From a virus, in the IMG/VR virus record IMGVR_UViG_3300029288_000158: 64,000 nucleotides of DNA; one strand, given 5' to 3'. Positions within the stretch are counted from its first letter, which is position 1. Each line of letters starts with the position of its first letter. The notes under the pieces were generated by a model. That model was not told the origin of the DNA. It searched no databases and saw only the letters and a list, made by a program, of their open reading frames with translations. Below are positions 1 to 64,000 of this stretch, in pieces. A program made the position numbers and the translations under genes.

Positions 1-780
1 TACGCTCCAAGAAATCTTACAACGAATAAGGAATATCGGGGAATCAATTATATGTTGACTTCTATGCAGGGAATGCCGAGTCCTTTCTGGTTGACATTTG
101 ACCAAGCAAAGGAACGAAAGATTTATCTGAAGCCAAATCAACAGTATACGCCAATTGTTCGGTGGATTGTTGATGAGAATGAAGAAGGAAAGACGGTTTA
201 CAAAGGATGTCGTTACTTCCGAGTTTACAATCTGTCTCAGTTTCAAAATTGGGAGAACATTAAGACTCCGGATTCTGATTTGGTGATTGAAGAAGAGAAT
301 GAAGAAATCAAGAACAATTTGATTGATTCTGCGGAACGCATTATTGCCGGATTTAATAAAGGACCGGAAATTGGGTTTGGTGGTAATCGTGCTTATTACG
401 TTCCATCTATTGACAAGGTAACAGTTCCAAAGATTTCTGATTTCATTTCTTCGGAACACTACTACGCAACCTTGATTCACGAATTGGTTCATTCTACAGG
501 CCACGAAAAGCGATTGAAGCGAAAGGGTGTTGCCGAAGGAATGGACGGATTTGGTGGAAAGAATTATAGTTTTGAAGAATTGGTAGCTGAAATTGGAAGT
601 TGTTTTCTTTGTAACAGAATTGGAATTGACACAGAAAAGGTCTTTGATAATTCTGTAGCTTACATTCAGAATTGGCTCGGAAAGTTTCATGATGATGTAA
701 GTATGCTTCCAAAGGCGGCGCAAATGGCACAAAAGGCTGTTGATTTGATTCTTGGAACGGAATATAAAAATGAGTCGTAA
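1..780 (+). CDS. ArdC-like antirestriction protein (ArdC-N ssDNA-binding domain + zincin-like metallopeptidase domain); 5' end lies outside the window
   Basis: Frame is open to position 1. ArdC-N-like WLTFDQAKERKIYLKP is followed by HExxH zincin motifs HELVHSTGH and EELVAEIGSCFLC (MPTase-PolyVal/ArdC-C type). Confidence 0.7.
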   Translation, partial: YAPRNLTTNKEYRGINYMLTSMQGMPSPFWLTFDQAKERKIYLKPNQQYTPIVRWIVDENEEGKTVYKGCRYFRVYNLSQFQNWENIKTPDSDLVIEEENEEIKNNLIDSAERIIAGFNKGPEIGFGGNRAYYVPSIDKVTVPKISDFISSEHYYATLIHELVHSTGHEKRLKRKGVAEGMDGFGGKNYSFEELVAEIGSCFLCNRIGIDTEKVFDNSVAYIQNWLGKFHDDVSMLPKAAQMAQKAVDLILGTEYKNES

Positions 781-1330
781 GAATACATATCGTAACTTTT
801 TGATTCGTATTTTCTCGGCAATTGAAAAGTTTGAATCGTCGGATTTCAAAAGTAACGAAGATAAAATTGCTGGAATGAGTGACATTCTTTCTGAAGCAAT
901 CAAGATTCGTTATGAAATTGAAAACCGAAAGGACTTAAAGGATTATTCTCATTTCATTCTTTTTGCAAAGGGATTTTACGCCGACGGGACTGTAAATGAC
1001 AATTATTTCAAGAAGCTGAGGCGAATTGCTTCTAACTGGAATGGAATTGAAGAACGATTTGTAGACAATCAAATGGTTTGGCGAATTACTTCTGAATTGA
1101 TTTCTCGGGTTTTGCCTGTTGAAGTTACTGAATTCTTTGAATCGTATTCTCTGGTAAGCACGTTCAATCCAAAGATGGAAGGAATTGAATTGTTCATCCG
1201 CACCAACATGAGTATTATTTGTAATTGGTCTTCCGATGATATTGGGTGTGATTGGAGTTTCTTGGATGAAGCGAAAAACAATTTGATTAACATGGACAAT
1301 TTGAACATTGTTGAACTTGAAAATGACTAA
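770..1330 (+). CDS. hypothetical protein
   Basis: Track ORF. ATG at 770 overlaps the upstream stop. A terminator follows. Confidence 0.55.
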   Translation: MSRKNTYRNFLIRIFSAIEKFESSDFKSNEDKIAGMSDILSEAIKIRYEIENRKDLKDYSHFILFAKGFYADGTVNDNYFKKLRRIASNWNGIEERFVDNQMVWRITSELISRVLPVEVTEFFESYSLVSTFNPKMEGIELFIRTNMSIICNWSSDDIGCDWSFLDEAKNNLINMDNLNIVELEND

Positions 1331-1337
1331 AATTGAA

Positions 1338-1370
1338 AGCGGAACGAAAAATCTTCCGCTTTTCTTTTTC
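1338..1370 (+). terminator. rho-independent terminator
   Basis: Hairpin agcggaa/ttccgct followed by a T-run. Confidence 0.6.
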
Positions 1371-1374
1371 AATC

Positions 1375-1440
1375 TCTGCCTATTAAAAACCGAAAGAAAA
1401 TCCAGCTTGACTTTAATGTCCTTTGGTCGTATATTATATC
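1375..1440 (+). promoter_or_regulatory. conserved phage promoter cassette (upstream element ACCGAAAGAAAATCCAGC, -35 TTGACT at 1407, -10 TATATT near 1430)
   Basis: One of about 20 near-identical copies. Sigma70-like spacing of 17. Confidence 0.7.
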
Positions 1441-1456
1441 TAACAAAAGGAGAGCT

Positions 1457-1720
1457 ATGAAATTTTGGTTTGCCGGAAAGCACGATGAAAAAGATTTGTG
1501 TCTTGTTTATTTCGGGTCGCATAGTAGACTTAGAAAGAACAATTCGTATCTTTTCCACCGAAACGATTTTACGACACTGATTTCAATTCCAAAGAAACAG
1601 AAGCATTTAGTCAAGTATAATTTTCAAACGCAAGAATATGACTCTAGATTGTCGTGGAAGGAATGTTTTGATATGGGTTTTGTAACAGTAATTCAACACA
1701 AATTCTGCGGAGGGTCGTAA
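1457..1720 (+). CDS. hypothetical protein
   Basis: Track ORF directly after the promoter, with SD AAAAGGAGAG. Confidence 0.6.
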   Translation: MKFWFAGKHDEKDLCLVYFGSHSRLRKNNSYLFHRNDFTTLISIPKKQKHLVKYNFQTQEYDSRLSWKECFDMGFVTVIQHKFCGGS

Positions 1721-1884
1721 TGTTCAATTCAATTCTTTCGTTTCTCAATCACAATCTTCATTGGTTTTTGGTTGGTGGTTTGTTTACAATCTTTTCAAAG
1801 CATCCAGACAAGTCAGTTAAAATTTATTACTATTCTTTGGCGATGGTTTGGATTGTTTTGGTTTTTCTCAAAGGAGTTTTTTAA
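1720..1884 (+). CDS. small hydrophobic (membrane) protein, 54 aa
   Basis: ATG at 1720 overlaps the upstream stop (TAATG). Two hydrophobic segments. Below the track size cutoff. Confidence 0.4.
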   Translation: MFNSILSFLNHNLHWFLVGGLFTIFSKHPDKSVKIYYYSLAMVWIVLVFLKGVF

Positions 1885-2087
1885 TGCACTACGACATTTC
1901 TCTTTGCGACGAAAACGGAAAGACTCTTTGCGGTTCGGATGGGAATTTCGATGTTGACAGAAGGTTGAATTTCCAGAACATTCACAAGCAAATCATTGAA
2001 TATCGCGAAAGGTTTAAGTCAAACTTTCCGCACAAGTATGAGCATTGGACACATTTCATTTACAAGAATAGAATATTTAGGATTTGA
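1884..2087 (+). CDS. hypothetical protein (MHYDISLCDENGK...)
   Basis: SD AAAGGAG. ATG at 1884 overlaps the previous stop. Confidence 0.5.
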   Translation: MHYDISLCDENGKTLCGSDGNFDVDRRLNFQNIHKQIIEYRERFKSNFPHKYEHWTHFIYKNRIFRI

Positions 2088-2353
2088 AAATGGAAGATAT
2101 TGAAGTTTTGAATTTCAACAAAGACAAGTATAAACTAATTTGTCTTCACGTTCAAACTATTCCAAACATCAACATTCACGAAATTATAAATGATTGCGGT
2201 GTTATCAATGGACATTTCTTTCTTTATGAACAATATCGTCAAAAGAATGATGTAAAACAATGTGAAAGGAAATTGTATTTGTTGAATGCGGCTATTGCTC
2301 AACTAAACAAATCAGCAAAAACAAGTTACACAATTTCCGACTTCATAGATTGA
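2084..2353 (+). CDS. hypothetical protein
   Basis: Track ORF with ATGA overlap to the previous gene. Confidence 0.5.
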   Translation: MKMEDIEVLNFNKDKYKLICLHVQTIPNINIHEIINDCGVINGHFFLYEQYRQKNDVKQCERKLYLLNAAIAQLNKSAKTSYTISDFID

Positions 2354-2400
2354 CCGAAACAATTTCCAGCTTGACTTTCGTATTTTCCAAGAGTATATTA
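2353..2400 (+). promoter_or_regulatory. conserved promoter cassette copy (-35 TTGACT 2371, -10 TATATTA 2394)
   Basis: CCGAAACAATTTCCAGCTTGACT variant. Confidence 0.65.
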
Positions 2401-2419
2401 CATCATAGAAAGGTGAACA

Positions 2420-2824
2420 ATGGAATACGAAAAGTTTCTTGAACAGTTTTGCGAAGTTCGTTACTCTCGGAAGTATGCGAACAAAATGTCAATCAATACG
2501 TTGGTCAATTACAACGACATGTCTTCGGCACGAATTCATTTTCTTCGGAAGTTTGAATTCAAGAAGGATGAATTGGAAACTCTCCGAACTGTTCTAAGGG
2601 AAGAAAAGAACAAGTTGGAAGTTAGGTATTCAGAACTTGTTGAATCGGAATCTTTTCGAGTTCTTGGAAAGCGTTGGCATCCTTCGTTCTATCAAATTTC
2701 GGGAATCTGTCGGAATGAATTTTCTACGGAAGCAAAGAACGAATTACGAGCGAACCTTGACAAAACTTACAAGATTCAAAATGCGCTGATTTGCATTAAC
2801 TATGTTTTGAAGTATTGGAGATAA
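2420..2824 (+). CDS. hypothetical protein
   Basis: Track ORF after a promoter, with SD AAAGGTGA. Confidence 0.6.
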   Translation: MEYEKFLEQFCEVRYSRKYANKMSINTLVNYNDMSSARIHFLRKFEFKKDELETLRTVLREEKNKLEVRYSELVESESFRVLGKRWHPSFYQISGICRNEFSTEAKNELRANLDKTYKIQNALICINYVLKYWR

Positions 2825-2877
2825 CCGAAGGAAAATCCAGCTTGACTTACATCCAAAAATGTCGTAACTTATAGATG
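2825..2877 (+). promoter_or_regulatory. conserved promoter cassette copy (-35 TTGACT 2843)
   Basis: CCGAAGGAAAATCCAGCTTGACT. Confidence 0.65.
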
Positions 2878-2918
2878 TAAGAGAGAATCGCTTTCAACAA
2901 AAACAACAGGAAAGAAAA

Positions 2919-3098
2919 ATGGGCTACGTTGATACTTTGAAAATTCCTACCATTGTCCTCACAAATGCCAAGAAGAACGGTATTTGTAAATGGAAGCAGG
3001 ACGACGGAATTGTTTGCCTTGTTTACGCAAATGGTTCTATCAAGGGTCCGTTTGCTGAATTTGAAGCGAACGAAATCATTCAGGCTTCTAGCTTCTAA
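2919..3098 (+). CDS. small hypothetical protein, 59 aa
   Basis: ATG with SD AGGAAAGAAAAATGG downstream of the promoter. Below the track cutoff. Confidence 0.4.
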   Translation: MGYVDTLKIPTIVLTNAKKNGICKWKQDDGIVCLVYANGSIKGPFAEFEANEIIQASSF

Positions 3099-3310
3099 GG
3101 CTTTCAAGAAGAAGCAGGAAGAATGGAAACTGGTAATGGATTCCCGAAAGCACGAAACTCACCAAGCGAATGTTGTTCGTGGAATTGAAATTGCCAAGAA
3201 TCTTCGCAAGGTTCGTTCTCAAATTCTTCGGAAGTGTCGCTAACATGATTGAAACTGCGGAAGGTCAAATTGGGTGGAGCAACTGAAATTCCATAAAAAG
3301 GAAAACTAAA

Positions 3311-3706
3311 ATGTCAAAATTGTATTTGCTTCCGGCTTTCGTTGGAGAATATTTTGAAATCCGAGCAATGATTTACGATTGCGATAAGTATGAAGGCTTC
3401 GGGATTATTGCTCAAAAGAACATCAACACTTCCGAAGAATTGTATGGGTGTAACAAGATTGTTTATCTGTCTCATGGAATGACTTATATTCCTAATGACA
3501 AGTTGGTTCGTATTCAAAAGAATTTCAACAAGCTGAATACGGCTTTTAATAAGCAATATAATAAGGACGAATGGACCAACAATTTCATCAAGGCTGTTAT
3601 TTCTTTGATTCTTGTTTCTGGTTGTGAAAAGAAACTATTTGTCGCAAATGGAGCAAAAGAAAAGGAAATCGCAATTAACCAATTCATTGAAACGAAATGG
3701 GATTAG
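3311..3706 (+). CDS. hypothetical protein
   Basis: Track ORF with SD AAAAGGAAAA. Confidence 0.55.
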   Translation: MSKLYLLPAFVGEYFEIRAMIYDCDKYEGFGIIAQKNINTSEELYGCNKIVYLSHGMTYIPNDKLVRIQKNFNKLNTAFNKQYNKDEWTNNFIKAVISLILVSGCEKKLFVANGAKEKEIAINQFIETKWD

Positions 3707-3745
3707 GTTTTGTTGAATGCTCTTTGTAAAGAAGGAAATTGAAAA

Positions 3746-4024
3746 ATGAACAATTCGGAATTAATTAAACATCTTGAGGAATGTTTGCGATTGATAAAGG
3801 AACAGGAAGAGATTCTTGCTGTTCCGAAAGATGAAATCGTTTCAACCGAAGATAGATTTTTCATTTTTCCGAGACGTATTCATATCAAGTCTACCGGAAA
3901 GAAAACTTGGCGAATTGGAACGGTAAAGAATTGCCGGAAGATTAAAACTTACTATCGGGATTTTGTTCATCCTGAAAGTGATTGTGTTGGCATCTTCTAT
4001 TCACATTTTTATGAAATTGATTGA
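3746..4024 (+). CDS. hypothetical protein
   Basis: Track ORF. Confidence 0.5.
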   Translation: MNNSELIKHLEECLRLIKEQEEILAVPKDEIVSTEDRFFIFPRRIHIKSTGKKTWRIGTVKNCRKIKTYYRDFVHPESDCVGIFYSHFYEID

Positions 4025-4035
4025 GGATACATAAA

Positions 4036-4260
4036 ATGGTTTTCAATTCACACATAATTACAAAAGAAGATATTTCAATTGAAGATAGTGGTCAGGCAAA
4101 GATATTGACTATCAATACCACCGATGATAAAATTTTCTTCCGACTTCAATCGTGGGATGAGGACGGTAAAAACCACGAAAGTTTTGATGAAATTGTAAAC
4201 CAATATGTTGGAAAGCGTATTCGTATTGAATTTGACGACGCGGATGCTAATTATCTGTAG
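4036..4260 (+). CDS. hypothetical protein
   Basis: Track ORF. First ATG is at 4036. Confidence 0.5.
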   Translation: MVFNSHIITKEDISIEDSGQAKILTINTTDDKIFFRLQSWDEDGKNHESFDEIVNQYVGKRIRIEFDDADANYL

Positions 4261-4302
4261 AATTAAACATCAAACGGAACAATGGTTTCCTTGGAGGAAC
4301 AA

Positions 4303-4809
4303 ATGAACATTCTTGAAAATACAGAACCGAGATTGGGTGGAGGTAGGCTGGTTGCTGTTAATCAAAATGAAACAGAAATTACGACTTTTCTAACGCGATT
4401 GAGAATGTTTTCTTTTAATTCTATTAGGATATATTTCATTTGTGAATGGTTTTTTATTCGCAACAAACACTATAATGTTTTCGGAAGATTTTTTGATTTG
4501 TTCCGAACTAAGATTGAACACCAAACAACAGTAACAATTATGCTTCCTCCAACAGAAGAAAATCACAACGCCCTTAGAGATATGGGATATGAAATCACTG
4601 ACAATGATGAAATTGAATGGATGTTGATTTGTCCAAAAGAATTTGATGATGATGTTCCAACACTTGTTGAGTTTATTCTTGATTATGAACAGTGGACTAA
4701 AATCATAGACAATCCGAATCTATATGCTGGACAGAAGTTGGAAGTTGCTAAACGCGAATTGTCTAAAATCCTTTGTGAATTTTGCTTACCTATTGTTGAT
4801 GGACGATAA
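4303..4809 (+). CDS. hypothetical protein
   Basis: Track ORF. GGAGG lies 6 nt before the ATG at 4303; an alternative ATG is at 4282. Confidence 0.55.
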   Translation: MNILENTEPRLGGGRLVAVNQNETEITTFLTRLRMFSFNSIRIYFICEWFFIRNKHYNVFGRFFDLFRTKIEHQTTVTIMLPPTEENHNALRDMGYEITDNDEIEWMLICPKEFDDDVPTLVEFILDYEQWTKIIDNPNLYAGQKLEVAKRELSKILCEFCLPIVDGR

Positions 4810-4815
4810 CTAACA

Positions 4816-4846
4816 AAGCAGAATTCAAACTTCTGCTTTTCTTTTG
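4816..4846 (+). terminator. rho-independent terminator
   Basis: Hairpin agcagaa/ttctgct plus a T-run, directly before a promoter cassette. Confidence 0.6.
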
Positions 4847-4865
4847 CTAACCTCGCCTATTGAAA

Positions 4866-4912
4866 ACCGAAGGAAAATCCAGCTTGACTTTCACAACAAA
4901 ATTAAGTAGATT
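4866..4912 (+). promoter_or_regulatory. conserved promoter cassette copy (-35 4885, -10 TAGATT 4907)
   Basis: CCGAAGGAAAATCCAGCTTGACT-N17-TAGATT. Confidence 0.7.
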
Positions 4913-4919
4913 CTAAATG

Positions 4920-5018
4920 TCAGGGAAATGAGATGTCGCTAACGCTTGATAAGCTCAGACTGACTTGGATGGCATAAGGCGAAAAGAGAGTCGGGGTTTA
5001 CCTCGGCTCTGTTTCTTT
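4920..5018 (+). ncRNA. candidate small RNA or attenuated leader (about 100 nt) between two tandem promoters
   Basis: Promoter at 4885-4912. The region holds no ORF of 10 codons or more. It ends in a hairpin gagtcgggg-ttta-cctcggctc (two G-U pairs) plus a U-run at 4988-5018. A second promoter follows. Confidence 0.35.
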
Positions 5019-5019
5019 A

Positions 5020-5058
5020 GAAATCTCTTGACTTTGGTTTGGAGTTTCTTTATATTAT
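5020..5058 (+). promoter_or_regulatory. sigma70-like promoter (TTGACT 5028, N17, TATATT 5051) lacking the upstream conserved element
   Basis: Consensus hexamers. SD ACAGGAGG and the ATG at 5077 follow. Confidence 0.6.
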
Positions 5059-5076
5059 CCTACAGGAGGTTCTACA

Positions 5077-5265
5077 ATGACAAAGCCAAAGAAGTTTATG
5101 TTTCGTCGGGAAGATGGAACAATTGCTAGTTTTGATGGAGAATCTGCGGATGCTTCTCTTAGGAAACTTGGAACGGTTCTTTCTTGGGATGCTGATTTGA
5201 ACACTGTTGATGTTCGGTTGCCATCCGGAAGAATTGAAAATGTTACAATGGTTGGAATGCGTTGA
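5077..5265 (+). CDS. hypothetical protein
   Basis: Track ORF with a strong SD. Confidence 0.6.
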   Translation: MTKPKKFMFRREDGTIASFDGESADASLRKLGTVLSWDADLNTVDVRLPSGRIENVTMVGMR

Positions 5266-5489
5266 CCGATAATTTTATTCAACGCGCAAAAGAAAAACAC
5301 GGAAACAAATTCGATTACTCTAAGGTTGAATACAAAAGCCGTTTGGAAAAAGTAATCATTATTTGTTCGGTTCATGGTGAATTTGAACAAGTTGCGAAGG
5401 ACCATTTGTCTGGACGAGGATGTTTGAAATGCGCTAGAGATAAACAAAAGAAATGGATTGATTCCCATATTTATACAAAGAAGAAGTGA
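5262..5489 (+). CDS. small Cys-rich protein (C..HG..C..C zinc-ribbon-like); possible DNA-binding partner of the downstream GIY-YIG-like ORF
   Basis: Track ORF, ATGA-coupled on both sides. Motif CSVHGEF...GRGCLKCA. Confidence 0.5.
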   Translation: MTDNFIQRAKEKHGNKFDYSKVEYKSRLEKVIIICSVHGEFEQVAKDHLSGRGCLKCARDKQKKWIDSHIYTKKK

Positions 5490-6556
5490 AAATGGAAAAG
5501 CACATTCTTTACAGGTGGTTCAATACAAACGATGAATTGTTGTATGTTGGAATAACCAAAAATGCGTATAATAGACACAAACAACATATTGCTGAAAAAG
5601 AATGGTGTGTGTTTGAAGAATTGAAACACACAACATATGAATATTTTGAATCAAGAGAACTGCTAAACGAAGCCGAAAAACTTGCGATTGTTAACGAGAA
5701 ACCAAAATACAATGTAACACACAACGAAAATCCTGTTGCTTATCGTAAACCAACATACGAGCCTAAAAAGCGCCACAAAAAAGAAATCATTGTTCGTGAA
5801 ACTGTTAAAATTAAAGAAGTTGAAATTGTTCCGAAGAATATTTCAGATGTTGAATACAAACACTTGCGGCAATGTCTGAAAGATAAAAAAGGACAAGGTT
5901 TGAATTCGTGTTTGCGCGGATTGTATGATAGATATTCAAAGCACGACAGAACTTATATGTATGAAGATGAATTTGTTTTGAAACATATTATCAAAACAGA
6001 ATTGGATAATCTAACCACGGCAAATCTTTATAACAACGAAATCAACAAGATAAGATATTCAAATACAATAATTACAATCATTTGGAATTGGTTTCGGACT
6101 TGTCAGAATTCTGAATTTGGACTTCCAAGTTTTGTAATAGATTGGGAACATATTTCTAAATTGTTTTTTGAATTTGAAGGAGAACAGAAAAGTATTTTTG
6201 AAATTTTGTTGAAGTTGAGTGCGACTGACTATCCAAAAACAGAAGGTATATCGTTTGGTAATAAAAACATTTGGGTGAGCTATTTTGAAATGTTATTCGC
6301 TTCTATTTTCAAAGTATATCGCGAAACAATTCTTTCTTTTTTAATTGAAGATGTTCCGGACATTCGGACTATAACAGGTGAAACAGAAATAAGAGAACGA
6401 GACTCATATCTTTTCTTCGGCGTTTCTATGATATCAATTAATGATTGGATGAATATTTCTTTTGAAAAAGAATTTAGTCTTCTTGGAGCGGAATTAAATG
6501 AATTTATAGATGTTATTGATTCATATATTGATGTTGATTTGGAAAGTGTGGCATAA
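5486..6556 (+). CDS. GIY-YIG superfamily protein (T5orf172-like N-terminal domain LLYVGITKN...R.KQH) with a long C-terminal extension
   Basis: GIY-YIG-type motif at residues 18-35. 356-aa track ORF. Confidence 0.5.
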   Translation: MKMEKHILYRWFNTNDELLYVGITKNAYNRHKQHIAEKEWCVFEELKHTTYEYFESRELLNEAEKLAIVNEKPKYNVTHNENPVAYRKPTYEPKKRHKKEIIVRETVKIKEVEIVPKNISDVEYKHLRQCLKDKKGQGLNSCLRGLYDRYSKHDRTYMYEDEFVLKHIIKTELDNLTTANLYNNEINKIRYSNTIITIIWNWFRTCQNSEFGLPSFVIDWEHISKLFFEFEGEQKSIFEILLKLSATDYPKTEGISFGNKNIWVSYFEMLFASIFKVYRETILSFLIEDVPDIRTITGETEIRERDSYLFFGVSMISINDWMNISFEKEFSLLGAELNEFIDVIDSYIDVDLESVA

Positions 6557-6607
6557 CCATCGAAACAATCTCCAGCTTGACTTTCATTAAACTTGAAGGT
6601 ATATTAA
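6556..6607 (+). promoter_or_regulatory. conserved promoter cassette copy (-35 6577, -10 TATATT 6600)
   Basis: CGAAACAATCTCCAGCTTGACT. Confidence 0.65.
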
Positions 6608-6611
6608 AACT

Positions 6612-6944
6612 ATGAAACTCTTCTATCTCGGAAAAGAACTTGATTCATCGGCAGAACAAGAATTGAAAACCGATAACGAATTTGGATTTGTTGTAACTAT
6701 CAAGTTCAATCCTGACAACCGTTTTCATCGTGATACAGAAACATCCATTTTCCGAAACGCTACGGAAGTCCATTCTCGTTATACGGAAATGACTATTCGA
6801 CCTGGAAAGAGAATTGCTTTTGAATCCGACATTCACCAAACAGGATTTTGGAAGGATATTGAAGAAATCGAAACCGTAACAATTGAATATGCTTTGGAAA
6901 TGTATTCTTCGGCATATATGGCTTTTGAGGAATTTCCCGAATGA
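6612..6944 (+). CDS. hypothetical protein
   Basis: Track ORF. Confidence 0.55.
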   Translation: MKLFYLGKELDSSAEQELKTDNEFGFVVTIKFNPDNRFHRDTETSIFRNATEVHSRYTEMTIRPGKRIAFESDIHQTGFWKDIEEIETVTIEYALEMYSSAYMAFEEFPE

Positions 6945-7486
6945 AAACAGAATATAACGACGGTGTTGTTGATTACAGTATCTATTTCAAATCAGATGAA
7001 AATTGCTATACTTTGATTTTCAACACAGAGAATCGTTGGGTTCCTTTTGTTTATGAACCAAAGAATAACAGAATCATTATCGTATCTGGTCATTATCCAA
7101 TTCCAAAGTTCTTACCATCAAACAAATTCAAGGATTTTGTTGTTCAGGAAAAGGACCAAATTTGTATTCATTACATCAGTGAAAAACTTTTGAATACTCC
7201 AGAAGTTATCATTTCTGTTGACGGGTATAAAGGATATACTGTAACAAAGTTTTCGGATTTTGTTTATGAATTGAAATTTAATACGAAGTTTGAAAAGTAT
7301 CATATGTTTAATAATGAAACGTATTTGCTTGGAAAAGATTTGGACGACGAATACTCTTTTGATGAATGTGTAAGAGTTGGTGAATTTTTGCCAAGAGAAA
7401 TGTGTTTTATTGAACATCATAATCATAATGACGATGAATTGAAATTTACTTTTATTGATTTTGATGTTCTTACCGAAAGGAAATAA
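6941..7486 (+). CDS. hypothetical protein
   Basis: Track ORF with ATGA coupling. Confidence 0.55.
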   Translation: MKTEYNDGVVDYSIYFKSDENCYTLIFNTENRWVPFVYEPKNNRIIIVSGHYPIPKFLPSNKFKDFVVQEKDQICIHYISEKLLNTPEVIISVDGYKGYTVTKFSDFVYELKFNTKFEKYHMFNNETYLLGKDLDDEYSFDECVRVGEFLPREMCFIEHHNHNDDELKFTFIDFDVLTERK

Positions 7487-7487
7487 A

Positions 7488-7745
7488 AATGTCCCAACGA
7501 ATTTTCATCATATTCCCAAGAGGAGATACGTCAAAACTAGCATTTGCTGTTGGTTTTGATTATGAAGAAAAATAGTATTGTGTAGCTTCGCGTCAATGGT
7601 TTGTCTATCCAGAATAACAAAAAGAAGCTGTTGAATACGGAAAGGAATTGGCACAAAAGCACAATCTTGAAATTTCTTTTGAAGGATTGTATTCGGAAAT
7701 TGAAAGAGAACAACAATATCTTGATTGAAACGGAATGAAATATGA
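7488..7745 (+). pseudogene. probable decayed gene remnant (C-terminal tail ...EAVEYGKELAQKHNLEISFEGLYSEIEREQQYLD without a start, plus frameshifted upstream pieces)
   Basis: Only short broken frames on the + strand. The protein-like tail lacks a start codon. The - strand ORFs here are antisense low-complexity. Confidence 0.25.
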
Positions 7746-7787
7746 ATCTTAACACAGCTATTCAATATGTGCTAACGTATCGTCGTC

Positions 7788-8018
7788 ATGGAAAGTCTTT
7801 ATATACATTCAAAAAACAGAAATCTTTGTGGTACTTTTGTTTTGCCAACTGGAACAATTCTTAAATATATTTCTCGTAAATGTTGGTATAAGAATGGAAG
7901 TAAAACAAAATGGTCTCGGGCTTATTTGACACATGTTGACGGAAAAGCAATTTCATCTAAACTTTTGATAACTCTCAAAGATGTTGGACAAAATATAAAC
8001 CTACAACAAGGAGAATAA
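7788..8018 (+). CDS. hypothetical protein
   Basis: Track ORF. Start is uncertain. Confidence 0.35.
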   Translation: MESLYIHSKNRNLCGTFVLPTGTILKYISRKCWYKNGSKTKWSRAYLTHVDGKAISSKLLITLKDVGQNINLQQGE

Positions 8019-8020
8019 AA

Positions 8021-8221
8021 ATGAAAGCACCATTGTTTGTTAGCATTCTTGATATTACAGAGGGTGATAAGATTGCTATACCTGTGAATAATGGGTTCGC
8101 AATAGGAACTATTCTTGAGAAAAATACTTCCTTTAATGGGTTTGCTGTTATTGAATTTAAGGAAATTGATGGAGCGTTTTCAATAGCGAATGACCAATAT
8201 GTTTTCAAGATTGAGGAATAA
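8021..8221 (+). CDS. hypothetical protein
   Basis: SD AAGGAGAATAAAAATG. Confidence 0.55.
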   Translation: MKAPLFVSILDITEGDKIAIPVNNGFAIGTILEKNTSFNGFAVIEFKEIDGAFSIANDQYVFKIEE

Positions 8222-8223
8222 CA

Positions 8224-8802
8224 ATGTTAGCAATTTTAATATCGTTTATTTTTGGGCAATCCCCTAGTTTCGGAATGCCTTTTGGTAATTCACCCAAACA
8301 AATATCTGAAAGTGGTAATCAGTTAACTTTAATACACTGTAATAGAATCATTTGTAAGTATTCGGCTATTCCGAAGCAAAAAGTATCGTGGGCATCATCT
8401 TATTTTTTATATTTTGCGAATGATTCTTTGGGGAAAATTGAAGCGTATTCGCCAGAAATAAGAGATGATAAATTTGGTTTCGTTGGAATGAATATCTTTC
8501 AAAGAACAGATACATTACTTTCAAAGAAGTATACGAAAGAACCTTCCGAAAAGAAATTAGTTACAAAATACAATGGAGATAATTTTTACAAGAATCTAAA
8601 ATTATTTGGTGACTCAGATTGGAAGATGTATTACACAGGAGATGATAAATTTATTTCTCTTGAATTGTTGCCTATTAAGCATTTAATATTTTGGCGCGGG
8701 ATAATTAAACTAACTATTGTAAAAACTCCGGGATGGGTTGAATATGAGGATTCGGTTATTGTTCGCGATTCAATTAACCAAAACGACATTGATGCTATGT
8801 AA
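8224..8802 (+). CDS. hypothetical protein (hydrophobic N-terminus)
   Basis: Track ORF. Confidence 0.5.
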   Translation: MLAILISFIFGQSPSFGMPFGNSPKQISESGNQLTLIHCNRIICKYSAIPKQKVSWASSYFLYFANDSLGKIEAYSPEIRDDKFGFVGMNIFQRTDTLLSKKYTKEPSEKKLVTKYNGDNFYKNLKLFGDSDWKMYYTGDDKFISLELLPIKHLIFWRGIIKLTIVKTPGWVEYEDSVIVRDSINQNDIDAM

Positions 8803-8850
8803 CCGAAACAATTTCCAGCTTGACTTTGTTTCAAAAATTGGGTAGATTGT
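8802..8850 (+). promoter_or_regulatory. conserved promoter cassette copy (-35 8820, -10 TAGATT 8843)
   Basis: CCGAAACAATTTCCAGCTTGACT. Confidence 0.65.
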
Positions 8851-8897
8851 ATTTAGGCAAAAGAAGTTGCCGATTCACTTAAACAGGAAAAAGGAAC

Positions 8898-9047
8898 ATG
8901 GCAAAGGGACGAGAGAATAAGAATTTCATTGTTGAGAGTCGTGGAAAGAATCCAAAGATGGTGCCCAACGAGAGGGTTCGGATTCATGTTCGGGACTATC
9001 TTGAAAATGTTGAAGACGAGGAAACGGAAGAGGTTGAATTGGCTTAA
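8898..9047 (+). CDS. small acidic protein, 49 aa
   Basis: SD AAAAGGAAC then ATG. Frame differs from the track ORF 8929-9444, which looks like a fusion artifact. Confidence 0.4.
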   Translation: MAKGRENKNFIVESRGKNPKMVPNERVRIHVRDYLENVEDEETEEVELA

Positions 9048-9102
9048 TCTTTGGATTCTTTCAACAATAATCGTCAACAATAAAACAAACAGGATTAACA
9101 TA

Positions 9103-9444
9103 ATGAATAATATCTACGGCGCAGTTTCTAACGGCTTGACTCTTTCTCAATATTCGCGAATCGTTGATTTCGTTGAACAGAACATTTTTGACGGTTGTGG
9201 AGGCCGAAAGATTCGCTCCATTTATTTGATGGAAAATGGAAAAATGTTTCGTCGCGGAAAGGTTAGCCAAATTCAAAGTCGGTGCCGCTCTTATGTTTGT
9301 TTGACGCAAAAGAAGATTGTTCCTATTACAAATCTTGATAGGATTGTCGCGAACATTGTCAACGTGACTTCCGACAATCCGATTTTTGCCGATTGGATTA
9401 AGAACCGGGAAGAATTGAAGACGCGAATTCTTGAAATTATTTGA
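9103..9444 (+). CDS. hypothetical protein, 113 aa
   Basis: ATG at 9103. Downstream part of track ORF 8929-9444. Confidence 0.5.
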   Translation: MNNIYGAVSNGLTLSQYSRIVDFVEQNIFDGCGGRKIRSIYLMENGKMFRRGKVSQIQSRCRSYVCLTQKKIVPITNLDRIVANIVNVTSDNPIFADWIKNREELKTRILEII

Positions 9445-9452
9445 GGATAAGA

Positions 9453-9484
9453 AAGCGGAAATTCAAACTTCCGCTTTTTCTTTT
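9453..9484 (+). terminator. rho-independent terminator
   Basis: agcggaa/ttccgct plus a T-run. Confidence 0.6.
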
Positions 9485-9503
9485 GCCAACAGTGCCTCTT
9501 AAT

Positions 9504-9553
9504 GACCGAAGGAAAATCCAGCTTGACTTTGATTATCAACTCGTTTACATTCT
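9504..9553 (+). promoter_or_regulatory. promoter cassette copy 1 of 3 upstream of the 9813 gene (-35 9524, -10 TACATT)
   Basis: CCGAAGGAAAATCCAGCTTGACT. Confidence 0.6.
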
Positions 9554-9608
9554 TAGTTCATAAACACACAACCAGTTTCAAGCACAAAAGGAAACAACAA
9601 TGAAGTAA

Positions 9609-9657
9609 AACCGAAGGAAATCCCAGCTTGACTTAGAGACAGAACGAGCATATATTA
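9609..9657 (+). promoter_or_regulatory. promoter cassette copy 2 of 3 (-35 9628, -10 TATATT 9651)
   Basis: CCGAAGGAAATCCCAGCTTGACT. Confidence 0.65.
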
Positions 9658-9706
9658 AGAGAGTCGGGAAGAGAAGCCAAGGACAAAAAGAAAAACAAAA
9701 AAGTTC

Positions 9707-9735
9707 TTGACAATCGGACCAAAAGAGAATAGATT
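9707..9735 (+). promoter_or_regulatory. third sigma70-like promoter (TTGACA-N17-TAGATT) inside a purine-rich leader
   Basis: Hexamers with 17-nt spacing. Confidence 0.5.
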
Positions 9736-9812
9736 AGTAGAGACAGAGAGACGGACGAATCCGGTAAGGTTCCAGAAGAGTCCAAAAACCAGAGAGAAAA
9801 GGAGAGAATACC

Positions 9813-10487
9813 ATGGCTAAGAAGAATCAAACTGCTGCGACCAAGAACACCAATCCCGAGACTCCCGTTTCGGAAACTCCCGTCGCGACTCCGACCACGT
9901 TCAAGCAGATGGTGAACGTTCCGGGAGTTGGGCTTGTTGAGGTTGATGTTCCTCTTGATGCGGCGATGGAGATTGCTGCGAAGGTGAAGGAAGCTCCCGA
10001 GGCGAAGGCGAAGCGCGATGCTGGCAGGAAGGCGAAGATTGCTGCCGCGCAGAAGGCCAAGCGCGATGCTGAGAAGGCCGCACATGCCAACGATCCGGAA
10101 TGGTTGGCGAAGGAAGCTGACAGGAAGGCGAAGCGCGATGCTCGCCTCGCAGTCATTGAGAAGCGGAAGGTGAATTCTGAGAAGAGGGCTGAACGTGCGA
10201 CGAAGGAGCAGGAAGCGAATGCCGCTCTGCTTGCCGAGTCTGGCTCCTCGCTCCCGCTTGCCCGACTTGTTGAGGCTTCTATCACGAAGCTGTATGAGAA
10301 GGGAATGAAGGGCGAGGATGGTGCGCATCGTGGATGGCTTGTCAAGTTCAGCTACAACAACGTGAAGGGTATCAGCGTCAAGTATTCTCAGCGTCTTTCT
10401 CTTGACGAACGTGGGGTTGGAACACTTGATTCTCTCCACGCCGATGCCAAGAAGATTCTGCTTGACATGATTGCTGACGCGAAGTAA
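9813..10487 (+). CDS. abundant-looking Ala/Lys-rich protein with 4x KAKRDA repeats and a Thr/Pro-rich N-terminus; function unknown
   Basis: Very strong SD AAAAGGAGAGAATACC. GC about 55% against a 35% background. Three promoters upstream and two terminators downstream. Confidence 0.7.
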   Translation: MAKKNQTAATKNTNPETPVSETPVATPTTFKQMVNVPGVGLVEVDVPLDAAMEIAAKVKEAPEAKAKRDAGRKAKIAAAQKAKRDAEKAAHANDPEWLAKEADRKAKRDARLAVIEKRKVNSEKRAERATKEQEANAALLAESGSSLPLARLVEASITKLYEKGMKGEDGAHRGWLVKFSYNNVKGISVKYSQRLSLDERGVGTLDSLHADAKKILLDMIADAK

Positions 10488-10497
10488 GCAATGTTGC

Positions 10498-10540
10498 GGA
10501 GTGGTTTGAAAAATAGCCACTCCACGAAAAGTTCTTTTTC
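10498..10540 (+). terminator. hairpin (ggagtgg/ccactcc), possible first terminator
   Basis: Perfect 7-bp stem. T-run not immediately adjacent. Confidence 0.35.
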
Positions 10541-10607
10541 AATTTGACGGTGGTTCTCAAAAATTAAATAACTCTGGAATCTAACTCGTCAAAATAAAAA
10601 GAGAACT

Positions 10608-10640
10608 AAGCGGAGGACAAAATTCTCCGCTTTTCTTTTA
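10608..10640 (+). terminator. rho-independent terminator
   Basis: agcggag/ctccgct plus a T-run. Confidence 0.6.
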
Positions 10641-10657
10641 CCAACAGCGCCTCTTAA

Positions 10658-10708
10658 TGACCGAAAGAAAATCCAGCTTGACATTCGTTAAATTTGGAGA
10701 TATATTAA
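10658..10708 (+). promoter_or_regulatory. conserved promoter cassette copy (-35 TTGACA 10678, -10 TATATT 10701)
   Basis: CCGAAAGAAAATCCAGCTTGACA. Confidence 0.65.
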
Positions 10709-10727
10709 CCTCAAAGGAGTTACTAAA

Positions 10728-11189
10728 ATGCTGGCTATTTTTCTTGACATTGAAGAGACGGTTATTCATTCTCTTGACAATCCAAAAGAAACAGAATGGG
10801 CAAGAAAGATTTTTGATTTTGTTGAAGGAAAAGAGAACATCTTTCTTTTCTCTTGGGCGTTGTGGACGAATGAAGATGTAGAATCATTCATTTCCACCCC
10901 AACATTTCAATGGATTTGTATGAATGCGAATCAGACAATTCCGACCGAAAAAATCATTTCAAAAGATTCGTTAAGGAATTCGTTCTCTAATATGTTTCGT
11001 TCACTTGACTTGAATGATTTTCGTGATGTTTGTCAGTCAAAAGAAGTTGCGTTTGAATTGTTTGTTAGGTTTGACGAGCGTGTGAAAGAGTTTAACGAAT
11101 TTGTTTTCATTGATGATAGAGTAGAAAATAAAATTGTAAAGATTGGTAATAAAGAAATCTTTTTCGTCAAGGCGCATAGAGAAATGTGA
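10728..11189 (+). CDS. hypothetical protein. N-terminal LAIFLDIEETVIH weakly resembles the DxDxT motif of HAD/NIF-type phosphatases (second Asp replaced by Glu).
   Basis: Track ORF. The motif resemblance is weak. Confidence 0.5.
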   Translation: MLAIFLDIEETVIHSLDNPKETEWARKIFDFVEGKENIFLFSWALWTNEDVESFISTPTFQWICMNANQTIPTEKIISKDSLRNSFSNMFRSLDLNDFRDVCQSKEVAFELFVRFDERVKEFNEFVFIDDRVENKIVKIGNKEIFFVKAHREM

Positions 11190-11200
11190 TTACTAAATCC

Positions 11201-11250
11201 TACCGAAGGAATTCCCAGCTTGACTTTCGAAGGGTAATAGTATATATTAG
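11201..11250 (+). promoter_or_regulatory. conserved promoter cassette copy (-35 11220, -10 TATATT 11243)
   Basis: CCGAAGGAATTCCCAGCTTGACT. Confidence 0.65.
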
Positions 11251-11275
11251 TAGTAACCTTAAAGGAGGTTTCAAA

Positions 11276-12670
11276 ATGAGAAAGATATTTTTGATTGTTC
11301 TTGCTTCGCTTGTTGGTTTTGGTTGTGATTCGGAAAGAAGCTCCACGTCTCCCGAAGCTAACAAGGAAGTTCGCAGTATTACAAATAGACAAATTGTTGT
11401 TAGGAATAAGGTTGTTGTTCCCGCGACAGTTGTTGTGAGAGACACAGATATTGTAAAGAAATCGTCATCGGTTCTGCTTGGAAAGATTATCCAGCAGGAT
11501 ACTAAGGGCTCGGTCGGTGCCGTTGTTTGTTCTGAGAAGATGAACAAGTGTGTAAAGACCAATTCTTCTGGAGTTTATCGACTTGAGAAGGTAACAGTAG
11601 CAGCGAGGAGTTTCTCAGGAAACGATACAATGACAACTCCGGAGAACATTCCTCTCGAAATTTCGTCAGGTGTTATTGTTGACACTGCTTTTGATAGCGG
11701 AACCGTTGTAATTTCTGATACAACAACCTCTATTGATTCAATCATTGCTCCGGATTCTTCAGTAGTTATTGTTGATTCTATCATTGTAACCGATACAATT
11801 CGGAATGTTGATACTATCAAGATTTCTGTAACGATTGATTCTATGGTGCCAACTCCTATTATTGATACCTTGGAAATAATCAACAACGGAACAGTGATTG
11901 GTGAAATCGTAATTGATTCGTGGGGGTGTATTCTTCCTCCAAATTACATTGTTCAGCGAAATATCTCAGCGGTTGATTCGACCTGGGACAATAGTATAGA
12001 TACTGTTGAAGCGGTTTATTTCGTCCGTGGAGATTCTGTAGCAAAGGTTGTTTCTCTTGGAAATGTTGGGAGAAATTACGCGGGGTTTGTTTACACTCTA
12101 TACAACGATTCGTCTTTCAAAAAGGATGATAAGGTGTATAATTTGTTCATCCGAGCAAAGAATAATTTGGGAAGCGTGATTGTAAAGACGGAGGTTGAGA
12201 CGTTTTCAGAACGATATGGAGATATTCCTAATAAGATTTTGAAGACAAAGGTCGGCGTTCCGGAATATAAGATTTCCCCGAATTTCGTCCCTGCGGCGAG
12301 AAATAATGAGAAGTTGAAGAATAGTGTTGTTAAGTATAACAACAAACCAAAGGTCAATTGGATTGGTGATGATGCCATGCCGGGAGTTTTTAAGAACAAC
12401 TCGCGTGAATATGTGGGCTATACAAAGTTTGATTATGATAGCCTCGGTGTGGATTCTGTCTCTTTTAACATCGTAACAGAATCGGATTCTATTAGAGTCC
12501 CGGTAATCTATACCAAGGGTGACACCATCATTCAGGAAACCATTCTAAACACCAAAACCTATTACAAAATGAAACTAAGAGTTGATAAGGAAGTTGGAAT
12601 GTTTGTTATTTCTCCAGTTGATGATGTAGACGCGATAATTTCGGAAGTTAGATTTTATTTCAAGGATTAA
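11276..12670 (+). CDS. large lipoprotein with internally repetitive V/I/D/S/T-rich (beta-sandwich-like) region
   Basis: Signal plus lipobox MRKIFLIVLASLVGFGC. SD AAAGGAGG. Repeats such as VVISDTTTSIDSII, VVIVDSIIVTDTI. Confidence 0.65.
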   Translation: MRKIFLIVLASLVGFGCDSERSSTSPEANKEVRSITNRQIVVRNKVVVPATVVVRDTDIVKKSSSVLLGKIIQQDTKGSVGAVVCSEKMNKCVKTNSSGVYRLEKVTVAARSFSGNDTMTTPENIPLEISSGVIVDTAFDSGTVVISDTTTSIDSIIAPDSSVVIVDSIIVTDTIRNVDTIKISVTIDSMVPTPIIDTLEIINNGTVIGEIVIDSWGCILPPNYIVQRNISAVDSTWDNSIDTVEAVYFVRGDSVAKVVSLGNVGRNYAGFVYTLYNDSSFKKDDKVYNLFIRAKNNLGSVIVKTEVETFSERYGDIPNKILKTKVGVPEYKISPNFVPAARNNEKLKNSVVKYNNKPKVNWIGDDAMPGVFKNNSREYVGYTKFDYDSLGVDSVSFNIVTESDSIRVPVIYTKGDTIIQETILNTKTYYKMKLRVDKEVGMFVISPVDDVDAIISEVRFYFKD

Positions 12671-12674
12671 CTTG

Positions 12675-12711
12675 AGCCGACTCTCTTGCGAGAGTCGGCG
12701 TTTTCTTTTTA
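12675..12711 (+). terminator. rho-independent terminator
   Basis: gccgactctc/gagagtcggc plus a T-run. Confidence 0.65.
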
Positions 12712-12726
12712 CTTGTCCCTATTGAA

Positions 12727-12776
12727 GACCGAAGGAAAATCCAGCTTGACTTTGGTTTGAACCCCGAGTATATTAC
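12727..12776 (+). promoter_or_regulatory. conserved promoter cassette copy (-35 12746, -10 TATATT 12769)
   Basis: CCGAAGGAAAATCCAGCTTGACT. Confidence 0.65.
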
Positions 12777-12978
12777 ATATAACTGTAACCATGCCGAAGT
12801 TATCAGATTCTAAAAAGGTTAGCAATTCATGCGCCAGTAATTACAAAACAGAAAAATTAAAAACAAAAGTGTGTCAGTTTTTGTGACTAGCATTTTCCAA
12901 AATTGGTAAACTTTGTTTTCTTTTGTCAAATTGTCGTTTCGTTTTTCGTTCCCAATATTTTCATTTTTGGAGATTCGT

Positions 12979-13326
12979 ATGAAGATGTTTCTTTTGTTAT
13001 CTTCTATTTTTATTATCGGTTGTCAGAAAATTGACGAAAACAATATTCGCATGTCGAGAGATTGGGTTTTCGCCATTCCTGATTCTAATAAACAAAAATA
13101 CGCTGATTTTGTTTCCAAGTCGATTAGTGGTTGTAAAGATAATTGTCGTTATCTTTTGTACGATATTCAAAAAATTGGCGGGGAAATGTTTGGAATTAAA
13201 ACGTATTCTTACAATTTGTTCTATTATAAAAATAACGAACGTATTGAAAAAGAACACGTTCTAAAATCTCAAATGAATGAAGATGAATTGAGAGCAGTCA
13301 ATGAAAAATTTCCAGATGATAATTGA
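12979..13326 (+). CDS. lipoprotein
   Basis: MKMFLLLSSIFIIGC lipobox. SD GGAGATTCGTATG. Confidence 0.55.
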   Translation: MKMFLLLSSIFIIGCQKIDENNIRMSRDWVFAIPDSNKQKYADFVSKSISGCKDNCRYLLYDIQKIGGEMFGIKTYSYNLFYYKNNERIEKEHVLKSQMNEDELRAVNEKFPDDN

Positions 13327-13346
13327 GCCGCAATATTGCGATTTTG

Positions 13347-13396
13347 GACCGAAGGAAATCCCAGCTTGACTTTGGGTTCAATAAACAGTAAATTAT
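13347..13396 (+). promoter_or_regulatory. conserved promoter cassette copy (-35 13366, -10 TAAATT)
   Basis: CCGAAGGAAATCCCAGCTTGACT. Confidence 0.6.
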
Positions 13397-13425
13397 CTAA
13401 AGGATTCATAGAAGAAGGTTAGTTT

Positions 13426-13797
13426 ATGTATGGTGAAATTTATTATTACAACTTAGACGGGTCGTTGAAAACCACAACAATTGAATTGTTCAAACGTAAG
13501 CATCACAGATGTTCTCACTTGATTAGAACGGTTCGTGGATTTGAAATAGAAGAACGAATGGTTCCAAAGATGATTGAGAATTTTGTTTTTCTTGAATGTT
13601 GTGAAGAGAAATTCTTTTTCAACAAATACAACGCGATGGTTAATCTTAAAGAGCGATTGTTTAATTACAAACATATTGAGACTCTACGAATAAAGTCAAG
13701 CTCGGCAAATTTGATTTCAAGGTTTAATAATATTACACAGGTTGATGATATTCTTAAAGAAATGGAAGACGTTGGTCCGGGAGGATGGCAGATATGA
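13426..13797 (+). CDS. hypothetical protein
   Basis: Track ORF. Confidence 0.5.
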   Translation: MYGEIYYYNLDGSLKTTTIELFKRKHHRCSHLIRTVRGFEIEERMVPKMIENFVFLECCEEKFFFNKYNAMVNLKERLFNYKHIETLRIKSSSANLISRFNNITQVDDILKEMEDVGPGGWQI

Positions 13798-14129
13798 TAT
13801 ACATATTAGTTATTTCCGTGGTGTTTAACATTTTTTTAATTTCTCGTCTTAGAAAAGCAGTTAGAGAAAGAAATAACTTTTTTGATAGATACTTGGATTC
13901 TTTTTACAAGTGGTGTGTATCTATTAGAGCATCGGAAAAGAACATGGCTGATTACCAGACACTTTGTAAAGCGACACTTCCGATGATTACAGATGATAAT
14001 TTGAAGCAATCGTATGAAGGTTTGGTCGTTTCACTCGAGCGCCAACATTCCGAACTTGAACCTTACAAACAAAAAGCGGAAGAATTTATGACAGAATACG
14101 AAATTCAGAAAATGATGATTGGAGGATAG
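13785..14129 (+). CDS. hypothetical protein with N-terminal TM segment
   Basis: Track ORF. Confidence 0.5.
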   Translation: MADMIYILVISVVFNIFLISRLRKAVRERNNFFDRYLDSFYKWCVSIRASEKNMADYQTLCKATLPMITDDNLKQSYEGLVVSLERQHSELEPYKQKAEEFMTEYEIQKMMIGG

Positions 14130-14399
14130 ATGAGGTTTTTAATTCTTAGTTCTTTGTTTCTTATTGGGTGCTCTGGTGGAAAATACATCAACTTTCAAAC
14201 AAATGTTCCAGCAGAGATTCGTTTTGAAGGACAACGTATTTGTAATTTAGACGAAACTACGACGTGTAGAATTAAATTGAAAAATGATTCGGTGGTTAAT
14301 ACTTATGCTGTTCTAAACAAGAGAAATTATTTTTCAAAATATTTCTCTTTGAGTGGTAATATGTTTTCCAAAGATACAACTATTACAGTGGAGTTTTGA
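14130..14399 (+). CDS. lipoprotein
   Basis: MRFLILSSLFLIGC lipobox. Confidence 0.55.
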   Translation: MRFLILSSLFLIGCSGGKYINFQTNVPAEIRFEGQRICNLDETTTCRIKLKNDSVVNTYAVLNKRNYFSKYFSLSGNMFSKDTTITVEF

Positions 14400-14872
14400 A
14401 AATGAAAACTATTTTTGGATATCAACCGGATGATTATAAAGAAACTTTTCAAAAATATATTGACGCAGCAAAGATAATGAAAACACGAATCATTGTATAT
14501 GGAATCTGGGTTTCGTTTTGGATTTTTCTTTTCGGTTATCAGATTCATAAGAAAGTTACGACCGAACCTATTATGGATTATGTTGTTGTTGACGAAAAGC
14601 GGAATGGTGGCCAGGAACAAACTTCCGGGAAGACGTCGGTTTGGAAAAATGGAACTTGGATAAAACTCCGACACGTTAACGATAACAATAGAATTGAATT
14701 CTTGTTCATTGAAAATCCGTTTGTTGTTGATACGTGGAAGAAGAATGAAGTTTACCTTAAAAACGAATATGATATTCTTAACCAGTGGAATGCGGGAACG
14801 TTTTTCCTAGCCGGTTTGATTTTTGTATTTATTTCGTTCGTTGTTGTAGGAGTAACGGAGAGTTGGGAATGA
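14396..14872 (+). CDS. membrane protein (2 TM)
   Basis: Track ORF with ATGA coupling. Confidence 0.5.
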   Translation: MKMKTIFGYQPDDYKETFQKYIDAAKIMKTRIIVYGIWVSFWIFLFGYQIHKKVTTEPIMDYVVVDEKRNGGQEQTSGKTSVWKNGTWIKLRHVNDNNRIEFLFIENPFVVDTWKKNEVYLKNEYDILNQWNAGTFFLAGLIFVFISFVVVGVTESWE

Positions 14873-15105
14873 CCAAATTCAAACTAACAAAATTTCACGT
14901 TTCGGTTTTCTATGAAGTTGATGTGAAAATCGAATCGTATGAACAAGAAGATTTTGAACGGTTTGTTGCTAATTTGTTCTGTTCAGCACCAATGTTGTTC
15001 ATGACTGATTTTACAACTTTGTTCAAGAATCAGTTCACCAGTAGATTGGTTCATTTTGACCGAATTAAAGAATCGGAAGTAGATTTTCAAATTGAGGTCA
15101 TTTGA
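14869..15105 (+). CDS. hypothetical protein
   Basis: ATG at 14869 overlaps the upstream stop. Confidence 0.45.
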   Translation: MTKFKLTKFHVSVFYEVDVKIESYEQEDFERFVANLFCSAPMLFMTDFTTLFKNQFTSRLVHFDRIKESEVDFQIEVI

Positions 15106-15392
15106 TGAAGACTATTTTTACAATTACCGGAATGCCTGCAAAAGTAAGTTTAGATAACAGAAGTTTTGGTTTTTATTTTGACCTTGACGAAGCTATTGAT
15201 TCAGTTAAACGAAACCGTGGAGATATTCATGAGGATATGTTTGAATATGTAGTCGTTGAAGAATATCCAGAAGGTGTGTTTTCTATTCCTGTAAATGAGT
15301 ATTGGTTTCGTTTTAATCGTTCATTGGAAATATATATCGAATGTGAACGTCCTGAATTTCTAACATATATTAAATGTTTCGGATTTCATTAA
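15102..15392 (+). CDS. hypothetical protein
   Basis: Track ORF. Confidence 0.5.
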   Translation: MMKTIFTITGMPAKVSLDNRSFGFYFDLDEAIDSVKRNRGDIHEDMFEYVVVEEYPEGVFSIPVNEYWFRFNRSLEIYIECERPEFLTYIKCFGFH

Positions 15393-15406
15393 GAAAGAAA
15401 ACAAAA

Positions 15407-15607
15407 ATGAAACAAATCGTCAAAACAATTTTCGGTTCTCATCTTTACGGAACTTCTACTCCTGAATCCGATACAGATTTCAAAGCTGTTCATATGTATT
15501 CTATTCAGGAAATTCTTCTGAAAAAAGACAAAGATAATATTGATTCAAGCACAAATAAGAAAACTAAGACACTAAATACATGTAGATGTTTCGTAGTTAC
15601 AAGATAA
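15407..15607 (+). pseudogene. N-terminal fragment of a Pol-beta-superfamily nucleotidyltransferase (GS..YG....SDxD motif), apparently truncated by the downstream TnpB element
   Basis: MKQIVKTIFGSHLYGTSTPESDTDFKAV is the classic NTase N-terminal motif. The frame then runs into non-homologous sequence and stops inside the tnpB start region. Confidence 0.45.
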
Positions 15608-16857
15608 GATTAGAGACAAACTCAATCCAAACCTCGGCACTTCACCAGAATTGTCAATCGGCTCGTTACGCTTACAATTGGGCTCTGACTAATCAAATCT
15701 CCGCAACAGAACAAGCTAAAGAACTTGCTAAAACAACAAACACCAAACCCATCTACCCTAAAGTTAGTTCTTTTAGCTGGAGTGCTGAGTGGACAAATTT
15801 AAAAAAGAGCGTTCCTTGGTTGAGAGAAGTTTCAAAATGGCCAGCGCAACAAGCATTCCGACATCTTGAACAAGCATACAAAAGATTTTTCAATAAAGGT
15901 GGTTATCCCAAATTCAAGAAATTCTCCGATGCTACAAGTTATACCGAAGGCTGTGTAAGAGTAGGCTACGACTACATTAAGTTACCAAAGATAGGTAAAG
16001 TCAAACTTTCGAGAAAAGGATGGGCTGTTCAAGAAGAAGTAGAACTGTCTTTAGCAACAATTTCGTTTGACGGAGAACACTGGTTTGTTTCTTTTTACTT
16101 GAAAAATAACAACCAGCCTAAACAACTACCAGATTTAACAAATATACTAGAAGATGAAATTCTTGGAGTAGATTTGGGTATAAAGGATTTGGCTATTTGT
16201 TCCGACGGCGAGGTTGTTCCAAACCCAAAAACCTACAAAAAACATCTGAAAAAGTTAAAAAGATTCCAACGAAAATTATCAAAAAAGAAAAAAGGCTCTA
16301 AGAACAGAGAAAAAGCTAAAAGAAAACTAAGAAGAATTCATAACAAAATTCGGAACATTCGCCTAGACAACATCCACAAAATGACATCAAAAATAGTGAA
16401 ATCACAACCTAAAATGATTGTCCTCGAAACCCTAAGACCAAAGAACATGATGAAAAATCACAAATTAGCACAAAGTATAGCCGACGCATCATTCGGAGAA
16501 ATTGTGAGACAGTTCACCTACAAATGTGAATGGAATGGTGTTCACCTTCTTCGTGCGCATCAGTTCTACCCAAGTTCTCAATTTTGTTCTTCATGTGGTC
16601 ACCAAAACAAAAACTTGAAATTAAAAGATAGAGAGTGGATTTGTTCAGAATGCGGAGCAGCCCACGATAGAGATTTCAACGCCGCTAAAAATTTACAATT
16701 TTACGGCTATTGGCTGAACAGCCAGTCTACCGAGGGTTCCTCGGAAAGTTACGCTTGTGGAGGAGATAGGTTGCAGTTCCTTAAAGAACAGTGCTCTCCA
16801 ATAAAACAAGAAATTAAAGATGGAAAAACAAAGAAACCTTGTTTGAATGTCTAAGAT
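15545..16857 (+). mobile_element. IS200/IS605-family TnpB-only (IS1341-like) insertion; ends approximate
   Basis: tnpB sits between two pieces of an apparent NTase-like gene. No tnpA is present. Confidence 0.5.
15586..16854 (+). CDS. tnpB: TnpB (OrfB) RNA-guided nuclease of the IS200/IS605 family
   Basis: RuvC-I ILGVDLGIKDLAICSDG, RuvC-II MIVLETL, zinc finger CSSCGH...CSECG, RuvC-III HDRDFNAAKNL. N-terminal YKIRL...ARYAYNWAL. Confidence 0.9.
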   Translation: MFRSYKIRLETNSIQTSALHQNCQSARYAYNWALTNQISATEQAKELAKTTNTKPIYPKVSSFSWSAEWTNLKKSVPWLREVSKWPAQQAFRHLEQAYKRFFNKGGYPKFKKFSDATSYTEGCVRVGYDYIKLPKIGKVKLSRKGWAVQEEVELSLATISFDGEHWFVSFYLKNNNQPKQLPDLTNILEDEILGVDLGIKDLAICSDGEVVPNPKTYKKHLKKLKRFQRKLSKKKKGSKNREKAKRKLRRIHNKIRNIRLDNIHKMTSKIVKSQPKMIVLETLRPKNMMKNHKLAQSIADASFGEIVRQFTYKCEWNGVHLLRAHQFYPSSQFCSSCGHQNKNLKLKDREWICSECGAAHDRDFNAAKNLQFYGYWLNSQSTEGSSESYACGGDRLQFLKEQCSPIKQEIKDGKTKKPCLNV

Positions 16858-17182
16858 GGAACACCAAATTGAACAGTATGGCGAACGAGTCAAGAAGGCT
16901 GTTGAAGATGGAAAGATTGATTTGAAATCATACTATCACGCTGTTAGAATTGTTTTTGAACTTGAACAAATGCTAACAGAAAGTAGATTGACGTTTCCCA
17001 ATCCAAGAGCTGACTTTCTTTTGAAGATTAGAAACGGAGAATATGATAAAAAGTGGATTGAACATTTTGTTTGTGACGAAATTGAAAGAGTCTTAAAAAT
17101 TCCCAACAATCTTCCTGAACCCAATTTTGAATTTTGGAAAGATTGGATTTTGGATAGGTATGAGTTGAAGTATCAGTGTTAA
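16847..17182 (+). CDS. 111-aa protein; either the C-terminal remainder of the interrupted NTase-like gene or an independent small protein
   Basis: Has its own ATG, which overlaps the tnpB stop. Confidence 0.45.
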   Translation: MSKMEHQIEQYGERVKKAVEDGKIDLKSYYHAVRIVFELEQMLTESRLTFPNPRADFLLKIRNGEYDKKWIEHFVCDEIERVLKIPNNLPEPNFEFWKDWILDRYELKYQC

Positions 17183-17236
17183 ATTCGATTGTAAATACCA
17201 ATGGTTTATTTTCATTCTGCAATAGAAAGGCCGACA

Positions 17237-17731
17237 ATGAACATTCCAAAAACAAACGGAACCGAAATCATTTCCGACAAACCAACTTTGCGAGAGGCTA
17301 TTGCCGAAAATAAATGTTCTTTGTTTGAGGCAGACCTAACGAAAGCCGAACTTCATTTCGCCGACCTTTCTGTTTCAAATTTATACAAAGCAAATCTTGA
17401 AAACACAAACTTAATGGGAGCTAATCTTGAACGGGCTAATCTTCAAAATGCCAATCTGACAAACACGAATCTTCGCCATGTAGATGCCCGTTGGATTAGA
17501 ATTAGTGAAGATGTTGAGATTCTTTTTCGAATGGATTGTTGTATTTGGCCAGTTACAATTTTTCACAAGAAGGTTATGATTGGTTGTAAAGATTTCACGT
17601 TTGAAGAAATTCTAAACATGACAGAAGAGAAAGCGGAATCAATTCATGAAGGCGCTGGAAAAAGATGGAAACGCTGGGGTCGTGGATTGAAGAATAATGT
17701 TCTGGATATTATCGAATCGGGAATTTCGTGA
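17237..17731 (+). CDS. pentapeptide-repeat protein (possible DNA mimic)
   Basis: About 12 tandem A(D/N)LxX pentapeptides (ADLTKAELHFADLSVSNLYKANLENTNLMGANLERANLQNANLTNTNL). SD GAAAGG. Confidence 0.7.
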   Translation: MNIPKTNGTEIISDKPTLREAIAENKCSLFEADLTKAELHFADLSVSNLYKANLENTNLMGANLERANLQNANLTNTNLRHVDARWIRISEDVEILFRMDCCIWPVTIFHKKVMIGCKDFTFEEILNMTEEKAESIHEGAGKRWKRWGRGLKNNVLDIIESGIS

Positions 17732-17737
17732 AGAAAT

Positions 17738-17787
17738 ATCCGAAAGAAAATCCAGCTTGACTTAGGCTTGGTTTGAGAGTATATTAA
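17738..17787 (+). promoter_or_regulatory. conserved promoter cassette copy (-35 17757, -10 TATATT 17780)
   Basis: CCGAAAGAAAATCCAGCTTGACT. Confidence 0.65.
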
Positions 17788-17860
17788 AGGAAAGAGAAAA
17801 CGATTGGCTGGCTGAATTTTTTCACCAGTCTTTCATCCTATTCAAATCAGGAGTTTCAAA

Positions 17861-18145
17861 ATGGTCAGTCTTTGCTATACTTACAAGGTTGAAGTCAATG
17901 GAGTTATCACAGAAACCAAGACAGAGAAAGCATTCACTCAGTTTCCAGACATGGCCGAAGCTAAGAAGTGGGGACGAACAAAGTGGAAGTTTTTGAATTG
18001 GCCGGATGGAAAGTCCCGGACTTCTCACAAGTTTACTCACAATGGAAAGACTTATATTTCTGAAGGATGGGGCGCCAAGAAGAATATGCCGCATTACATT
18101 TCTCACTATGAAATGACTATGACCGAAGAAATTGAAGGAGTTTGA
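17861..18145 (+). CDS. hypothetical protein
   Basis: Track ORF. Confidence 0.55.
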   Translation: MVSLCYTYKVEVNGVITETKTEKAFTQFPDMAEAKKWGRTKWKFLNWPDGKSRTSHKFTHNGKTYISEGWGAKKNMPHYISHYEMTMTEEIEGV

Positions 18146-18146
18146 A

Positions 18147-18476
18147 ATGAAGCGTGGTGGATATGGAATCAAGTCTTTTGAAACTGCTCAGGCTTATCTT
18201 GGAGAAAAGAACATTGCGGAAATTGACAATCTGTGTGTTCTTCTCAAGTTTCAAAACATCATTTCTGTGATTCTTGAAGGTTTTGAAATTGTCAAGTATC
18301 ATGAAGATGGAAAGATTGAACTGACGAATTTCAAAAAGTATGACAGGAAATTCAAGAGGTATCTTTCTGAATTTTCTCCCGTCAAGATTAAGCAAAAAGA
18401 ATTTCAGTGGTATCTTGGGGAACAAATCTTCTTCTCTCATATGATTTTTGAAAACAATGAATGGAGGAAGGTATGA
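18147..18476 (+). CDS. hypothetical protein
   Basis: SD AAGGAG then ATG at 18147. Confidence 0.55.
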   Translation: MKRGGYGIKSFETAQAYLGEKNIAEIDNLCVLLKFQNIISVILEGFEIVKYHEDGKIELTNFKKYDRKFKRYLSEFSPVKIKQKEFQWYLGEQIFFSHMIFENNEWRKV

Positions 18477-18847
18477 AACCAAATTCTTCAGTTCAAGATA
18501 AAGTTGTTGCTGCATTTGAATTTTTTAGCAAGAAGAACGAAAACAAAAATTCAGAAAATAAAAAGAAAGAAAACAAAATGAAAATTCTATTGATTGTTCT
18601 TGCTGGTTTTGTTTTGGTTGGTTGTTCTTCTGAAAAAGAAATAACAACGAAGCAACAAATTATCAAAATTGTCGAAGAGGCATATGCTGAAGGACAAGGA
18701 GACGCGATTGAAGGAGATGTGAGAATCGAAATTGTCAATGATTCTCAAATTGTTTTTACAAAGACTCCTTGGGATGAATGTAGCGACGAAGGAAATTTCA
18801 AATGCGATGCTTCGTTGTTTGACACTGTTACGAATTCTTCGAATTGA
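18473..18847 (+). CDS. lipoprotein (lipobox MKILLIVLAGFVLVGC follows an internal Met at 18578; either start is possible)
   Basis: Track ORF. GGAGG before 18473. Confidence 0.5.
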   Translation: MKPNSSVQDKVVAAFEFFSKKNENKNSENKKKENKMKILLIVLAGFVLVGCSSEKEITTKQQIIKIVEEAYAEGQGDAIEGDVRIEIVNDSQIVFTKTPWDECSDEGNFKCDASLFDTVTNSSN

Positions 18848-18855
18848 GGATAATC

Positions 18856-19311
18856 ATGCTTGAAGCAATAGTCAATCAAATAACAAACGACGTTCCTTTT
18901 GCCGAACTAACAACAAACACAATTATTATTTGCGATGCTCTAGGGTTTGATGTAGCAAAAGATATTTTTGTATCGTTTGAAAAATCCAAAGATGGCCATC
19001 CGGATTATGATTATATTTTTGGAGAATCCGACGATTTTGAAAATATAAAGATTCAAGTTTTCCACGTTACAGAAAAAGAGATACTTGTTCGTGTTGGTGA
19101 ATTTCAAACAATCGCTATCATACATCTCAATGATTTGGAAGGTTTTGAAAAACTAAAACTATTAAACTTCGCATTGCGTGATCGGTGGATTTGTGGTGAT
19201 GGAAAAATTACACCGCTAACTGAATATCGAGGACATGAAAAGTGGGCAGATTGGAATAAGTATCTGATGGCGGTTGTTCAAGGTCGTTTTAATTTTTCGT
19301 TGGAATTTTAA
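18856..19311 (+). CDS. hypothetical protein
   Basis: ATG at 18856. Confidence 0.5.
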   Translation: MLEAIVNQITNDVPFAELTTNTIIICDALGFDVAKDIFVSFEKSKDGHPDYDYIFGESDDFENIKIQVFHVTEKEILVRVGEFQTIAIIHLNDLEGFEKLKLLNFALRDRWICGDGKITPLTEYRGHEKWADWNKYLMAVVQGRFNFSLEF

Positions 19312-19576
19312 AATTGATTCAAAACAAACGGGAGTTGCTTGAATCCGTAATTTCTATCTGTGAACAAATGACAACAGACATAAAACATTCTCAAAAAATA
19401 GCGATGTTGATTCATAGGAAAATAATCTATCCGGTCCCGAACAAATTAGTTCTTCGTTTGTTTCTTTACTTTTGGGTCGGTCAACAATTTTCAAACCTTG
19501 AATTTGAGGAGTATCTAAAATGATTCTTTCGTTTAATGGTTTCCGAATTCGCTCACAACATATTGCCGCATAGTTT

Positions 19577-19759
19577 ACAGAACCAGTTAATAGTTACAAA
19601 TCAAAATATTGGGTTGTTGTTAAATACGGCGGAAATGAAAAGCGATGGGGAATTGAAAATGTGAAAGTTGGCGACGACATTTTAAAACAAATTGATGATT
19701 CGCTTATCGGTGACCTTGACTTTCAAGAAATTCAAATCAAAGAAGTGGAGTTGACATGA
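19577..19759 (+). pseudogene. open frame of about 60 codons with no start codon; likely a decayed or frameshifted gene
   Basis: Protein-like frame ...KYGGNEKRWGIENVKVGDDILKQIDDSLIGDLDFQEIQIKEVELT. Start is lost. It overlaps the next ATG. Confidence 0.25.
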
Positions 19760-20022
19760 TAATTAACATCGATGGAATCAGAATTAACAGCACAGAAATC
19801 TATCGTTACGAGAAGGTTTATTGTGAGAAGAATAATACCAGACCAATCATAAAGATTTCATTTGTCGCAAGGACGCCTAATTCTCCATGTTTGATGAACG
19901 TTCCTTGTAACTATGATGACGATTCTTGTAATAGATTTCTTAGTCTTATGGACGAAGCATTTCAAGAAGAGTTGTCATATTTTTGTATCAACACTCAATT
20001 TTTGGGAATGTCCAAAGAATGA
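19756..20022 (+). CDS. Cys-containing small protein, copy A (88 aa) of a duplicated cassette
   Basis: Paralog of 22936-23139, about 85% nt identity over the first 190 nt with mostly synonymous changes. Confidence 0.6.
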   Translation: MIINIDGIRINSTEIYRYEKVYCEKNNTRPIIKISFVARTPNSPCLMNVPCNYDDDSCNRFLSLMDEAFQEELSYFCINTQFLGMSKE

Positions 20023-20234
20023 ATAATGTTCAAGAAATATTGAAGCTTGTCGGCGCTGGGAATTTAATCTCAACAGAACAAAAGAAAGAAATTGAACCGT
20101 TCTGTCAGCATCTTAGGAACAATGATAAAGATTTCAACATTCTATTTTTTGGAAATACTCACGCGAGAATAACCACTTCTGAAAAATACATTGAAAGTTT
20201 TTATGAATTACAAACTCTCACCAAACATTCTTAA
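20019..20234 (+). CDS. partner small protein, copy A (71 aa) of the duplicated cassette
   Basis: Paralog of 23146-23379 (shared ...KDFNILFFGNTHARITT...). ATGA-coupled. Confidence 0.6.
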   Translation: MNNVQEILKLVGAGNLISTEQKKEIEPFCQHLRNNDKDFNILFFGNTHARITTSEKYIESFYELQTLTKHS

Positions 20235-20448
20235 ATCTCCAACACTTCCTTTTGTGTATGATGGAATTTTGGAAATTGGAAAAGTTTATCAACTACAAAG
20301 GTTGTCAATCAAAATTATTTCAAAAGAAGATTTGTTGGAAAAGTTAGATGATAGAATAAACTTCTCGGTTAATCATACGATTCAAAAATTCCCAAGCATT
20401 GTTCAGAAGATTGCGTTATGTCTACAAACGACGAAACCTATTCAGATT

Positions 20449-20498
20449 GACCGAAGGAAAATCCAGCTTGACAACAGGCTGGATTTTGAGTAGATTGT
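20449..20498 (+). promoter_or_regulatory. conserved promoter cassette copy (-35 TTGACA 20468, -10 TAGATT 20491)
   Basis: CCGAAGGAAAATCCAGCTTGACA. Confidence 0.65.
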
Positions 20499-20513
20499 AT
20501 GACGGAGGAGTTT

Positions 20514-21230
20514 ATGAACGTAATCGCCGTTAAAAATATTATACCAACTCTTATTGATTGGGCGGAAACTCAAACTCCCAATTATGATTGCTGGTGGGAA
20601 TTCTCCGTAGGTTCTGACAATTGGTTTTCTTTTGATTTTTGTAATGTTGTAGATTGGGGAAAAGCTACACAAGAAAAATATATTGGCATTCTGGATTGTG
20701 GTCCTTTTTATGGACATTATGATTCCGATGAAGTTCATGAATATAAGTTTTTATATGTTGCCAACAAAATCGTAGCAATAAGTTTCAAGGTTGGTGATAA
20801 ATCCAAACCAAAATATTATTGGATGACAAACAACAAACGACAAATTCAAACAACGTTGCTTGTCATATATCCGAGTCAAGAAACCATTACAGATGACTGC
20901 GAAATTCTAACAGGGGAAATTTCAGAAACTATTTCGGACAGCTTGTATATGTCGTTTGTTACTATTGATAATGAACTATATCAATTTAACAAAGTGCCGT
21001 ATTGGGGATTTCTTAGAGGAAAAGGAAAAAAGATTCTTGCTACAAACAACGATGGAATTTTTGAAGTTGTTGGTGAGATTGAAAAATACGAAATAAGATT
21101 TCCGGGGATTGTTTATAATGATGCTTGGCAACGTGCTGATTTTTATTTGACAGACGGAAGAGTAATCGTAACTAAGGATATGATTTCCGAAAATGTTAAA
21201 TATTACATGTTTCAAAAAGTGGAGATTTAA
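20514..21230 (+). CDS. hypothetical protein
   Basis: GGAGGAG then ATG at 20514. Confidence 0.55.
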   Translation: MNVIAVKNIIPTLIDWAETQTPNYDCWWEFSVGSDNWFSFDFCNVVDWGKATQEKYIGILDCGPFYGHYDSDEVHEYKFLYVANKIVAISFKVGDKSKPKYYWMTNNKRQIQTTLLVIYPSQETITDDCEILTGEISETISDSLYMSFVTIDNELYQFNKVPYWGFLRGKGKKILATNNDGIFEVVGEIEKYEIRFPGIVYNDAWQRADFYLTDGRVIVTKDMISENVKYYMFQKVEI

Positions 21231-21233
21231 ACA

Positions 21234-21380
21234 ATGATTGAATGTATTGGAAAAGATAACAAGATACATCTTTGCGAACCACATGAAGTAAAAACAAAGT
21301 GTGGAAAAGAAATCAAAAGCAAAAAAGTAAAACCACAAGATTATGATAAAAGATTTTCTTGTGGAGAATGTTCTTACTAA
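21234..21380 (+). CDS. 48-aa zinc-ribbon protein (C..C...C..C)
   Basis: MIECIGKDNKIHLCEPHEVKTKCGK...FSCGECSY. Below the track cutoff. Confidence 0.4.
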   Translation: MIECIGKDNKIHLCEPHEVKTKCGKEIKSKKVKPQDYDKRFSCGECSY

Positions 21381-21392
21381 AAGGAGATTGAA

Positions 21393-21542
21393 ATGTCTAA
21401 GATTTTTCTGATTACGAGTTCTCGCGAAGATTGGCAAGGGTCTACTTGTTTTACCAATTGGAAGGCGTATACAACTCTTGAAGCTGCTGAAAAATGCATC
21501 AAAGATTTTTACGAATCGATTCAGATGTATTCTCGTCAATAA
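21393..21542 (+). CDS. 49-aa hypothetical protein
   Basis: SD AAGGAGATTGAAATG. Confidence 0.4.
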   Translation: MSKIFLITSSREDWQGSTCFTNWKAYTTLEAAEKCIKDFYESIQMYSRQ

Positions 21543-21626
21543 CAACTGAAAGACATATGGAAGAGAAGCGAAAAATCTATTAAACAACCTAAGAAAGATA
21601 CGACTCTTCATCAAACGCGAGAAAAT

Positions 21627-21878
21627 TTGTATAAGGCCAAATCACTCGTAAATGGTGTTGATTTGGATTCACAAATTAAAATTCTTGACGAAAAAATTAA
21701 GATAGTTGATTCTGAGTGGTCAAATACAATTCTCGAATATGAAAGAACGCGGCTTGCTAAGAAAGAAGAATTTGCTCTTACGCTTTCCGAAGAAGATAGA
21801 GCAATTTTTCTAAACGATAATATTTCAAAACCCGTAGAACATGATTACGAAATTGAAGAACTTGAATTGGAGGACTGA
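21627..21878 (+). CDS. acidic hypothetical protein. Contains no internal Met and would need a TTG start; it is in frame with the previous ORF across a single TAA.
   Basis: Track ORF with a TTG start. Confidence 0.35.
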   Translation: MYKAKSLVNGVDLDSQIKILDEKIKIVDSEWSNTILEYERTRLAKKEEFALTLSEEDRAIFLNDNISKPVEHDYEIEELELED

Positions 21879-21881
21879 CAA

Positions 21882-22652
21882 ATGAGTAAAGACAGTCTTG
21901 GCGACAGAATGAAAGATATTGAATCGAGAACGGAATATTTTCTTCCAAGGAGAACGTATACGCTTCTTCGTTTCGACGGCAAAGCCTTCCACACCTTCAC
22001 CAAAAGTTGCGAACGACCATTTGATTTTAATCTTATGGAGTGTATGCAGACCGCTTGTTTGGAAATTTGTAAAGAAGCCCAAGGTGCGGTTATTGGTTAC
22101 ACTCAATCCGACGAAATTAGTTTGGTTCTTACAGATTTCACAGAACCAACAACTGAGGCTTGGTTTGATGGAAACACTCGTAAGATTCAATCAATTGGCG
22201 CTTCAATTGTTACGAACGCTTTTAATAGAGTTTGGATGAACAAATATGCCGAAGACTATTTGAAGAATGGTGGAAGCATTTCGGATTTTCTTAACAACAT
22301 TAAACTGGCCGTATTTGATTGTCGTGTTTGGTCCACGTCCGACCCGTGGGAAGTATTTAACACCTTTCTTTGGCGTCAGAACGATGCTACAAGAAACAGC
22401 ATTCAAATGGTTTCTCAAAGTATGTTTTCTCATAAGGAGCTTCAAAATAAATCATGTCCGGTTCTACAAGAGATGATTTTTCAAAAAGGACAGAACTGGA
22501 ATGATTATCCAAACGAATGTAAACGCGGAACTTTTGTTTACAGGAAAGATGGAAGTTGGTTTGTTGATAAGAACGGCCCAATTCTAACACAAGATAGAAA
22601 ATGGTTTTTTGATAAACTTCCTTTTATTCCACAACCTTCTTTTGAGGATTAA
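21882..22652 (+). CDS. tRNA-His guanylyltransferase (Thg1)-like 3'-5' nucleotidyltransferase
   Basis: Thg1 signatures LLRFDGKAFHTFTK and GYTQSDEISLVL, and length. Confidence 0.8.
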   Translation: MSKDSLGDRMKDIESRTEYFLPRRTYTLLRFDGKAFHTFTKSCERPFDFNLMECMQTACLEICKEAQGAVIGYTQSDEISLVLTDFTEPTTEAWFDGNTRKIQSIGASIVTNAFNRVWMNKYAEDYLKNGGSISDFLNNIKLAVFDCRVWSTSDPWEVFNTFLWRQNDATRNSIQMVSQSMFSHKELQNKSCPVLQEMIFQKGQNWNDYPNECKRGTFVYRKDGSWFVDKNGPILTQDRKWFFDKLPFIPQPSFED

Positions 22653-22654
22653 AA

Positions 22655-22939
22655 ATGTTTGTAGACGAACTTAGAAAAAATGTAAGAGATAGTAATATCA
22701 ATAAGTTTGATAAAATTCAAAAAGAACTTATTGATAGCTTACATGCCGATGCGATATTTAATTCAAAACAAGCAAAAACTAAATTCGTAGCAATATATAA
22801 AGTTGATTTGTCGGGTCTTGAAATTCAACGGCTTATAAAGAATGTAATTACTTATTTTGAAAACGAAAATCTCGCGATTGAAATTGAACACATGATAATT
22901 AAAAGCCTGAGAATTTCTTTGGATTGGAGTGAAAAATGA
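22655..22939 (+). CDS. hypothetical protein
   Basis: Track ORF, coupled to neighbours. Confidence 0.5.
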   Translation: MFVDELRKNVRDSNINKFDKIQKELIDSLHADAIFNSKQAKTKFVAIYKVDLSGLEIQRLIKNVITYFENENLAIEIEHMIIKSLRISLDWSEK

Positions 22940-23139
22940 TTATTAACATTGATGGAGTAAGAATCAACAGCACAGAAATCTACAGATATGAAAAGGTTTA
23001 TTGTGAAAAGAACAATACTAGACCTATCGTAAAGATTTCTTTTGTAGCAAGAACGCCAAATTCTCCGTGTTTGATGAACGTTCCTTGTAATTATGATGAA
23101 ACTTCTGTTGATAAGTTTCTTCGGATTTTGGACGAGTAA
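22936..23139 (+). CDS. Cys-containing small protein, copy B (67 aa)
   Basis: Paralog of 19756-20022. Confidence 0.6.
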   Translation: MIINIDGVRINSTEIYRYEKVYCEKNNTRPIVKISFVARTPNSPCLMNVPCNYDETSVDKFLRILDE

Positions 23140-23145
23140 ATTTTA

Positions 23146-23379
23146 TTGATATTTATACGGAACATCTTGGAAATAAAAATTATTGAAGAAATTCTAAAGT
23201 TAATTCAATCAGGTAATGTGATATCTTCAGACCAAAAGAAAGAAATCGAATCATTTTGTAAGTATCTACGAGAGAATGACAAAGATTTCAATATTTTGTT
23301 CTTTGGAAATACTCACGCAAGAATTACAACTGACACAAAACACTTTGAAGAATTTAGGAAAATATACCATGAAACTTGA
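23146..23379 (+). CDS. partner small protein, copy B (77 aa)
   Basis: Paralog of 20019-20234. Its stop overlaps the radical-SAM start. Confidence 0.6.
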   Translation: MIFIRNILEIKIIEEILKLIQSGNVISSDQKKEIESFCKYLRENDKDFNILFFGNTHARITTDTKHFEEFRKIYHET

Positions 23380-24328
23380 AGATAACGGATTCTATACTTT
23401 GTCGGACGCTCGTTGTGTTTCGGCAACTCATGAAACAAATTTGATGCGTTGTGAATTGATTCTCACGGATGCTTGTAACTTTAGTTGTAAGTATTGTCGA
23501 GGTCAAAGAAAAGATTTGAAAAAGAATCTTACTTATGAAGAAGCATTGAACATTGTCAACCTTTGGATTTCACAAGGTTTGACGAATGTTCGTTTCTCTG
23601 GTGGCGAACCTACTCTTTGGAAGGGTTTGGAAAATCTTGTTCGTCACTGTAAGAAAAACAATGTTCAACATATTGCGGTTTCTTCCAATGGTTCGGCATC
23701 TATTGAACTTTACGATAGACTGATTGAAGCGGGGGTTAATGATTTTTCCATTTCACTCGATGCTTGTTGTGCGTCTTTCGGTGATTTGATGGCTGGAAAA
23801 GCAGGAGTTTGGGATAAGGTTGTTAATTGTATCTCCCATGTTTCCAAAAAAGTTTACACAACTGTCGGAATTGTTGTGACTGAAGAAACTGTTCACACAT
23901 TGAAAGATGTCGTTATGTTTGCTGCCGACCTTGGGGTTGCCGACATTCGTATCATTTCTGCCGCACAGTTCAATCAAATGTTGGACGTTGCGAACACCAT
24001 TCCTCAATCTGTTTATGACAAGTATCCGATTTTGAAATATCGAATAAACAACACTTTCAACAACATCAATGTTCGTGGTATTCAAGAAACCGATTCTCAC
24101 AAGTGTTGGATTGCTCTTGATGACATGGTTGTCGCTGGAGACTATCATTTTCCTTGTGTCATCTACATGAGAGAACAAGGAAACCCGATTGGAAAAGTCG
24201 GTCCAAACATGCGGGAAGAACGACGAGACTGGGTGAAGAATCACGACACTCATTCCGACCCGATTTGTAAAAAGAATTGTTTGGATTGTATAATTCTTTA
24301 CAACAAGAAGTTCGAGGAGAAGATGTAG
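23369..24328 (+). CDS. radical SAM enzyme with C-terminal Cys-rich auxiliary-cluster region (SPASM/twitch- or MoaA-like clade)
   Basis: CNFSCKYC (Cx3Cx2C), FSGGEPTLW, SSNGS, NDFSISLDA. C-terminal C...C...CKKNCLDC. Confidence 0.75.
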   Translation: MKLEDNGFYTLSDARCVSATHETNLMRCELILTDACNFSCKYCRGQRKDLKKNLTYEEALNIVNLWISQGLTNVRFSGGEPTLWKGLENLVRHCKKNNVQHIAVSSNGSASIELYDRLIEAGVNDFSISLDACCASFGDLMAGKAGVWDKVVNCISHVSKKVYTTVGIVVTEETVHTLKDVVMFAADLGVADIRIISAAQFNQMLDVANTIPQSVYDKYPILKYRINNTFNNINVRGIQETDSHKCWIALDDMVVAGDYHFPCVIYMREQGNPIGKVGPNMREERRDWVKNHDTHSDPICKKNCLDCIILYNKKFEEKM

Positions 24329-25170
24329 ATTCTGTTGACAATTGTGATGTGATTTTTACAAACGACGTTTATCCTGAAAATGTTTTGTCTTGTGGAAAAA
24401 GAAAAATTAAACGAATGGATGGCGTTTTTTGGCAAGAAGATTTCAAAGAACGAAATGAAAAATATAATCTTGCTGCGGAACAATCAGACCACGTTATTTT
24501 CATTTCCGAATATTCTAAGAAATCATTTGAAACACTTTACAAATCACAAATTGAAAATTGCTCGGTAATAACTCATTGGGTGGAAAAGAAGTTTGATTAT
24601 TTTTACGATTGTCAATTTAACAATACATTCTTTTCAATGGCAACGGATTGGAATAGAAAAGAAAAAAGATTGAGTGAAATAGTTAAGTTTGTTGAATTGA
24701 CGGGCTGCAAAATAAATCTTGTTGGGAAATGTGAATATGAAGTTCCGGAAAATATTACTAAGTTTGGATATTTGGAACCAGATTCAATAGAGTTTCTTTC
24801 GGTGATAAAACAATCTTCAGCATTTTTAAATCTAACGTGTAAAGATGCTGCTACAAAAACGGTTTGTCAAGCAATCAACTATGGTCTTCCGGTTTTGTTT
24901 TCAAATTCCGGGGGTGTTTCAGAACTTGTTTTGGATTGTGGGGTTGGAATAAAAGAAGAAGAAGAAATTGATTTTCTTAAAAATGTTCCAGAATTAAAAC
25001 AACAGAATATAATTTTTGGATTTGAACAATTTGTAGAACAATATGCCAAACTCAAAGATAACATTGATAACAGAATGAAAGACGATTTGTTGATGATAGC
25101 TGTTGGAAAATATTTTGAAATAATTAAAGGAGAAATAACAAATGAAAATGAAGAATGTAAACATCATTAG
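24277..25170 (+). CDS. glycosyltransferase-like protein (GT-B C-terminal domain-like). Start is uncertain (TTG at 24277 or ATG at 24415).
   Basis: ...NLVGKCEYEV...GLPVLFSNSGGVSELV resembles the GT4/GT1 C-terminal Rossmann domain. Confidence 0.45.
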   Translation: MFGLYNSLQQEVRGEDVDSVDNCDVIFTNDVYPENVLSCGKRKIKRMDGVFWQEDFKERNEKYNLAAEQSDHVIFISEYSKKSFETLYKSQIENCSVITHWVEKKFDYFYDCQFNNTFFSMATDWNRKEKRLSEIVKFVELTGCKINLVGKCEYEVPENITKFGYLEPDSIEFLSVIKQSSAFLNLTCKDAATKTVCQAINYGLPVLFSNSGGVSELVLDCGVGIKEEEEIDFLKNVPELKQQNIIFGFEQFVEQYAKLKDNIDNRMKDDLLMIAVGKYFEIIKGEITNENEECKHH

Positions 25171-25582
25171 CCTTCAAGATTTTGATGAGCTTGTCAAAAA
25201 AACATATGGAAAGATTTATAGTTTCCAGCAACAAGATGGATGTAAAGATAGACAAACTGTTTATTTTTCTGTTCCGTATGAAGACGCTGAAGATTTTAAA
25301 AATGATAAGATTCCCGAAATCATCAATGGCGATAAGATGGGAGTTTCTTTTAAATCGTGGCTTGAAAAGAATCCAGAATCGCCTCTGAATCCAAATCCAG
25401 ACGAATTGAAAGAGTGTATATATTATTGGGGTGAAGATGTTAACGAGTGGTGTTCGAGTAAATCCCACATTGAATTGTTTTGGGATAGAAACTTTTATCC
25501 GCACGTTTCTATGATTGTCAACGATTTACACGCCAAAGGATTGCTTCCGGCTGGAGAATACGGAATTGAAATTGATTGGTGA
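25142..25582 (+). CDS. hypothetical protein
   Basis: SD AAAGGAGAAATAACAAATG. Confidence 0.55.
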   Translation: MKMKNVNIISLQDFDELVKKTYGKIYSFQQQDGCKDRQTVYFSVPYEDAEDFKNDKIPEIINGDKMGVSFKSWLEKNPESPLNPNPDELKECIYYWGEDVNEWCSSKSHIELFWDRNFYPHVSMIVNDLHAKGLLPAGEYGIEIDW

Positions 25583-25620
25583 TTTTTAAAAAGGAGAAAT
25601 AACAAATTATTAATCCTGAA

Positions 25621-25824
25621 ATGAAAAAGACAATTCTTACGGCGCTTTCGAATCATTTGGGAGATGATTTGTATAAGGCTAAGAATGCTTTCAAAAACTA
25701 TACTCCGAAGATGATGAATGAACAATACGGTCATTCTGGTCAGACACCAAATAAAATTTTAGAATCTTATCAGAAACACTACGACAAAGTAACTGAAGCA
25801 ATTCGTTTTGTAGAAAGGTTGTGA
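25621..25824 (+). CDS. hypothetical protein
   Basis: Track ORF. Confidence 0.5.
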   Translation: MKKTILTALSNHLGDDLYKAKNAFKNYTPKMMNEQYGHSGQTPNKILESYQKHYDKVTEAIRFVERL

Positions 25825-25827
25825 AAA

Positions 25828-26073
25828 ATGAAGAAGACAATGTTTTGTTTGTTTCTGATTATTACAAGCTGCACTTCTTACGACATTAAGACTTCGGGTA
25901 ACGGTGTAATTATTTCTGAAAGTAAATGGGGTGGTGGTTATTGTGTGTTTCAGATTTATACGCTAACAGACAATAACAGAATCATAAACGGTAAGATTTA
26001 CTCATATATCCTGGATTCTTGTGGCAAATTTAACATAGGCGACACGGTTGGTTTGCGATTGGAGAAACGATAA
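25828..26073 (+). CDS. lipoprotein
   Basis: MKKTMFCLFLIITSC lipobox. Confidence 0.55.
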   Translation: MKKTMFCLFLIITSCTSYDIKTSGNGVIISESKWGGGYCVFQIYTLTDNNRIINGKIYSYILDSCGKFNIGDTVGLRLEKR

Positions 26074-26501
26074 TGTTTAATGATATCTTTCAAGATAAAT
26101 TCATGATTTTTAATCCACCATGTCGTGAATTATTTTTTCTAACCATTCTGAAAAATAAAGTGATTGAACTAAAATGGTGTGATGAATGGTCTGGTAGGAA
26201 TCCAGAATATTCATACATCTCGTTATTTTCAACTAATTATTTTAACGTTGGAGATGTTTATGAAATTGTAGTTCCGAAGGTGTCTGAAAAACATTCGGGA
26301 TTAGTTCACTGTTACATATCTAATATTCCTGAATTTGACATTAACAACAAGAGAGTTAACGTAGAAGTTTATCAACTATCAACTATTACTATCAAAATCG
26401 TATCGCGTGAAGTTTTTGAATCTGAGCTGAACAAAGTTTACGCTTACAAAACAAATCACTCAATTAACAAATACCCAGGAATTGTAAGAAAGCTCGCTTG
26501 A
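26073..26501 (+). CDS. hypothetical protein
   Basis: Track ORF, ATGA-coupled. Confidence 0.5.
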   Translation: MFNDIFQDKFMIFNPPCRELFFLTILKNKVIELKWCDEWSGRNPEYSYISLFSTNYFNVGDVYEIVVPKVSEKHSGLVHCYISNIPEFDINNKRVNVEVYQLSTITIKIVSREVFESELNKVYAYKTNHSINKYPGIVRKLA

Positions 26502-26548
26502 TGTCAACGAATGATGAAACCCATTCTGGTTAATTTGTATTATTCATA

Positions 26549-26575
26549 AGGTCGGTTTTATCGGCCTTTTCTTTG
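26549..26575 (+). terminator. weak hairpin terminator
   Basis: ggtcgg/cggcc stem plus a T-run, before the promoter cassette. Confidence 0.35.
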
Positions 26576-26595
26576 CCAGTTCTGACCTATTGGAA

Positions 26596-26645
26596 ACCGA
26601 AGAAAAATCCAGCTTGACTTTGCTTCGTTTTGACGGTATCTTAAA
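26596..26645 (+). promoter_or_regulatory. conserved promoter cassette copy (-35 26615)
   Basis: CCGAAGAAAAATCCAGCTTGACT. Confidence 0.65.
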
Positions 26646-26847
26646 GCTAACTACATCCTTGAAGCGATTAATGTGATATTTTTGTTTCTCATTGTTTCAT
26701 CAATCAGAATCAAAACAAAATTCTCAAAACGTTTCAAAAACATTCACTTAACAGAAAGGAAATGTATGAGACAGAAAAATTCTCAAACTCTCAAATGTTT
26801 CTTTTCAGCCATCCAACCCAAAAACGAAACCAGGACTGAAAATCTTT

Positions 26848-27384
26848 ATGACATTTCCTGATTTCATTTTACACATTCAAGAAAAAGAAAAACAGAATTT
26901 TCCAATTTCTTACAATTTTGAAACTGTCATTTTTGAAATTGACAATCAAAATCTTTCTGTTTGTGAAGAAATTTTTTTCAGATATGTTTCTAACAACGGA
27001 CCAAAGATTGAATTTCGCAATGTTCAATCTAAATACATTCTTGAGAAAGATTTGATTGTCATGCCGAGCATCAAACATTTCAAATCATCTGAAGAATACT
27101 ATTACATTTTGTTTCATGAGTTAGCACATTCTACAATTCACGAAACTCGACTTGATAGAAAAATAGCAAACCAAGATGAAGCATTTGAAGAGATTGTCGC
27201 TGAACTTTCTTCAGTAATAATAACTTCAACCCTTTTTAATTACATTTATAAAGATTCGGATTCTTTCATTCGCCATTATCTTAACCACACTGATATGATG
27301 GGAAATAAAAATTTAGACTTGATGATAGGGCGCAATATTGCGGAGTCTGTATCTTCTTACATTTTGAAAGGAGGTCTGCCATGA
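26848..27384 (+). CDS. zincin-like metallopeptidase, paralog of the ArdC C-terminal domain without the ArdC-N domain
   Basis: HELAHSTIHETR and EEIVAELSSV parallel HELVHSTGHEKR and EELVAEIGSC of ORF 1-780. Confidence 0.55.
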   Translation: MTFPDFILHIQEKEKQNFPISYNFETVIFEIDNQNLSVCEEIFFRYVSNNGPKIEFRNVQSKYILEKDLIVMPSIKHFKSSEEYYYILFHELAHSTIHETRLDRKIANQDEAFEEIVAELSSVIITSTLFNYIYKDSDSFIRHYLNHTDMMGNKNLDLMIGRNIAESVSSYILKGGLP

Positions 27385-27740
27385 AGTATTACAAATTCGT
27401 AAAACAAGCTTTGAAAGAAAATTCAGAACATGTTCCTTTCTACACAAATAACAAGAACGAAAAAGTTGAATGTGATATTTCAGAACATGTTAGAGAAAGA
27501 ATTGTTGAAAGATTTTACAAGCTAACAGAAACAAAAATTCCAGAAGACAAAATTGATTTGGTTTTAGTGAATCTTTTCAACAACTCTACAAAAATAGGAA
27601 AGAAGAATCCGACATATGTAAACAGAAACAAGAAACATGGCGGGGGTAGTTTGTATTTCCAAAATAATCATCTTGTTTTCGTTGTTTCTAATAGAGTAAT
27701 CAAAACTGTTGAGATTGTCACCGAACGCGAACTAAATTAA
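27381..27740 (+). CDS. hypothetical protein
   Basis: Track ORF. Confidence 0.5.
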   Translation: MKYYKFVKQALKENSEHVPFYTNNKNEKVECDISEHVRERIVERFYKLTETKIPEDKIDLVLVNLFNNSTKIGKKNPTYVNRNKKHGGGSLYFQNNHLVFVVSNRVIKTVEIVTERELN

Positions 27741-27753
27741 AAGGAGAAACAAA

Positions 27754-27948
27754 ATGAACGAGACTGTTTATTCAGGAATTCCACGAAAGCCAGTAGCTCG
27801 TAAGGTGTCTTGCGGGAATTATCTTCACCTAAAAGAACTTAGTGGAAGAGACATTGCCATTTACGATTCATCTTGTAACCGAACCTACGATGGAAATAGA
27901 AAGTTCGTTGGAGATGGCAACATGCTTGACCGATACATTCCAAGATAA
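27754..27948 (+). CDS. hypothetical protein
   Basis: SD AAAAGGAGAAAC. Confidence 0.55.
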   Translation: MNETVYSGIPRKPVARKVSCGNYLHLKELSGRDIAIYDSSCNRTYDGNRKFVGDGNMLDRYIPR

Positions 27949-27961
27949 AAAATTAGAAAAG

Positions 27962-28000
27962 AAATCTCTTGACTTTCGTCCTTGGAAAAAGTATATTAAC
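27962..28000 (+). promoter_or_regulatory. sigma70-like promoter (TTGACT 27970, N17, TATATT 27993)
   Basis: Consensus hexamers. Confidence 0.55.
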
Positions 28001-28036
28001 TCTAAGGACGGTTGTTTATTTTTCCAAGGAAGATAC

Positions 28037-28733
28037 GTTGAAAATCTATTCCAAGTTCCATGATTACTACGATTCGGTTCTGAAATTTTCTCAGGATGAT
28101 GATTGTGTGTATATGCGGGAGCCAAAAGAATATCGGTTTGATGAAAATATGGCCGAAATTAAATCTTCGGGAACCATTCGTTACTACATGAACGAAGAAT
28201 TGTTTTTTATTGGTTTTTGTGGGAAGATTTATCCAGTGTTTCAGCATATTTTTGATGATAAACTTGAAAATTTTCACATTGGAATTGATAACGAAATACT
28301 GATTGAAAAAATTAAAAACTGTCACACAGACAAACGAATTTATAGGTATGACAATCTTAGCAGTCCTTGTCTTGAAAGACTTTTGGGGCTTGAGACTGAA
28401 AAATATAATTGGTTTAAGAATCGAAAGTTTACCAATCCGTTCACGCTTGAAGATTTCTTTCTTAAATATGAAATCCCGGTGTTTGTTTTTAAGAACTTTA
28501 TTGATGGGCAAAAGAGAAAATGGGTTCTGGAAACAAATCCGTGTTTGAAAGATTATGATTTCCAAAGAATTTTCGATCCATATTCTGCGTTCCAAGAAAT
28601 TTATATGTTCTTTAATTCGGTTCTGACAAACGTGAAAACTCCAAAGATGCCGGTTGGCAGTGATAAAGTCATTGCCGAAAGCAAAGGGTTTGACAAGTGG
28701 AGTTTTCGGAAAATTGGAGAGAATTCTAAATGA
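28037..28733 (+). CDS. hypothetical protein (TTG start downstream of the promoter; track ORF begins earlier)
   Basis: AAGGAAG then TTG at 28037. Confidence 0.45.
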
Positions 28734-29203
28734 AGATTGATACTATTTTTATCATTCAAGAAGATGCTGTTGGTGTTTGTTTGCGCCAAAACGACTTTTC
28801 TTTTTATGGTTCGTGCGTATCAAAATATATTAGAGCAAAAGAAATGAGAGGACAAAAGAGATTAACGTGTGTAAATTCCAACACAATCAATCTGACATAT
28901 GAAGAAAAGGTTCAGCATGTGATTGATAGATTGCTGACATTTAATATTGATTCTCCGAATGATGATTTCGCGGATGTTCAGAATAGACTGGACGGAGAAT
29001 ATACGGGTATATTTTTTGATATACTCGCAATACTTCTTTCTAACCATAAGAAATTATCGAGTAGGATTTTTTCAAGATATAAAGAACTTGGTACTGGTGA
29101 AATTATGATGCTCCGGGCATATGGGCTTCCTGAATACAGGAAATCTAAAAACGGATATGTTGAAAACGAAGTCAAGCAAAAACTATTGGAGAACATAGAA
29201 TGA
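28730..29203 (+). CDS. hypothetical protein
   Basis: Track ORF. Confidence 0.5.
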   Translation: MKIDTIFIIQEDAVGVCLRQNDFSFYGSCVSKYIRAKEMRGQKRLTCVNSNTINLTYEEKVQHVIDRLLTFNIDSPNDDFADVQNRLDGEYTGIFFDILAILLSNHKKLSSRIFSRYKELGTGEIMMLRAYGLPEYRKSKNGYVENEVKQKLLENIE

Positions 29204-29454
29204 TGAAATATAAATACAATTTCTTCCGAGTTCTTGGTTTTCCTTGGGAGCTTCTTGAAAAATTTAATAAAATTTCTTTTGATTTTTTGAAACCCCGTAT
29301 TGGAAACGTTTTGGCGGCTATTATTTGTTCTGTTGTATTTACAGCAATTGTGCTTGGTCCAATCTTGCTTATTCCCGACAAATATATTTTTCTTTACGTA
29401 TTTCCAATGATGATATCAGGATGTATTTACGATGAGACAAAATCTCTTAGGTAG
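29200..29454 (+). CDS. membrane protein (2 TM)
   Basis: Track ORF. Confidence 0.5.
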   Translation: MMKYKYNFFRVLGFPWELLEKFNKISFDFLKPRIGNVLAAIICSVVFTAIVLGPILLIPDKYIFLYVFPMMISGCIYDETKSLR

Positions 29455-29701
29455 AATCTTTTTCCTTTTCTTTTCCATCTTCTTTCCAACGAGTGATGGA
29501 ATATGTAGCTGTTGTCGCACCAATCAATGTAGTAATCAAAGTTAACGCCGTGGTAGGTATTTCTTGATTCTTAAAAAAACTAAAAAAGCAAAGTACAATT
29601 CCAGCAAATATAGTTGACAACATTGACAATCTTTTAGAAGACGACCCGTTGTTGTTTTCACGAAAGAAATCCGCAATAAAAGAAATAAAATTTTTAATCA
29701 T
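29447..29701 (-). CDS. small 2-TM membrane protein (holin-like?) on minus strand
   Basis: Two hydrophobic helices and a charged C-terminus. One of few minus-strand genes. Confidence 0.4.
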   Translation of the reverse strand: MIKNFISFIADFFRENNNGSSSKRLSMLSTIFAGIVLCFFSFFKNQEIPTTALTLITTLIGATTATYSITRWKEDGKEKEKDST

Positions 29702-29741
29702 TTCGCACCTCGCTTAGTTATTTATTCAAAAGGAGAATAAA

Positions 29742-32168
29742 ATGGGAACATATTCAGATCGAGTTAAGAAGATTCTTCAACTCGCAAGGGACGAAGCAAA
29801 GAAGCTTGAAACAGATTACATTGGAACGGAACATGTTCTTTTGGGTCTGATTGCGGAAGGAAATGGAAAGGCGATTTCTGTTCTTCAGCAGCAGAATGTT
29901 GATATTTATAGTCTTCAGACGAAACTCAGGACGGCTCTTGCGAGTGGCGGTTTGGGTTCGTTGGTTCCAAACATTCCGCTAACTCCAAGAGCAAAGAAGC
30001 TTTTGGAATTTGCGGTTGAAGAAGCTCAAAATCTTGGTCAGGAAGTTGTTGGAACTGAGCATCTTCTTTTGGCAATGTTTAAGGACGAAAGCAGTCAAGC
30101 ATTTACGTTTCTTTCTTCTTCGGGAGCTGATTACGAAACTTCCAAAAAGTTGGTGGAAGACGGAAATCTTCCGAACAAGCCAATTTCAAATGGTGAAGGT
30201 TCTTCGGAAACTAACTCAGCAGCATCCGGAGAGAAATCTAAGACTCCGATTCTGAATCATTTCTGCCGGGATTTGACTCAAGCAGCACGGGAAGGAAAAC
30301 TCGACCCGATTGTTGGAAGAAATTCGGAAATTGAGAGAACAATTCAGATTCTTGCCCGTAGAAAGAAGAATAATCCCGTTCTTTTGGGCGATGCAGGTGT
30401 TGGGAAGACTGCCATTGTTGAAGGTTTGGCACTTAGGATTGTTTCTAAATCTGTTCCATACATCCTAAACGACAAGCGAATCATGGCTTTGGATATGGCT
30501 TTGCTTGTTGCTGGAACTAAGTATCGTGGACAGTTTGAGGAACGAATCAAGGCAATCATTCAAGAAACAAACAAAAACAAGGACGTGATTTTGTTCATTG
30601 ACGAAATCCACGGAATTGTTGGTGCTGGGGATTCTTCAGAAGGCAATATGGATGCTGCGAACATTTTCAAGCCAGCTCTTGCGCGAGGAGAACTTCAGTG
30701 TATCGGAGCTATCACTTTTGACGAATACAAAAAGTCAATCGAAAAGGACAATGCGCTTGAGCGGCGATTCCAGCCAGTTCAAGTTGACCAACCGAGTATT
30801 CCCGAATCCGTTTTGATTCTCACAGGGTTGAAGGAAAATTACGAAAAGCACCATAATGTTTATTACACGGACGATGCTATCGAGTCGGCAGTTCGTCTTT
30901 CGGAACGGTATATTACCAATCGGTTCCTTCCAGACAAGGCGATTGATGTGATTGACGAAGCTGGCGCAAGGATTCGTATTTCTTCTATGATGACTCCTGA
31001 AATGAGCGAGCTGGAAGAGAAGATTGAAACCTTGAAGAAAGAAAAGGTTGACCTTGTATTTAACCAAAAATACGAGGAAGCTGCCGAAGTTCGCGACCAG
31101 CTCGAAAAGGCCGAGAAACGATTGTCGGATATTAAGGAAGGGTTTAAGAACCAGGAACGACTGGAAGTCAATGGCGACGCAATTGCCGAAACCATTTCTA
31201 AGATGACCGGAATTCCTGTTACCAAATCTTCCGCCGACGAAAACGCCAAGCTGAAGACTCTGGAAGAAACTTTGAAATCCCGAGTTGTTGGTCAAGATGT
31301 TGCTGTTAAGGAAATTTCTAAATCTATTCGTCGCAACCGTGCTGGACTTCACAACAACCGTAGGCCAATTGGCGTTTATATGTTTCTTGGGCCTACTGGA
31401 GTTGGAAAGACCGAATTGGCGAAAGCGTTGGCTGAAGAAGTTTTCAACACCAAGGAAAATCTGATTCGCATTGACATGAGCGAATATGGAGAGAAGTTTA
31501 ATGTTTCGCGTTTGGTTGGTGCTCCTCCGGGGTATGTTGGATATGAAGAAGGCGGAAAGCTGACGGAAGCCGTTCGGAAGAAGCCGTATTCTGTTGTGCT
31601 CCTGGATGAAATTGAAAAGGCGCATCCGGACGTTTGTAACATTCTTCTTCAAGTGTTTGATGACGGACATTTGACGGATTCTCTTGGGCGAAAGGTGAAC
31701 TTCAAGAACACCATTGTCATCATGACTTCTAATCTCGGAAGTCGCGAATTGAGCAAGGGAAATCTTGGGTTTGGTTCTGGAAGCAATGATGTTTACGAGA
31801 AGCTTCGTCGGAATGTTGACGCTGAACTGAAACGCGCTTTTGCTCCAGAATTCTTGAATCGTTTGGATGGCTCTTTGATTTTCCATCCTCTTGAACAAGA
31901 ACATCTGGTTGAGATTGTTGGAATCCAGCTTCGCGACCTCGAAGCTCGTCTTGCTGAAAAGAAGATGAAGATTTCTTGGGACCGAAGTGTGATTGAACAT
32001 CTTGCGAAGGTTTCTTATGACCCAGCTTTTGGTGCTCGTCCTTTGAGGAGGAACATTCAAAATCTGATTGAAGATGCTTTGGCGGATGAGTTTTTGAATG
32101 ACACTTTTGTTGAAGGCGATGAGATTAAATGCTCATACGTTGACGGGAATGTTGTTCTGAGCAAGTAA
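29742..32168 (+). CDS. clpC: ClpC-like class III AAA+ unfoldase (two Clp_N repeats, D1 and D2 AAA modules, UVR-like middle domain, LGF ClpP-docking loop)
   Basis: Walker A GDAGVGKT and GPTGVGKT, N-terminal Clp_N repeats, loop KGNLGFGSG. 808 aa. Confidence 0.9.
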
Positions 32169-32175
32169 ACAAATA

Positions 32176-32216
32176 GGCTGGCGTGAATTTAGGTTTGCGC
32201 CAGCTTTTTCTTTTTA
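32176..32216 (+). terminator. rho-independent terminator
   Basis: ggctggcg/cgccagc plus a T-run. Confidence 0.65.
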
Positions 32217-32227
32217 ATAGGATTGAA

Positions 32228-32890
32228 ATGAACATAAAGAAACTTGAACCATATAATATTTATTTTGGTTTGTTTGACTGCCAATATTTTGTAACGTCAA
32301 CTCTCGTTCGTATTCAAGAGTATTACGAGAGTTCGTCCGATTTGTTTAGAAATAAAGTATTTGATTTGGATTCTTACATGGATTGGTATGCTTTGACCCA
32401 TGCCGGAAAGTTTTCATATTTTGAAGATTGGGTTGGATTTAACATTCCGGGAGAAGTAATACAAAAATGGGCCAACGATTTTTCGTCAATTGGATATCGG
32501 GCAAAAGAAAAGGAACTGCTATCAAAGCTCCCAATAGATTCAAAAGAACGATGGTATTTTATTGCTACACACAAATCGGCTGATAATTCGGTGTCTGCTC
32601 ATGAAATTGCTCATGCTCTTTGGTATCTTAATGATGAATACCGCACAGCTTGTCAGAAAAATATTGAGCAGATGTCTGTTGACGTCAAAGAAATTGCGAC
32701 AACTTATTTGAAATCTCGAGGATATTGTGATGCTGTAATTGATGACGAAATCAACGCATATTTCGCTACAGGAGATGTTGAAGATTTGAAAAAGCGCGTT
32801 CAAATTTCCGAAGATGACCTAAAAAAGATTATTGGAATTTTTGGCGCGGAATTTAACAAGTATTCACAAAATATTCATAAACAACTTTAA
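32228..32890 (+). CDS. putative HExxH metallopeptidase-like protein
   Basis: SAHEIAHALWYL motif. Function inferred only from the motif. Confidence 0.4.
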   Translation: MNIKKLEPYNIYFGLFDCQYFVTSTLVRIQEYYESSSDLFRNKVFDLDSYMDWYALTHAGKFSYFEDWVGFNIPGEVIQKWANDFSSIGYRAKEKELLSKLPIDSKERWYFIATHKSADNSVSAHEIAHALWYLNDEYRTACQKNIEQMSVDVKEIATTYLKSRGYCDAVIDDEINAYFATGDVEDLKKRVQISEDDLKKIIGIFGAEFNKYSQNIHKQL

Positions 32891-32904
32891 ACAAAAGAGT
32901 CACA

Positions 32905-33444
32905 ATGTATTCCGAACAATCTCTAAAAGCGGACTTGTCGTCTATTGGTTGTTATTTGGCTGTTTCTTTGAACGAACCAAATTTCAAAAAATACAAAGCT
33001 ATTAAAGGTTTTGTGGAAGATATGAGTTCGTTCCTTGTTGTTGATTATACAAACTCCGGCTTTGATTATTTTGAAGAACACGAACGTCTGAAATATCTTG
33101 TTAGAAATCATAACAATCGTTCGGAAATTAAATACCGAATTGGAATGTATGGAAATATTTACAATTTTGTAGATTATCAAAACCAAACTTCCGACAAATG
33201 TTTCAACTACAAAATCAAAAATATCTTGAAGATTGTTAACAAGATTCTATCAAACAGAGATTTGCTGTGGACTGATGTTGAATTGTTTCTTACATATTCT
33301 AAATGGCCCAAAGAATCATTCAAACAAACTGATTCAATCTATTTCAAATTCGTTCCATATGAAAATGACGAGTTCTTCTACACAAAACACTCGGTTGAAG
33401 CAATCAAGAAATTTATTCAGTTTAGATTGGGGATTGAAGAATGA
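32905..33444 (+). CDS. hypothetical protein
   Basis: Track ORF. Confidence 0.5.
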   Translation: MYSEQSLKADLSSIGCYLAVSLNEPNFKKYKAIKGFVEDMSSFLVVDYTNSGFDYFEEHERLKYLVRNHNNRSEIKYRIGMYGNIYNFVDYQNQTSDKCFNYKIKNILKIVNKILSNRDLLWTDVELFLTYSKWPKESFKQTDSIYFKFVPYENDEFFYTKHSVEAIKKFIQFRLGIEE

Positions 33445-34109
33445 CTAATACAAATAAAGTTATTATCCCGAAGTGTGAGGTTCTTTTCAACGCAGATTCA
33501 ATTTATTGGGTTGGGTTTGTTGCGTATGGGAAACTTTCCAAAGACCAAACTAAAGAAGAATGGATTGGATTTTCACACGAACCGGATTCAAACTTTCAGA
33601 ATATTATCTGTCTGAAAACCAAACCCACAAAGCACAAACAACAAATCATATTGAACAAAACGGGAAACCAACATATTTCTTGGCAAACAATGTTTCTTAT
33701 TCATCAATATGGAACAGAAGAAGATGTTAAGAAAATGATTAAACTTATTAGAAAAGATGCGTTCTTTGTTATTCAATACTATCGGCTCTTTGGTTACGAC
33801 GGTTCTCTGGATGATATAATTTTGAATTCGTCTTTGTTCTATATGATTGAATTTCCGCAGATTTATTTCTCGAGGCCAATCAAATCAAAAGAACAAATCA
33901 AATCTAATGTGTTTTCCGAAAAGATTAACTACGAAACTCTTCAAAGTGTTTGTGGTGTTGTAAAAGGAAACCAGCCTGTTTTTGTAAATGACGATGGTAA
34001 TTTTGTCATGAAAACCAATTCGGTTCCGTTTACAATTGCTAATGGTCGTCAACTAATGACAATCAATGAAGAATGTTTGAAAATTTTCAATGAAAGGAAA
34101 ATGAAGTGA
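33441..34109 (+). CDS. hypothetical protein
   Basis: Track ORF, ATGA-coupled. Confidence 0.5.
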   Translation: MTNTNKVIIPKCEVLFNADSIYWVGFVAYGKLSKDQTKEEWIGFSHEPDSNFQNIICLKTKPTKHKQQIILNKTGNQHISWQTMFLIHQYGTEEDVKKMIKLIRKDAFFVIQYYRLFGYDGSLDDIILNSSLFYMIEFPQIYFSRPIKSKEQIKSNVFSEKINYETLQSVCGVVKGNQPVFVNDDGNFVMKTNSVPFTIANGRQLMTINEECLKIFNERKMK

Positions 34110-34344
34110 CACAATTCTTTATTTGGGTTTTGTCTATATTTCTAACATTTTTCGGGTTTCTTTCCTATCTTATGTTGGTAGCGTAAATATTCACAACATC
34201 CGGAACTACAGTTATAACCGACAGAAAATCATTTTTGATTAGTTTGATTCCGTTCGGTTTTCTATTGTTGTCAATCAAACATTCGGATGATTTTAATGGA
34301 GTAATACGTGCGAGTAGAAAAATTCAAACTTGGTGGAACAACAA

Positions 34345-34548
34345 ATGATTTCTAAAGAACGCCTTGAAGAAAATTTGATTCTTATTTCGAATCATCTGAG
34401 TTCAATACAGAATCAACCGGAAGACGATTCGTTGTTGTTTAGATTCTTGGAATTGGAAAAATATTATTCAGACAAAATCGCCATTCTGGAGCATTATAAA
34501 CTCTTACTTAACCCCGATACAATCAGGTTTGATTGGCATAACCAATGA
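34345..34548 (+). CDS. hypothetical protein
   Basis: ATG at 34345. Confidence 0.45.
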   Translation: MISKERLEENLILISNHLSSIQNQPEDDSLLFRFLELEKYYSDKIAILEHYKLLLNPDTIRFDWHNQ

Positions 34549-34811
34549 ACGATTTATCTTATTTCTTAAAAACACAGTTCAAAGATGTTGGTGAAAACGA
34601 ATTAGATTTGGAGAAAGTTTACAAATCGTGGCGAAAAGCAACGTGGTTTATTTCTCAATGGAATGATGAATATACCATTGTCAAACGTGAAGGGACGAGA
34701 CGACAATTCAAAACGAAAATTTCCAAAAAACAAGCACTTGAAATTATAGCGAAAAAGAAATTAAGTTGCGAACAAAATTCAATATTTACATCAGGAAGTT
34801 GTTGGAGGTGA
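34545..34811 (+). CDS. hypothetical protein
   Basis: Track ORF. Confidence 0.5.
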   Translation: MNDLSYFLKTQFKDVGENELDLEKVYKSWRKATWFISQWNDEYTIVKREGTRRQFKTKISKKQALEIIAKKKLSCEQNSIFTSGSCWR

Positions 34812-34814
34812 AGA

Positions 34815-34991
34815 ATGGCTTGTTCTAATTGTAACGGATATTATCATTGCGGGTGCGACATTATTAATATGCTAAAAGAATTAAAGCAAAAGAAAATGGA
34901 ATTAGAACTTCTTCAATACAAAATTAAAGAACGAACAGAAGAATATAATAGATTTAATGAAGGGCATTCTCAATTACCGAGGGATGAATGA
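34815..34991 (+). CDS. 58-aa Cys-rich protein (CSNCNGYYHCGC)
   Basis: GGAGGTGAAGA then ATG. Below the track cutoff. Confidence 0.45.
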   Translation: MACSNCNGYYHCGCDIINMLKELKQKKMELELLQYKIKERTEEYNRFNEGHSQLPRDE

Positions 34992-35371
34992 TTTCAAAAG
35001 AAGAACTTCGTGATTTATTAAACGACTCTCAAACTTATGATTTTGGTGTTGAGTTTCACTACATACCAATCTCGGTTATTGAATCGGCTGAAAATATGTA
35101 TGACCTATACTATTCAGGCCCAAGAAAAATAAGGTTTTCTAAAGGTTACGTTCAAATCAAACTATTAGAAGAACTAGATGCTTCTAAAATTGATTCTTAT
35201 GTAGATGAAATATATGAACTACTTAAAGATGATGTTAGAAACGAAATTCAACAAGCTTTTAAAAATTTAGAATTGTGCGCCGAAGATATAAAATATTTTG
35301 ACCGAAAAGAAAACAAAGAAATATTCAAACAGTTTCAAGATGAAGTTCGTGCGAATGCCGGAGTTCTGTAA
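34988..35371 (+). CDS. hypothetical protein
   Basis: Track ORF. Confidence 0.5.
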   Translation: MISKEELRDLLNDSQTYDFGVEFHYIPISVIESAENMYDLYYSGPRKIRFSKGYVQIKLLEELDASKIDSYVDEIYELLKDDVRNEIQQAFKNLELCAEDIKYFDRKENKEIFKQFQDEVRANAGVL

Positions 35372-35527
35372 GGAGATAGTATGATGTGGAACGTGCTTTG
35401 GTGTTTTAATATTTTTGCTTTCTTTATGTTTGTAATTTTTTCCAGTCTGGCTGTGAGAAATTATACAAGATTTGGAAAATAACAAACGCCAAAGCACTAT
35501 TAAACATTATATTTGTGGAGAGTAAAA

Positions 35528-35698
35528 ATGAAAAAGATTGAAGACATGAATTTTGATGAATTGGTAGAGCATAGTTCTCAATTGATTCATTCTGGACTTT
35601 TAGAAGAAGGTGGAAAATGTTTGAAATCCGCTGTTTATATTTCTCTGTTGAATACTATTGTTTGGCGACGAGCTATGGATGAAAAGGAAAAGAAATGA
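35528..35698 (+). CDS. hypothetical protein
   Basis: ATG at 35528. Confidence 0.45.
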   Translation: MKKIEDMNFDELVEHSSQLIHSGLLEEGGKCLKSAVYISLLNTIVWRRAMDEKEKK

Positions 35699-36222
35699 TT
35701 AACATCTCTGAACTTCCAATTGCGTTTTATTGTAAAGCATGTAAAACAAATTTCCGGCGCGAAAGTCTAAGTTCTTATCCATGTAAATGCCCGGAATGTG
35801 GTCAAGAAAGAACATCAAGTGGTTTCTACAGACTACCAACTTTGAAGTTTTACAAATCACCTCCAGGTTCTTACAATTTGCTAAACTCGGCAGATAAAAA
35901 GTGCCAATTCACGTTCTATTCTCTTGAAGGTTTCTCTATTTCTATTTTAACGGAACCTGAGAACTTTGAAAATTTTGAATTTGACTTTGATGACTACCTT
36001 GGTCAGATTCTTAGAATGATTGAAGATTTTGATTTCTATTACATGGGAGACAAAGAGAAAATTCAAAAGTTTTATGATGAAGTTGTTTCTCCTAACGCAG
36101 AACAACATCAAATCAACTATCTTAAAAACAAAAAAGAAGAGTTGTTGATTGAAATGTGGAAGTTGAATAGTCAAAGGAATTCATATATTTCTGATTTGGA
36201 ATCTTTGGAACCTACTGAATGA
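35695..36222 (+). CDS. zinc-ribbon protein (CKACK...CKCPECG)
   Basis: Track ORF. Confidence 0.5.
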   Translation: MINISELPIAFYCKACKTNFRRESLSSYPCKCPECGQERTSSGFYRLPTLKFYKSPPGSYNLLNSADKKCQFTFYSLEGFSISILTEPENFENFEFDFDDYLGQILRMIEDFDFYYMGDKEKIQKFYDEVVSPNAEQHQINYLKNKKEELLIEMWKLNSQRNSYISDLESLEPTE

Positions 36223-36701
36223 ACTTTTTCTATCTTGATGAAAATCCAGAATTGTGCGCTCATTACATGGTTAATAGTCATGTGGTAAAAATGATTTTGG
36301 AACATTGTCAACTTCTATCAACGACTCAAAGTTTGTTTGGAATTGAATCTCTCTACAAACCAACCCATGTGAATCATCCATGTGCTATCTGGTGTCGAGA
36401 AAGTTTGTCAAATTATAATCTTCTGATTCAATATACTAAAGAGATTTGTAAAGAGTATACTTTCAGATACGAGAAAAGCCACGCTTGCGAATCGATTCTT
36501 TACTATTGCGAACATGTAAAACCAGATATTAAAGATGTTGGTGTTACAAAAATTGCTTTAGCTATGCCGGATTACTGTAAACTTGATAATCCAGTTGACA
36601 GTTACAGAAATTATTACATGAAAGAAAAAGTTCACATTGCTACATGGAAGAAACGCGGAAAGCCCGATTGGTTTGAGTTTGAAACCAAGGAATCTTTATA
36701 A
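36219..36701 (+). CDS. hypothetical protein
   Basis: Track ORF. Confidence 0.5.
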   Translation: MNFFYLDENPELCAHYMVNSHVVKMILEHCQLLSTTQSLFGIESLYKPTHVNHPCAIWCRESLSNYNLLIQYTKEICKEYTFRYEKSHACESILYYCEHVKPDIKDVGVTKIALAMPDYCKLDNPVDSYRNYYMKEKVHIATWKKRGKPDWFEFETKESL

Positions 36702-36887
36702 ATGCTACCTATTATCAAATCTCGGTGTGTTGTAGTTGAGAAAACTTCAAAGAAAACAAAATTCAAGAAATTTGGAACGGGTTTTATTTTTGAATTGGAT
36801 TGTCAAGATTTTAATATTGGTGATATTGTCCATTTTGATTTTATAAGCAGACGAAAGTGGTTTGTTTGTGGAATGAACAAAATATGA
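36702..36887 (+). CDS. hypothetical protein
   Basis: Track ORF. Confidence 0.45.
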   Translation: MLPIIKSRCVVVEKTSKKTKFKKFGTGFIFELDCQDFNIGDIVHFDFISRRKWFVCGMNKI

Positions 36888-37069
36888 AATTAGTTTTAAT
36901 GTTTAAGCCAATAAAACATCCGGCTTGGCTTGGAAAAAATTCAATAAGATGTGTTTGGTATCCAGGTATTGGATTTCCTTCTGTTTATTATTTGAATTTT
37001 AATTTTGACGATTCATTAAAAATTGAAAAAGAATACAACCACCGTTGGCGGAAAATAATAAAAGTATAA
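36884..37069 (+). CDS. hypothetical protein
   Basis: ATGA-coupled ATG at 36884. Confidence 0.45.
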   Translation: MKLVLMFKPIKHPAWLGKNSIRCVWYPGIGFPSVYYLNFNFDDSLKIEKEYNHRWRKIIKV

Positions 37070-37145
37070 GACAACATAATATTATTCGATTTATAAGTCA
37101 TGTTTTTCGTGGTTGTATTATACTTGCTTCATGATATTGTTATAT

Positions 37146-37637
37146 TTAAATTTTACAATTACATTTACATTTCCAATGTAGAGAAGAATCAAAAATATCA
37201 ATTCCTATCTGAATACAGATGGTTCTGAGATGCAAAGAACAGATAATTGCTTCAAAATCTATACCATATTCAATACATGTTTTTGACTTGCCGTGTGTTG
37301 AACGGCGTTTAAATGCTGTTCTGATAGTGTTTCTTAAATTTTGTTTTATTTTATATTTCGAATCGGTTGAATATCTTATTCTTGCTCTAGCGGATGCCTG
37401 TTTATTCAAAATAGACTTATGCTATATCTGATATTTTTTAATAATATCTTTGTTATTGTCTCTATACTTTTTCTTTGATTTGTTACACGATTCTTTATTA
37501 TTTTTTCTCCAGATTCTCTTAACTGTATTTTTACACACCTTACAACTCGTTGAATAACCACATTTAATTGTTTTGTCTTTATGGAATTCTGTAACATCTT
37601 TTTCAACTCCACATTTTGAACATAATTTTGTATCCAT
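37146..37637 (-). pseudogene. decayed HNH-type homing endonuclease. The N-terminal zinc finger CSKCGVEKDVTEFHKDK...CKVCK is intact, a frameshift sits near 37410-37420, and the catalytic HNH core is missing.
   Basis: Two adjacent minus-strand ORFs in different frames. The N-terminal module is typical of phage HNH endonucleases. The gene is truncated at its 3' end. Confidence 0.45.
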
Positions 37638-37739
37638 CGCTCCCCCATTGTTATCATACCACCATTTTCCTTGTATTTAAAGTAACCAGCAACAACAATT
37701 CTGTAATAAATCATTAATAACTCCTTCAGCTTCATTACT

Positions 37740-38320
37740 TTCTATTTTTCAAACTGTCATTATTTTCTATTTTGTGTTATCTAAAGAAATTACAAATATA
37801 AATTACTAACTTTGTTTTTCCTGAGAACGTTGAACAATATAAATAATCTAGATCTAAAAGAAACCATAACTAAATTTTATTATAACTCGTGCGATAATTT
37901 AAAAACACATATGTTTGTGAAAAATTCTAAAATAACATCTGAAAAATAATTATTCCAAAGATAAAGTAATCTTGTAGGCTGGGAGACTAACCTATGGGAG
38001 TTTTTAGTTATCTATATCACTGTCCTTAAGAAAGATACGACGAAATAAAAGTCTGGAGAGAAAACCAGTCCACTGTTTCGTAAGAGTGTGATTGAAAGTA
38101 ATGAATTTATAATTTGTTACTAGCCTTGTGCAGAAGATAATTAGAGACGAATTGCTGAACGCAGAGTAATGAAAAACTCCAATTAAGTTTGGAATAAGTA
38201 ATGAATCAGCAGTTAGGGAAGGAATGGGTGAATTCTATCCAGCCTCAAACAAAAAATAAAACCAATCAAATCATCCAACCGACGAAGCTGGAGCGTAGCG
38301 GAAGCAAGGAGATTTGGATT
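37740..38320 (+). other. about 580-nt non-coding block with GC-rich complementary segments; candidate structured RNA or intron/IS remnant
   Basis: No ORF over 35 codons on either strand. aggctgg at 37978 pairs with ccagcct at 38241. It sits next to the decayed HNH gene. Confidence 0.3.
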
Positions 38321-38542
38321 AAGTGAGCGAAGCGAACTTGAAAATCACAACCAAATTCAAAACAGAAATCATTTCAAAAACATATTTAAGATTTGTTCAC
38401 TTGTATTTCCGTTCAGATTTATCTCTTGATTATTACCCATCAATCAAAAAAGTTCATGAAGTATTTTCAGCAACTCCGTGTTTGTTACATGATGAAAAGT
38501 TCAGACGAATTCGTAAAACATTAAACATAAGGTAGAAACAAA

Positions 38543-39760
38543 ATGTCAAATACAATGGCAACAATCGAAAAAGTAGTTAAAACATATCCAATTGAATCAG
38601 CAGATAATATTGAAATGACTCAAGTTCTTGATTACCATGTAGTGACCAAGAAAGGTGAATTCAAAGCTGGTGATTTTGTAATTTACGCAAGAGTTGATTC
38701 TATTTTTCCAGATGGTCTTTCCGAAGAAGATAAAATTAAACACTCCGAACTAAAGAAAATTAAGAAAGAACATTCGGATAATGTAGATATTGATAATCAA
38801 ATTTCAGAAGTTCTTTCGAGAAATACTATTCCTGAATTTGAATTTCTAAGAAAAGATAAATTTACAATTAAAGCGAAGAAATATTCCAAATTTAGAAATG
38901 AACTTGGAAACAAAATTATTTCAGAAGGGATTATTTTTCCTACAACTATTCTGAAAAACAAACAATATATCATTGAAGGAAAAGACGTAACATCTCTTCT
39001 CGGAATCACTAAAGTTGTTGAGGATGAAGAAGAAATTATAACAGAAGAAAAAGAAAACAAGATTAAAAAGTTTCTATTCAAATATAAACTATTTCGTAAA
39101 TTGTATTTTATTTTCGCACCTAAGAAGATTTCCGGCAATTGGGAGTCTTGGCTTCCGGCTAAATCTGATGAGGAGAATATTCAAAAACTATTTTCAAAGA
39201 TTGTTTTTAACCATGGTAGAAATAATTATGTTGTCACTGAAAAACTTGAAGGTAGAAATATTTCTTTCTACAAATATGAAACAAAATCTTGGTTTGGTAA
39301 GAAAGTTAATTATGGAGTTTGTTCAAGAAATCGTCACTTGCCAAAAGATGATGGAAGTGATTTTTGGAGTGCGGTTAAAGATAATGATTTTCTAAACAAA
39401 CTTAAAAATTGCGAAGGAAATATTCTCGTTCGTGGTGAAAATTGCGGGCCAAAGATTCAAGGAAATATTTACAAACTAACAAAAGATAAGATTTTTATCT
39501 TTGATGTTTATAATATCAAGAACCAACGTTTTTACAACTATCAAGAAACTGTTGAATTTTGTAATAGATATGGATTTGAAATGGTTCCGGTGATTTCTGA
39601 TAATTTCACACTTCCAGAAACTGTTTTAGAATTGCTTGAATTCTCTAATGGCAAATCGGTTCTGTATCCAACCATGAGAGAAGGATTAGTGATTCGCAAA
39701 AAAGATGATTATACGATTTCTTTCAAAGCAAAATCGCCGGAGTATTTGGCAAAGAAATGA
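38543..39760 (+). CDS. ATP-dependent RNA ligase (covalent nucleotidyltransferase superfamily, Rnl2/Rnl5-like with an N-terminal extra domain)
   Basis: Motif I TEKLEG, Ia CSRNRH, III IFIFDV, IV EGLVIRK, V ISFKAKS. Confidence 0.7.
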   Translation: MSNTMATIEKVVKTYPIESADNIEMTQVLDYHVVTKKGEFKAGDFVIYARVDSIFPDGLSEEDKIKHSELKKIKKEHSDNVDIDNQISEVLSRNTIPEFEFLRKDKFTIKAKKYSKFRNELGNKIISEGIIFPTTILKNKQYIIEGKDVTSLLGITKVVEDEEEIITEEKENKIKKFLFKYKLFRKLYFIFAPKKISGNWESWLPAKSDEENIQKLFSKIVFNHGRNNYVVTEKLEGRNISFYKYETKSWFGKKVNYGVCSRNRHLPKDDGSDFWSAVKDNDFLNKLKNCEGNILVRGENCGPKIQGNIYKLTKDKIFIFDVYNIKNQRFYNYQETVEFCNRYGFEMVPVISDNFTLPETVLELLEFSNGKSVLYPTMREGLVIRKKDDYTISFKAKSPEYLAKK

Positions 39761-39776
39761 AAATCGAATTTACCGT

Positions 39777-39911
39777 AGAACAAGCTGGTTTCGAAACATT
39801 TATACTTCGAGGTAATATTCGAATCTCCGGATGGGCGTTATGCGGCGGCGACTTTGATTACAATAAACATAATTTTCCAGAACGACTTTACAAAAAACTG
39901 AATTGGTAAAC
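39777..39911 (+). CDS. small-protein superfamily member (MKIEF...FPERLYKKLNW), 44 aa
   Basis: ATGA-coupled to the ligase gene. Shares N- and C-terminal motifs with at least 4 paralogs. Confidence 0.5.
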
Positions 39912-39942
39912 AAAAATTTTTTATTTTCCAAATTCTTTCCAC

Positions 39943-39971
39943 TTGCCTTGTAAAAATAAAAACAGTATATT
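39943..39971 (+). promoter_or_regulatory. class-II promoter (TTGCCT-TGTAAAAATAAAAACAG-TATATT); near-identical spacer to the promoter at 59720
   Basis: Hexamers plus a shared spacer. Confidence 0.55.
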
Positions 39972-40000
39972 TAACTCATCCTCTAAAGAAAGGCTACAAC

Positions 40001-40579
40001 ATGTGTGATTGTGAAAAAACCGAAGAGAAGTCTACACCAATGTCTTCAAAGATTTCCGACTTTTTCCTAAATTCTCGGAAGATTTTTCTGTCTTCGGAAA
40101 TCAACGATAAGGTAGCAGATGAAATTGTCCAGAAGCTAATCTATCTTGATTCTCAGAGTCATGAAGACATTTATCTTTTTGTGAATTCTCCAGGAGGAGT
40201 CATCACATCAGGTATGGCAATTCTTGATGCTACGAATGCTGTTAAGTCGGACGTTCGCACAATCGTTACGGGACAAGCAGCTTCTATGGGAGCAATGATT
40301 CTAGCTAATGGTGCTAAAGGAAAGCGTTACTCTTGGCCAAATGCTCGTATTATGATTCATCAACCATTGATTTCTGGAAACTTTCAAGGAAACATTGTTG
40401 AAATTCAGACGGAAGCAAAAGAGATTGATCGAATGAAGACAACTCTTAATAACCTACTTGCCGAAAAGACAGGTCAACCAATTGAGAAAATCACTAAAGA
40501 CACCGATCGAGATTTCTTCATGGGATCTCAGGAGGCTCTTGAATATGGCATGGTTGATGTAGTTGAAACTTTGATTTAA
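40001..40579 (+). CDS. clpP: ATP-dependent Clp protease proteolytic subunit ClpP
   Basis: Catalytic triad context GQAASMGA (Ser) and MIHQP (His), C-terminal Asp. Collinear with bacterial ClpP throughout. Confidence 0.9.
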   Translation: MCDCEKTEEKSTPMSSKISDFFLNSRKIFLSSEINDKVADEIVQKLIYLDSQSHEDIYLFVNSPGGVITSGMAILDATNAVKSDVRTIVTGQAASMGAMILANGAKGKRYSWPNARIMIHQPLISGNFQGNIVEIQTEAKEIDRMKTTLNNLLAEKTGQPIEKITKDTDRDFFMGSQEALEYGMVDVVETLI

Positions 40580-40643
40580 TGAAACGTTAATTCCCCACTC
40601 ACTATTTCTAATGGGTGGGAATTCTTTTAACAGGAGAATAAAA

Positions 40644-40823
40644 ATGGAAATGGTTACTTCAATAGTTTTAGGATTTCTTTACGGGTGGAATGTAATGCCA
40701 TCTATTAGAGCGTGGGCTGATAAGACATTTCAAAACGAAATTGTTAGTTTTCTAGCTTTCGCAGGAGTTTCTCTATGCGGAATTGTTGTTGGAACTATCG
40801 CATTACATTTTATTGGTTTGTAA
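40644..40823 (+). CDS. small 2-TM membrane protein
   Basis: SD CAGGAGAATAAAAATG. Confidence 0.45.
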   Translation: MEMVTSIVLGFLYGWNVMPSIRAWADKTFQNEIVSFLAFAGVSLCGIVVGTIALHFIGL

Positions 40824-40836
40824 GAAAGGACTATAA

Positions 40837-41190
40837 ATGGCGGCAGCAATTAAAGAAGAAGACCTAAAGGAATATCCAGTAATTTGGAATGACCCTTGTG
40901 GGAAATATAGATTGATTAAAAGAGATGAAATGAACATGGAAATCATTCAATACATGCGACTTGGGGAATCTGGTCGTGGAAGGCAAACAGAAGTGAGAGA
41001 TTGTTGGTGTTCGGTTCCAATGTATTACTCAAGTCTTACATTTGCGTTTAATAAGTTGATTGAATTGAAGATGGCGGAAACAATGTCTACAGGGTTGAAT
41101 GAACTGAAAGATATTGTTGTGGCGTTGAATGATTTTAAGAAAGATTTTGAAGTTCAATACACGAAGAATATCAAAAATGTAATAGGGTAA
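40837..41190 (+). CDS. hypothetical protein
   Basis: Track ORF. Confidence 0.5.
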   Translation: MAAAIKEEDLKEYPVIWNDPCGKYRLIKRDEMNMEIIQYMRLGESGRGRQTEVRDCWCSVPMYYSSLTFAFNKLIELKMAETMSTGLNELKDIVVALNDFKKDFEVQYTKNIKNVIG

Positions 41191-41191
41191 C

Positions 41192-41425
41192 ATGAAAATA
41201 ATAATGAAATTTTTAGATATAGACGAACAACATATACCAACAAGAAAGAAAAATAATAAAGTTTTTGTTGTGGTTGGCAGAATCCGGGAATATCCCGCTA
41301 TATTATATCGTAAAGATTATGATATAGCAACCGAAAATTATAAACAGGAAGATGAATGGTGGAACCGAATAAATAAAAATTTCTACAGACGAACAAAACG
41401 AGAATTCAGGGAACATTATTTTTAA
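41192..41425 (+). CDS. small-protein superfamily member (paralog of 49620-49850: ...EDEWWNRINKNFYRRTKREF)
   Basis: Conserved MKII start and WWN..FY.R.KRE C-terminal motif. Confidence 0.55.
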   Translation: MKIIMKFLDIDEQHIPTRKKNNKVFVVVGRIREYPAILYRKDYDIATENYKQEDEWWNRINKNFYRRTKREFREHYF

Positions 41426-41428
41426 GAA

Positions 41429-41701
41429 ATGAAAATTAAATTAAAATTTATAACAACCGACGAACATTTTACTCTAAAAAAGAATGTAAAATATTTCGTT
41501 CAAGATTTAGATGTTTGTAATTTTCAAAGCGAATGGTTCGTATTTTACTACAACCATCAAACTATGGATTTTCTTCATCTAAATAAAAACATCTATATGG
41601 AAAGAATGAAATATGATTTTTCAAAGTTTTCTAAACAGTTAGGCACTAGTGAAAAATCGGTAAGAACTTTTATAGAAGCAACGGAACTGAAAGGATTTTA
41701 A
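41429..41701 (+). CDS. small-protein superfamily member (MKIKLKF...ERMKYDF...)
   Basis: Track ORF with family motifs. Confidence 0.5.
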   Translation: MKIKLKFITTDEHFTLKKNVKYFVQDLDVCNFQSEWFVFYYNHQTMDFLHLNKNIYMERMKYDFSKFSKQLGTSEKSVRTFIEATELKGF

Positions 41702-41703
41702 TT

Positions 41704-42519
41704 TTGTATCAATCTCCAATTATGTATGTGGGTGGTAAGTCTCGCCTTGTTGATGTTTTGAAACCAATGATTCCACAACACTCTGTTTATGTTGAAGCGT
41801 TTGCTGGTGGTGCGAATCTTTTGTTTTCCAGAAAGCCATCTTACAACGAGGTCATGAATGACTATGATGGCAACTTGATGAATTTTTACAAAGTTGTTAG
41901 AGATGATTTTGAAGCACTAATAAAATCATTTGAATTTGTATTGATTTCCCGTGAGTTGTTTGACGAGTATAAAGAGAAATACAAAACAAACAATTATAAA
42001 TCTGACCTTGAACGAGCACACATCTATTACTATCTGAATCGTGCTGGTTTTGGTGCTGATATGAGAAACCCGGTTTTTGGAACATATATTGAAAAGTCTC
42101 CAAACCTAAATCTAAAAAAAGTAGAACAATCAATTCGTCTTGCTCATTCTCGTTTGTCAAGAGTCATTATTGAACACAAGTCGTTTGAAGAAGTGATGAA
42201 GATTTATGATTCGGAAAATACATTCTTCTTTCTTGATTCGCCTTACAGAAACACTAAGCAATACGCGGTTGGTAATTTCGGAGATGATAAGTTTGAATTG
42301 CTAAGAGATTGTTGTAAAGAATGTAAAGGAAAGTTTCTTTATACAATTAACGACGACGAATATATCAGAGAATTGTTCAAAGACTTCTACATTCAAGACC
42401 ACAATGTTCATTATTGTATTAGTCAGTTTGATGAAGGACGAAGAGATTTCAAAGAACTGATTATTACAAATTATGAAATTAAAAACAAGAATACACTGAA
42501 TAAGTTTGTGAAGAAATGA
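41704..42519 (+). CDS. dam: D12-class N6-adenine DNA methyltransferase (Dam-like)
   Basis: MYVGGKSRL...VEAFAGGANLLF (motif I), FLDSPY (DPPY-type motif IV variant). Start is TTG at 41704 or ATG at 41722. Confidence 0.65.
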   Translation: MYQSPIMYVGGKSRLVDVLKPMIPQHSVYVEAFAGGANLLFSRKPSYNEVMNDYDGNLMNFYKVVRDDFEALIKSFEFVLISRELFDEYKEKYKTNNYKSDLERAHIYYYLNRAGFGADMRNPVFGTYIEKSPNLNLKKVEQSIRLAHSRLSRVIIEHKSFEEVMKIYDSENTFFFLDSPYRNTKQYAVGNFGDDKFELLRDCCKECKGKFLYTINDDEYIRELFKDFYIQDHNVHYCISQFDEGRRDFKELIITNYEIKNKNTLNKFVKK

Positions 42520-42682
42520 AAATAAATCTAATACTGGCGCATAAGATAACAGAACAACCAGAACCAAATACTGTTCATTTTTTGTGCAGATATTTGGTAT
42601 TTATACCATTTAATTGGGGCAACCACATTAATGCCAAACGAATTCAAAAAATTAACTTGTCGCGAAAAGGAATAAAATACTA

Positions 42683-43459
42683 ATGTTTATAAAAGAACTT
42701 GGTGAAAATGTTCCGGAAGAATTCTTGAATAAAATTAAAGAATATGTGGATGGGATTGAAGGTCCCGTTCTGGAGTATATGGAGTTTGGGTGTTGTAAGA
42801 GAATTCTAAATATGGACGATATTACTTTCTCGGTTGGATATGATTATAGAAATAAAAAATTTGTCAAACCGGACATTAAAAATAGGCAGTTCTCTTCGAA
42901 AGATAAATTTGATATCTTTTTTGGCATATCAATTCCGTGCGAATATGAAAGTGAGGAGTTCTTCTTTTCATTGCTCCCAAACACCAAACCAAAAACAACA
43001 ATTCAATCAAACGACATTCAAAATATTTACAACGAAACTATTGTAAGTTATACTATCAAATCAAATGATATGAAACTTCCTTTTGATAGTAATGAAAAAG
43101 TTAAGGAGTTTATTGATTTTGAATTACTGGCTCTAAATATACAACCAGCTTCACGACTACCAACAAAAACAATTCCGGTTCATTTCAATGTTTATATTGG
43201 CAATCTAAGAGTTGGAAACATCTTTGTTGATTTTCTAGTTTTGAAAACCAATCAAAAACCAAAGATTCTTCTTAAGAGTGACAAGGATGGGATTTTTACT
43301 TTTAGGTTGGTTACAGATGATTCTAATGTTAAACTGTCTCAAGTCAATGTTCCAAATGAAGTTTATCAAATGTTCAAATCTCTTAATTTTCCAGATACAT
43401 CAATCTTGTCAAATACAAATATTCGCAGAAGAATGTTAAAATATGCTGGTGGTAAATGA
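42683..43459 (+). CDS. hypothetical protein
   Basis: Track ORF. Confidence 0.5.
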   Translation: MFIKELGENVPEEFLNKIKEYVDGIEGPVLEYMEFGCCKRILNMDDITFSVGYDYRNKKFVKPDIKNRQFSSKDKFDIFFGISIPCEYESEEFFFSLLPNTKPKTTIQSNDIQNIYNETIVSYTIKSNDMKLPFDSNEKVKEFIDFELLALNIQPASRLPTKTIPVHFNVYIGNLRVGNIFVDFLVLKTNQKPKILLKSDKDGIFTFRLVTDDSNVKLSQVNVPNEVYQMFKSLNFPDTSILSNTNIRRRMLKYAGGK

Positions 43460-43647
43460 AAATTGAATTTGTTTTGAAAAGAACGAGCCGGATAGGACAA
43501 ACTATTCATGCATTAGATGGTAATACGCGTTTAAGAAATTGTGCTACATATCCTGCGATTGTTCTTGAAGGGGGCGTTTTTGATTATAAGAGAACACATT
43601 TTCCAGAACGACTTTACAAAATAATTTGGGAGAAAAAGTATGGATAA
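43456..43647 (+). CDS. small-protein superfamily member (MKIEF...HFPERLYKIIW)
   Basis: ATGA-coupled with family motifs. Confidence 0.55.
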   Translation: MKIEFVLKRTSRIGQTIHALDGNTRLRNCATYPAIVLEGGVFDYKRTHFPERLYKIIWEKKYG

Positions 43648-44353
43648 CATTTTCAACGAACTACCAGAAGATGTTCAAGCTTTCATAATGAAGCATCGTT
43701 CTATTATTCAAGATGATAGAATTCGAGCTATTAAACTAAAACATTATTTAAAGCATTACAATGAGTATTCTGTAAATAAAAATTTGGCCGTTTACGAATT
43801 ACCAAAAACTCATCTTGGTGAAAATCCAAAGTTTACAATTTTAATGAATGCTGCCACACATCAGACAGCATTAGAGTTTGAACTTACAATCTCTAAAGAA
43901 AATATTGATTATGATAAAGATACAACTTATGATTTCGCCGAACTAGACAAAACTAAAGGAATTGTTAGTTCATTTAGATTAGGGTTTACGGGGTCCAATA
44001 AACTTGAAAAACATCTGGTGGGGAAATTAAAACCTACTCATTCAGACAAATCAACATTAACTACAAAAACAAAAATAACTGTTCTTTGGAAAGGATATGT
44101 TGTTTATTCAGTTCCGGTTGTTTTGTCCATTGAACCGGATACTTTGATGGAACGAAACAAAATAGTTATGAAGTGCGATTCGGATGGACAGTTTAATGTC
44201 AAGATAAGTCGTGGACAAACATGTAAAGATTTGGGACCAGTAAACGTATGTCCTTCATGGAAAAATATGATGGTTCCTCGAGGTATTTCTCTGGATAAAA
44301 TGTATAAAAACAAAAAACTTGCCACAAGAATGAAGAAATGGAACGAATCGTGA
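43640..44353 (+). CDS. hypothetical protein, tandem paralog 1 (237 aa)
   Basis: Shares IFNELPEDVQAFI.KHRSIIQDD and NKKLATRMKKWNES with 44338-45060. Confidence 0.6.
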   Translation: MDNIFNELPEDVQAFIMKHRSIIQDDRIRAIKLKHYLKHYNEYSVNKNLAVYELPKTHLGENPKFTILMNAATHQTALEFELTISKENIDYDKDTTYDFAELDKTKGIVSSFRLGFTGSNKLEKHLVGKLKPTHSDKSTLTTKTKITVLWKGYVVYSVPVVLSIEPDTLMERNKIVMKCDSDGQFNVKISRGQTCKDLGPVNVCPSWKNMMVPRGISLDKMYKNKKLATRMKKWNES

Positions 44354-45060
44354 CTACCATTTTTAACGAACTGCCCGAAGATGTTCAAGCTTTCATACTG
44401 AAGCATCGTTCTATTATTCAAGATGATATGATTAAAATAGTGAGGTTGAAACTTTTTAACGATGGTGATTATCGTGAATATGTAGTTGATAAAGAACTAA
44501 ATGTATTGCCTGAACAAGAATATTATCCAGGTTTAACATTTAACATTTCAATGCCGACAAAAAACGATGATGTTGTAAAACTTGAATTTGTTCTTATTCT
44601 TTCTCAAGAAAATGTTGATTATAACAAAGATACAACTTATGATTTTTCTGAAATTCCAAAAGATAAAGTCGTTCACTCTTTTCGTTTAGGTTTTTTAGGT
44701 TCTAATAAACTACAACATATACTTTCAGAAAAATTAAAACCTACATATTCTCAGACTCCTACAGAACAACAAACAGTAAATATTAAGGTTCTTTGGCGCG
44801 AACATGTTATTTATGTTGTTCAGCTAATGATAAACCTTGAGAAATTTACATTGGTTGGACGAACGAAATTAGTTTTGAAAAGTGATAATGATGGACAACT
44901 ATCTTTCTACATGAAAAAAGGCGAAACTAAAAAAACAATAGGATATGTTAATATGTGCCCGATGTGGATGAAGATGTTTAAGGAACGGAATTTTGATTGG
45001 ACTTCTAATTATAAAAACAAAAAACTTGCCACTCGTATGAAGAAATGGAATGAATCGTGA
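44338..45060 (+). CDS. hypothetical protein, tandem paralog 2 (240 aa)
   Basis: Paralog of 43640-44353. Confidence 0.6.
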   Translation: MERIVTTIFNELPEDVQAFILKHRSIIQDDMIKIVRLKLFNDGDYREYVVDKELNVLPEQEYYPGLTFNISMPTKNDDVVKLEFVLILSQENVDYNKDTTYDFSEIPKDKVVHSFRLGFLGSNKLQHILSEKLKPTYSQTPTEQQTVNIKVLWREHVIYVVQLMINLEKFTLVGRTKLVLKSDNDGQLSFYMKKGETKKTIGYVNMCPMWMKMFKERNFDWTSNYKNKKLATRMKKWNES

Positions 45061-45227
45061 AAATAGAATTCAAAATAAGTTTAGGTTGGAGTTTATATGG
45101 AAATGATAAGATAACACGACAAGGAGATGCTGTATTTCTTAACGGTGGAGAATTTCCAGCCATTAAGAAAAATTTTCCAGAACGCCTTTATAAAGTAATA
45201 GATTGGGAAGGGAATTGGCATTCATGA
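45057..45227 (+). CDS. small-protein superfamily member (VKIEF...NFPERLYKVIDW); GTG start
   Basis: GTGA overlap with the upstream stop, plus family motifs. Confidence 0.45.
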   Translation: MKIEFKISLGWSLYGNDKITRQGDAVFLNGGEFPAIKKNFPERLYKVIDWEGNWHS

Positions 45228-45394
45228 AACTTCAATTTCGTTTTGAAAAATTTAACAGTCAATATATTTTCCACCACAACGACAATCAACCAAATTTTCG
45301 TTGCGGGGTTGCTATCCTACAAGGAACTTTCAACTACAAATATTATAATTTTCCTGAACGTTTGTATAAAGTTTTAAGCTGGAGAAACAAATGA
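45224..45394 (+). CDS. small-protein superfamily member (MKLQF...NFPERLYKVLSW)
   Basis: ATGA-coupled. Confidence 0.5.
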   Translation: MKLQFRFEKFNSQYIFHHNDNQPNFRCGVAILQGTFNYKYYNFPERLYKVLSWRNK

Positions 45395-45555
45395 AAATAG
45401 AATTCAAAATTAAGAAAAAATTATTGTTTGATACGTGGTGGATATGTGGAAATAAACGAATTATTACAAAATATAATGATTACAAACACCCAGCTATAAC
45501 ATTAAACGGAACCCCATTTGATTATAAAAAGTGGAGGTTTCCTGAACGACTCTAA
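45391..45555 (+). CDS. small-protein superfamily member, C-terminally truncated by a stop inside the motif (..RFPERL*)
   Basis: ATGA-coupled. Stops mid-motif, so possibly a pseudogene. Confidence 0.4.
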   Translation: MKIEFKIKKKLLFDTWWICGNKRIITKYNDYKHPAITLNGTPFDYKKWRFPERL

Positions 45556-45589
45556 AAAACACTCTCCTGGAAAGAATATTAAGTTTCAA

Positions 45590-45630
45590 AAGATTTCACT
45601 TGACTTTGGAAGAGGTTTGGGCTATATTAA
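45590..45630 (+). promoter_or_regulatory. sigma70-like promoter (TTGACT 45600, N17, TATATT 45623)
   Basis: Consensus hexamers upstream of the SPFH gene. Confidence 0.55.
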
Positions 45631-45671
45631 CACTAGCCAATTTCGGCTTAACTCAAAAAAGGAAAAACTAA

Positions 45672-46451
45672 ATGAATCCCAAGGGTATCATTGCTATTGT
45701 CGTCGCTGCGCTATTTCTTCTGATTCTTCCGTTTAACATTTACTCAATTGACTCCGGAGAACGCGCTGTTGTGCGAACTTTTGGTTCGGTTTCGGGAGTT
45801 TGGGATGATGGTCTTCATTTCAAGGTTCCGTTTACTCAGTCTGTTACGGTTGTCGATGTTCGCACTCGTAAGGCTCACGCTCCAGCATCCGCCGCAAGTT
45901 CGGATATGCAGAGGGTTACTACGGAAGTTGCTCTTAACTATCATTTGAATTCTGACAAGCTTTCGGAAATTTACACAAAGACCGGACTTGATTTGGAAGA
46001 CCGTATTATTGACCCACGTATTCAGGAAGTTGTTAAGGCGGTTACCGCAAAGTATCAGGCCGATAAGCTCCTGAGTCAGCGAGAACTTGTTAAGGGAGAA
46101 ATTGAAAGTCTTCTCAAGCAGTCTCTTCTTCCTTACAACGTAATTGTTGAAGCTGTTCAGATTACCGACTTCAAATTCTCTGAGCAGTATAACGCGGCAA
46201 TTGAAGCAAAGCAGACGGCTGAACAGAATGCGCAGAAGGCAAAGAATGACCTTGAGCGAATTAAGGTTGAAGCCGAACAGAAGATTGCTACGGCTCAGGC
46301 CGAAGCTGAAGCTATTCGTATTCAGGCAAATGCTATTAAGGAACAGGGCGGCGAAGCTTATGTTTCTATGAAGGCCGTTGACAAGTGGAATGGTGTTATG
46401 CCCACTTACATTGGTGGAAATGGACCGATTCCGTTTATTAGCGTTAAGTAA
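45672..46451 (+). CDS. SPFH/band-7 (prohibitin/HflKC-like) membrane protein
   Basis: N-terminal TM, then a band-7 core (SGERAVVRTFG...VPFTQSV...) and an Ala/Glu/Gln coiled-coil tail. GC-richer codon usage. Confidence 0.75.
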   Translation: MNPKGIIAIVVAALFLLILPFNIYSIDSGERAVVRTFGSVSGVWDDGLHFKVPFTQSVTVVDVRTRKAHAPASAASSDMQRVTTEVALNYHLNSDKLSEIYTKTGLDLEDRIIDPRIQEVVKAVTAKYQADKLLSQRELVKGEIESLLKQSLLPYNVIVEAVQITDFKFSEQYNAAIEAKQTAEQNAQKAKNDLERIKVEAEQKIATAQAEAEAIRIQANAIKEQGGEAYVSMKAVDKWNGVMPTYIGGNGPIPFISVK

Positions 46452-46501
46452 TTTAGTCTACAACATCTTCTTCCAGCTACTAAATAGTAGTTGGAGGAAG
46501 A

Positions 46502-47314
46502 TTGATGATATACGGTTTTATATATTTGACAAAAAATTTAGTTAACGGTAAGATTTATATTGGACAGCGGGTTTACAAAAACAATAATAGCGACAAAGAG
46601 TATCTTGGTTCGGGAAGTATTTTATCAAAAGCAATAAAGAAATATGGCAAAGAAAACTTTGAGCGGACGACATTGGAAGAGTGTGAGAACCAACAAAATT
46701 TAGACGACAGAGAAAAATATTACATTTCTGAATACAATTCAACCAATAAAGAAATAGGATATAATATTAGAAAAGGCGGTAGAGGTTATCAGTCGCATTC
46801 GCCAAAAACTTGTAATAAAATAAGTGAGGGGTTAAAACTTTATTTTTCAAATCCAGAAAACAGAAAGAAACAAAGTCGTCATGTCAGTGAAGAGACACGG
46901 AGAAAAATTGGCGAAGCTGGTAAAGGGCGGAAAAAGACTGAAGAAACTATTAGAAAACAACTTGAAACATTTTATAAAAATAGAGAAGCAGGAATACCAA
47001 TAGATCGATCTTTTGATACTCCGGAGTGGCGAGAAAAATTTAGAAACGCGCATGTTGGAAAAACACATCACACCGAATATATGACAAAAGAGTGGTTAAA
47101 AGAACAAAGCGAAAAACAAATAGCAATAGATAAACCGAAATATAAGATAGATGTTTGTAAAGATGGAGAAGTGTTGTCAGAAAATCTATCAGCAAGTTTG
47201 GTCATAAAAACATATAGATTTTCGGCTGGGTGGTTTCAAGATAAATTAAATAGAAGAACCGATGAGTTTGAATATCGCGGATATAAAATTGTAATAAAAC
47301 AAAGACCTAATTAA
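46502..47314 (+). CDS. GIY-YIG homing endonuclease with NUMOD-like C-terminal DNA-binding repeats
   Basis: IYGFIYLTKNLVNGKIYIGQ...YLGSG...NIRKGG and repeated S.ETRRKIGEA motifs. Confidence 0.85.
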   Translation: MMIYGFIYLTKNLVNGKIYIGQRVYKNNNSDKEYLGSGSILSKAIKKYGKENFERTTLEECENQQNLDDREKYYISEYNSTNKEIGYNIRKGGRGYQSHSPKTCNKISEGLKLYFSNPENRKKQSRHVSEETRRKIGEAGKGRKKTEETIRKQLETFYKNREAGIPIDRSFDTPEWREKFRNAHVGKTHHTEYMTKEWLKEQSEKQIAIDKPKYKIDVCKDGEVLSENLSASLVIKTYRFSAGWFQDKLNRRTDEFEYRGYKIVIKQRPN

Positions 47315-47732
47315 AATTTGTCCATTTTCTCATTTTCTCAGCTTGTTCGTATAAATGTTTTAATTGGCCCTGAAGTTGATTGATTTTTCCAAGAATTCCG
47401 TTCAGTCTATTAGGAATGATTCTGCAATTTTCTTCACAATAGTTTCCATTAGAATCAATCCTATCAATGCTTACGACTTCTCCAGCTTTTATAATCTTTT
47501 CTCTAATTTCTTTTCGCTCTATCCACCATGTTCTGAATTCATCAAATGACCAAATGACATGGATGTTCTTCTTCAAATAAATTCCAGAACGAACTCTTTG
47601 ATTCATTCCATTCCAATATCTTTTAATAATTTGTTCTTCGGTTAATGGTTTCTTTTGTTTCTGAGAGTTTAAGTAATTTCTTCCAATTTGTAAATCGTCG
47701 TCAATGTAATCCATAAAAGTATATAGAGGCAT
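47307..47732 (-). CDS. HNH homing endonuclease
   Basis: SIDRIDSNGNYCEENCRIIPNRLN core. Minus strand, convergent with the GIY-YIG gene and overlapping it by 8 nt. Confidence 0.7.
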   Translation of the reverse strand: MPLYTFMDYIDDDLQIGRNYLNSQKQKKPLTEEQIIKRYWNGMNQRVRSGIYLKKNIHVIWSFDEFRTWWIERKEIREKIIKAGEVVSIDRIDSNGNYCEENCRIIPNRLNGILGKINQLQGQLKHLYEQAEKMRKWTNFN

Positions 47733-47735
47733 AAA

Positions 47736-48068
47736 TTGATTTTTAACAAATGTAACCAGCTACATATTGAAGAGAACGATACAATCCACGACGAGTGTTA
47801 TGATTGCCCTTCGTGTGGAAGTAAATGTTATTCTTCGTGTGTAATGGAAAAAGTTACAACAAAATCCCCAATTTCTAATACTATCTCTATTGACTCTATC
47901 GGTCCAGATAAGATTATTTTTTGTAAGTGTGATTGTGGACATACGTGGCTTGAATTCTGGAAACCAAACCATCATCGTTCTTTAATTAGAGGAACCACGA
48001 TGAAGAATTATTTGGAATTTGGAGCTTTGAAGAATTTTGTTTTTGATGTCAACAAGTTTAAGGTTTAG
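47736..48068 (+). CDS. Cys-rich hypothetical protein; start uncertain
   Basis: Track ORF (TTG). An internal ATG is at 47841. Confidence 0.4.
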   Translation: MIFNKCNQLHIEENDTIHDECYDCPSCGSKCYSSCVMEKVTTKSPISNTISIDSIGPDKIIFCKCDCGHTWLEFWKPNHHRSLIRGTTMKNYLEFGALKNFVFDVNKFKV

Positions 48069-48082
48069 AAAAGGAGAACAGT

Positions 48083-48502
48083 ATGTATATTGAAGAAAAA
48101 GATTGGGAAATTGTCAAAAATAAATTCATTCTTACGATTACCTGCGATAAGAATGATGCCGATTATATCACTAAAAAGTCAGAGTTTGATGCTGTAAATT
48201 CGGAATACTTTAACGCTTCAATGTTTGTTGATGTTGTTAGAGTTATCAAAAAGCTAACGGGTGGGGAATTGGAAAAAACATATCAAAAGCTTACGGCAGA
48301 TGATATTGTTACTTTGTATAGCTTTGATACATATGGTCAAGATGAAGATTGGGTAGAAAAATATGTAAAGCCAATCGGGGAATATTCAATCGTGGATGAT
48401 GTTCGTGATTGGGATTCTATGGTCGCTGATTTGTTTCCAACCGACACAGAAACTTGTTGGGGTGAAAGTCGACAATTTAGAATTAGGGGTGTCATTCTGT
48501 AA
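48083..48502 (+). CDS. hypothetical protein
   Basis: SD AAAAGGAGAACAGTATG. Confidence 0.55.
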   Translation: MYIEEKDWEIVKNKFILTITCDKNDADYITKKSEFDAVNSEYFNASMFVDVVRVIKKLTGGELEKTYQKLTADDIVTLYSFDTYGQDEDWVEKYVKPIGEYSIVDDVRDWDSMVADLFPTDTETCWGESRQFRIRGVIL

Positions 48503-48557
48503 AGGAAATTGAATTGCTCTATATTGATTCTAACGGCATCTGTAGAAAGCTGGTGTG

Positions 48558-48941
48558 ATGATGAAAAACAAAGAAGGTAATTGCGTCGCTGTAGGAAAGT
48601 TGACAAGTTATGAAGAAAAACATGGTAATGCTCACTATGTTTTGACAATTGATTTGATTAGCGAAACCGAGGAAAGCAAAGACAATTTCGAAGCTTTGGG
48701 TGACCTTGGTTATGCAGATGTTGCTTGTCAATGTATAAAACAAAAAGAACCTCTTGAAATTAGTAACAAAGTAAAACTTGGAAAAATTGAAGATTATCTA
48801 CAGATTATTCTTTCTGATTCGGATGAAAAAAGAAAGAGAGCAAAAACAATCAAAAATAAAACTATGAAAGCTTCTGTAAAAATGTATGCAGAATTCTTTC
48901 ATATCACTGATGGCCGCAAAACCACTAAAAAGGAGAACTAA
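48558..48941 (+). CDS. hypothetical protein
   Basis: Track ORF. Its last codons carry the SD for infC. Confidence 0.5.
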   Translation: MMKNKEGNCVAVGKLTSYEEKHGNAHYVLTIDLISETEESKDNFEALGDLGYADVACQCIKQKEPLEISNKVKLGKIEDYLQIILSDSDEKRKRAKTIKNKTMKASVKMYAEFFHITDGRKTTKKEN

Positions 48942-48942
48942 A

Positions 48943-49455
48943 ATTTCTACTAACCTTGATACTATCCGCGTAAATGACGATATTCGTGTTCGTGAAATCC
49001 GTTTGATTGATGAAAATGGAAATCAGATTGGAATTGTTCCTACAACTTCCGCAAAACAGGAAGCCTCTTCATTGGGTCTTGACCTCGTTGAAATCAATCC
49101 AAATGCTCGTCCTCCTGTTTGTAAGATGATGAACTTTGGAAAATACAAGTTTGAACTAAAAAAGAAAGAAAAGGAAGCTAAGAGTCGTCAGAAGGTTGTT
49201 GAATTGAAGCAAATCAATTTCCACCCAAACACTCAATACCACGACTACACATATCGTCTGGAACAAGCCAAAGGATTCATCAAATCCGGAAACAAGGTTA
49301 AGGCTACTGTAACTTTCCGTGGTCGTGAAATGAATTTCCTTTCAAATGGAAAAGAGATTCTTGATAAGATGACTACTGATTTGAAAGAAGTTGCGACAGT
49401 TGAAGTAAACGAAATGGAAGGCAAACAAATGTTTGTCGTCTTCCGTCCGGTGTGA
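48943..49455 (+). CDS. infC: translation initiation factor IF-3 homolog with a non-canonical ATT start
   Basis: Collinear with bacterial IF3 (IRVREIRLIDENGNQIGIV..., GLDLVEINPNARPPVCKMMNFGKYK, ATVTFRGREM). No in-frame ATG or GTG near the N-terminus. AAGGAGA lies 7 nt before the ATT. Confidence 0.8.
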   Translation: MSTNLDTIRVNDDIRVREIRLIDENGNQIGIVPTTSAKQEASSLGLDLVEINPNARPPVCKMMNFGKYKFELKKKEKEAKSRQKVVELKQINFHPNTQYHDYTYRLEQAKGFIKSGNKVKATVTFRGREMNFLSNGKEILDKMTTDLKEVATVEVNEMEGKQMFVVFRPV

Positions 49456-49458
49456 TGT

Positions 49459-49623
49459 ATGAGAATAGTCATGATATTAGATTCTAATTGGGGAAGTATA
49501 AACCGAAGCAATAGACATATGGAGAATGAAATAATTTCTTGGTATAAGACCACACAACATACTTCAGGAAAGTTATATACGAAAAAATCAAATGCCCGAA
49601 TCAAGAAACGGTTCGGTCAATGA
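49459..49623 (+). CDS. small-protein superfamily member, type B (...ARIKKRFGQ)
   Basis: ATGA-coupled to the next gene. Confidence 0.45.
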   Translation: MRIVMILDSNWGSINRSNRHMENEIISWYKTTQHTSGKLYTKKSNARIKKRFGQ

Positions 49624-49850
49624 AAATTATCTTGAAATATGCCGGTGTAGATTCCAGGATTCCTTTTAGAAAACAAACAGGGAAAATATATTTAACGGAA
49701 GGGTATGATGACGTTGTAAAACTTTTTCGCAAAGATTTTTCAAAAGAATCTCGGGATTGTAAAGAAGAAGATATCTGGTGGAATATAACAAATGCTAGAT
49801 TTTATAAACGAATGAAAAGAGAATGGGTGTACGACTATATTGAAGATTAA
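49620..49850 (+). CDS. small-protein superfamily member (MKIILKY...WWNITNARFYKRMKREW)
   Basis: Track ORF. Paralog of 41192-41425. Confidence 0.55.
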   Translation: MKIILKYAGVDSRIPFRKQTGKIYLTEGYDDVVKLFRKDFSKESRDCKEEDIWWNITNARFYKRMKREWVYDYIED

Positions 49851-50007
49851 AACTTATATTTTTCAAGAAACTAAAGAATTTTATGGTAGTATAGCGCCAT
49901 CTCCAACCGGAGATAGTATTATTACTTTTGCAGATAACAATTCATATGTAGGAGCCTATCTTCCGTTAAACAAACGACGACTTAAAAAAGCATTCGGTAT
50001 AAAATGA
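49840..50007 (+). CDS. small-protein superfamily member, type B (TTG start, reads (M)KIKTYIF...RRLKKAFGIK)
   Basis: No ATG in frame. TTGAAGATTAAA mimics the family start ATGAAAATTAAA. ATGA-coupled downstream. Confidence 0.35.
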   Translation: MKIKTYIFQETKEFYGSIAPSPTGDSIITFADNNSYVGAYLPLNKRRLKKAFGIK

Positions 50008-50204
50008 AAATTAGAACAATAATAAACAACTACTGGCATTGTTATTATGTTATATGTCTAGAAACGAACAACCCCGATTTCCCGTTCGATAGGCTATTCG
50101 TATATAATCTATCATTCAACTACAAAAAATTTGGTTATTCTTACCGTCTAATCTCAATCATTGACGGAACCTGGCCAAACAGACCGAAGAAAAATCCAGC
50201 TTGA
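50004..50204 (+). CDS. small-protein superfamily member (MKIRTIINNYW...)
   Basis: Track ORF. Its stop is the TGA inside the -35 of the next promoter cassette. Confidence 0.5.
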   Translation: MKIRTIINNYWHCYYVICLETNNPDFPFDRLFVYNLSFNYKKFGYSYRLISIIDGTWPNRPKKNPA

Positions 50205-50231
50205 CTTTCGCCTCCGGCTTCTTTATATTCC
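50183..50231 (+). promoter_or_regulatory. conserved promoter cassette copy (-35 50201, -10 TATATT 50224)
   Basis: CCGAAGAAAAATCCAGCTTGACT. Confidence 0.65.
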
Positions 50232-50252
50232 TTAGTAATACGGAGGTTTAAT

Positions 50253-50582
50253 ATGATTTGTGATTTTTGTTACAAAGAACATTCTAATACTGTTTATCTA
50301 GACAAAGAAGTTTCAGATAAAAAGATTTGTCCAACATGTTCGGCTATATCTGATAGAGTTCAAATTAAAGATGGACTAAATCCTGGGTTGATTTTGAGTG
50401 AAGACAAAACATATATTACTAATAAATTTGGGTTTTTAAGAATTCCGGTAATAAACATTCCTGGAAAACCTAACTCATACAAATTTTATCTTGATGACGA
50501 ACCTCTCTACGAGTATTTGTTTGCTGTAAGAGACAACAAAGTAACCCGCTTTAGGTTTGTTCATAAGAAAGACAAACTATGA
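50253..50582 (+). CDS. zinc-ribbon protein (CDFC...CPTC)
   Basis: Track ORF. Confidence 0.55.
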   Translation: MICDFCYKEHSNTVYLDKEVSDKKICPTCSAISDRVQIKDGLNPGLILSEDKTYITNKFGFLRIPVINIPGKPNSYKFYLDDEPLYEYLFAVRDNKVTRFRFVHKKDKL

Positions 50583-50761
50583 TGAAATGGATAATGACAT
50601 TTTTCGGAGCATCTAATTTTGTTAATTTCATCGATCATTTTCTTTGGGGAATGTATACGATAGAAGTAGCAATACTTAGTTTTATCGCGGCTGTATTTTG
50701 TTTTGTTTACGTTTGGAGACAACTTTTAATTGAAGAGGATACAGAAAATGAAGCCATCTGA
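50579..50761 (+). CDS. small membrane protein
   Basis: Track ORF. Confidence 0.45.
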   Translation: MMKWIMTFFGASNFVNFIDHFLWGMYTIEVAILSFIAAVFCFVYVWRQLLIEEDTENEAI

Positions 50762-51089
50762 TATTGTTCGCCGATTTGTTTCGATCTATAACAGAACAAT
50801 CACTGAACAAAATGTGAAAGACTACATTTACAACCCCGAAACAAATGTAAAAGATTTGTTGGAACTTGTAGATGATGTTATTACAGCCAACGTGATTACA
50901 AGAGATAAAGAAAAAGCATTTTGTTTGTTTCATTTGGTGACGGCTCTTCGCAACAGAAATCAAATTCCTATTTATCGTTGGCCAGCGGATGGTAGCCGTA
51001 AGAAGATTTTGAATCTGTCGGATTGGTGTGACGATTTGTGCAAAACATTTTATAAAAATCTTTCTAATGAAGTGAGGAATTTGATTTGA
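50748..51089 (+). CDS. hypothetical protein
   Basis: ATG at 50748. Confidence 0.5.
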   Translation: MKPSDIVRRFVSIYNRTITEQNVKDYIYNPETNVKDLLELVDDVITANVITRDKEKAFCLFHLVTALRNRNQIPIYRWPADGSRKKILNLSDWCDDLCKTFYKNLSNEVRNLI

Positions 51090-51271
51090 AGATTAAACTG
51101 TTTTGGAATGTTGGTTTGTTCATGATGGATAACAGAACTGAATTGTTTTCGGTCGAGAATGCTAAAGAATCAAACTTTACATTCACAAGAATTAGGAATA
51201 ATATTTGTATAGCTGTTCCGGGCCGTTATGAAGCATACATAGACGGGAAAACGTTTGAAGATGAAGATTAA
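51086..51271 (+). CDS. small-protein family member (MKIKLFWNVG...TELFSVENAKE), tandem paralog 1
   Basis: Paralog of the next gene. Confidence 0.55.
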   Translation: MKIKLFWNVGLFMMDNRTELFSVENAKESNFTFTRIRNNICIAVPGRYEAYIDGKTFEDED

Positions 51272-51461
51272 AATGGCGTGGAATGCCGTAGGCGATGGGC
51301 TTTTCAGTTTTGACAATGAAACTGAATTGTTTTCTGTAGAACGAGCAAAAGAACGGAAATTTTATTTTTCTAAAATTAGAAGAAATATATGCGTTGCTGT
51401 GAGAAATAAAAATCGTAATGTCAAAACTTATTACACAAACCCAACATCATTTGAACTATAA
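51261..51461 (+). CDS. small-protein family member (MKIKMAWNAVG...TELFSVERAKE), tandem paralog 2
   Basis: Paralog of the previous gene. Confidence 0.55.
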   Translation: MKIKMAWNAVGDGLFSFDNETELFSVERAKERKFYFSKIRRNICVAVRNKNRNVKTYYTNPTSFEL

Positions 51462-51822
51462 CGAATTCTTACATTTGCTAAAACTTGATGAGCCTTACAT
51501 TTCATTCCGTCCTCGCGTTATTTGCCAGGACGGTTTTTCTGTTTCTATTCAAGCGGGGTTTGGGAATTATTGCTACCCAAGAGACTTTTCAGGAAATTAT
51601 TCACAAGTAGAATTAGGTTACCCATCAGACACTGTTTACAGTTGGCTACCTTATATGGAAGGTGATTTGGAATTCACCAATCCTACCGACACAGTTTACG
51701 CATATGTTCCAACAGTTTTAGTTTATTCCGAATTGATAAAACATGGAACTCTTTCACTAAACCAAGAAACTCAATTTAGGTATGTTCAGGAAAACTTAAG
51801 ACACGTTTATGATAATTTCTAA
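51418..51822 (+). CDS. hypothetical protein
   Basis: Track ORF. Confidence 0.5.
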   Translation: MSKLITQTQHHLNYNEFLHLLKLDEPYISFRPRVICQDGFSVSIQAGFGNYCYPRDFSGNYSQVELGYPSDTVYSWLPYMEGDLEFTNPTDTVYAYVPTVLVYSELIKHGTLSLNQETQFRYVQENLRHVYDNF

Positions 51823-51844
51823 AGTTAATTTCAAATCTTAGAAA

Positions 51845-51883
51845 CATTTCGCTTGACTTGGAAAAAATAATAGGCTATCTTAA
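51845..51883 (+). promoter_or_regulatory. sigma70-like promoter (TTGACT 51853, N17, TATCTT)
   Basis: Hexamers. Confidence 0.5.
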
Positions 51884-51923
51884 GAGAAGCCAATAACGGC
51901 GTCACTTTTGAAAGGAAATAAAA

Positions 51924-52430
51924 ATGGTCATCGTCAATGTCGAAGAGCGCAAGTTCATTGTTCGTTTTCAGTATAGTCCCGCTGGGGTGTCTAAGTATTC
52001 TCTCAGGAAGGCAGTTAGGCTGCTTGAATTGGATTTTATCAATGGAGATTTCTCGTTTAACCGAGCAATGGCTATCATTGACGGAGTTAAGGTTCCTGCA
52101 AAGAATCCTAAAACTCAGGAGAAGTTTCATCGTCGTAAGACCACTTGTGTTATCCAGGAAGAGATTGATAACGACAAGACCAATATGGAAACGGTCGCAA
52201 TTTCGTATGCTATAAATGATTCTCAGGAACCATTCACGAAGAACTACGGTCGCACTCTCGCATACAAGAAGGCGGTTGTTGAAGCAATTTCCAAGGCAAA
52301 GCTTTCGGAAGATGATATCAAGTCTTTTGAACTTGCTTGGAAGACGCAGATGTCGAAGAGTGCTGACATGTGGGACTCGATTGATTTGGATGCTATTAAA
52401 CTCGAACACGAAGCGAGTGTTGAGGTTTAA
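51924..52430 (+). CDS. hypothetical protein (GC-richer codon usage)
   Basis: SD AAAGGAAATAAAAATG. Confidence 0.6.
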   Translation: MVIVNVEERKFIVRFQYSPAGVSKYSLRKAVRLLELDFINGDFSFNRAMAIIDGVKVPAKNPKTQEKFHRRKTTCVIQEEIDNDKTNMETVAISYAINDSQEPFTKNYGRTLAYKKAVVEAISKAKLSEDDIKSFELAWKTQMSKSADMWDSIDLDAIKLEHEASVEV

Positions 52431-52710
52431 GATAAAAGAAGATGACGAAGTTGTCGCAGAGTTTGAAACGCTCTGCGGCGCTTTTTCGTTTCAAAAAAGA
52501 CAAACTCGCCTTTTGAAAATTAAGAAAGAACTTGATAGAATTGAGAGAAACAAACTTTCGGAATTTTTGAGAAATATCAAACCTGAAAACAAACAACATA
52601 GAGAATATTTAATAGTTTGGTTTGAATCAAAAAGGCAAAAATGGAAACAGAGAATTTTAGATTTATATGTTTATGAAGGAAATGTTGAATGGGAACAAGA
52701 AGCACGATAG
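52420..52710 (+). CDS. hypothetical protein; putative TTG start
   Basis: Protein-like frame after the stop of the 51924 gene. No ATG present. Confidence 0.3.
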   Translation: MRFKIKEDDEVVAEFETLCGAFSFQKRQTRLLKIKKELDRIERNKLSEFLRNIKPENKQHREYLIVWFESKRQKWKQRILDLYVYEGNVEWEQEAR

Positions 52711-53099
52711 CGTATTATGAAAATGGAGAAATCTTTCAAGTCTATTGTCATTGGGATGGATACTTATCAGGAAATGGCAAAACATTAGTTACAAACTACA
52801 ACTCACTTGAAAAAATAAAAGAATTGTTTTCTTACGGTGATATGTCATCTTTGGATAATACAATTGATGAATGTCAATTTTACGCAAGCGATAGAAACGA
52901 ACCTTTAGAAAAACCAAGAGTTGTGAAAAAAGAAGTTAGTAAAATAAATGAAATTTCGCTAGATGATTTACCAGACAGACAAGAATATGATTATTTGTTC
53001 TTTGATGGAAAATGGTTTTGGTTTCTAACAGATGATGATTGTGAAAACGGAAAATGGACATATCTTTCAACAAACATAATTAACGCAATAGAAGGATAA
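52689..53099 (+). CDS. hypothetical protein
   Basis: Track ORF. Confidence 0.5.
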   Translation: MGTRSTIAYYENGEIFQVYCHWDGYLSGNGKTLVTNYNSLEKIKELFSYGDMSSLDNTIDECQFYASDRNEPLEKPRVVKKEVSKINEISLDDLPDRQEYDYLFFDGKWFWFLTDDDCENGKWTYLSTNIINAIEG

Positions 53100-53104
53100 C
53101 AAAA

Positions 53105-55036
53105 ATGATTCTAAACCAAGCACCAAAACAGAATGTCATTTCTTCTTGTGTTAGTTCTCAGAAGCTTCGTATTTCTTCTGATGAACTCGATCAGGCTATT
53201 CTTGTCGATCTTCAGATTTCCAAACTCTACCGAAACAAAATCCGAGCAGTTGTCCAGGAATACATTTCGAACGCGCGAGATGCTAACGTAGAAGCTGGAA
53301 AGAAAGATTGTCAAATTTCTATTCACGTTCCAAAGCCTTCCGAACCTTGGTTTTCGGTTTCGGATGTTGGTCTTGGAATGAGTCCGGAAATTGTTGATAA
53401 GTATCTTTGTCAAACTGGGGCAAGTTCCAAGAGAAACACTAACGATTCTATTGGTTCTTTTGGACTTGGCGCTAAGTGTGGATTCGCATACATCAAGGAG
53501 CGTAAGACTCAGTTTAACATTACTACGGTTTCTGATGGAATAAAGCATTTCTACATTTGCCACTATGATGAATTTGGATTTCCTAATGTTTCTCTTTTGT
53601 CTTCCGAACCAAGCAACGATATTGGGACAGAAGTTAAAATTCCTGTAGATAATGGAGATGTTGGTAGTTTTACCCATGAACTTCAGAGGATTCTTTCTTT
53701 TTGGGTAGACAAATATCCTTTTGAAACTTCAAGTAATATTGATTTGAAAATTCCAGAAGTCTTTTATGATTGTGATGGTTATACAATTTATAAAGGTCGT
53801 TTTGGATTTCAATCAAATTATGGAAATGATTTTATTTCTATCGCAGGGATTCCTTACGACCGATGTTCAACATTTGATTCGTTCACAATCGTAGGAAAGA
53901 TGCCGATTGGTGTCCTTGATATTGTTCCTTCCCGTGAATTTTTGGAAGAAACCAAAAATAACGACGAACATATCAATCCTATCTTTGATTCGGCTAAAAA
54001 GTATATCATTGAACATTTCCAAAAGCTTGTTGATGGAATGAAGAATGAATTGGAAGTTTGGTTGGCGTTTCAGTCAAAGAAGATTCCAAACGAACTTTGT
54101 AAGCATTTGAAATATAAGAATGAACCGATTGATTTTGGTTCTATTTGTAAAAGGCTACCTGGATTTTATTCAAGTCAAATTGATTTTGCTTCGGAAATTA
54201 AATTCATTCACAACAATTCATGTCTAAGGTTTGAAAATGACCAGAGATATCGTATTCGTAGCATTCTCAATACAAATAATTACATTGTCTACTATGATGC
54301 TGATGAACTTAAGGGGTGGAGAAAGAATCAAAACTATTTTGAAACTTGGAATTCCTTCTCCAAGAATCTTCGTGAACAGATTCTACAAAAAGCTATTGTT
54401 TATTCTACTCTTAAGACTCCTAGAGCTAAGAGAGATAAGACAGACAAACCGTCTTGCTGGAAACTTGAATCGGAACGTTGGGTCGCACAATTTGAAGATA
54501 TTTCAACTATTTCTGGAACTTGGTTTGTTGGGGCTAATCTCAAACCAGTTGATGAAAAAGTCATGAAGATTTTCTCAAAGGTTAAAGCCGATTGGAGCAG
54601 TCAAATTGTTTCGGGTGATATTTACATGATTCCTAAGCGAAATGTAAAACTTGCCGAAGCTAACAAAGACCTTCGGGATATTTTTGAAGTCGCCAAAGAA
54701 AACATCTTGAAAGAAGAATCGATCAAGAAGATTTATTCCTTCTACATTAAGACGACGTTTGGAGACTCGGCTATTCATCTTTGGAGGAACCCTGGAGAAA
54801 TTAAAGATGAAGTTCTCAAGGAAGTTCTGAACAAAGGACTAATTAAAGACCACGGTTGGCGACAAGATTTCCAACACGGTTCAAATCACGAGTTTTATGC
54901 GAAGTTGTTCGGAAAGAAATTCATGACGCCTGACATTGAACACGTTCTTGAGAAATATGATATTTGTTCCAGGTTTACAAACGCACATGAAAACAACATG
55001 ATGGAACTTGTTAAATTTGTAGGAGATAGAAAATGA
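53105..55036 (+). CDS. Hsp90/HtpG-like GHKL ATPase
   Basis: LYRNKIRAVVQEYISNARDA (N box), VSDVGLGMS (G1), LCQTGASSK, IGSFGLGAKCGFAY (G2). Length 643 aa matches HtpG. Confidence 0.75.
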   Translation: MILNQAPKQNVISSCVSSQKLRISSDELDQAILVDLQISKLYRNKIRAVVQEYISNARDANVEAGKKDCQISIHVPKPSEPWFSVSDVGLGMSPEIVDKYLCQTGASSKRNTNDSIGSFGLGAKCGFAYIKERKTQFNITTVSDGIKHFYICHYDEFGFPNVSLLSSEPSNDIGTEVKIPVDNGDVGSFTHELQRILSFWVDKYPFETSSNIDLKIPEVFYDCDGYTIYKGRFGFQSNYGNDFISIAGIPYDRCSTFDSFTIVGKMPIGVLDIVPSREFLEETKNNDEHINPIFDSAKKYIIEHFQKLVDGMKNELEVWLAFQSKKIPNELCKHLKYKNEPIDFGSICKRLPGFYSSQIDFASEIKFIHNNSCLRFENDQRYRIRSILNTNNYIVYYDADELKGWRKNQNYFETWNSFSKNLREQILQKAIVYSTLKTPRAKRDKTDKPSCWKLESERWVAQFEDISTISGTWFVGANLKPVDEKVMKIFSKVKADWSSQIVSGDIYMIPKRNVKLAEANKDLRDIFEVAKENILKEESIKKIYSFYIKTTFGDSAIHLWRNPGEIKDEVLKEVLNKGLIKDHGWRQDFQHGSNHEFYAKLFGKKFMTPDIEHVLEKYDICSRFTNAHENNMMELVKFVGDRK

Positions 55037-55314
55037 ACAACCAACGAAGTTTGTTTTACATTTCCGCAAAGACAACTAATAATGAAACCGTGTTCTTTGT
55101 TCACGATTCAAATTATGGAGAAGTAATAATCGGTTTCACAACGGAATTTGGTTTAGCCAAGATTGAATCGGAAACATATATGAAACGAGAAGTTACAAGA
55201 ATCAAGAAAGCTGTTAAATTTCAATTCGGTTCTTCAAGATTTTCTAAAGAAATCTTCATCAATCTTGATTCTGTCAAACTACACGAAGTCAAAATAATCC
55301 ACGAGGAAACTTAA
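55033..55314 (+). CDS. hypothetical protein
   Basis: Track ORF. Confidence 0.5.
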   Translation: MNNQRSLFYISAKTTNNETVFFVHDSNYGEVIIGFTTEFGLAKIESETYMKREVTRIKKAVKFQFGSSRFSKEIFINLDSVKLHEVKIIHEET

Positions 55315-55316
55315 AA

Positions 55317-56117
55317 ATGAACTACATCCTAAACGAAAATTCAATCTCATTTGTAGTTAATTCTACTCCATTTTCTATTCCCCGAACGGATGACAAGTTC
55401 CATTCTGCTATCGGAATCATCTTCGATCCAGTCTTCAACGAGCAGCAGAAGTATGAAAATCTACAGAAGCTAATTGACGACAAGTTCTATGTTCTCAGTT
55501 ATTTAAATCTTTGTCCAGTCATTGCTTCTGGTAAGTCATATGGTTCTGTTAAGTTTTCAAACATCCGCAGATTCATTCCAAATCTTTCGGAGCATTCTAT
55601 TCCACACGAAATATTTGTCAATCTTTTAAACAATCTTAGTTGTGTTGAAAATGGTTCGGACATTCTAACATTCATTTTCAACAACAAGATTCTTATTTCT
55701 AACGACGGCAACCTATACATATACAAAGGAATCAGAGAAGATTATACAGATTGTTTTTCTGGAACAGTTCTTAACAAAGTTGGACTGACAAATGAAATGC
55801 CAAGGGAACAAGTAACAATTTATCATGGTGGCCCCGGCTTTTACTTTGGAACCTATTCTCGGGCTGTGTCAATGTCAAGAGGTCATATCGTCATTTGTAA
55901 GATTGACATTAAGGACATTGTTTGGGTTGATGAAAACGAAATGAAGGTATGTAAGTATAAAATTATCAAAGAAGAAACCAAGGAACTGCCCTTTGGAACC
56001 TACGATTTTGCCGAGGTTGTTCCGGAGGAGCCTTCACCCGTACCGGAGCCAAAGAAGCCTTTTAAGGCACTCGCTGGGCTTCGTAGGATGGGTCTGTGGC
56101 GAAGGAAGAAGGCTTGA
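55317..56117 (+). CDS. hypothetical protein with Pro-rich basic C-terminal tail
   Basis: Track ORF. Confidence 0.5.
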   Translation: MNYILNENSISFVVNSTPFSIPRTDDKFHSAIGIIFDPVFNEQQKYENLQKLIDDKFYVLSYLNLCPVIASGKSYGSVKFSNIRRFIPNLSEHSIPHEIFVNLLNNLSCVENGSDILTFIFNNKILISNDGNLYIYKGIREDYTDCFSGTVLNKVGLTNEMPREQVTIYHGGPGFYFGTYSRAVSMSRGHIVICKIDIKDIVWVDENEMKVCKYKIIKEETKELPFGTYDFAEVVPEEPSPVPEPKKPFKALAGLRRMGLWRRKKA

Positions 56118-56446
56118 GCTTCGCGACCTTTTTCCTCTTGGCCGCTATCGTAGGAATAAACATTTCTCTTTTTATTATTGATAAAATAAGTAACGAGAAG
56201 AGAAATTTTCAATATTTGCTTTATTATTCTTTCGTTGGTTTCTTGATGACTCCAATGTTTATTTTATTTTTCCCTGTATCTTCTTGGCCGTTGTTTCTTT
56301 ATGTTTGCGTCTGGTTTCATTTCTTTTATATTTCATTCTTGATGATGTTTGAAGATTATTTTCTCAGATATTTTAATCCTTTTATTTGGTTTTATGTTGG
56401 AATGGTTATCTATTCAACATTCAATTTGGCTCGTAGTAGTTTATGA
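56096..56446 (+). CDS. polytopic membrane protein
   Basis: Track ORF with about 4 hydrophobic helices. Confidence 0.45.
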   Translation: MAKEEGLSFATFFLLAAIVGINISLFIIDKISNEKRNFQYLLYYSFVGFLMTPMFILFFPVSSWPLFLYVCVWFHFFYISFLMMFEDYFLRYFNPFIWFYVGMVIYSTFNLARSSL

Positions 56447-56637
56447 AAATGGTTTTTTGTTTGAGAATAAATTATAAGATGGGGTGGTTTTTTAACAACC
56501 CCCAATATAAAAGAATACACTTTTCGGAGTGGTATTCGTTGAAATCTATAAAGAAATATAGTATTGATGATGATTCGGAATATTACAAAACGACTCTTTA
56601 TAGGTTCCTTGAAAGAATGATGAAATATGAAAATTAA
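56443..56637 (+). CDS. small-protein superfamily member (...RFLERMMKYEN)
   Basis: Array member. Confidence 0.5.
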   Translation: MKMVFCLRINYKMGWFFNNPQYKRIHFSEWYSLKSIKKYSIDDDSEYYKTTLYRFLERMMKYEN

Positions 56638-56842
56638 GCTGGCCATATCCGAATTTATTGATAGAGAAGGTTACGAAATAGATATAAGATTTGGTTCGGT
56701 TGCTAATCATGTGACTTCCGAGATTTGTAATCGCGGGTATAATGTCAGTTTTTGGTTTGACTCTTTGCCGAATATGAATAGGTTTGAAAAGTTTAATTCG
56801 GATAAAAATTACAAAATAGTGTTGTTTGATTTGAGGCGATGA
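56627..56842 (+). CDS. small-protein superfamily member (MKIKLAISEF...)
   Basis: Stop of the previous gene overlaps ATGAAAATTAAG. Confidence 0.5.
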   Translation: MKIKLAISEFIDREGYEIDIRFGSVANHVTSEICNRGYNVSFWFDSLPNMNRFEKFNSDKNYKIVLFDLRR

Positions 56843-56843
56843 T

Positions 56844-57014
56844 ATGAAAATTAAAATAAATATAAGAAAAGAAAACATTTATTTTTCGCAGTTCGTTTGG
56901 ACCTTTATAAACAAAAATAAAAACAAACCAGATACAACTAAAATGTTCTTTACTGACTATTCCTGCTTTATTACAAATTCAAACGCAAATGTTAAAAGAT
57001 GGAAGACCGTATGA
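56844..57014 (+). CDS. small-protein superfamily member (MKIKINIRK...), 56 aa
   Basis: ATGAAAATTAAA start immediately after the upstream stop. Confidence 0.4.
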   Translation: MKIKINIRKENIYFSQFVWTFINKNKNKPDTTKMFFTDYSCFITNSNANVKRWKTV

Positions 57015-57148
57015 AAATTAGAACGTGGACAGCTCATGTTAATTGGAAATTATTTCAAATAAATGTTATTGATACAGGAATAAATGTATATGAATTTGAT
57101 ACGAGACAATTTAGGAATAGAGAACAAACATGTTTTGTTTTATGTTAA
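57011..57148 (+). CDS. small-protein superfamily member (MKIRTWTAH...), 45 aa
   Basis: ATGA-coupled. Confidence 0.35.
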   Translation: MKIRTWTAHVNWKLFQINVIDTGINVYEFDTRQFRNREQTCFVLC

Positions 57149-57185
57149 AAAATGGAAACGAAAAAAGATTTAGGAAATATTTCCA

Positions 57186-57404
57186 ATGAAGATTAAATTG
57201 AATTTTCGCGGAACAAATGAATACGATTATGAGATATCGGTTCCTGGATGTTATACAGTAATATTAAATTTTGTGTGGACAGTTTCAAAAAATATCCGGA
57301 ATAATGAAAACAACTTTTATAGGTTATCAGATTATGAAAAACGGCTTATCAATTTTTACACCAGAATGTTGAAATATGAATCTAAAAACAAAAATATATA
57401 TTAA
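57186..57404 (+). CDS. small-protein superfamily member (MKIKLNF...FYTRMLKYES...)
   Basis: Track ORF. Confidence 0.5.
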   Translation: MKIKLNFRGTNEYDYEISVPGCYTVILNFVWTVSKNIRNNENNFYRLSDYEKRLINFYTRMLKYESKNKNIY

Positions 57405-57567
57405 CATATGTAACGGGTTCACATTTAATTTTTCGGAATATGATTTTCAATATAAAAAAGTTAGTTTGTTTGAAGGTTATGTATTTCAGATAAAAAACAA
57501 AACTATTTATTTCACGAAAAGAAATTTCAACAAACACCGAATTGAAAAATATGAAAATAAAAACTAA
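57376..57567 (+). CDS. small-protein superfamily member (...HRIEKYENKN)
   Basis: Track ORF. Confidence 0.45.
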   Translation: MNLKTKIYINICNGFTFNFSEYDFQYKKVSLFEGYVFQIKNKTIYFTKRNFNKHRIEKYENKN

Positions 57568-57766
57568 AATTTTTCACGACACTTTGAATTATACAGTTAG
57601 GGCCATTTTTGATTTTAACCCATCCAAAGACACATATTCTTTATTCACTGCATTTCCAAATTGTTACATTTATCCTGAAACTCCGGTAAACAAATCTCGA
57701 TTAGAAAAGGCATTTGGTCCTAGTTCTTGTTCCTACAACATCCAACCGAAGAAAAATCCAGCTTGA
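57551..57766 (+). CDS. small-protein superfamily member (MKIKTKIF...); its stop is the TGA inside the next promoter's -35
   Basis: Ends ...PKKNPA*, as does 50004-50204. Confidence 0.45.
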   Translation: MKIKTKIFHDTLNYTVRAIFDFNPSKDTYSLFTAFPNCYIYPETPVNKSRLEKAFGPSSCSYNIQPKKNPA

Positions 57767-57794
57767 CTTTGATTTAATCCTGCCGTATATTAAA
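57745..57794 (+). promoter_or_regulatory. conserved promoter cassette copy (-35 57764, -10 TATATT 57787)
   Basis: CCGAAGAAAAATCCAGCTTGACT. Confidence 0.65.
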
Positions 57795-57814
57795 GACATG
57801 TCAAGGAGCAGTTC

Positions 57815-58432
57815 ATGGTAACCAAAATTATTTTCATTTTGTCTTTCTTGTTTTCTGGCAAGTCTTCGTTTTCTAAACTTGGATATTTTCCGTTTACTAA
57901 CGCGGTTGATTTCGGAACGCCAGCAACAAGCGTAAGTTATGATTTTGATACTCGCGGAACAGAGTATGTTACGGAAAATTTGGGATGCGATAAACAAGCA
58001 ATTACTACATATGGTAAGAATGCGTATGGAAACAAAATTGAATATGTTTATTATTTCTACAATGGCTTCCATGTAAATAAGAATGATACGCTATCGGGAT
58101 TGTATCTTGTAACGGTTTCTCATTTCGGAAACAAAGACTTGACATCTGATGATAATGTTGTTGAAGTTTTTGTTGAAGAATATGCTGCATCTTTCGGTAT
58201 TCCAATTGTAAAGAAACATGGAAGAATTCAATCAGACCGAAGGGTTTTGGATTTTGTTAACTCACCAAAATCAACAATTCTTTTGATGGATGGAACTTGG
58301 TGGATTTTTGACAAGAATAAGAACGCAGTTGCTCTTAGATTTCCAACAAGAGAACATATCAAAATGGGACATGTGAGTCAAATCATTTACAAAAAGAAAT
58401 ATAATATTGATTGGACTTTTTGTGAAGATTGA
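57815..58432 (+). CDS. secreted or membrane-anchored hypothetical protein (N-terminal hydrophobic signal)
   Basis: SD AAGGAGCAGTTCATGG. Confidence 0.55.
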   Translation: MVTKIIFILSFLFSGKSSFSKLGYFPFTNAVDFGTPATSVSYDFDTRGTEYVTENLGCDKQAITTYGKNAYGNKIEYVYYFYNGFHVNKNDTLSGLYLVTVSHFGNKDLTSDDNVVEVFVEEYAASFGIPIVKKHGRIQSDRRVLDFVNSPKSTILLMDGTWWIFDKNKNAVALRFPTREHIKMGHVSQIIYKKKYNIDWTFCED

Positions 58433-58628
58433 GTTACGTGTTAGAACTGCTTGTTATGGTGCAAGTGGTTGGTTTACCAGTTTTTTAAATGAGCAAAAAT
58501 CATATGCTTTGTATTCAATTGATTGGAAAGAATCCACAAAAACAGCGATTGAGCTTAGATTAGAACCCGAACTGTCAAAACTTTGGAGAAACACATTTCT
58601 AAAACGAATGCTAAAAAGATACGGATGA
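58407..58628 (+). CDS. small-protein superfamily member (...TFLKRMLKRYG)
   Basis: Track ORF. Confidence 0.45.
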   Translation: MIGLFVKIELRVRTACYGASGWFTSFLNEQKSYALYSIDWKESTKTAIELRLEPELSKLWRNTFLKRMLKRYG

Positions 58629-58641
58629 AAAGGAAAAACAA

Positions 58642-59475
58642 ATGAATACATATGTAATTCATCATAACGATTCTGATGGTTATGGTGCTGGTCTGGCTGC
58701 TTATACGAAGTTTGGAAATGAAGCGCGGTATCTTCCAATTGATTATGGTTGGAAGTTTCCCGAACTCGAACCAAATTCAAATGTTTATATCTTGGATTTT
58801 TCTATTCTGAGAAATGAACTTGACGAACTTGTAGCAAAAATGAATTTTGTTCTTGTTCTTGACCATCATAAGAGCGCAGAAGAACAATTGAAGAATCATC
58901 CTAATGCTATTTTTGACATGAATCGTTCTGGAGCTGGAATTGCTTGGGATTATTTTCATTCTAACGTTACAAGGCCAGATTTCATTAACTACATTGAAGA
59001 TGCGGATTTGTGGCGATTCTCTCTACCAAATTCAAAAGATGTTAGGAATTCTATCTTTCTAATTGATTTGAACATTGAAGAATATACCAAAGAATTATTC
59101 AAACCAATTTCTGAAAGAGTGCTTGAAGGCAAAACAATAACAAAATATATGAATTCTCTTTTGAAAATTGGAAGCGAATATAAACATATTATTCAAATCG
59201 ATGAATTCAAAATGGCGGTTGTTAATAGCTGTTTGATTCAATCGGATTTTGGAAACTCACTTTTTAACAAACACTGCAACCATGGCGAAGCTGATTTTGC
59301 AGGAGTGTATTTCAATCTTGGTGACGGAACAGTGAAATTTTCGTGCCGTTCTGTTGGAGATTTCGATGTTTCTTCTATTTGTAAACGGTTTGGAGGAGGT
59401 GGACACAAGAACGCTGCCGGATTCCAAATTCCCGAAGAAAAATTTAACTTCAAAAAGATTTCTTCGGATAAATAA
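58642..59475 (+). CDS. DHH/DHHA1-family phosphoesterase (NrnA/nanoRNase-like)
   Basis: DHH motifs HHNDSDGYGAG, LDHH, and DHHA1 GGGH near the C-terminus. Confidence 0.75.
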   Translation: MNTYVIHHNDSDGYGAGLAAYTKFGNEARYLPIDYGWKFPELEPNSNVYILDFSILRNELDELVAKMNFVLVLDHHKSAEEQLKNHPNAIFDMNRSGAGIAWDYFHSNVTRPDFINYIEDADLWRFSLPNSKDVRNSIFLIDLNIEEYTKELFKPISERVLEGKTITKYMNSLLKIGSEYKHIIQIDEFKMAVVNSCLIQSDFGNSLFNKHCNHGEADFAGVYFNLGDGTVKFSCRSVGDFDVSSICKRFGGGGHKNAAGFQIPEEKFNFKKISSDK

Positions 59476-59479
59476 TAAA

Positions 59480-59647
59480 ATGGAAGATTGGTGTAATTGT
59501 TATAATTGCTCTCAAGAAAATAGGAAAAAGAAAACAACAAACAAATGTTGTAAGGAATGTAACTATGAAAAGGAAAAAGAGAAACGACAAAATACTGAAA
59601 ATGAGAATTCCTCTCCCAACACAGAGGAATCAAGCATTCAAAAGTAA
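59480..59647 (+). CDS. 55-aa Cys-rich protein (CNCYNC...CCKEC)
   Basis: First ATG of the track frame. Confidence 0.4.
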   Translation: MEDWCNCYNCSQENRKKKTTNKCCKECNYEKEKEKRQNTENENSSPNTEESSIQK

Positions 59648-59719
59648 GAAAGATTACAACCGGAATGACAAATCCTGGCGCAACAGCCGGGATTTCTTGT
59701 TTTTATCATTTCTTTTTCC

Positions 59720-59748
59720 TTGACTTGTAAAAAATAAAACCGTAAATT
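59720..59748 (+). promoter_or_regulatory. class-II promoter (TTGACT-TGTAAAAAATAAAACCG-TAAATT)
   Basis: Spacer nearly identical to the promoter at 39943. Confidence 0.55.
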
Positions 59749-59787
59749 AAGTAGAGCGGAAGCCTGACCTATTTTTCCAAGGCAAAG

Positions 59788-59976
59788 ATGAAGATTAAAT
59801 TTTCTTATTGTGTTCATTCTAGAGGATGGTATTTTATAAATGAAAATCATTCAGCGTATATAATGTATGCTGAATGGTGTGGTGTCAAACGTTGTTTAAT
59901 GGATTCTGTTAAATATGATGACTACAATTTCCGTAAACGCTTCTTAGAAAGAATGATTAAACGATATGAAAATTAA
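59788..59976 (+). CDS. small-protein superfamily member (MKIKFSY...RFLERMIKRYEN)
   Basis: Track ORF. Confidence 0.55.
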   Translation: MKIKFSYCVHSRGWYFINENHSAYIMYAEWCGVKRCLMDSVKYDDYNFRKRFLERMIKRYEN

Positions 59977-60130
59977 ATTACAGTTACAATTGTATCCAAA
60001 CATAGATGGTTTTCAGATAATTCCTGGAGAAATATGTGTTTTGTTAAACTCTAATATTATGTTTAAAGGATACAAAAGTTCAAACGCAAAATATCATAAT
60101 TTTGACAGGCGAATTTCTAAGTATCATTAA
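59966..60130 (+). CDS. small-protein superfamily member (MKIKLQLQ...), 54 aa
   Basis: Start embedded in the previous gene's RYEN* end. Confidence 0.4.
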   Translation: MKIKLQLQLYPNIDGFQIIPGEICVLLNSNIMFKGYKSSNAKYHNFDRRISKYH

Positions 60131-60140
60131 GGAGAACAAA

Positions 60141-60449
60141 ATGGGAAGAAAAAGAATTCATCCAGTCAAAGAACGCACTTTTCCCAAGGTTAAACGGAAG
60201 GGTCGCTTTGAGGAGCCTAAGATTGAAAAAATTGAAAATGAACTATTAACCTATATAGTTTATCTAAAAGGAACTGGACCAAAAGACCCAAACAAACCCC
60301 GACAATTCAAAGCCAAAAATTTGTTGGAAGTTATCAAGTTTTCGGCAGAGTCGTTTGGAAAAGACAGACTGATAGAAATTCATGATTACCGAGACAATTT
60401 GATTTGGGGAAGAAACACAGGAATCAATAAAGAGAATTATGTAAAATGA
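60141..60449 (+). CDS. basic hypothetical protein
   Basis: AAGGAGAACAAAATGG. Confidence 0.55.
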   Translation: MGRKRIHPVKERTFPKVKRKGRFEEPKIEKIENELLTYIVYLKGTGPKDPNKPRQFKAKNLLEVIKFSAESFGKDRLIEIHDYRDNLIWGRNTGINKENYVK

Positions 60450-60637
60450 GGATTACATTTACGCTAATCACAGGATATACCGGAAAAAATGAATGGTTGT
60501 TTGTTGGTGGTTTTTGGTATTCTTCGTGGAAAAGTTTGAAAACTTGTTTGGATGATTCCCCTAACGAATGGTTAGGTAAATGGGATAAAAATCGTCGACA
60601 TTTCTTAGAAAGAATGATTAAACGCTATGAAAATTAA
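60446..60637 (+). CDS. small-protein superfamily member (...HFLERMIKRYEN)
   Basis: Track ORF. Confidence 0.55.
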   Translation: MRITFTLITGYTGKNEWLFVGGFWYSSWKSLKTCLDDSPNEWLGKWDKNRRHFLERMIKRYEN

Positions 60638-60731
60638 ACTAATAGTAAACTCATACGAAATTTACAACCCTGCATATCCGTTTGTTAACTGGAATGATCA
60701 TATACGACAAGAGATTAAAAAGTGGAATTGA
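60627..60731 (+). CDS. small-protein superfamily member (MKIKLIVN...), 34 aa
   Basis: Conserved junction RYEN*/MKIKL. Confidence 0.3.
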   Translation: MKIKLIVNSYEIYNPAYPFVNWNDHIRQEIKKWN

Positions 60732-60936
60732 TTACGTGAAACTTTCACAAATTTACAGAAAATTCATTTTGCTCAAATCTTTTCACCGTCGTTTCTCAAA
60801 ATGGAACTGAAATGAAAACTTTTATAAATTTATTTTTATCTTTTCTCGGGTATTCTTTACTTGCTGTTGGAATAGTCGCTTTCGTTTTTAATATTTTGAA
60901 AATTGGAACTTTGTTCTGATTTTTCTTTTAACCTTC

Positions 60937-60975
60937 GCCTATTAAAACCGAAGGAAATTCCAGCTTCACAACCAA
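60937..60975 (+). promoter_or_regulatory. degenerate copy of the promoter cassette (CCGAAGGAAATTCCAGCTTCACA; -35 destroyed) at the end of the + strand gene block
   Basis: Upstream element intact but TTGACT has become TTCACA. No + strand gene follows. Confidence 0.4.
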
Positions 60976-61032
60976 ACAAAAATAAAGCCCAGGTTTGTCA
61001 CCCAGGCTTCTCTTCAAATAACAAACCAGTAT

Positions 61033-61572
61033 TTATTTAATCCCAATTCTCTCCAATTCCATCCTCACAGAACCAACCAAATCTACAATTGGAAAAACGC
61101 CCTTTCGCTCATAGACATTAACCCGTCCCTTACACTTATCTCGTCCGTGTGCGTTTTTATCAGCACACCCAATATAGAACCTAACACGAGAACTCTTGCT
61201 ATATCCATCAGAATCAAGAATAACAATCTCAAACAGATTCTTACTCTGAAGAAATGTAATATTTTCTTGTCCAAATTGTTTATAAAGAACACTCAGGATG
61301 ATTCCGAGTTTTACCTTTACATCAGAATATTCCGCACAAGTAAACGTCTTGTCTTGAGGTCGGCCCCTACCAGATTTCTTTTCCTTAAGTTCCTTCATTG
61401 CCTTTGGAGTCGTCTTCTTTTTCTCAGTTCCGATAATAGGCGTTCCGTCATAATCAGTATCGAGATTTGCCGGTTTGATAGTTGGCGAAGAATCGCAATC
61501 GGCTTCACTAGTCCCCATGGACGACAGTAGGCGGTCAATTTCCAAATCAATATCAGAGAAAGAGTCGTTCAT
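61033..61572 (-). CDS. hypothetical protein (minus strand)
   Basis: 179-aa track ORF, part of the convergent minus-strand block. Confidence 0.5.
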   Translation of the reverse strand: MNDSFSDIDLEIDRLLSSMGTSEADCDSSPTIKPANLDTDYDGTPIIGTEKKKTTPKAMKELKEKKSGRGRPQDKTFTCAEYSDVKVKLGIILSVLYKQFGQENITFLQSKNLFEIVILDSDGYSKSSRVRFYIGCADKNAHGRDKCKGRVNVYERKGVFPIVDLVGSVRMELERIGIK

Positions 61573-61673
61573 TCGATAGGTTCCTTTTTGGGATTGTTTG
61601 GGATTACCAGAAAATGTAATAAACCCTCAACAATCTGTCAAGGGTAGTTTTACAATTATTTTTGGTTGGAGAA

Positions 61674-62825
61674 TCAGAAAAAATAGGAGCTTGAAATGTC
61701 TGGACCGTTGTGATGAATGACCCGATTGAACTTCATCAAATTTTGAAGTTTGTCAAGCAGTTCAAACGCAGGAACATTAAGAAGTTTGCCATTTTCAACA
61801 ATTGGACAAATCAAATCCATCTGGTCAATACATGAAATTGCCAGCGAAGGAATGATTTTAACACAACTTGTCAGAATGTCTTTTTCAATGCTTTCTTTCA
61901 ACAAGTCAAGATTGATTGGAGCAAAACGAATGCTTCCCTGGAAATCATTTGGAATGTTTGTTTCATCAACAATCTTTTCGAAAATCTTTCCTTCAACCTC
62001 AAACGGAAGAGGCCCAGCACCGTGACGAGTCAAATACGTTCGGGTGCAGTAAAAAACTTCCATTTCATCAACACCGATATCTTTTAGAATTCTAGAAGCG
62101 TTAACGGAGCCAGTCTTGCTTCTTGTGACATGCGGGAAGAAATAATGGTCTTCATCCAAAAGAAGGCCTTGATTTCCTTCAAACAACAACGTTTCGTATT
62201 TCGTAATTTCGTTTGTCTTACGGAAATGAGTTGTCTGAACCATCTGAACGCATTCATTAACAAACTTTTCAATAATTCCTTCGTCGTAGAAATGAGAAGG
62301 AATTTCAAGTCCAATTTGTTCAAAACGCGGAACAAAATATTCATCCCGAATGTGGCGAATCTTGTTAGCAAATCCAACCGAGGCAATGTTACTAACAGTT
62401 GTCTTGTGGGGAGTTTCACAACGAATCACAGTTTCGTTAATACCCATTCCACAAGACCCGTGACGAGAAGCACCACGAGAAATCTCCAATTCCTGATTAA
62501 CCATCATGTCATATGGAAGAGTCAGACGGGAATTAGGATGAATGAAGACTTCTGTTTTACGAGAAATTTTGTTGTTCTCTTTACAATAAACAATCGGATT
62601 GGTGATGAAATATTTGGACAAATATGTATCCGACCCCAACCACGTTCCAGAAGAAATGTGGCGGAATGCGTGACGTTTTCCATTGTATTCAACCGTATGA
62701 GAAGTCTGAGCACCACCCGAAGACCGAACGGTAATAGAATTCTTATGTTGAGACGCAAGGAAAGCGGTAGTAATCCCTTTACCCTCGTCGCCTAGATTAG
62801 CTCCAACAATTCCAACAGCTTTCAT
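61674..62825 (-). CDS. adenylosuccinate synthetase family protein (PurA/PurZ-like)
   Basis: GANLGDEGKGI (GDEGKGK P-loop), GGAQTSHTV, GSCGMGINE, LLFEGNQGLLLDEDHYFFPHVT, TRHGAGPLP. All collinear with PurA. Confidence 0.8.
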   Translation of the reverse strand: MKAVGIVGANLGDEGKGITTAFLASQHKNSITVRSSGGAQTSHTVEYNGKRHAFRHISSGTWLGSDTYLSKYFITNPIVYCKENNKISRKTEVFIHPNSRLTLPYDMMVNQELEISRGASRHGSCGMGINETVIRCETPHKTTVSNIASVGFANKIRHIRDEYFVPRFEQIGLEIPSHFYDEGIIEKFVNECVQMVQTTHFRKTNEITKYETLLFEGNQGLLLDEDHYFFPHVTRSKTGSVNASRILKDIGVDEMEVFYCTRTYLTRHGAGPLPFEVEGKIFEKIVDETNIPNDFQGSIRFAPINLDLLKESIEKDILTSCVKIIPSLAISCIDQMDLICPIVENGKLLNVPAFELLDKLQNLMKFNRVIHHNGPDISSSYFF

Positions 62826-62864
62826 TTTAGAAACCTCAAAATAAAAATATGATTGAAAAATGGG

Positions 62865-63149
62865 TTAATGATTAAGACGAGTTGGCGGTTCAGGAAAAGG
62901 AATCGCTTTCAAAACTTCATCCGCGTGTTCTACGGAAGTCGCGCATCTTTTACAAACACCATCACCTTTCCAATGACGGAGTTTTGTTGCGTAGAATTTT
63001 TCAAACCAAAACCTCTTGTTGCAGACCAAACATTCTGCTGAACCGCCCAGCAAGAAGATGGTTTCTACTTCAAGATTCCGCTTGTTTGAGATTTCCATCA
63101 GTCGAACAATGCCCGACGAACAGTTTTGCGAATACTTACATCCTGCCAA
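62865..63149 (-). CDS. C4 zinc-ribbon protein (94 aa)
   Basis: CSSG...CLVCN...CKRCAT. Sits between the vWA and PurA-like genes. Overlaps the vWA 3' end in another frame. Confidence 0.4.
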   Translation of the reverse strand: MAGCKYSQNCSSGIVRLMEISNKRNLEVETIFLLGGSAECLVCNKRFWFEKFYATKLRHWKGDGVCKRCATSVEHADEVLKAIPFPEPPTRLNH

Positions 63150-63973
63150 GAATTTACAACATCTTCCGCATTTTCGCCTTCGTTAACGCGAATTACCGAA
63201 AGAATAACTTCCGAAAGATAGTTATAGTTATCCAGAAGAACAGCATGATAACCCATCAATTCTCGCCAATCCTTCTTGACACGTTCCCAGGCACTACGAG
63301 CATAGTTTCCCTGCTCAACAATGATATGGAAAACATCAAACTTTTCAGAAGCAAGATTGTAAAGCTCCGAAGAAGAATGAGTCTTCTGAGAAGAATATCC
63401 AAATACCTTGTTGATATGAGAAGGCGTCAAAGCTTCGGGAACCATTTCGTCACCAAAGGTAAACAAATATCCCTTCTTCTCACGCTTCTCAAAACAATCA
63501 ATAGAAGTGTGGAATGCTGCGAAATACCACGGGAGATTGTAAGATTCGAAATCATTACCACCACCACGACCTTCCAACCACAAATCCGTCAACTGCTGAC
63601 CAATTCGAATGTCAGATTCAAATTGAGAAACTTGAAGAGGAGCCTCGTCGCAAGTAACATCACCAATTCCCATCACACAAATCTGCGGGTCTGTGACTGG
63701 TTGGTTTTCGTAAATTCCCAACATCAAAGAACCGAGACTTTCCTTAGCGATGTGTTCAGCAATCATTCCCATAGAACCTGTCACATCTAGTCCAAGAATG
63801 ATAGCAGTGCTCTTTGGATGTTCAACAGAATCACGACTTTCACGAATAGAAATTCCATTCGGGTCAAAAGTCTGGTGGATTCGACTCTGCTTGAAAATCT
63901 GCGCCCGAGTGCTGGACTTAGTAGTGCGACTGTAAGAAGACCAATCAGAAGATGTAAAAGAACCACTACCCAT
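63098..63973 (-). CDS. von Willebrand factor A (vWA) domain protein
   Basis: MIDAS-like ILGLDVTGSMG and overall vWA-like hydrophobic periodicity. Confidence 0.5.
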   Translation of the reverse strand: MGSGSFTSSDWSSYSRTTKSSTRAQIFKQSRIHQTFDPNGISIRESRDSVEHPKSTAIILGLDVTGSMGMIAEHIAKESLGSLMLGIYENQPVTDPQICVMGIGDVTCDEAPLQVSQFESDIRIGQQLTDLWLEGRGGGNDFESYNLPWYFAAFHTSIDCFEKREKKGYLFTFGDEMVPEALTPSHINKVFGYSSQKTHSSSELYNLASEKFDVFHIIVEQGNYARSAWERVKKDWRELMGYHAVLLDNYNYLSEVILSVIRVNEGENAEDVVNSWQDVSIRKTVRRALFD

Positions 63974-64000
63974 GATTACCTACCTCCGCGAGAGAAGTGA

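Follow-up and report, generated by a model that had tools for sequence, protein, structure and literature searches.

A TnpB/omega-RNA cassette, apparently without a transposase, in a disrupted nucleotidyltransferase gene of a T4-like jumbo phage

A nucleotidyltransferase (NTase) gene of a T4-like jumbo phage of ~305 kb is dead and carries an element which is most likely a non-autonomous, TnpA-less TnpB/omega-RNA (OMEGA) cassette of the ISDra2/IS605 lineage; spread of this cassette by RNA-guided homing is considered moderately probable. The locus was analyzed in a stretch of 64,000 nucleotides (the window), in which, judged from alignments, tnpB sits between the first ~50 and the last ~105 codons of a gene of the RlaP/T4 type. 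The three open reading frames of the preliminary description are all present (Table 1), and its assignment to a TnpB-only element of the IS200/IS605 type within an NTase gene is supported, tnpA not having been found. The GC skew and GC content of tnpB are unlike those of its flanks. An operon promoter is predicted at ~13366 with no internal terminator, and a scan for promoters and terminators inside the region gave results at chance level. Neither the element nor its ends recurred in a repeat search of the window.

Table 1. Features of the tnpB locus (window coordinates)
Feature	Position	Strand	Remarks
NTase N-remnant ORF	15407-15607	+	66 aa; homologous part 15407..15556, codons 1-50
Left-flank tip CACAAAT, candidate TAM (core ARAT/CAAAT)	15550..15556	+	analogy with L006, L007
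Left end, about 29 nt	15557..15585	+	L006/L170 comparison
TAAATAC box	15573-15579	+	clade-specific; 6 nt upstream of tnpB ATG
tnpB	15586-16854	+	422 aa; ISDra2-like RNA-guided nuclease
Catalytic codons of tnpB	D196 16171-16173; E281 16426-16428; D363 16672-16674	+	ISDra2 alignment
Zinc finger C334/C337/C353/C356	16585-16653	+	ISDra2 alignment
Omega-RNA scaffold, conserved core	16725..16817	+	covariation, covariance model; within last ~45 codons of tnpB
Terminal hairpin, right end and omega RNA	16813..16857	+	folding; tnpB stop codon in 3' arm
C-fragment ORF	16847-17182	+	111 aa; ATG overlaps tnpB stop TAA, 16852-16854
Right-end motif GAACA + CCAAAT	16859-16863 + 16864-16869	+	clade comparison, empty site
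Predicted guide TGAACAGTATGGCGAA	16870..16885	+	first 16 nt of right flank

The tnpB product matched the Pfam families OrfB_IS605 (5e-27), Cas12f1-like_TNB (5e-21) and HTH_OrfB_IS605 (2e-7), the accessions involved being PF12323, PF01385 and PF07282. The structures of ISDra2 TnpB (8BF8, 8EXA, 8H1J) were matched at E 3e-61, with ~38% identity over residues 3-371, and the three acidic residues and four cysteines listed in Table 1 align with the catalytic and zinc residues of that protein, so that RuvC triad and zinc finger are shared. The domain set (N-terminal HTH/WED-REC, split RuvC with D-E-D triad, zinc ribbon) is complete, which bears out the earlier identification of a complete TnpB with RuvC and zinc finger. 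Compared with the related elements L006 and L007, pN was 0.17 and pS 0.78. By these comparisons tnpB is intact and under purifying selection, and the nuclease looks active.

Both flanking fragments, which had been proposed for alignment to NTases, proved homologous to them. The closest uninterrupted homolog is P0122 (313 aa), whose DNA is designated L160. Residues 1-50 of the N-fragment are 50% identical to residues 1-50 of the T4-like NTase of PhiZZ6 (336 aa; E 7e-16), codons 1-43 are 84% identical to P0122, and nucleotide identity to L160 positions 139-268 is 82%. The fragment carries the GSxLYG...SDxD motif; in Pfam it scored alone 18.8 bits for RlaP, below the cut-off of 23, the domain in intact P0122 (residues 7-135) scoring 31.3 bits. 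Its ORF extends into the element as far as the stop at 15607. The 3' limit of the remnant lies within 15535-15556, an uncertainty of ~20 nt that applies likewise to the left boundary of the element. Downstream, residues 5-108 of the 111-aa product match residues 208-311 of P0122 (E 3e-51, 77% identity; 77% nucleotide identity to L160 positions 771-1071). The preliminary description had allowed for an ORF at 16847 devoid of NTase homology, and this is contradicted by that match. The homology begins at 16868, the right end of the element encoding the first ~7 codons of the ORF in an in-frame fusion to ~105 C-terminal NTase residues. No Shine-Dalgarno sequence was found at this ORF, which is probably a remnant. 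In the top 150 of the 764 significant homologs, most full-length proteins have ~300-350 aa, and the C-fragment aligns near their C-terminus.

Together the fragments amount to ~155 of the 313 residues of P0122. About 482 nt of the gene (residues ~51-210) are absent relative to P0122/L160, positions ~291-772 of L160 having no counterpart in the window; the NTase gene is dead because of this loss, and what is left is a remnant and not a functional RlaP/PF10127 member. The locus is a replacement, that is an insertion plus a loss of ~482 nt, and not a clean split. Of the earlier view that an IS had inserted into an NTase gene, the position inside the gene and the recent look of the event were upheld, but the pieces are non-contiguous. 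The low dN/dS values against L160 (0.09 for the N-fragment and 0.05 for the C-fragment, both without stops) suggest that the disruption was recent. Local alignments of the junction segments with L160 were at chance level, and the 482-nt deletion may lie on either side; the junction microhomologies (TAAAGACGATG / TAACTGACATG) were dropped for that reason. Neither closer intact NTase alleles nor the element's own empty site were found in viral contigs searched with protein patterns and exact DNA, and a word search with the C-fragment yielded solely a chimeric 846-nt contig.

The ends of the element were fixed with the aid of a sister element, L006 (TnpB 72% identical), which one phage carries and another lacks at the corresponding site (L170), giving a precise empty site. 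The flanks of the two phages are 97.7% identical and the junctions are base-precise: TTCAAAT occurs at both ends of L006 and once in L170, and the element closes with GAACAT plus TTCAAAT exactly at the empty-site junction. The flanks of L006 and L007 have no counterpart in the window. No co-conversion gradient was seen in the mismatch density around the L006/L170 site. Based on this pair and on L160, the right boundary is placed at about 16863-16869; three-way alignments also bear on the ends. The element accordingly delimited would be window ~15557-16869 (1.31 kb). GAACA[C/T] follows the terminal hairpin in the window, L006, L007, L163 and L162.

The left end comprises only ~29-45 nt in the elements examined of the clade (TnpBs of at least 50% identity). 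It lacks a Shine-Dalgarno sequence, and DNA folding of the left end and 5' coding region of four elements gave no hairpin (z -0.5 to +0.6). The preliminary description had called for hairpins to be defined at both ends and for a TTAC-like target; a hairpin was located at the right end and none at the left, and the left flank ends not in a TTAC-like sequence but in CAAAT. TAAATA[C/A/G] stands 4-10 nt upstream of the ATG in 9/9 clade members and is absent from other clades. It was rejected as the TAM because the L006/L170 empty site puts the box inside the element. Its reading as a T4-type late promoter (TATAAATA) is unsupported, the motif being absent upstream of the L078 structural genes, and the window shows no enrichment of TAAATAC (15 sites vs 10.8 expected). 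A candidate TAM is CAAAT/ARAT, derived from three left flanks only (CAAAT, CAAAT, AGAT). CACAAAT recurs imperfectly at the right end (CACCAAAT, 16862-16869). The repeats of L006 (7 nt) and L007 (11 nt) could mean that the right-end tip equals the TAM, or could reflect duplication/microhomology; that of L007 is the only significant one among nine elements.

The preliminary description had predicted a guide-RNA scaffold over the 3' end of tnpB at ~16700-16860, together with a covariance-model search for it. A model (R1) built on nine clade members gave a single match in the window, at the position listed in Table 1 (110 bits, E 4e-24), and 35 matches across 98 loci, every one at a tnpB 3' end. 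The core folds into two helix domains with 22 base pairs in four helices. In the nine-sequence alignment (A6) 98.5% of cells were paired, compared with 31-50% in slid controls; compensatory changes occurred in eight pairs, and the score was matched by 0/500 shuffles. With a broader sequence set, 18 of the 22 pairs were compensatory. Identity at third codon positions is 0.80-0.97 in the scaffold region vs 0.48-0.64 elsewhere in tnpB. When 14500-18500 was scanned against Rfam (E<=10), no credible family was matched, neither an omega-RNA nor a group I intron.

A terminal hairpin of 40-45 nt folds at the same place in 9/9 clade members (mean z -2.5; p<=0.05 in 6/9; window z -2.0), its position and size being conserved while its sequence varies. 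Canonical relatives have a hairpin at this place too, and their element ends 8 nt beyond it. A right end at 16815, with the guide at 16816-16833, was rejected because the distance from core to stop codon is tight, the hairpin is found in every member and canonical relatives extend through the hairpin plus 8 nt. A 16-nt repeat (16817-16832 / 16853-16868) was within the noise of AT-rich DNA. The guide position was predicted from the right-end boundary and the established mechanism of ISDra2 TnpB (PMC8612924); the predicted guide falls in the coding sequence of the NTase (P0122 residues 211-216, approximately), in agreement with the earlier proposal that it is read from the downstream ORF. At this place the L160 allele reads CATGAT followed by TGAACAGTTTGGAGAG, with the first 8 nt identical and 16/20 matching; L160 may not be a substrate, given its ATGAT flank and 4/20 guide mismatches.

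In the absence of a transposase and of a normal left end, the cassette may spread by homing. The tnpB mRNA would be supplied by the phage operon transcript or from the TAAATAC box, and TnpB would process its 3' part to the omega RNA, the last ~16 nt of which would be NTase sequence. The complex would then cut DNA with a TAM (about CAAAT/ARAT) directly 5' of the guide match, which means the unoccupied alleles of co-infecting relatives; the resident copy would escape cutting, its TAM being replaced by the right end. Repair by recombination with the occupied genome would copy the cassette in, as happens with T4's free-standing homing endonuclease genes. The concept of homing by TnpB and the TnpA-independent spread of TnpB on plasmids have both been described (PMC13565253; PMC10690162); as far as the searched literature shows, homing of a phage TnpB has not been demonstrated. 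The 482-nt loss most likely accompanied or followed the insertion, through a deletion between short direct repeats of the CAAAT type. Microhomology likewise bounds gene-sized indels nearby in these phages. Homing copies into homologous sites only and leaves the many different loci of the clade unexplained. A possible, still tentative extension is that the clade is a phage-restricted, TnpA-independent form of OMEGA, homing among co-infecting jumbo phages as an RNA-guided counterpart of Seg/Mob and reaching new loci through joining at microhomologies, perhaps where it has itself made staggered cuts. The minimal cassette would then be TAAATAC box, tnpB, omega RNA and right-end hairpin, slotting into stop/start overlaps with operon expression preserved.

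A rather unlikely alternative to homing is that the cassette is passive cargo (a "moron"), moved by microhomology-mediated illegitimate recombination and kept for some benefit of TnpB, such as cutting the DNA of competitor phages or of the host. It would account for the short direct repeats around the insert (7 nt in L006, 11 nt in L007, an imperfect 7/8 nt in the window), which canonical IS200/IS605 transposition does not make, for the same kind of microhomology at an unrelated 106-aa gene indel adjoining the L006/L170 site, and for operon stop/start coupling, which the insertions keep (intact at L006/L170). However, such repeats are not evident in six other clade members, and in every case the immediate right flank fills the guide position, which is also the arrangement of selfish IS605 elements. 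A fragment of a dead gene, as the flank is here, is unlikely to be a useful target; the scaffold-adjacent 18-mer 16816-16833, assumed earlier to be the guide, has no match elsewhere in the window.

Mobilization of an ordinary non-autonomous IS200/IS605 element by a Y1 TnpA acting in trans, from the host or from elsewhere in the phage, and followed by deletion, is unlikely. The TnpB is ISDra2-like and a right-end hairpin is present; relatives at 41% identity are built in textbook fashion, with a TTAT(C)/TTAC target, hairpins at the left end and a right end that closes in TCAA, and Y1 TnpA genes adjoin more distant ones. The clade itself was not found above 41% identity in 185,579 species genomes, and 41% is also the identity of the best relative found in bacterial genomes. 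Searches by tblastn with four Y1 TnpAs detected none in the 64-kb window or at any clade locus (positive control 1e-15 to 1e-88), and the 29 nt between flank and tnpB ATG leave no ORF room for tnpA. The short left end is hairpin-free, so the IS200/IS605 hallmark of hairpins at both ends is confined to the right one, and the right-end tip repeats the flank, unlike TTAC/TCAA-type pairs. The phage of the window carries four diverged paralogs (at least four such cassettes), and their right-end hairpins differ in sequence; a single TnpA could therefore not recognise all of them.

Domestication of TnpB as a regulator of the downstream ORF, also raised in the preliminary description, is very improbable. 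The gene is co-oriented and translationally coupled with that ORF, within which the predicted guide lies, and it shares with TldRs (PMC10705468) the TnpB descent of its product, a guide RNA alongside and the lack of a transposase. TldRs act on promoters and no longer possess the catalytic residues of RuvC, whereas the window TnpB is full length, keeps the D-E-D triad and zinc finger and behaves as a mobile insertion. The presence/absence polymorphism in sister phages contradicts such a role, as do the lack of a TAM in cis at the guide-matching DNA and the nature of the downstream ORF, a remnant of the disrupted gene. A clean recent split of a complete NTase gene, or three independent genes with chance similarity, would suit two fragments that are open and well conserved, but is refuted by the residues missing and by a similarity far above chance. 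Equally negligible is an assembly chimera joining unrelated reads at the junctions: the source is a metagenome contig and a short related one (L005) looks chimeric, but an identical 14.1-kb sequence occurs in a second assembly (Logan SRR8542065; 100% identical, the same reads being a possible source of both), and the junction architecture is that of L006 and L007.

Among known systems, ISDra2 is similar in its scaffold over the tnpB 3' end, which ends at the right end, and in the guide, which here is predicted to come from the adjacent flank (PMC8612924). The window cassette differs from it in lacking tnpA and a left-end hairpin, its left end being ~30-45 nt with the TAAATAC box, in its candidate TAM (CAAAT/ARAT here, TTGAT in ISDra2), in its residence in phage genomes and in a tnpB ORF that reads through the whole scaffold. 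Non-autonomous IS1341-like TnpB-only derivatives and the IS608-like relatives (L087-L098) also have a single tnpB, and their core is matched by the same covariance model (27-45 bits). In these relatives a ~185-nt left end with hairpins is retained, the target is TTAT(C)/TTAC and the right end closes in TCAA; the window clade shows no such features at its left end, and the tip of its right end repeats the flank. Like IStrons (PMC10690162), the cassette has tnpB within a protein-coding gene and the omega RNA at its 3' end, but no group I intron was detected in the Rfam scan above and only 29 nt lie upstream of tnpB; splicing could not restore the NTase gene, because 482 nt are lost. The likeness to the T4 Seg/Mob genes (PMC13565253) lies in a nuclease gene lodged within phage genes or between them, sharing their orientation and operon, in presence/absence polymorphism among close relatives, in several copies per genome and in the unoccupied allele as the expected target in co-infection. 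Recognition by the cassette would be RNA-guided instead of protein-based, and neither a GIY-YIG nor an HNH domain is present.

TnpB is the ancestor of Cas12 and a compact genome editor. To our knowledge, retention of transposons alongside TnpA is the one natural role demonstrated for it. This kind of cassette is already known, but the lineage borne by these phages lacks a transposase and a normal left end. The window alone has a more modest yield, a corrected annotation (dead NTase gene, element ends, scaffold, predicted guide) and at least four cassettes in the phage. Non-restorative RNA-guided homing is so far only theoretical for phages (PMC13565253). A TnpA-less lineage of large phages, with an active-looking nuclease, a guide RNA and clean presence/absence polymorphism among near-identical phages, would be a natural test case for it, and would be a source of new small TnpB/omega-RNA pairs whose TAM is A/T-rich.

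The preliminary description placed an IS-type TnpB element within a nucleotidyltransferase (NTase) gene, and its three ORFs were present as it described. Both flanking ORFs align to one nucleotidyltransferase. The upstream ORF, starting MKQIVKTIFGSHLYGTSTPESDTDFK, shares 50% identity with residues 1-50 of a 336-aa Tequatrovirus nucleotidyltransferase, and the 111-aa ORF downstream corresponds to its residues 226-323 (E 4e-11); one such homolog, from a Klebsiella phage, is annotated as "RNA repair pathway DNA polymerase beta family protein". Querying with the C-terminal fragment in an exhaustive HMMER search revealed 764 significant homologs; among the best 150, most of the full-length proteins measure ~300-350 aa, with the fragment at about residues 205-320. 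The best homolog (P0122, 313 aa, starting MKQIVKTIFGSHLYGTSTPESDSDFK; E 3e-51, 77% identity) scores above the Pfam RlaP threshold (31.3 bits, residues 7-135). Based on comparison to its DNA (L160), window 15405-15534 matches L160 139-268 (82% identity) and window 16868-17168 matches L160 771-1071 (77%), while L160 ~291-770 has no counterpart anywhere in the window. About 482 nt of the NTase gene (residues ~51-210, half of the NTase domain) were replaced by a 1.3-kb cassette. The gene is interrupted, as had been proposed, but not cleanly split: the missing L160 segment and the E value of 3e-51 to P0122 exclude a clean split or chance similarity. The NTase host gene is dead. Neither fragment contains stops or frameshifts, and dN/dS against L160 is 0.09 and 0.05 for the fragments, with synonymous sites near saturation; therefore most of the divergence arose in a functional gene, and compared with that divergence the disruption is recent.

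The NTase start (window 15407-15486, ~80 nt) has 79-82% DNA identity to NTase genes in 302 T4-like phage records, the hosts being Escherichia, Klebsiella and Citrobacter, and window 14000-19000 gave no match to phage records beyond these first ~80 nt. Positions 615-828 of an 846-nt ENA contig (L005) match window 16942-17155 (76% nt identity); its product, P0001, has a GAF-domain N-terminal part joined to an NTase C-terminal part and represents an assembly chimera or else a further rearranged NTase allele. The RNA ligase (PF09414, 38543-39760), Thg1-like protein (PF04446, 21882-22652) and RlaP-type NTase (15407-17182) resemble a phage RNA-repair gene set, and the NTase is the member of this putative set inactivated here.

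The window is included in a 305,169-nt metagenome contig (ENA ERZ27247363, k141_806084; window 5586 = contig 94976). A Logan contig (SRR8542065), 100% identical to window 12724-26854 (14,131 nt), represents these junctions in a second assembly but adds no independent variation. Genes for tail sheath, tail tube and T4-type baseplate and neck proteins were identified outside the window, and ClpB-like, Hsp90-like, RNA ligase, Thg1-like, radical-SAM and GIY-YIG genes within it; the genome is that of a T4-like phage of large (jumbo) size. Nearly all window genes are on the + strand, as are at least 18 strongly conserved copies of a promoter-like repeat, CCGAAGGAAAATCCAGCTTGACTTT-N~17-TATATTA, which can be read as an upstream A/T-G box, a -35 TTGACT and then a -10. 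Several copies are preceded by a GC hairpin and T-run terminator (e.g. 1337-1362, 4814-4840, 9453-9478 and 10608-10634), and the repeat is probably an early or middle promoter class of this phage. A promoter and terminator scan between the two copies nearest tnpB gave no signal above chance; since these copies bracket the region, tnpB lies within a phage operon. Classical homing endonuclease candidates in the same genome are the GIY-YIG protein (356 aa, window 5486-6556) and a faint LAGLIDADG-like one (positions 4964-5797 of locus L162). Diverged small-gene duplications (72-92% nt identity; 19756-20195 versus 22936-23349, 43645-44353 versus 44355-45060) and a 67-nt motif at four gene 3' ends (39843-39909, 43569-43635, 45143-45209, 45507-45573) suggest paralogous gene families in the window.

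The tnpB gene (15586-16854) encodes a 422-aa protein matching Pfam OrfB_IS605 (5e-27), Cas12f1-like_TNB (5e-21) and HTH_OrfB_IS605 (2e-7). It was aligned to the ISDra2 TnpB structures 8BF8, 8EXA and 8H1J (E 3e-61), and the catalytic residues D196, E281 and D363 and both CxxC pairs are conserved. Across tnpB (15450-16650) the GC skew, ~+0.2 in the flanks, falls to zero or below and GC content climbs to 0.36-0.43, a composition distinct from the phage backbone. The nearest TnpBs, P0003 (72% identical, locus L006) and P0004 (71%, L007), are found on other phage contigs at different loci. Comparison of the three genes gave pS 0.78 (synonymous sites saturated) and pN 0.17, and the protein is, on this sequence comparison, under purifying selection. 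Three further paralogs, ~50% identical, occur in the same phage: P0011 (L078), P0034 (L161) and P0067 (L162, lying ~2.7 kb before the window begins). One of them is flanked by baseplate and neck genes. In each, covariance model R1 detects a separate omega-RNA core (93-110 bits), accompanied by a TAAATA[C/A] box and a terminal hairpin of differing sequence.

An omega-RNA scaffold had been expected over the tnpB 3' end, at about 16700-16860, and a covariance model now places its core at 16725-16817. The DNA equivalent to window 16727-16815 is almost unchanging across the window, L006 and L007, with third-codon-position identity of 0.80-0.97 versus 0.48-0.64 elsewhere in tnpB. A 93-column alignment of these three with six clade members at ~50% identity (three being the same-phage paralogs) supported a 22-pair, 4-helix structure, in which 98.5% of cells are paired versus 31-50% with partners slid; eight pairs show compensatory changes, and the covariation score was reached by 0/500 shuffles. 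The model derived from this alignment gave a single window match (110 bits) and, in 98 loci, 35 matches, all on the tnpB strand at the gene 3' end. In the wider match set 18/22 pairs are compensatory, the alignment there being fitted to the model, which favours structure. No Rfam family matched the scaffold.

Beyond the conserved core the sequences differ, and a 40-45-nt hairpin occurs at the same position in every clade member (mean folding z -2.5; window hairpin 16813-16857, z -2.0). Its 3' arm contains the tnpB stop codon, and the hairpin is followed by a GAACA-like motif. Canonical relatives (41% identity; multi-copy gut elements L087-L098) have the same core, next a hairpin, next AGTGTCAA, and then diverging flanks.

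The ends were defined in the L006 phage, a relative of the window phage. A search with its clamp-loader protein led to L170, a 40.7-kb contig that encodes a 99%-identical copy of that protein and from which tnpB is absent, the flanks being 97.7% identical. L006 394-4964 equals L170 609-5179 and L006 6273-6535 equals L170 5173-5435, a base-precise occupied/empty pair with an insert of 1308 nt (L006 4958-6279 versus L170 5173-5179). L170 has one copy of the 7-nt TTCAAAT, and L006 has one at each end of the insert. The L006 left flank terminates in CAAAT, the left end is 36 nt (AATGTGCTTTATCCTCATCAACA-TAAATAC-TAACAT) before the ATG, and the right end is ordered hairpin, GAACAT, (TTCAAAT). The insertion point is the ATGA where the stop and start codons of two phage genes overlap, an overlap that was rebuilt with translational coupling restored: the upstream gene gains a TAA stop, and tnpB ends on the duplicated TTC AAA TGA, overlapping the downstream ATG.

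The boundaries were transferred to the window from this pair. The right one is consistent with L160 homology restarting at 16868; the left one can be placed only to within about 20 nt, since the sequence at 15535-15556 is diverged and of low complexity. A TTAC-like target, suggested earlier, was not borne out, the flank ending in CAAAT in the L006/L170 pair and CACAAAT in the window. The TAAATAC box is located 4-10 nt before the ATG in 9/9 clade members and in no other clade. Since the L006/L170 ends put it within the 36-nt left end, the box is inside the element and is ruled out as the transposon-adjacent motif (TAM). TAAATAC also occurs at window 17192-17198, 2 nt before the ATG (17201) of a pentapeptide-repeat gene 3' of the NTase remnant, and is not enriched in the whole window.

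Coordinates of promoter-like repeats, element boundaries and tnpB paralogs
Feature	Position	Strand or basis
Promoter-like repeat	1390-1446, 2354-2410, 2825-2854, 4867-4896, 6560-6616, 8803-8832	+
Promoter-like repeat	9506-9535, 9611-9667, 10661-10717, 11203-11259, 12729-12785	+
Promoter-like repeat, nearest tnpB on each side	13349-13405, 17740-17796	+
Promoter-like repeat	20451-20507, 26597-26653, 50184-50213, 57746-57802	+
Left flank end CACAAAT	15550-15556	transfer from L006/L170 pair
Left end of element	15557-15585	transfer from L006/L170 pair
Right-end tip GAACA + CCAAAT	16859-16869	transfer from L006/L170 pair
Right flank and predicted guide (TGAACAGTATGGCGAA)	from 16870	transfer from L006/L170 pair
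tnpB paralog, L078	4001-5251	same 305-kb contig
tnpB paralog, L161	3001-4302	same 305-kb contig
tnpB paralog, L162	3001-4299	same 305-kb contig

No tnpA was found inside the element, which has no room for one, and tblastn using four Y1 TnpAs, which came from distant relatives' loci, found none in the window or any clade locus (positive control 1e-15 to 1e-88). The right-end hairpin is present, but no left-end hairpin was found, DNA folds of the left end and 5' coding region being at chance level in four elements. In this the clade is unlike its canonical relatives, whose left ends are ~185 nt long and bear hairpins and whose target is TTAT(C)/TTAC. The best relative recovered from GTDB representative genomes is 41% identical; relatives at 46% identity or more are all from metagenome contigs, many of 100-305 kb. 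TnpB matched 421 phage records, each below 60% identity; TnpB in phage genomes is already known (PMC12607003).

The cassette has a selected intact nuclease gene, a covarying scaffold, defined ends and a presence/absence polymorphism in its sister, and sits in a dead host gene. The ISDra2 TnpB mechanism is established (PMC8612924, PMC10278001). By analogy, TnpB would make omega RNA from the 3' part of its own transcript, and the last ~16 nt (16870-16885), the start of the right flank and so in the downstream ORF from which a guide had been predicted, would pair with DNA in which a TAM immediately precedes that sequence on the 5' side. The resident copy would be protected from cutting, because the right end occupies the TAM position. 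The empty allele of a co-infecting relative would be cut, then repaired off the occupied genome, i.e. homing, which for TnpB in phages is so far only a theoretical proposal (PMC13565253). At the guide site L160, a possible substrate, reads CATGAT followed by TGAACAGTTTGGAGAG, the first 8 nt being identical and 16/20 matching. The 482-nt loss was most likely a deletion between short CAAAT-type repeats, during or after insertion, on one side of the cassette or the other.

The main rival to such self-driven spread is that the cassette may reach new loci through microhomology joins. Adjoining the L006 tnpB site is a second gene-sized indel (L006 6536-6854 versus L170 5432-5435) with a 106-aa ORF of unknown function; it is bounded by GAAAAATG-type microhomology, and therefore such joins are common in these phages. 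An 11-nt direct repeat flanking the L007 element, ACGAAGATTGA (4945-4955 and 6293-6303), reached in 2/300 shuffles, exceeds expectation for a shared 4-5-nt TAM alone and suggests duplication or microhomology joining. On the loci covered, the window and those of the clade, trans-mobilisation by TnpA is unlikely, given a left end without a hairpin and four differing right-end hairpins in one genome. A domesticated TnpB regulating the downstream gene, or a TldR-like (nuclease-dead) repressor, is contradicted by the intact catalytic triad and the mobility evident from the sister empty site, and an IStron is excluded because part of the gene is gone and Rfam searches showed no intron.

The element originally noticed is real and had been read largely correctly. 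A TnpB/omega-RNA element in a phage is of a known kind; what is added is its exact anatomy, proof that the middle of the host gene was lost, and a phage-borne clade recognised as such. The clade is marked by a reduced, hairpin-less left end, by a TAAATAC box conserved among its members, by termini that repeat the flank and by several paralogs in a genome. It represents a variation on the IS200/IS605 design and makes a good candidate for homing guided by RNA.

Follow-up and report, generated by a model that had tools for sequence, protein, structure and literature searches.

The gene at positions 21882 to 22652 of a jumbo-phage genome fragment encodes a Thg1-like protein (TLP) which, by analogy with its characterised relatives, would be an active repair-type enzyme that carries out templated 5'-end repair of trimmed tRNAs, probably alongside an Rnl5-type RNA ligase. 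We put the probability of this reading at roughly 0.6. The DNA analysed (the window) is a stretch of 64,000 nucleotides from IMG/VR record IMGVR_UViG_3300029288_000158, and the features on which the argument draws are the following.

21882..22652, + strand: Thg1-like protein (TLP) gene, an ATG to TAA open reading frame of 256 aa with matches to PF04446, PHROG 4717 and PDB 4KGK
15407..15607, + strand: N-terminal remnant of an RlaP-type (Pol-beta fold) nucleotidyltransferase (phrog_388, 2.9e-16, profile positions 32-87)
15586..16854, + strand: TnpB (IS605 OrfB / Cas12f-like), 422 aa (PF01385, 5e-27; PF07282, 4.9e-21; PF12323, 2.3e-7; phrog_506, 3e-114)
16847..17182, + strand: C-terminal remnant of the same RlaP-type gene, an open reading frame of 111 aa (phrog_388, 1.2e-19, profile positions 227-331)
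38543..39760, + strand: Rnl5-type RNA ligase, 405 aa, with an N-terminal OB fold and an adenylyltransferase domain (PF09414, 1.8e-27; PF21189, 4.6e-15; phrog_968, 2.6e-49)

Judged by its sequence, the product of 21882-22652 is a genuine member of the Thg1 family, with similarities far above chance. It matches the Pfam Thg1 family PF04446 with E=7.9e-28 (score 97.4 bits, threshold 29.2, covering profile positions 2-128 of 130) and PHROG 4717, 'tRNA-His guanylyltransferase', with E=2.8e-76, and its best solved relative is BtTLP of Bacillus thuringiensis (PDB 4KGK; E=2e-47 over residues 4-242). An alignment to bacterial TLPs had been proposed as a check, and it gave 39% identity to BtTLP over 247 residues with the same E-value. 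Both Thg1 motifs named in the original prediction were found, LLRFDGKAFHTFTK at residues 28-41 and IGYTQSDEISLVLTD at residues 70-84, and its assignment of the open reading frame as a Thg1-like 3'-5' nucleotidyltransferase is borne out by the PF04446, PHROG 4717 and PDB 4KGK matches together with an intact active site.

The catalytic palm domain covers approximately residues 8-151. The loss of the catalytic carboxylates on alignment had been named beforehand as the observation that would speak against the assignment; D32, D77 and E78 are all there, are invariant among 34 homologues and align with D30, D75 and E76 of BtTLP (D29, D76 and E77 of the human enzyme), the residues to which the two metal ions are bound. 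The residues for NTP binding and activation, E14, R30, H37, K101, R148 and R165, are likewise all invariant in the alignment, E14, R30, R148 and R165 corresponding to E12, R28, R131 and R147 of BtTLP. In BtTLP, catalytic or NTP-binding roles are documented for D30/D75/E76, E12, R28, H35, R131, R147 and a conserved lysine (PMC3701042). With the full set of catalytic carboxylates and NTP-binding residues, the phage protein appears catalytically intact. Its AF2 model (mean pLDDT 90.1, pTM 0.87) has the Thg1 fold, in which a polymerase-like palm is joined by a helical C-terminal part, and retrieved BtTLP as the first-ranked Foldseek match (E=8.4e-25, TM 0.80/0.89), and every one of the 32 matches at E<=0.001 was a Thg1/TLP chain; the next fold followed at an E-value of about 0.01, and structural matches to other palm families were not significant. 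The model also contains a short predicted beta-hairpin at residues 217-229, where homologues vary greatly in length, preceded by the nearly invariant K214-R215 and the invariant G216. This hairpin lies at the position of the MaTLP beta-hairpin R198-R215, with which that enzyme touches the tRNA elbow and gauges the length of the acceptor stem (PMC4820378), and may by analogy be a tRNA contact as well.

Several features place the protein apart from the eukaryotic enzymes. Its E-value of 2e-47 with BtTLP compares with 1.1e-8 for Candida Thg1, 3.5e-8 for yeast and 5e-5 for human. The segment HINNLYN is a mark of eukaryotic Thg1, and where fungal Thg1s carry it the phage protein reads ATRNSIQMV, which conforms to the repair-type segment (R/K)NSI(Q/S)MV that it has in common with BtTLP. 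By sequence the protein is thus of the bacterial repair type and not a eukaryote-type, tRNA-His-specific Thg1. Eukaryotic Thg1 (yeast, Candida, human) has the same fold and catalytic residues and uses the three-step 3'-5' addition chemistry of TLPs (PMC6471195), but its identity to the phage protein is only about 20% (E=1e-8 to 5e-5), and the phage protein lacks HINNLYN. Functionally, Thg1 is specific for tRNA-His, to which it adds G-1 without a template, while addition by TLPs is templated and does not depend on the anticodon (PMC3061083, PMC4820378). TLPs recognise tRNA by the acceptor stem and elbow, independently of the anticodon (PMC4820378). BtTLP prefers 5'-truncated tRNAs 5-160-fold, it is not restricted to tRNA-His, and the 3' strand is required as template for addition (PMC3061083); the kinetic preference for 5'-truncated tRNAs and the templated addition of any nucleotide are demonstrated for BtTLP and MaTLP only (PMC3061083). 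BtTLP (PDB 4KGK/4KGM) resembles the phage protein in length class, in the three carboxylates and in the NTP-binding arginines and lysine, and is its top structural match; it differs in lacking a 15-residue insertion that the phage protein has after residue 125, in a family region of variable length, and in having a longer hairpin than the 13 residues at 217-229. Because BtTLP, the "bacterial" TLP studied in most depth, is 76-78% identical to the TLPs of lytic Bacillus myophages, its biochemistry should transfer well to phage TLPs and, with its crystal structures, effectively describes an enzyme of the phage clade.

Homologues of the TLP occur in 164 GenBank phage records, 159 of which cover at least 80% of the query, and in at least 592 IMG/VR contigs; they are common also in contigs of 50-170 kb, beyond jumbo phages. 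The nearest cultured-phage protein is at most 45% identical to the query, other relatives reach 74-79% identity, and an identical protein was found in a second sample. The cultured-phage TLPs (PHROG 4717; Bacillus phages BSP36, Bcp1 and Hobo; Fusobacterium phage FNU3; Lak megaphages) belong to the same family, are mostly annotated as tRNA-His guanylyltransferase and are set among small early or middle genes. Since hundreds of phages carry the same, routinely annotated enzyme, the present one is not novel and is an ordinary new representative of a known family. The grouping of Thg1 with phage RNA repair is not new either, as a jumbo-phage RNA-repair repertoire of RlaP, RNA ligases and Thg1 has been described in a review (Iyer et al. 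2021, PMC7824862). An experimental test of a phage TLP was not found in the literature searched. When the window was compared at the nucleotide level with 50,697 phage records, nothing matched, and these records therefore hold no sequenced close relative of this phage.

The phage origin originally claimed for the gene is reasonable, because the source contig is 305,169 bp long and because rIIA/rIIB, homing endonucleases, anti-restriction genes and many genes with PHROG matches lie in the window. The window is flanked by tRNA genes, upstream by one for Lys-UUU and downstream by those for Thr, Met/Ile2-CAU, Tyr, Ser and Arg, and the translation genes of this phage include IF3. The 80 kb of the contig examined revealed no tRNA-His gene. 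The immediate neighbours of the TLP gene are ORFans without a family match and a radical SAM enzyme (23276-24328) that resembles SkfB, MoaA and viperin only in its generic core; this gene was considered as a partner of the TLP and dropped, such resemblance establishing no link. A promoter and terminator scan around the TLP gene gave counts not above those in shuffled sequence. An alternative genetic code was also rejected, a gene of 297 aa being open in the standard code.

The nucleotidyltransferase-like fragments at 15407 and 16847, which the original prediction had counted among the repair genes, are real (phrog_388, 2.9e-16 and 1.2e-19), but they are remnants of one interrupted RlaP gene rather than working tools. 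The upstream piece, whose Pfam RlaP match (6e-4) is under the cut-off, retains the GS...DxD motif (GSHLYGTSTPESDTDF) and then enters the TnpB gene and ends. Between the two pieces, phrog_388 profile positions 88-226 (about 170 residues) are absent; in intact RlaP homologues of T4-like phages, the two pieces span about 980 nt. TnpB occupies the place of the missing middle, and a single RlaP gene was destroyed by its insertion. The arrangement recurs in the second sample. We considered an IStron (a group I intron with TnpB) that would splice RlaP whole again, and rejected it because no Rfam family reaches threshold in the window and about 170 residues of coding sequence are absent. A second TnpB copy upstream is 50% identical to the first and has no terminal DNA in common with it. 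Host assignment through TnpB relatives was likewise abandoned, as the best match among 185,579 genomes is 41% identical and the relatives are scattered over Bacillota, Cyanobacteria and Bacteroidota.

The RNA ligase predicted at 38543 is a real gene on the strength of its PF09414 and PF21189 matches. Its only solved relatives are Naegleria Rnl5 structures (PDB 5COT NgrRnl, 1.3e-27), and by its sequence and its domain architecture (N-terminal OB fold with PF09414) it is a ligase of the nick-sealing Naegleria/Deinococcus Rnl5 type, not an anticodon-loop ligase of the T4 Rnl1 type. Viral TLPs cluster with Rnl5-type ligases, RlaP and HAD_SAK_2 across viral contigs, the Rnl5-type ligase being their most recurrent neighbour family (Pfam), and intact RlaP lies near a TLP in six other distinct viral loci. 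Of 73 distinct viral TLP loci, 19 have an RNA ligase no more than 10 kb from the TLP gene. In 13 of these 19 it lies within 2.5 kb, against 27% expected (p=2e-4 in a gap-distribution test internal to the ligase-bearing loci, not one set against loci around unrelated genes), and for this reason the linkage of TLP and RNA ligase in phages is real. By this recurrent linkage in other phages, the ligase at 38543 is a probable functional partner of the TLP.

The proposal of a phage-borne tRNA-repair toolkit therefore holds in part. The TLP-ligase linkage across viral loci stands and the ligase is real, but RlaP is dead and the genes are separated by gaps of 4.7 kb (RlaP remnants to TLP) and 16 kb (TLP to ligase), so that they are spread over 23 kb and do not form an operon. 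The suggested search for tRNA genes and countermeasures had a similarly divided outcome: tRNA genes flank the window, but the annotation of 81.8-162.2 kb of the contig, based on precomputed Pfam matches of all called genes there, contains neither an end-healing polynucleotide kinase/phosphatase nor RtcB or a CCA-adding enzyme, and only a generic metallophosphatase was seen upstream of the window. The distance of the ligase, the dead RlaP gene and the ORFan and radical SAM neighbours count against the preferred reading. An RlaP-RNA ligase repair module is reportedly due to Burroughs & Aravind. Such a module is described for jumbo phages (PMC7824862); in the window, RlaP is split by TnpB and lies 21 kb from the ligase. 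All gene types of the jumbo-phage repertoire (RlaP, RNA ligase, Thg1; Iyer et al. 2021, PMC7824862) are thus present in this phage, but with RlaP destroyed and the genes dispersed.

The part of the original prediction that directed the TLP against anticodon nucleases (PrrC, RloC, colicins) did not survive. TLP chemistry concerns the 5' ends of acceptor stems and not cuts in anticodon loops; since binding at the acceptor stem and elbow takes no account of the anticodon and addition requires a 3'-strand template (PMC4820378, PMC3061083), a TLP could not mend such cuts. The phage resembles T4, in which Pnkp and Rnl1 counter PrrC, in that phage-encoded enzymes would repair damaged tRNA as counter-defence, but the enzymes and the chemistry are different: the 80 kb examined revealed no Pnkp, the RNA ligase belongs to the Rnl5 type, and the TLP would work on acceptor-stem 5' ends.

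We infer the enzymatic activity of the TLP, its tRNA substrate and the damage or defence that would make it useful from the characterised relatives. By analogy with BtTLP and MaTLP, the TLP would be a template-dependent 3'-5' RNA polymerase, of which a dimer within a tetramer would bind tRNA via the acceptor stem and elbow. A 5'-monophosphate end would be activated with ATP or GTP, a 5'-triphosphate end would be used directly, and the enzyme would then add the NTP that pairs with the opposite base of the 3' strand, stopping once the acceptor stem has regained its full length. The TLP would most likely restore 5'-trimmed tRNAs of both host and phage, while the Rnl5-type ligase would probably work alongside it by sealing nicks in duplex RNA, and such repair would keep translation going during infection. 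Among the bacterial nucleases and defence systems in the literature searched, those directed at tRNA have 3'-tail, anticodon or unspecified targets and none was found to trim the 5' end, so the damage repaired is hypothetical.

The family name and the database annotations would fit another role, maturation or maintenance of tRNA-His, in which G-1 is added opposite C73 on phage or host tRNA-His for charging by histidyl-tRNA synthetase. TLPs have indeed retained another way of binding, dependent on the anticodon, by which tRNA-His receives G-1 (PMC4820378), BtTLP adds a templated G-1 opposite C73 in vitro (PMC3061083), and a tRNA-His gene lies within 10 kb of the TLP in four viral loci. However, in each of the five tRNA-His genes linked to phage TLPs, position -1 is an encoded G and position 73 a C, in keeping with the bacterial standard, in which G-1 is gene-encoded and addition is unnecessary (PMC3061083). 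Because G-1 addition is not needed there, the main role of the TLP should lie elsewhere. The lack of tRNA-His in the 80 kb examined, the repair-type sequence without the eukaryotic motif and the preference of BtTLP for truncated tRNAs noted above (PMC3061083) also argue against it, and we rejected G-1 addition as the main role, keeping it as a minor and unlikely rival. A related alternative is tRNA 5'-editing as by Dictyostelium DdiTLP3, where mismatched 5' nucleotides of the acceptor stem, here encoded by phage tRNA genes, would be removed and the TLP would resynthesise them. This is the only proven in vivo role of a repair-type TLP (PMC6471195), and neighbouring tRNA genes of phages are often separated by just a few nucleotides; yet a mismatch in the first three acceptor pairs was found in only 6 of 137 tRNAs from TLP-linked loci and the contig flanks, and the tRNA-Lys of this phage has a perfect acceptor stem. 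An editing signature is absent. The mismatch count largely refutes editing, which we rejected as highly improbable.

Templated repair of tRNA must also be weighed against action on other RNAs, for example on phage transcripts, small RNAs or rRNA, whose 5' ends would be repaired or extended. Some eukaryotic TLPs appear to have non-tRNA roles, RNA recognition by TLPs is broad with some biological roles unassigned (PMC6471195 and PMC5041481), the co-occurring ligase belongs to a family that acts on duplex RNA nicks generally, and in 57 of the 80 viral TLP loci there is no tRNA gene up to 10 kb away, only 23 having one. Against this, every characterised bacterial or archaeal TLP prefers tRNA (PMC3061083, PMC4820378), the model keeps a hairpin at the putative elbow-binding position, and the phage devotes part of its genome to tRNAs and further genes for translation, IF3 among them; we consider a non-tRNA substrate quite improbable. 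Finally, the decay of the nearby RlaP gene shows that RNA-repair genes of this genome are subject to decay, and the TLP gene could be a decaying or functionless passenger, or its palm could have been repurposed, for instance as a nucleotide-signal synthase like the distant GGDEF/Cas10 relatives. The full-length open reading frame, the invariant catalytic and NTP-binding residues, the relatives at 74-79% identity, the identical protein in a second sample and the non-significant structural matches to other palm families all speak against these possibilities, which deserve almost no weight.

As a mere annotation the TLP matters little, for PHROGs already includes the family, 164 GenBank phages have a named member of it, and its part in jumbo-phage RNA repair has been discussed. 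The statistical link of phage TLPs to Rnl5 duplex-RNA ligases points to the repair of base-paired tRNA regions, not to classic anticodon-loop repair, and since no defence directed at tRNA 5' ends is known, the abundance of TLPs in phages may be a pointer to overlooked tRNA damage during infection. It is conceivable, though doubtful, that phage TLPs and Rnl5 ligases (with RlaP or HAD_SAK_2) form a counter-defence module against undescribed host nucleases that would attack the tRNA acceptor stem by cutting its 5' strand or trimming it back. If this were true, the spread of TLPs over at least 592 viral contigs would be the evolutionary footprint of an undiscovered defence.

The gene at 21882-22652 on the plus strand consists of one 256-codon ORF (ATG to TAA) in a long series of small, co-directional genes, with 4 nt between the upstream stop codon and its start and 2 nt between its end and the next start. 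The original prediction had called its product a Thg1-like protein (TLP), and this was borne out: both motifs quoted in support are present in the ORF, and the protein matches the Pfam family Thg1 (PF04446; E=7.9e-28, 97.4 bits, the curated threshold being 29.2), PHROG 4717 'tRNA-His guanylyltransferase' (2.8e-76) and, among solved structures, the Bacillus thuringiensis TLP (BtTLP, PDB 4KGK/4KGM; 2e-47); next come Thg1/TLP structures from fungi, archaea and human (1e-8 to 5e-5). NCBIfam held no model for it. In BtTLP the conserved carboxylates are D30, D75 and E76, and the incoming NTP is positioned by E12, R28, R131 and R147 (PMC3701042). Pairwise alignments equate these with D32, D77 and E78, and with E14, R30, R148 and R165, of the phage protein; none of them, nor H37 or K101, varies when the phage protein is aligned with 33 homologues (49-79% identity). 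Absence of the catalytic carboxylates had been named as the observation that would undo the assignment, an objection that falls away because they are invariant. The AlphaFold2 model based on the same alignment is confident (mean pLDDT 90.1, pTM 0.87), and all 32 Foldseek matches in the PDB with E<=0.001 are Thg1 or TLP chains, with BtTLP on top (E=8.4e-25, TM 0.80/0.89) and the next fold class at E ~0.01.

BtTLP is also the closest characterised protein, with 39% identity to the phage protein versus ~20% for eukaryotic Thg1, and where fungal Thg1 has HINNLYN the phage protein has ATRNSIQMV and BtTLP has ASKNSISMV. Because of this much greater closeness and the BtTLP-like segment in place of HINNLYN, the enzyme is, judged by its sequence, of the bacterial, repair type and not of the eukaryotic Thg1 type. 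BtTLP itself shares 76-78% identity with TLPs from lytic Bacillus myophages (Hobo, BM15, Bcp1, BMBsp2 and others). The archetype on which the biochemistry of 'bacterial' TLPs rests is thus a member of the phage clade, and what holds for it should carry over well to phage TLPs. From these sequences, the gene may have passed from a phage to B. thuringiensis, or in the opposite direction. Homologues were found in 164 GenBank phage records, 159 of which cover at least 80% of the protein; the carriers include phages of Bacillus (46 records), Prevotella Lak megaphages (15), and phages of Caulobacter (13) and Mycobacterium (11). A scan of IMG/VR yielded at least 592 loci, the contigs ranging in length from less than 10 kb up to 373 kb.

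The identical TLP occurs on a metagenomic contig of 305,169 bp (ENA ERZ27247363 k141_806084), of which the window forms ~89.4-153.4 kb, and the gene order is the same in a second metagenomic sample. A comparison with 50,697 phage records gave no nucleotide-level relative of the window (34.9% G+C). The genes of the window are those of the non-structural region of a very large phage, and include GIY-YIG homing endonucleases, ArdC-like anti-restriction proteins, a Dam methyltransferase, an SPFH protein and a T4 endonuclease V-like protein, besides the following.

Features of the window and of the contig flanks 5' (L085) and 3' (L086) of it
15407-17182, plus strand: two ends of one RlaP-type nucleotidyltransferase gene (pieces starting at 15407 and 16847), with a 422-aa TnpB (IS605 OrfB / Cas12f-like) between them
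23276-24328, plus strand: 350-aa radical SAM enzyme (cluster motif CNFSCKYC), three genes downstream of the TLP gene
24277-25170: glycosyltransferase-like ORF overlapping the end of the radical SAM gene
29742-32168, plus strand: full-length ClpB/ClpC-type double-AAA+ unfoldase, 808 aa, Clp_N and UVR motif
38543-39760: RNA ligase, N-terminal OB fold and PF09414 adenylyltransferase domain
40001-40579, plus strand: ClpP protease (3.1e-66)
48886-49455, plus strand: translation initiation factor IF3, both domains (IF3_N 1.1e-30, IF3_C 5.2e-25)
53105-56117, plus strand: rIIA (GHKL ATPase, phrog_612, 6.8e-61) and rIIB (phrog_609, 3.4e-20), with a 93-aa ORF between
58642-59475: DHH/DHHA1 phosphoesterase, 3' of the rIIA/rIIB pair
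61674-62825, minus strand: adenylosuccinate-synthetase-family gene (PurA/PurZ), 383 aa
L085:3603-4901, ~6 kb upstream of the window: second TnpB, 50% identical, adjoining tRNA-Lys
L085:5456-5532, ~2.1 kb before the window start: tRNA-Lys(UUU), perfect acceptor stem
L086:256-5654, window minus strand: tRNAs Thr-UGU, 85-nt 'Met'-CAU (Met/Ile2), Tyr-GUA, Ser-UGA and Arg-UCU

The IF3 gene is consistent with a large phage taking over host translation, and the unfoldase and ClpP genes, 8 kb apart, may provide a Clp proteolytic machine of the phage's own. The radical SAM enzyme resembles the cores of SkfB, MoaA and viperin only in a generic way. PurZ is the 2-aminoadenine 'Z-genome' enzyme; the PurA/PurZ-family protein matches a PurZ-annotated PHROG (1.5e-47), but among solved structures its nearest relatives are ordinary PurA (1e-19), and neither a DatZ nor a MazZ partner could be recognised next to its gene. 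In 5 of 80 other viral loci (the best 80 of at least 592), a homologue of this protein is encoded no more than 10 kb from the TLP.

The window itself contains no tRNA genes. The upstream tRNA-Lys(UUU), the tRNA that the anticodon nuclease PrrC and also PARIS classically attack, is flanked by the TnpB gene on one side and a LAGLIDADG-like ORF on the other. Between the tRNA genes of the downstream cluster, about 3.2-9.7 kb past the window's 3' end, lies the gene of a 203-aa PP-loop ATPase (PF01171, TilS-type N-terminal domain), which with the CAU tRNA could form a phage tRNA-Ile2(CAU)/lysidine-synthase pair reading AUA in an AT-rich genome. The ~80 kb of contig examined showed no tRNA-His.

The TLP had further been placed in a tRNA-repair toolkit with an RNA ligase, 16 kb away, and nucleotidyltransferase-like fragments, 4.7 kb away. 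The ligase is real and of the Rnl5 type, its only solved relatives being the Naegleria gruberi Rnl5 structures (1.3e-27). The fragments, in contrast, are the two ends of a TnpB-disrupted RlaP, corresponding to phrog_388 positions 32-87 and 227-331, with the GS...DxD motif kept in the N-terminal piece. Since both pieces span ~980 nt in the intact homologues of T4-like phages, ~170 residues are absent. No group I intron able to splice the gene back together was found in the window, no TnpA accompanies this TnpB, and the disruption is also present in the second metagenomic sample; judging from the sequence, this RlaP is very probably dead. The proposed analogy to T4-type anticodon repair fails in both defining components, and in the chemistry too: T4 uses Rnl1 and Pnkp, whereas this phage has an Rnl5-type ligase and no polynucleotide kinase/phosphatase, RtcB or CCA-adding enzyme among the Pfam-annotated genes of 81.8-162.2 kb of the contig. 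Rnl5-family ligases seal 3'-OH/5'-phosphate nicks in duplex RNA, while T4 Rnl1 has a different job.

We examined 10-kb flanks of the best 80 of the at least 592 loci (73 distinct groups without near-duplicates), and clustered every ORF located up to 4 kb from the TLP.

Recurrent, Pfam-confirmed families within 4 kb of the TLP in the best 80 of at least 592 loci
Rnl5-type RNA ligase (PF21189 and PF09414): 9 loci
ATP-dependent DNA ligase (PF01068): 8 loci
HAD_SAK_2, HAD domain in Swiss Army Knife RNA repair proteins (PF18143): 8 loci
Nucleoside 2-deoxyribosyltransferase-like (PF15891): 8 loci
NADAR (PF08719): 7 loci
RlaP (PF10127): 6 loci
YqeY (PF09424): 6 loci
Second RNA ligase type (PF09414): 5 loci

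An RNA ligase lies within 10 kb of the TLP in at least 19 of the 73 distinct loci, and in 13 of these 19 within 2.5 kb, where a uniform spread over the flanks, a baseline internal to the TLP loci, would give 27% (binomial p=2e-4). RlaP shows a similar tendency (4/6), which is not significant once de-duplicated (p=0.06). At least 29 of the 73 carry one or more of ligase, RlaP and HAD_SAK_2; as these 10-kb counts come from single-representative BLAST, they are lower bounds. The annotated TLP neighbours in two phages, Bcp1 of Bacillus and FNU3 of Fusobacterium, are mostly hypothetical proteins. At several viral loci, CUA-anticodon tRNAs ('tRNA-Pyl' by ARAGORN, i.e. amber suppressors) lie ~1.5 kb or less from the TLP (L057:11269-11362, L069:11480-11827, L071:7949-8296), which suggests stop-codon recoding in these phages.

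The family, active site, fold, repair-type sequence, ligase linkage and the phage's own tRNAs and translation factors together point to templated repair of tRNA 5' ends as the function of the TLP, with a probability of roughly 0.6. Biochemical work has shown that repair-type TLPs extend 5'-truncated tRNAs by templated addition of whichever nucleotide is missing (PMC3061083). In the tRNA-bound structure of the characterised MaTLP, a beta-hairpin binds the acceptor stem and elbow, and the anticodon is not contacted (PMC4820378); our model predicts a short hairpin at 217-229, directly after the conserved K214-R215-G216. By analogy, the phage enzyme would bind tRNAs via acceptor stem and elbow, activate a 5'-monophosphate with ATP or GTP or take a 5'-triphosphate directly, and add nucleotides on the 3'-strand template, halting at full stem length, so that tRNAs with lost 5' ends would be restored.

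Within the 10-kb flanks, tRNA genes occur in 23 of the best 80 of at least 592 loci and tRNA-His in only 4 of the 80. Maintenance of G-1 on tRNA-His is an unlikely alternative: all five linked tRNA-His genes encode their own G-1 and C73, so that enzymatic G-1 addition is not needed. That the substrate is an RNA other than tRNA seems more doubtful still. Acceptor pairs 1-3 are mismatched in only 6 of 137 tRNAs from the best-80 loci and the contig flanks, hence there is no signature of mitochondrial-style 5'-editing, a role we regard as very improbable; least credible of all is a decayed or repurposed gene. The literature searched yielded no defence that trims tRNA 5' ends, the tRNA-directed defences found there acting on anticodon loops, 3' tails or unspecified targets, and no experimental study of a phage TLP. 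It is conceivable, though we would not expect it, that the association of TLP and ligase reflects a counter-defence to a nuclease, as yet undiscovered, that attacks the acceptor stem. A 2021 paper already put forward the idea that phages use Thg1 for RNA repair together with RlaP and RNA ligases (PMC7824862), and the TLP of the window represents a correct annotation within a known phage enzyme family.

Follow-up and report, generated by a model that had tools for sequence, protein, structure and literature searches.

Does a giant phage that encodes both a Clp unfoldase and a ClpP peptidase possess a degradation machine of its own, and does the HExxH protein encoded beside the unfoldase belong to it? 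We addressed this question for a viral stretch of 64,000 nucleotides (hereafter the window, to which all positions refer). A preliminary description had read a ClpC-like unfoldase, an adjacent HExxH protein and a ClpP 8 kb downstream from the letters of this stretch, and all three open reading frames (ORFs) were present where it had placed them, with matches far stronger than chance would give.

Phage setting and bacterial ancestry of the Clp genes

The window is part of a 305,169-bp uncultivated jumbo-phage contig, which encodes the exact ClpC protein (P0001) and also carries a PurZ-like gene, whose neighbours had no match in Pfam. In ENA the contig is k141_806084 of ERZ27247363, and the window covers about 89,391–153,390 of it. 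The Clp locus is flanked by small ORFs that are densely packed on one strand and include T4-type genes. Genes around it comprise rIIA, a GIY-YIG homing endonuclease, TnpB, RNA ligase, an endonuclease V-like gene, Dam and IF3, while structural genes were absent among the ~50 ORFs scanned in the 64-kb window. Two further genes lie upstream of clpC:

26848..27384, + strand: MPTase-PolyVal zincin-like metallopeptidase (Pfam, 68 bits), the upstream syntenic neighbour of clpC
29447..29701, − strand: 84-aa ORF with two predicted membrane helices, head to head with clpC

The MPTase-PolyVal gene keeps its relative position in L001 and L093. The divergent 84-aa ORF was found next to clpC by tblastn in L001 (70%), L093 (68%) and L002–L004 (54%); it had no family match in Pfam, PHROG or PADLOC. 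An independent assembly (L006) showed an arrangement identical to that of the window, and the gene order was repeated across independent assemblies and samples (L005, L006, L001, L093, L091). The contig, the neighbouring genes and the independent assemblies together support a phage origin of the locus.

It is exceedingly unlikely that the locus represents cellular DNA, introduced through host contamination or a chimeric assembly. Such an origin would fit the GC content of clpC (0.44, against 0.35 for the window) and the many database ‘phage’ matches to ClpC that resemble host contigs, but the recurrent gene order and the one-strand flanks of small ORFs with rIIA, homing endonucleases, T4-type genes and IF3 argue against it, and GC3 of clpC (0.41) only slightly exceeds that of the other genes (0.22–0.37). 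We discounted the high GC of clpC as evidence of a recent transfer or of contamination, given a GC3 of only 0.41 and an excess that lies mainly at codon position 1.

A megablast search of positions 28000–42000 against GenBank phages returned no match. tblastn searches of phages with ClpC and ClpP were unhelpful for finding relatives, since matches reached at most 56% and many fell on phage records resembling host contamination; an IMG/VR scan for relatives yielded none above 56% identity. By these GenBank phage and IMG/VR searches, the phage has no close sequenced relative.

The preliminary description had proposed a phylogeny against host proteins. The phage ClpCs formed one monophyletic clade (NJ bootstrap 89–100), and the nearest cellular ClpC (P0029) and ClpP (P0270), each ~58% identical to its phage counterpart, both came from the Fibrobacteria MAG GCA_020633825.1. 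At its N-terminus, phage ClpP reads ‘MCDCEKTEEKSTPM’, similar to ‘MADCSEKKENQTPEM’ in Fibrobacter. Three phage genomes (the window, L001 and L091) carry clpC followed by clpP ~8 kb downstream, and dN/dS values of 0.13–0.20 reveal purifying selection. No clpP was present within 10 kb 3′ of clpC in L002 and L003, which represent a 64%-identity lineage, and clpX and clpC were absent within 6 kb of the Fibrobacter ClpP gene of the phage-like subtype. These comparisons indicate that clpC and clpP were captured from bacteria resembling Fibrobacterota and have been maintained within a small clade of phages. The phage probably infects Fibrobacterota, a host assignment taken from homology alone, and the finding points to this phylum as host of a jumbo-phage clade without a sequenced relative.

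Integrity of ClpC and ClpP

The unfoldase gene and its associated elements are as follows:

29730..29735, + strand: Shine-Dalgarno-like AAGGAG, 6 nt 5′ of the clpC ATG (from sequence)
29742..32168, + strand: clpC, 808-aa class-I Clp/Hsp100 unfoldase (Pfam, PDB alignment, motif check)
31764..31772, + strand: codons of L675-G676-F677, the predicted ClpP-docking tripeptide, aligned with B. subtilis V671-G-F673

Residues 2–806 of ClpC align with residues 4–803 of B. subtilis ClpC (839 bits, E 4e-251), and among PDB entries ClpC ranked above ClpB (681 bits) and ClpA (557 bits). Pfam recognised two Clp_N repeats (84.5 bits), AAA, AAA_lid_9, AAA_2 (228 bits) and ClpB_D2-small. The N-domain with the two repeats spans aa 1–~145. 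D1 contains Walker A (216–223), the pore loop (257–268) and Walker B (282–290) with the motifs GDAGVGKT, KYRGQFEER and FIDEIH; D2 contains Walker A (550–557), the pore loop (592–601), Walker B (618–628) and sensor 2 (763–770) with GPTGVGKT, GAPPGYVGY and LLDEIEKAH. Arginine-finger and sensor motifs are intact (RRFQ, NRLD, GARPLRR; sensors 1 and 2 present). Walker A carries the window-specific variant D217-A218, and a second such variant, I324, lies in GA(I)T, where T325 is kept.

The M-domain is a short single coiled coil in ClpC, long in ClpB and absent in ClpA. The phage protein has a short one (aa ~420–468) that aligns without gaps over ~50 aa with B. subtilis ClpC and places Y444 at F436. 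Of the ClpC hallmarks claimed at the outset, the two Clp_N repeats, D1, D2, the LGF loop and the short M-domain were all recovered, but the UVR assignment fell short of the Pfam cut-off (20.1 bits against 21.5). Members of the phage clade and Fibrobacteria ClpC alike retain the LGF loop, which reads LGL in P0009. Trentini et al. reportedly described in 2016 the residues of the B. subtilis ClpC N-domain that bind phospho-arginine, which we take to be E32 and E106; the phage protein has Glu at both positions (E30 in IGTEH, E106 in VGTEH). PADLOC returned only generic AAA+ similarity for ClpC. A 441-aa ORF was set aside as a shadow ORF because it lies entirely antisense to the clpC frame, which is itself strongly supported. 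By its motifs, ClpC looks catalytically competent.

The peptidase is encoded further downstream:

40001..40579, + strand: clpP, 192-aa S14 serine protease of a Fibrobacterota/Verrucomicrobiota subtype (Pfam, alignment, bootstrap)
40283-40285, 40358-40360 and 40511-40513, + strand: codons of the ClpP triad S95, H120 and D171

The Pfam CLP_protease model (PF00574) matched this protein with 223 bits, all aligned sequences keep S95, H120 and D171, and its AF2 model reached a pLDDT of 90. ClpP, too, looks catalytically competent from its sequence. We found neither a degenerate Walker motif in ClpC nor a substituted Ser, His or Asp in ClpP, the two defects that the preliminary description had named as grounds against its reading. 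Its ‘genuine’ ClpP 8 kb downstream is thus real, with an intact triad, but its term ‘canonical’ was wrong as regards subtype, axial loop and docking pocket. ClpP scored below the NCBIfam clpP equivalog TIGR00493 (215.4 bits, cut-off 308.6) and barely passed the subfamily model PRK12553 (229.3 against 228), and its subtype separated from canonical ClpPs with 100% bootstrap.

The axial-loop motif of ClpP (PxVIE...RGER...YDIYSRLL) is needed for gating and for communication with the unfoldase. In our alignment, the PxVIE/RGER motif was absent from the N-terminus of the phage protein, MCDCEKTEEKSTPMSSK, which is non-canonical and acidic/Lys-rich. PDB alignments begin only at residue 18–22, and residues 1–10 are disordered in the AF2 model, with no N-terminal hairpin. 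A two-residue insertion (‘LISG’) follows the catalytic His. At the positions of Chlamydia ClpP2 F63, F83 and I190, presumably equivalent to Y62, F82 and L189 of E. coli ClpP, the phage pocket has F60, A80 and E189; the docking-pocket changes are F82A, L114W and L189E, together with L23F. These pocket residues are common to Fibrobacterota ClpPs. In the proposed comparison of loop and pocket, LGF was conserved and the ClpP side remodelled (A80, E189). Because the axial-loop motif is missing, the His insertion is present and the pocket carries A80 and E189, we only infer direct docking of ClpC on ClpP. PADLOC gave no match for ClpP, and we found no second, canonical ClpP and no ClpX in the 64-kb window. 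The finding draws attention to the docking rules of a little-noticed ClpP subtype of Fibrobacterota and Verrucomicrobiota.

The terminator and the HExxH protein

Between clpC and the next gene lies a predicted transcription stop:

32175..32216, + strand: intrinsic terminator, a 14-bp stem then TTTTTCTTTTT, directly 3′ of clpC
32228..32890, + strand: HExxH protein, 220 aa, of an unannotated zincin-like family; HEIAH at aa 125–129 (nt 32600-32614)

The hairpin folds with a dG of −20.1 kcal/mol (z −4.1) and was the only terminator-like site on the + strand of positions 29000–41000. A hairpin and T-tract of other sequence follows clpC in L093, L001, L091 and L090. The predicted terminator places clpC in a transcription unit separate from both the HExxH gene and clpP. 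The HExxH ORF starts at the ATG at 32228, as had been described; a longer GTG start (32183) falls inside the terminator hairpin.

The SAHEIAHAL segment noted at the outset as that of a possible metallopeptidase is present, and 31 homologues without exception keep H125, E126, H129, Y166 and D173-E174, Y166 and D173-E174 being the putative catalytic Tyr and ligand. The family comprises about 3,000 representatives and is weakly M34-like, the closest known proteins being M34/ATLF-like gluzincins (PPEP-2, PPEP-3, anthrax lethal factor). A search of the BFVD with the structural model gave one match, an uncharacterised Megaviridae protein, and PADLOC gave none. The analysis thereby brings to light a large set of unannotated zincin-like proteins. 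In cultured jumbo phages, members are mis-annotated as ABC transporter.

The preliminary description also offered the HExxH protein as an adaptor, and we consider a role as a ClpC-linked adaptor or co-protease very unlikely. In its favour, the gene lies immediately 3′ of clpC here and ~565 nt 3′ of it in L093, the one relative in which it is syntenic, and its dN/dS of 0.2 shows purifying selection. Against this stand the strong terminator between the two genes and the absence of the HExxH gene 3′ of clpC in L001, L091, L090 and L002. L094 and L175, moreover, have the gene without any Clp gene within 10 kb, the huge phage LR756502 carries it ~90 kb from its Clp ATPase gene, the Xanthomonas jumbo phages XacN1 and Xoo-sp13 also carry the family, and its size speaks against a dedicated partner. 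Given the terminator and the synteny in only one relative, the HExxH protein is not taken as a ClpC partner; its gene probably encodes an independent, active zincin peptidase outside the Clp machine. The search for a MecA/McsB-like adaptor among the neighbours likewise came back empty: Pfam detected no MecA, McsA/McsB or ClpS-like adaptor domain in ~50 ORFs across the 64-kb window, and tblastn with E. coli ClpS on the window gave no match.

Proposed joint action of ClpC and ClpP, and known systems

With moderate confidence, we propose that this jumbo phage carries clpC and clpP of host lineage whose products, catalytically competent in appearance, would provide a Clp-type degradation capacity. 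ClpC hexamers would recognise substrates through the N-domain, either directly or by way of phospho-arginine or host adaptors, and would unfold and thread them by means of the D1/D2 pore loops and ATP hydrolysis. The LGF loops would then pass the chain into a ClpP chamber containing phage ClpP. Because the phage ClpP is without the canonical axial loop and has a remodelled pocket, this chamber would be either a homo-oligomer of phage ClpP, docking ClpC by lineage-specific contacts, or a mixed tetradecamer that includes a ring of host ClpP. Should the donor bacteria possess no ClpP other than the loop-less subtype, direct docking must occur there. Such degradation capacity, the phage's own or additional, would serve takeover of the host, counter-defence or the quality control of a very large proteome. 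From the sequences we infer the physical coupling of ClpC and ClpP, the substrates and the timing.

A minor but serious chance goes to the view that clpC and clpP do not form a dedicated pair, so that ClpC would be a lone chaperone or disaggregase or would dock on host ClpP, and phage ClpP would mix into, modulate or poison host ClpP. Such independence would suit the terminator that follows clpC, the distance of 8 kb between the two genes, their separate transcription units, and the occurrence of clpC without a nearby clpP in L002 and L003. Among 80 IMG/VR loci, taken from a set of at least 600 viral contigs that encode Clp ATPases, only three had clpP 10 kb or less from the ATPase gene, and the sampled Clp ATPases keep a (V/I/L)GF loop though clpP is rarely near. 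The A80 and E189 pocket and the absent axial loop point the same way, as loop-less ctClpP1 binds neither ClpC nor ClpX (PMC10128030, PMC9823225). However, every Fibrobacterota ClpP retrieved has the same pocket and N-terminal features, which may therefore be fully compatible with Fibrobacterota-type ClpC; both genes come from one donor lineage at equal divergence; and they are co-retained in three genomes with unchanged spacing. Improbable, in our view, is a ‘Trojan’ ClpP, a loop-less subunit that would join the host ClpP ring and, with phage ClpC, re-target or monopolise the chamber. If true, a virus would here be driving the ClpP1P2 heteromer principle, for example for the destruction of defence or housekeeping proteins. 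On this reading, the product of the divergent 84-aa ORF could localise or regulate ClpC.

We give little credence to a role in the virion, with the ClpP homologue as prohead (head-maturation) protease and ClpC as virion-assembly chaperone. The best PHROG matches of ClpP are indeed ‘head maturation protease’ families (phrog_94, 135 bits), and Iyer et al. noted an association of most conserved jumbo-phage peptidases with virion types and a possible contribution of phage AAA+ chaperones to assembly (PMC7824862). Yet the NCBIfam model for ClpP-related head maturation proteases (NF045542) scored 83.5 against a cut-off of 120 while the cellular subfamily model passed, and the phage ClpP is 58% identical to cellular ClpP. 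It is also a stand-alone protein of 192 aa, with no scaffold or capsid fusion, and clpP is surrounded by RNA ligase, Dam and small ORFs, with no structural gene in ~50 ORFs.

An active pair would equip this phage clade with an AAA+ degradation machine of its own, and the clade could then control protein turnover independently of the host, which is relevant to cell takeover by giant phages and to their escape from protein-based defences. The claim that phages rarely carry such genes does not hold: jumbo phages with ClpP, ClpA, ClpX, ClpB and ClpS have been published (PMC6102473, PMC7824862), our ClpC matched phrog_4871 over its full length (862 bits), and at least 600 viral contigs in IMG/VR have Clp ATPases. 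The locus is thus a good new example of jumbo-phage Clp genes, a kind of system already documented; since such genes are published and there is no cultured host, the immediate impact is modest.

Among known systems, the Firmicutes ClpC-ClpP of B. subtilis and S. aureus (PDB 3j3s, 6em8) aligns end to end (839 and 808 bits) and shares the domain order, the two Clp_N repeats, the short M-domain, the (V/L)GF loop and Glu at E32/E106. It differs by its ~49% identity and by F436 where the phage M-domain has Tyr; no MecA or McsA/McsB was found near the phage genes, and the phage ClpP is of another subtype. In Chlamydia trachomatis, ClpC docks on the canonical ClpP2, whose F63, F83 and I190 pocket mediates the binding (PMC10128030), and loop-less ClpP1 is not bound (PMC10128030, PMC9823225). 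The phage resembles this ClpC-ClpP2P1 system in its Gram-negative-lineage ClpC, the Tyr at the M-domain contact residue, a ClpP without the N-terminal axial loop and with altered pocket residues, and a clpC unlinked to clpP; Chlamydia, however, has two ClpPs, whereas the 64-kb window encodes only the loop-less type. Among cultured jumbo phages, Agrobacterium phage Atu_ph07 and Rak2-like phages (groups 1 and 2.2 of Iyer et al. 2021) carry Clp ATPases and ClpP that are thought to act on host proteins or assembly, but they infect Proteobacteria and have ClpA, ClpX, ClpB and ClpS types, in contrast to the ClpC type and Fibrobacterota-subtype ClpP found here. The Fibrobacteria MAG GCA_020633825.1 shares the ClpP N-terminal type, the LISG insertion, the A80/W112/E189 pocket and the LGF loop; there, the genes stand in a cellular context with clpC and clpP on different contigs, while the phage-clade ClpP has F60 in place of Tyr and the phage ClpC a weaker UVR/M-domain signal.

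The clpC gene and its unfoldase

The ClpC and ClpP reported in the preliminary description of this locus are real, and the coordinates given there for clpC, clpP and the HExxH ORF are all exactly right; what was said of rarity, of a canonical ClpP and of the HExxH protein needs correcting. The central features are:

29447-29701, - (minority) strand: ORF of 84 aa, two membrane helices predicted, divergent from clpC across a 40-nt gap
29742-32168, + strand: clpC, 808 aa; Pfam Clp_N (two repeats), AAA, AAA_lid_9, AAA_2 and ClpB_D2-small
32175-32216, + strand: terminator-like hairpin after clpC; 14-bp GC-rich stem plus T-run, dG -20.1 kcal/mol, z -4.1
32228-32890, + strand: HExxH ORF
40001-40579, + strand: clpP, 192 aa; Pfam CLP_protease, 223 bits

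Among solved structures, B. subtilis ClpC was the top match to the phage ClpC (839 bits, residues 2-806 aligned), followed by S. aureus ClpC (808 bits) and M. tuberculosis ClpC1 (773 bits), with the non-ClpC types ClpB (681 bits) and ClpA (557 bits) below. A motif-by-motif table found all catalytic elements intact, including the Walker A and B motifs in each ring, the two pore loops, the Arg fingers and sensors 1 and 2. The ClpP-docking tripeptide, L675-G-F677, aligns to V671-G-F673 of B. subtilis. Of the ClpC hallmarks listed earlier, the two Clp_N repeats, both AAA+ modules and the LGF loop hold, and the Walker motifs are not degenerate; the UVR match, in the inter-domain coiled coil, lies below the Pfam threshold. 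The Glu residues E32 and E106 of B. subtilis ClpC, reported to be the phospho-arginine sites (Trentini et al. 2016), are conserved as E30 and E106. The 441-aa ORF antisense to clpC (30735-32060, - strand) was set aside as a presumed shadow ORF, being wholly within the strongly supported clpC frame.

A ribosome-binding site, AAGGAG, stands 6 nt before the clpC ATG, and the hairpin behind the gene is the sole + strand terminator-like site in 12 kb. A hairpin plus T-tract, of other sequence, also follows clpC in four related loci (L093, L001, L091 and L090), and clpC thus looks like a self-contained transcription unit. The divergent membrane ORF, which had no Pfam, PHROG or PADLOC family match, is kept beside clpC in L001, L093 and L002-L004 (54-70% identity). 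The suggested MecA/McsB-like adaptor was not found among the neighbours: no MecA, ClpS, McsA or McsB domain was detected in the ~50 window ORFs, and tblastn searches of the window with the ClpS, ClpX and ClpP of E. coli revealed nothing further.

A separate ClpP subtype

S95, H120 and D171 of the phage ClpP are invariant alignment columns, so none of the catalytic residues is mutated. The protein is nevertheless not canonical, as had been stated. Its N-terminus, MCDCEKTEEKSTPMSSK, contains no PxVIE...RGER...YDIYSRLL axial-loop motif, PDB alignments start only at residue 18-22, and in the AF2 model (pLDDT 90) the N-terminus is disordered and the hairpin before helix A absent. A two-residue insertion directly follows the catalytic His (HQPLISG vs HQPLGG). 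The NCBIfam clpP equivalog is missed (215 vs a cut-off of 309), and the subfamily model is barely passed (229.3 vs 228).

This N-terminal type and the insertion are common to every retrieved Fibrobacterota ClpP and some Opitutales/Verrucomicrobia ClpPs; Fibrobacter ClpPs begin MADCSEKKENQTPEM, much like the phage protein. The ClpP tree splits the subtype off the canonical ClpPs (bootstrap 100%) and places the phage sequences inside the Fibrobacteria branch. Across its members (L095-L106, L111, L114, L132 and the window), a Cys-containing acidic/Lys-rich N-terminus replaces the axial-loop motif, the insertion reads HQPLIxG, and A/W/E occupy E. coli positions 82/114/189. In Fibrobacter genomes neither clpX nor clpC is situated within 6 kb of the subtype clpP, and unfoldase docking by this Fibrobacterota/Verrucomicrobiota subtype is apparently unstudied.

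Judged by its residues, the docking pocket of the phage ClpP is remodelled in the same way as that of the presumed donor lineage. The changes F82A, L114W, L189E and L23F occur in both phage and Fibrobacteria ClpPs, and Y62F in the phage clade only (E. coli numbering).

The HExxH protein and the phage setting

The ORF after clpC carries an HEIAH motif, and its start at ATG 32228, as first proposed, is the real one because a longer GTG start (32183) falls within the terminator hairpin. In an alignment of 31 family members, H125, E126, H129, Y166 and D173-E174 are invariant, together with an N-terminal RxQEYYES motif. The AF2 model is very confident (pLDDT 96). A Glu lies 45 residues after HExxH, with a Tyr 8 residues ahead of it, a spacing that matches that of lethal factor (H686/H690/E735/Y728). 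No Pfam family matched any of the 31 members, even at E <=1, and a profile search gave 3,022 representatives at 50% clustering. Members (P0121-P0227, P0348-P0485) are ~220 aa long with invariant RxQEYYES, HExxH, Y and DE, some with N-terminal extensions (signal-peptide-like in P0150).

The gene follows clpC only in the window and L093. It had also been considered a possible ClpC adaptor, against which its distribution argues: L001, L091, L090 and L002 lack it at this place, and in the other jumbo-phage contexts L094 and L175 no Clp gene lies closer to it than 10 kb. Phage LR756502 (642 kb) has it ~90 kb away from its Clp ATPase gene. The protein is thus most likely an independent zincin peptidase. 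The label 'ABC transporter ATP-binding protein', which it bears in the Xanthomonas jumbo phages XacN1 and Xoo-sp13 and also in a Woesearchaeota MAG, seems to be an annotation error that has spread.

On the evidence of the window, the locus belongs to a phage. The exact ClpC sequence was found on a metagenomic contig of 305,169 bp, and its gene order recurs in a second assembly that is independent of the first. The window has a low GC content (0.35) and short ORFs nearly throughout, mostly on one strand, and its rIIA has homologues in 2,535 phage records. No tRNAs or phage structural genes were found in the 64 kb, nor any close sequenced phage relative. Other genes encode a radical-SAM enzyme, two homing endonucleases of the GIY-YIG family, a glycosylase resembling endonuclease V, a Dam methylase and a pentapeptide-repeat protein, in addition to:

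52-780 and 26848-27384: zincin-like metallopeptidases of the MPTase-PolyVal type, of which the first has an anti-restriction (ArdC) domain at its N-terminus
15586-16854: IS605-type TnpB (OrfB_IS605 plus Cas12f1-like TNB)
48886-49455, 21882-22652 and 38543-39760: IF3, a Thg1-like tRNA-His guanylyltransferase and a T4-type RNA ligase, translation/tRNA genes typical of huge phages
45672-46451: SPFH/Band-7 protein (Pfam 127 bits; phrog_200 'lipoprotein')
61674-62825, - strand: PurZ-like adenylosuccinate-synthetase homologue (phrog_1211 '2-aminooxy adenylosuccinate synthetase', 164 bits; Pfam Adenylsucc_synt)

Counting ClpC, ClpP, the HExxH protein and the MPTase-PolyVal pair, this early-looking region is unusually peptidase-rich. 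IF3 is complete (IF3_N plus IF3_C); L001 and L002 also have tRNA synthetases, RtcB and NAMPT. The SPFH/Band-7 gene downstream of clpP and Dam is kept in L091 (14064-15248). In the L002/L003 lineage, TnpB and a serine resolvase lie immediately 3' of clpC (L002 6669-8535), which, with the window TnpB, indicates that mobile elements are active in this genome region. The PurZ-like gene, also present in L090 (15345-16505, with an HD-domain gene nearby), hints that 2-aminoadenine may replace adenine in this phage clade (a Z-genome); neither DatZ nor MazZ was recognised in the window, and the ORFs adjacent to the gene have no Pfam match.

Origin, possible role and known Clp systems

The closest ClpC relatives form a small clade on phage-like contigs (64-79% identity), and cellular ClpCs reach at most 58%, the named ones being Fibrobacterota (Fibrobacteria, Chitinispirillaceae). 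For ClpP, phage-like relatives (63-70%) are followed by Fibrobacteria ClpPs (55-60%). A single MAG, GCA_020633825.1, supplies the best cellular match for each protein, P0029 for ClpC and P0270 for ClpP; the genes are unlinked there. In a neighbour-joining tree the phage ClpCs form a single clade (bootstrap 89, or 100 without P0009) nested among Fibrobacterota-type sequences; next to it in the tree stand P0020 and P0021, likewise from a phage-like contig (193 kb). L001 repeats the window layout (MPTase, small ORFs, divergent small membrane ORF, clpC, clpP ~8 kb downstream), ending with RtcB after clpP; L091 has its clpC, clpP and Dam part, to which that comparison extends, and L093 the part upstream of clpC. 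No clpP lies within 10 kb downstream of clpC in L002 and L003 (64% lineage). Pairwise dN/dS was 0.13-0.16 for clpC, 0.13-0.20 for clpP and 0.21 for the HExxH gene, at dS values near saturation (1.0-2.2). The GC of clpC (0.44) does not point to recent transfer or an assembly chimera, since the excess is mostly at first codon positions and GC3 is 0.41 (0.22-0.37 in neighbouring genes).

We favour, with some reserve, a functional ClpC and ClpP acquired from a Fibrobacterota host lineage and maintained by selection, which would supplement or divert Clp-type proteolysis during infection; the proteolytic chamber could be homo-oligomeric or else a heteromer that includes host ClpP. The main competing explanation, to which we give a minor share of the probability, is that the two proteins act apart, ClpC as a chaperone or together with the ClpP of the host, and the phage ClpP by modulating that host protein. 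A role as prohead protease is very improbable, because the NCBIfam head-maturation model scores below its cut-off, the phage ClpP shares 58% identity with cellular ClpP, and structural genes are missing from its vicinity.

The earlier emphasis on the rarity of a complete Clp pair in phages needs correcting, for Clp genes of jumbo phages are already documented. ClpP is the most prominent patchily distributed jumbo-phage peptidase, and phage ClpS, ClpA and ClpX are known too (Iyer et al. 2021, PMC7824862); in recent surveys, clpP or CLP_protease is one of the genes often met in jumbo phages (PMC13037316, PMC12880540). The phage ClpC matches phrog_4871 over its full length (862 bits), and at least 600 IMG/VR viral contigs carry Clp ATPases (44-56% identity); among 80 loci retrieved, only 3 have clpP within 10 kb. 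The N-domain is absent from many of these ATPases, which lie on 150-476 kb contigs, and the sampled ones keep the (V/I)GF loop. On many huge-phage contigs (L030, L037, L040, L043, L047, L056, L059, L070; LR745206, LR756502) the form without the N-domain is a ClpC/ClpE-like double-AAA+ ATPase of ~630-650 aa, 52-56% identical over D1-M-D2, with all motifs and a (V/I)GF loop intact and usually no nearby clpP; it looks like a widespread, apparently undiscussed jumbo-phage gene.

We found no published description of a ClpC-type unfoldase with ClpP in a phage, nor a functional test of a Clp pair from any phage. The set in Agrobacterium phage Atu_ph07 consists of ClpX, ClpA, ClpB, ClpP and ClpS (PMC6102473), whereas the present phage has a ClpC-type ATPase with ClpP. 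In Chlamydia, ClpC binds ClpP1P2 via ClpP2 only, and mutation of ClpP2 F63, F83 and I190 abolishes activity; ClpP1 has V57, M77 and L186 at these positions and no axial loop (PMC10128030, PMC9823225). The phage ClpP, with F60, A80 and E189 at the equivalent positions, resembles ClpP1 in lacking the axial-loop motif and in its altered pocket residues.
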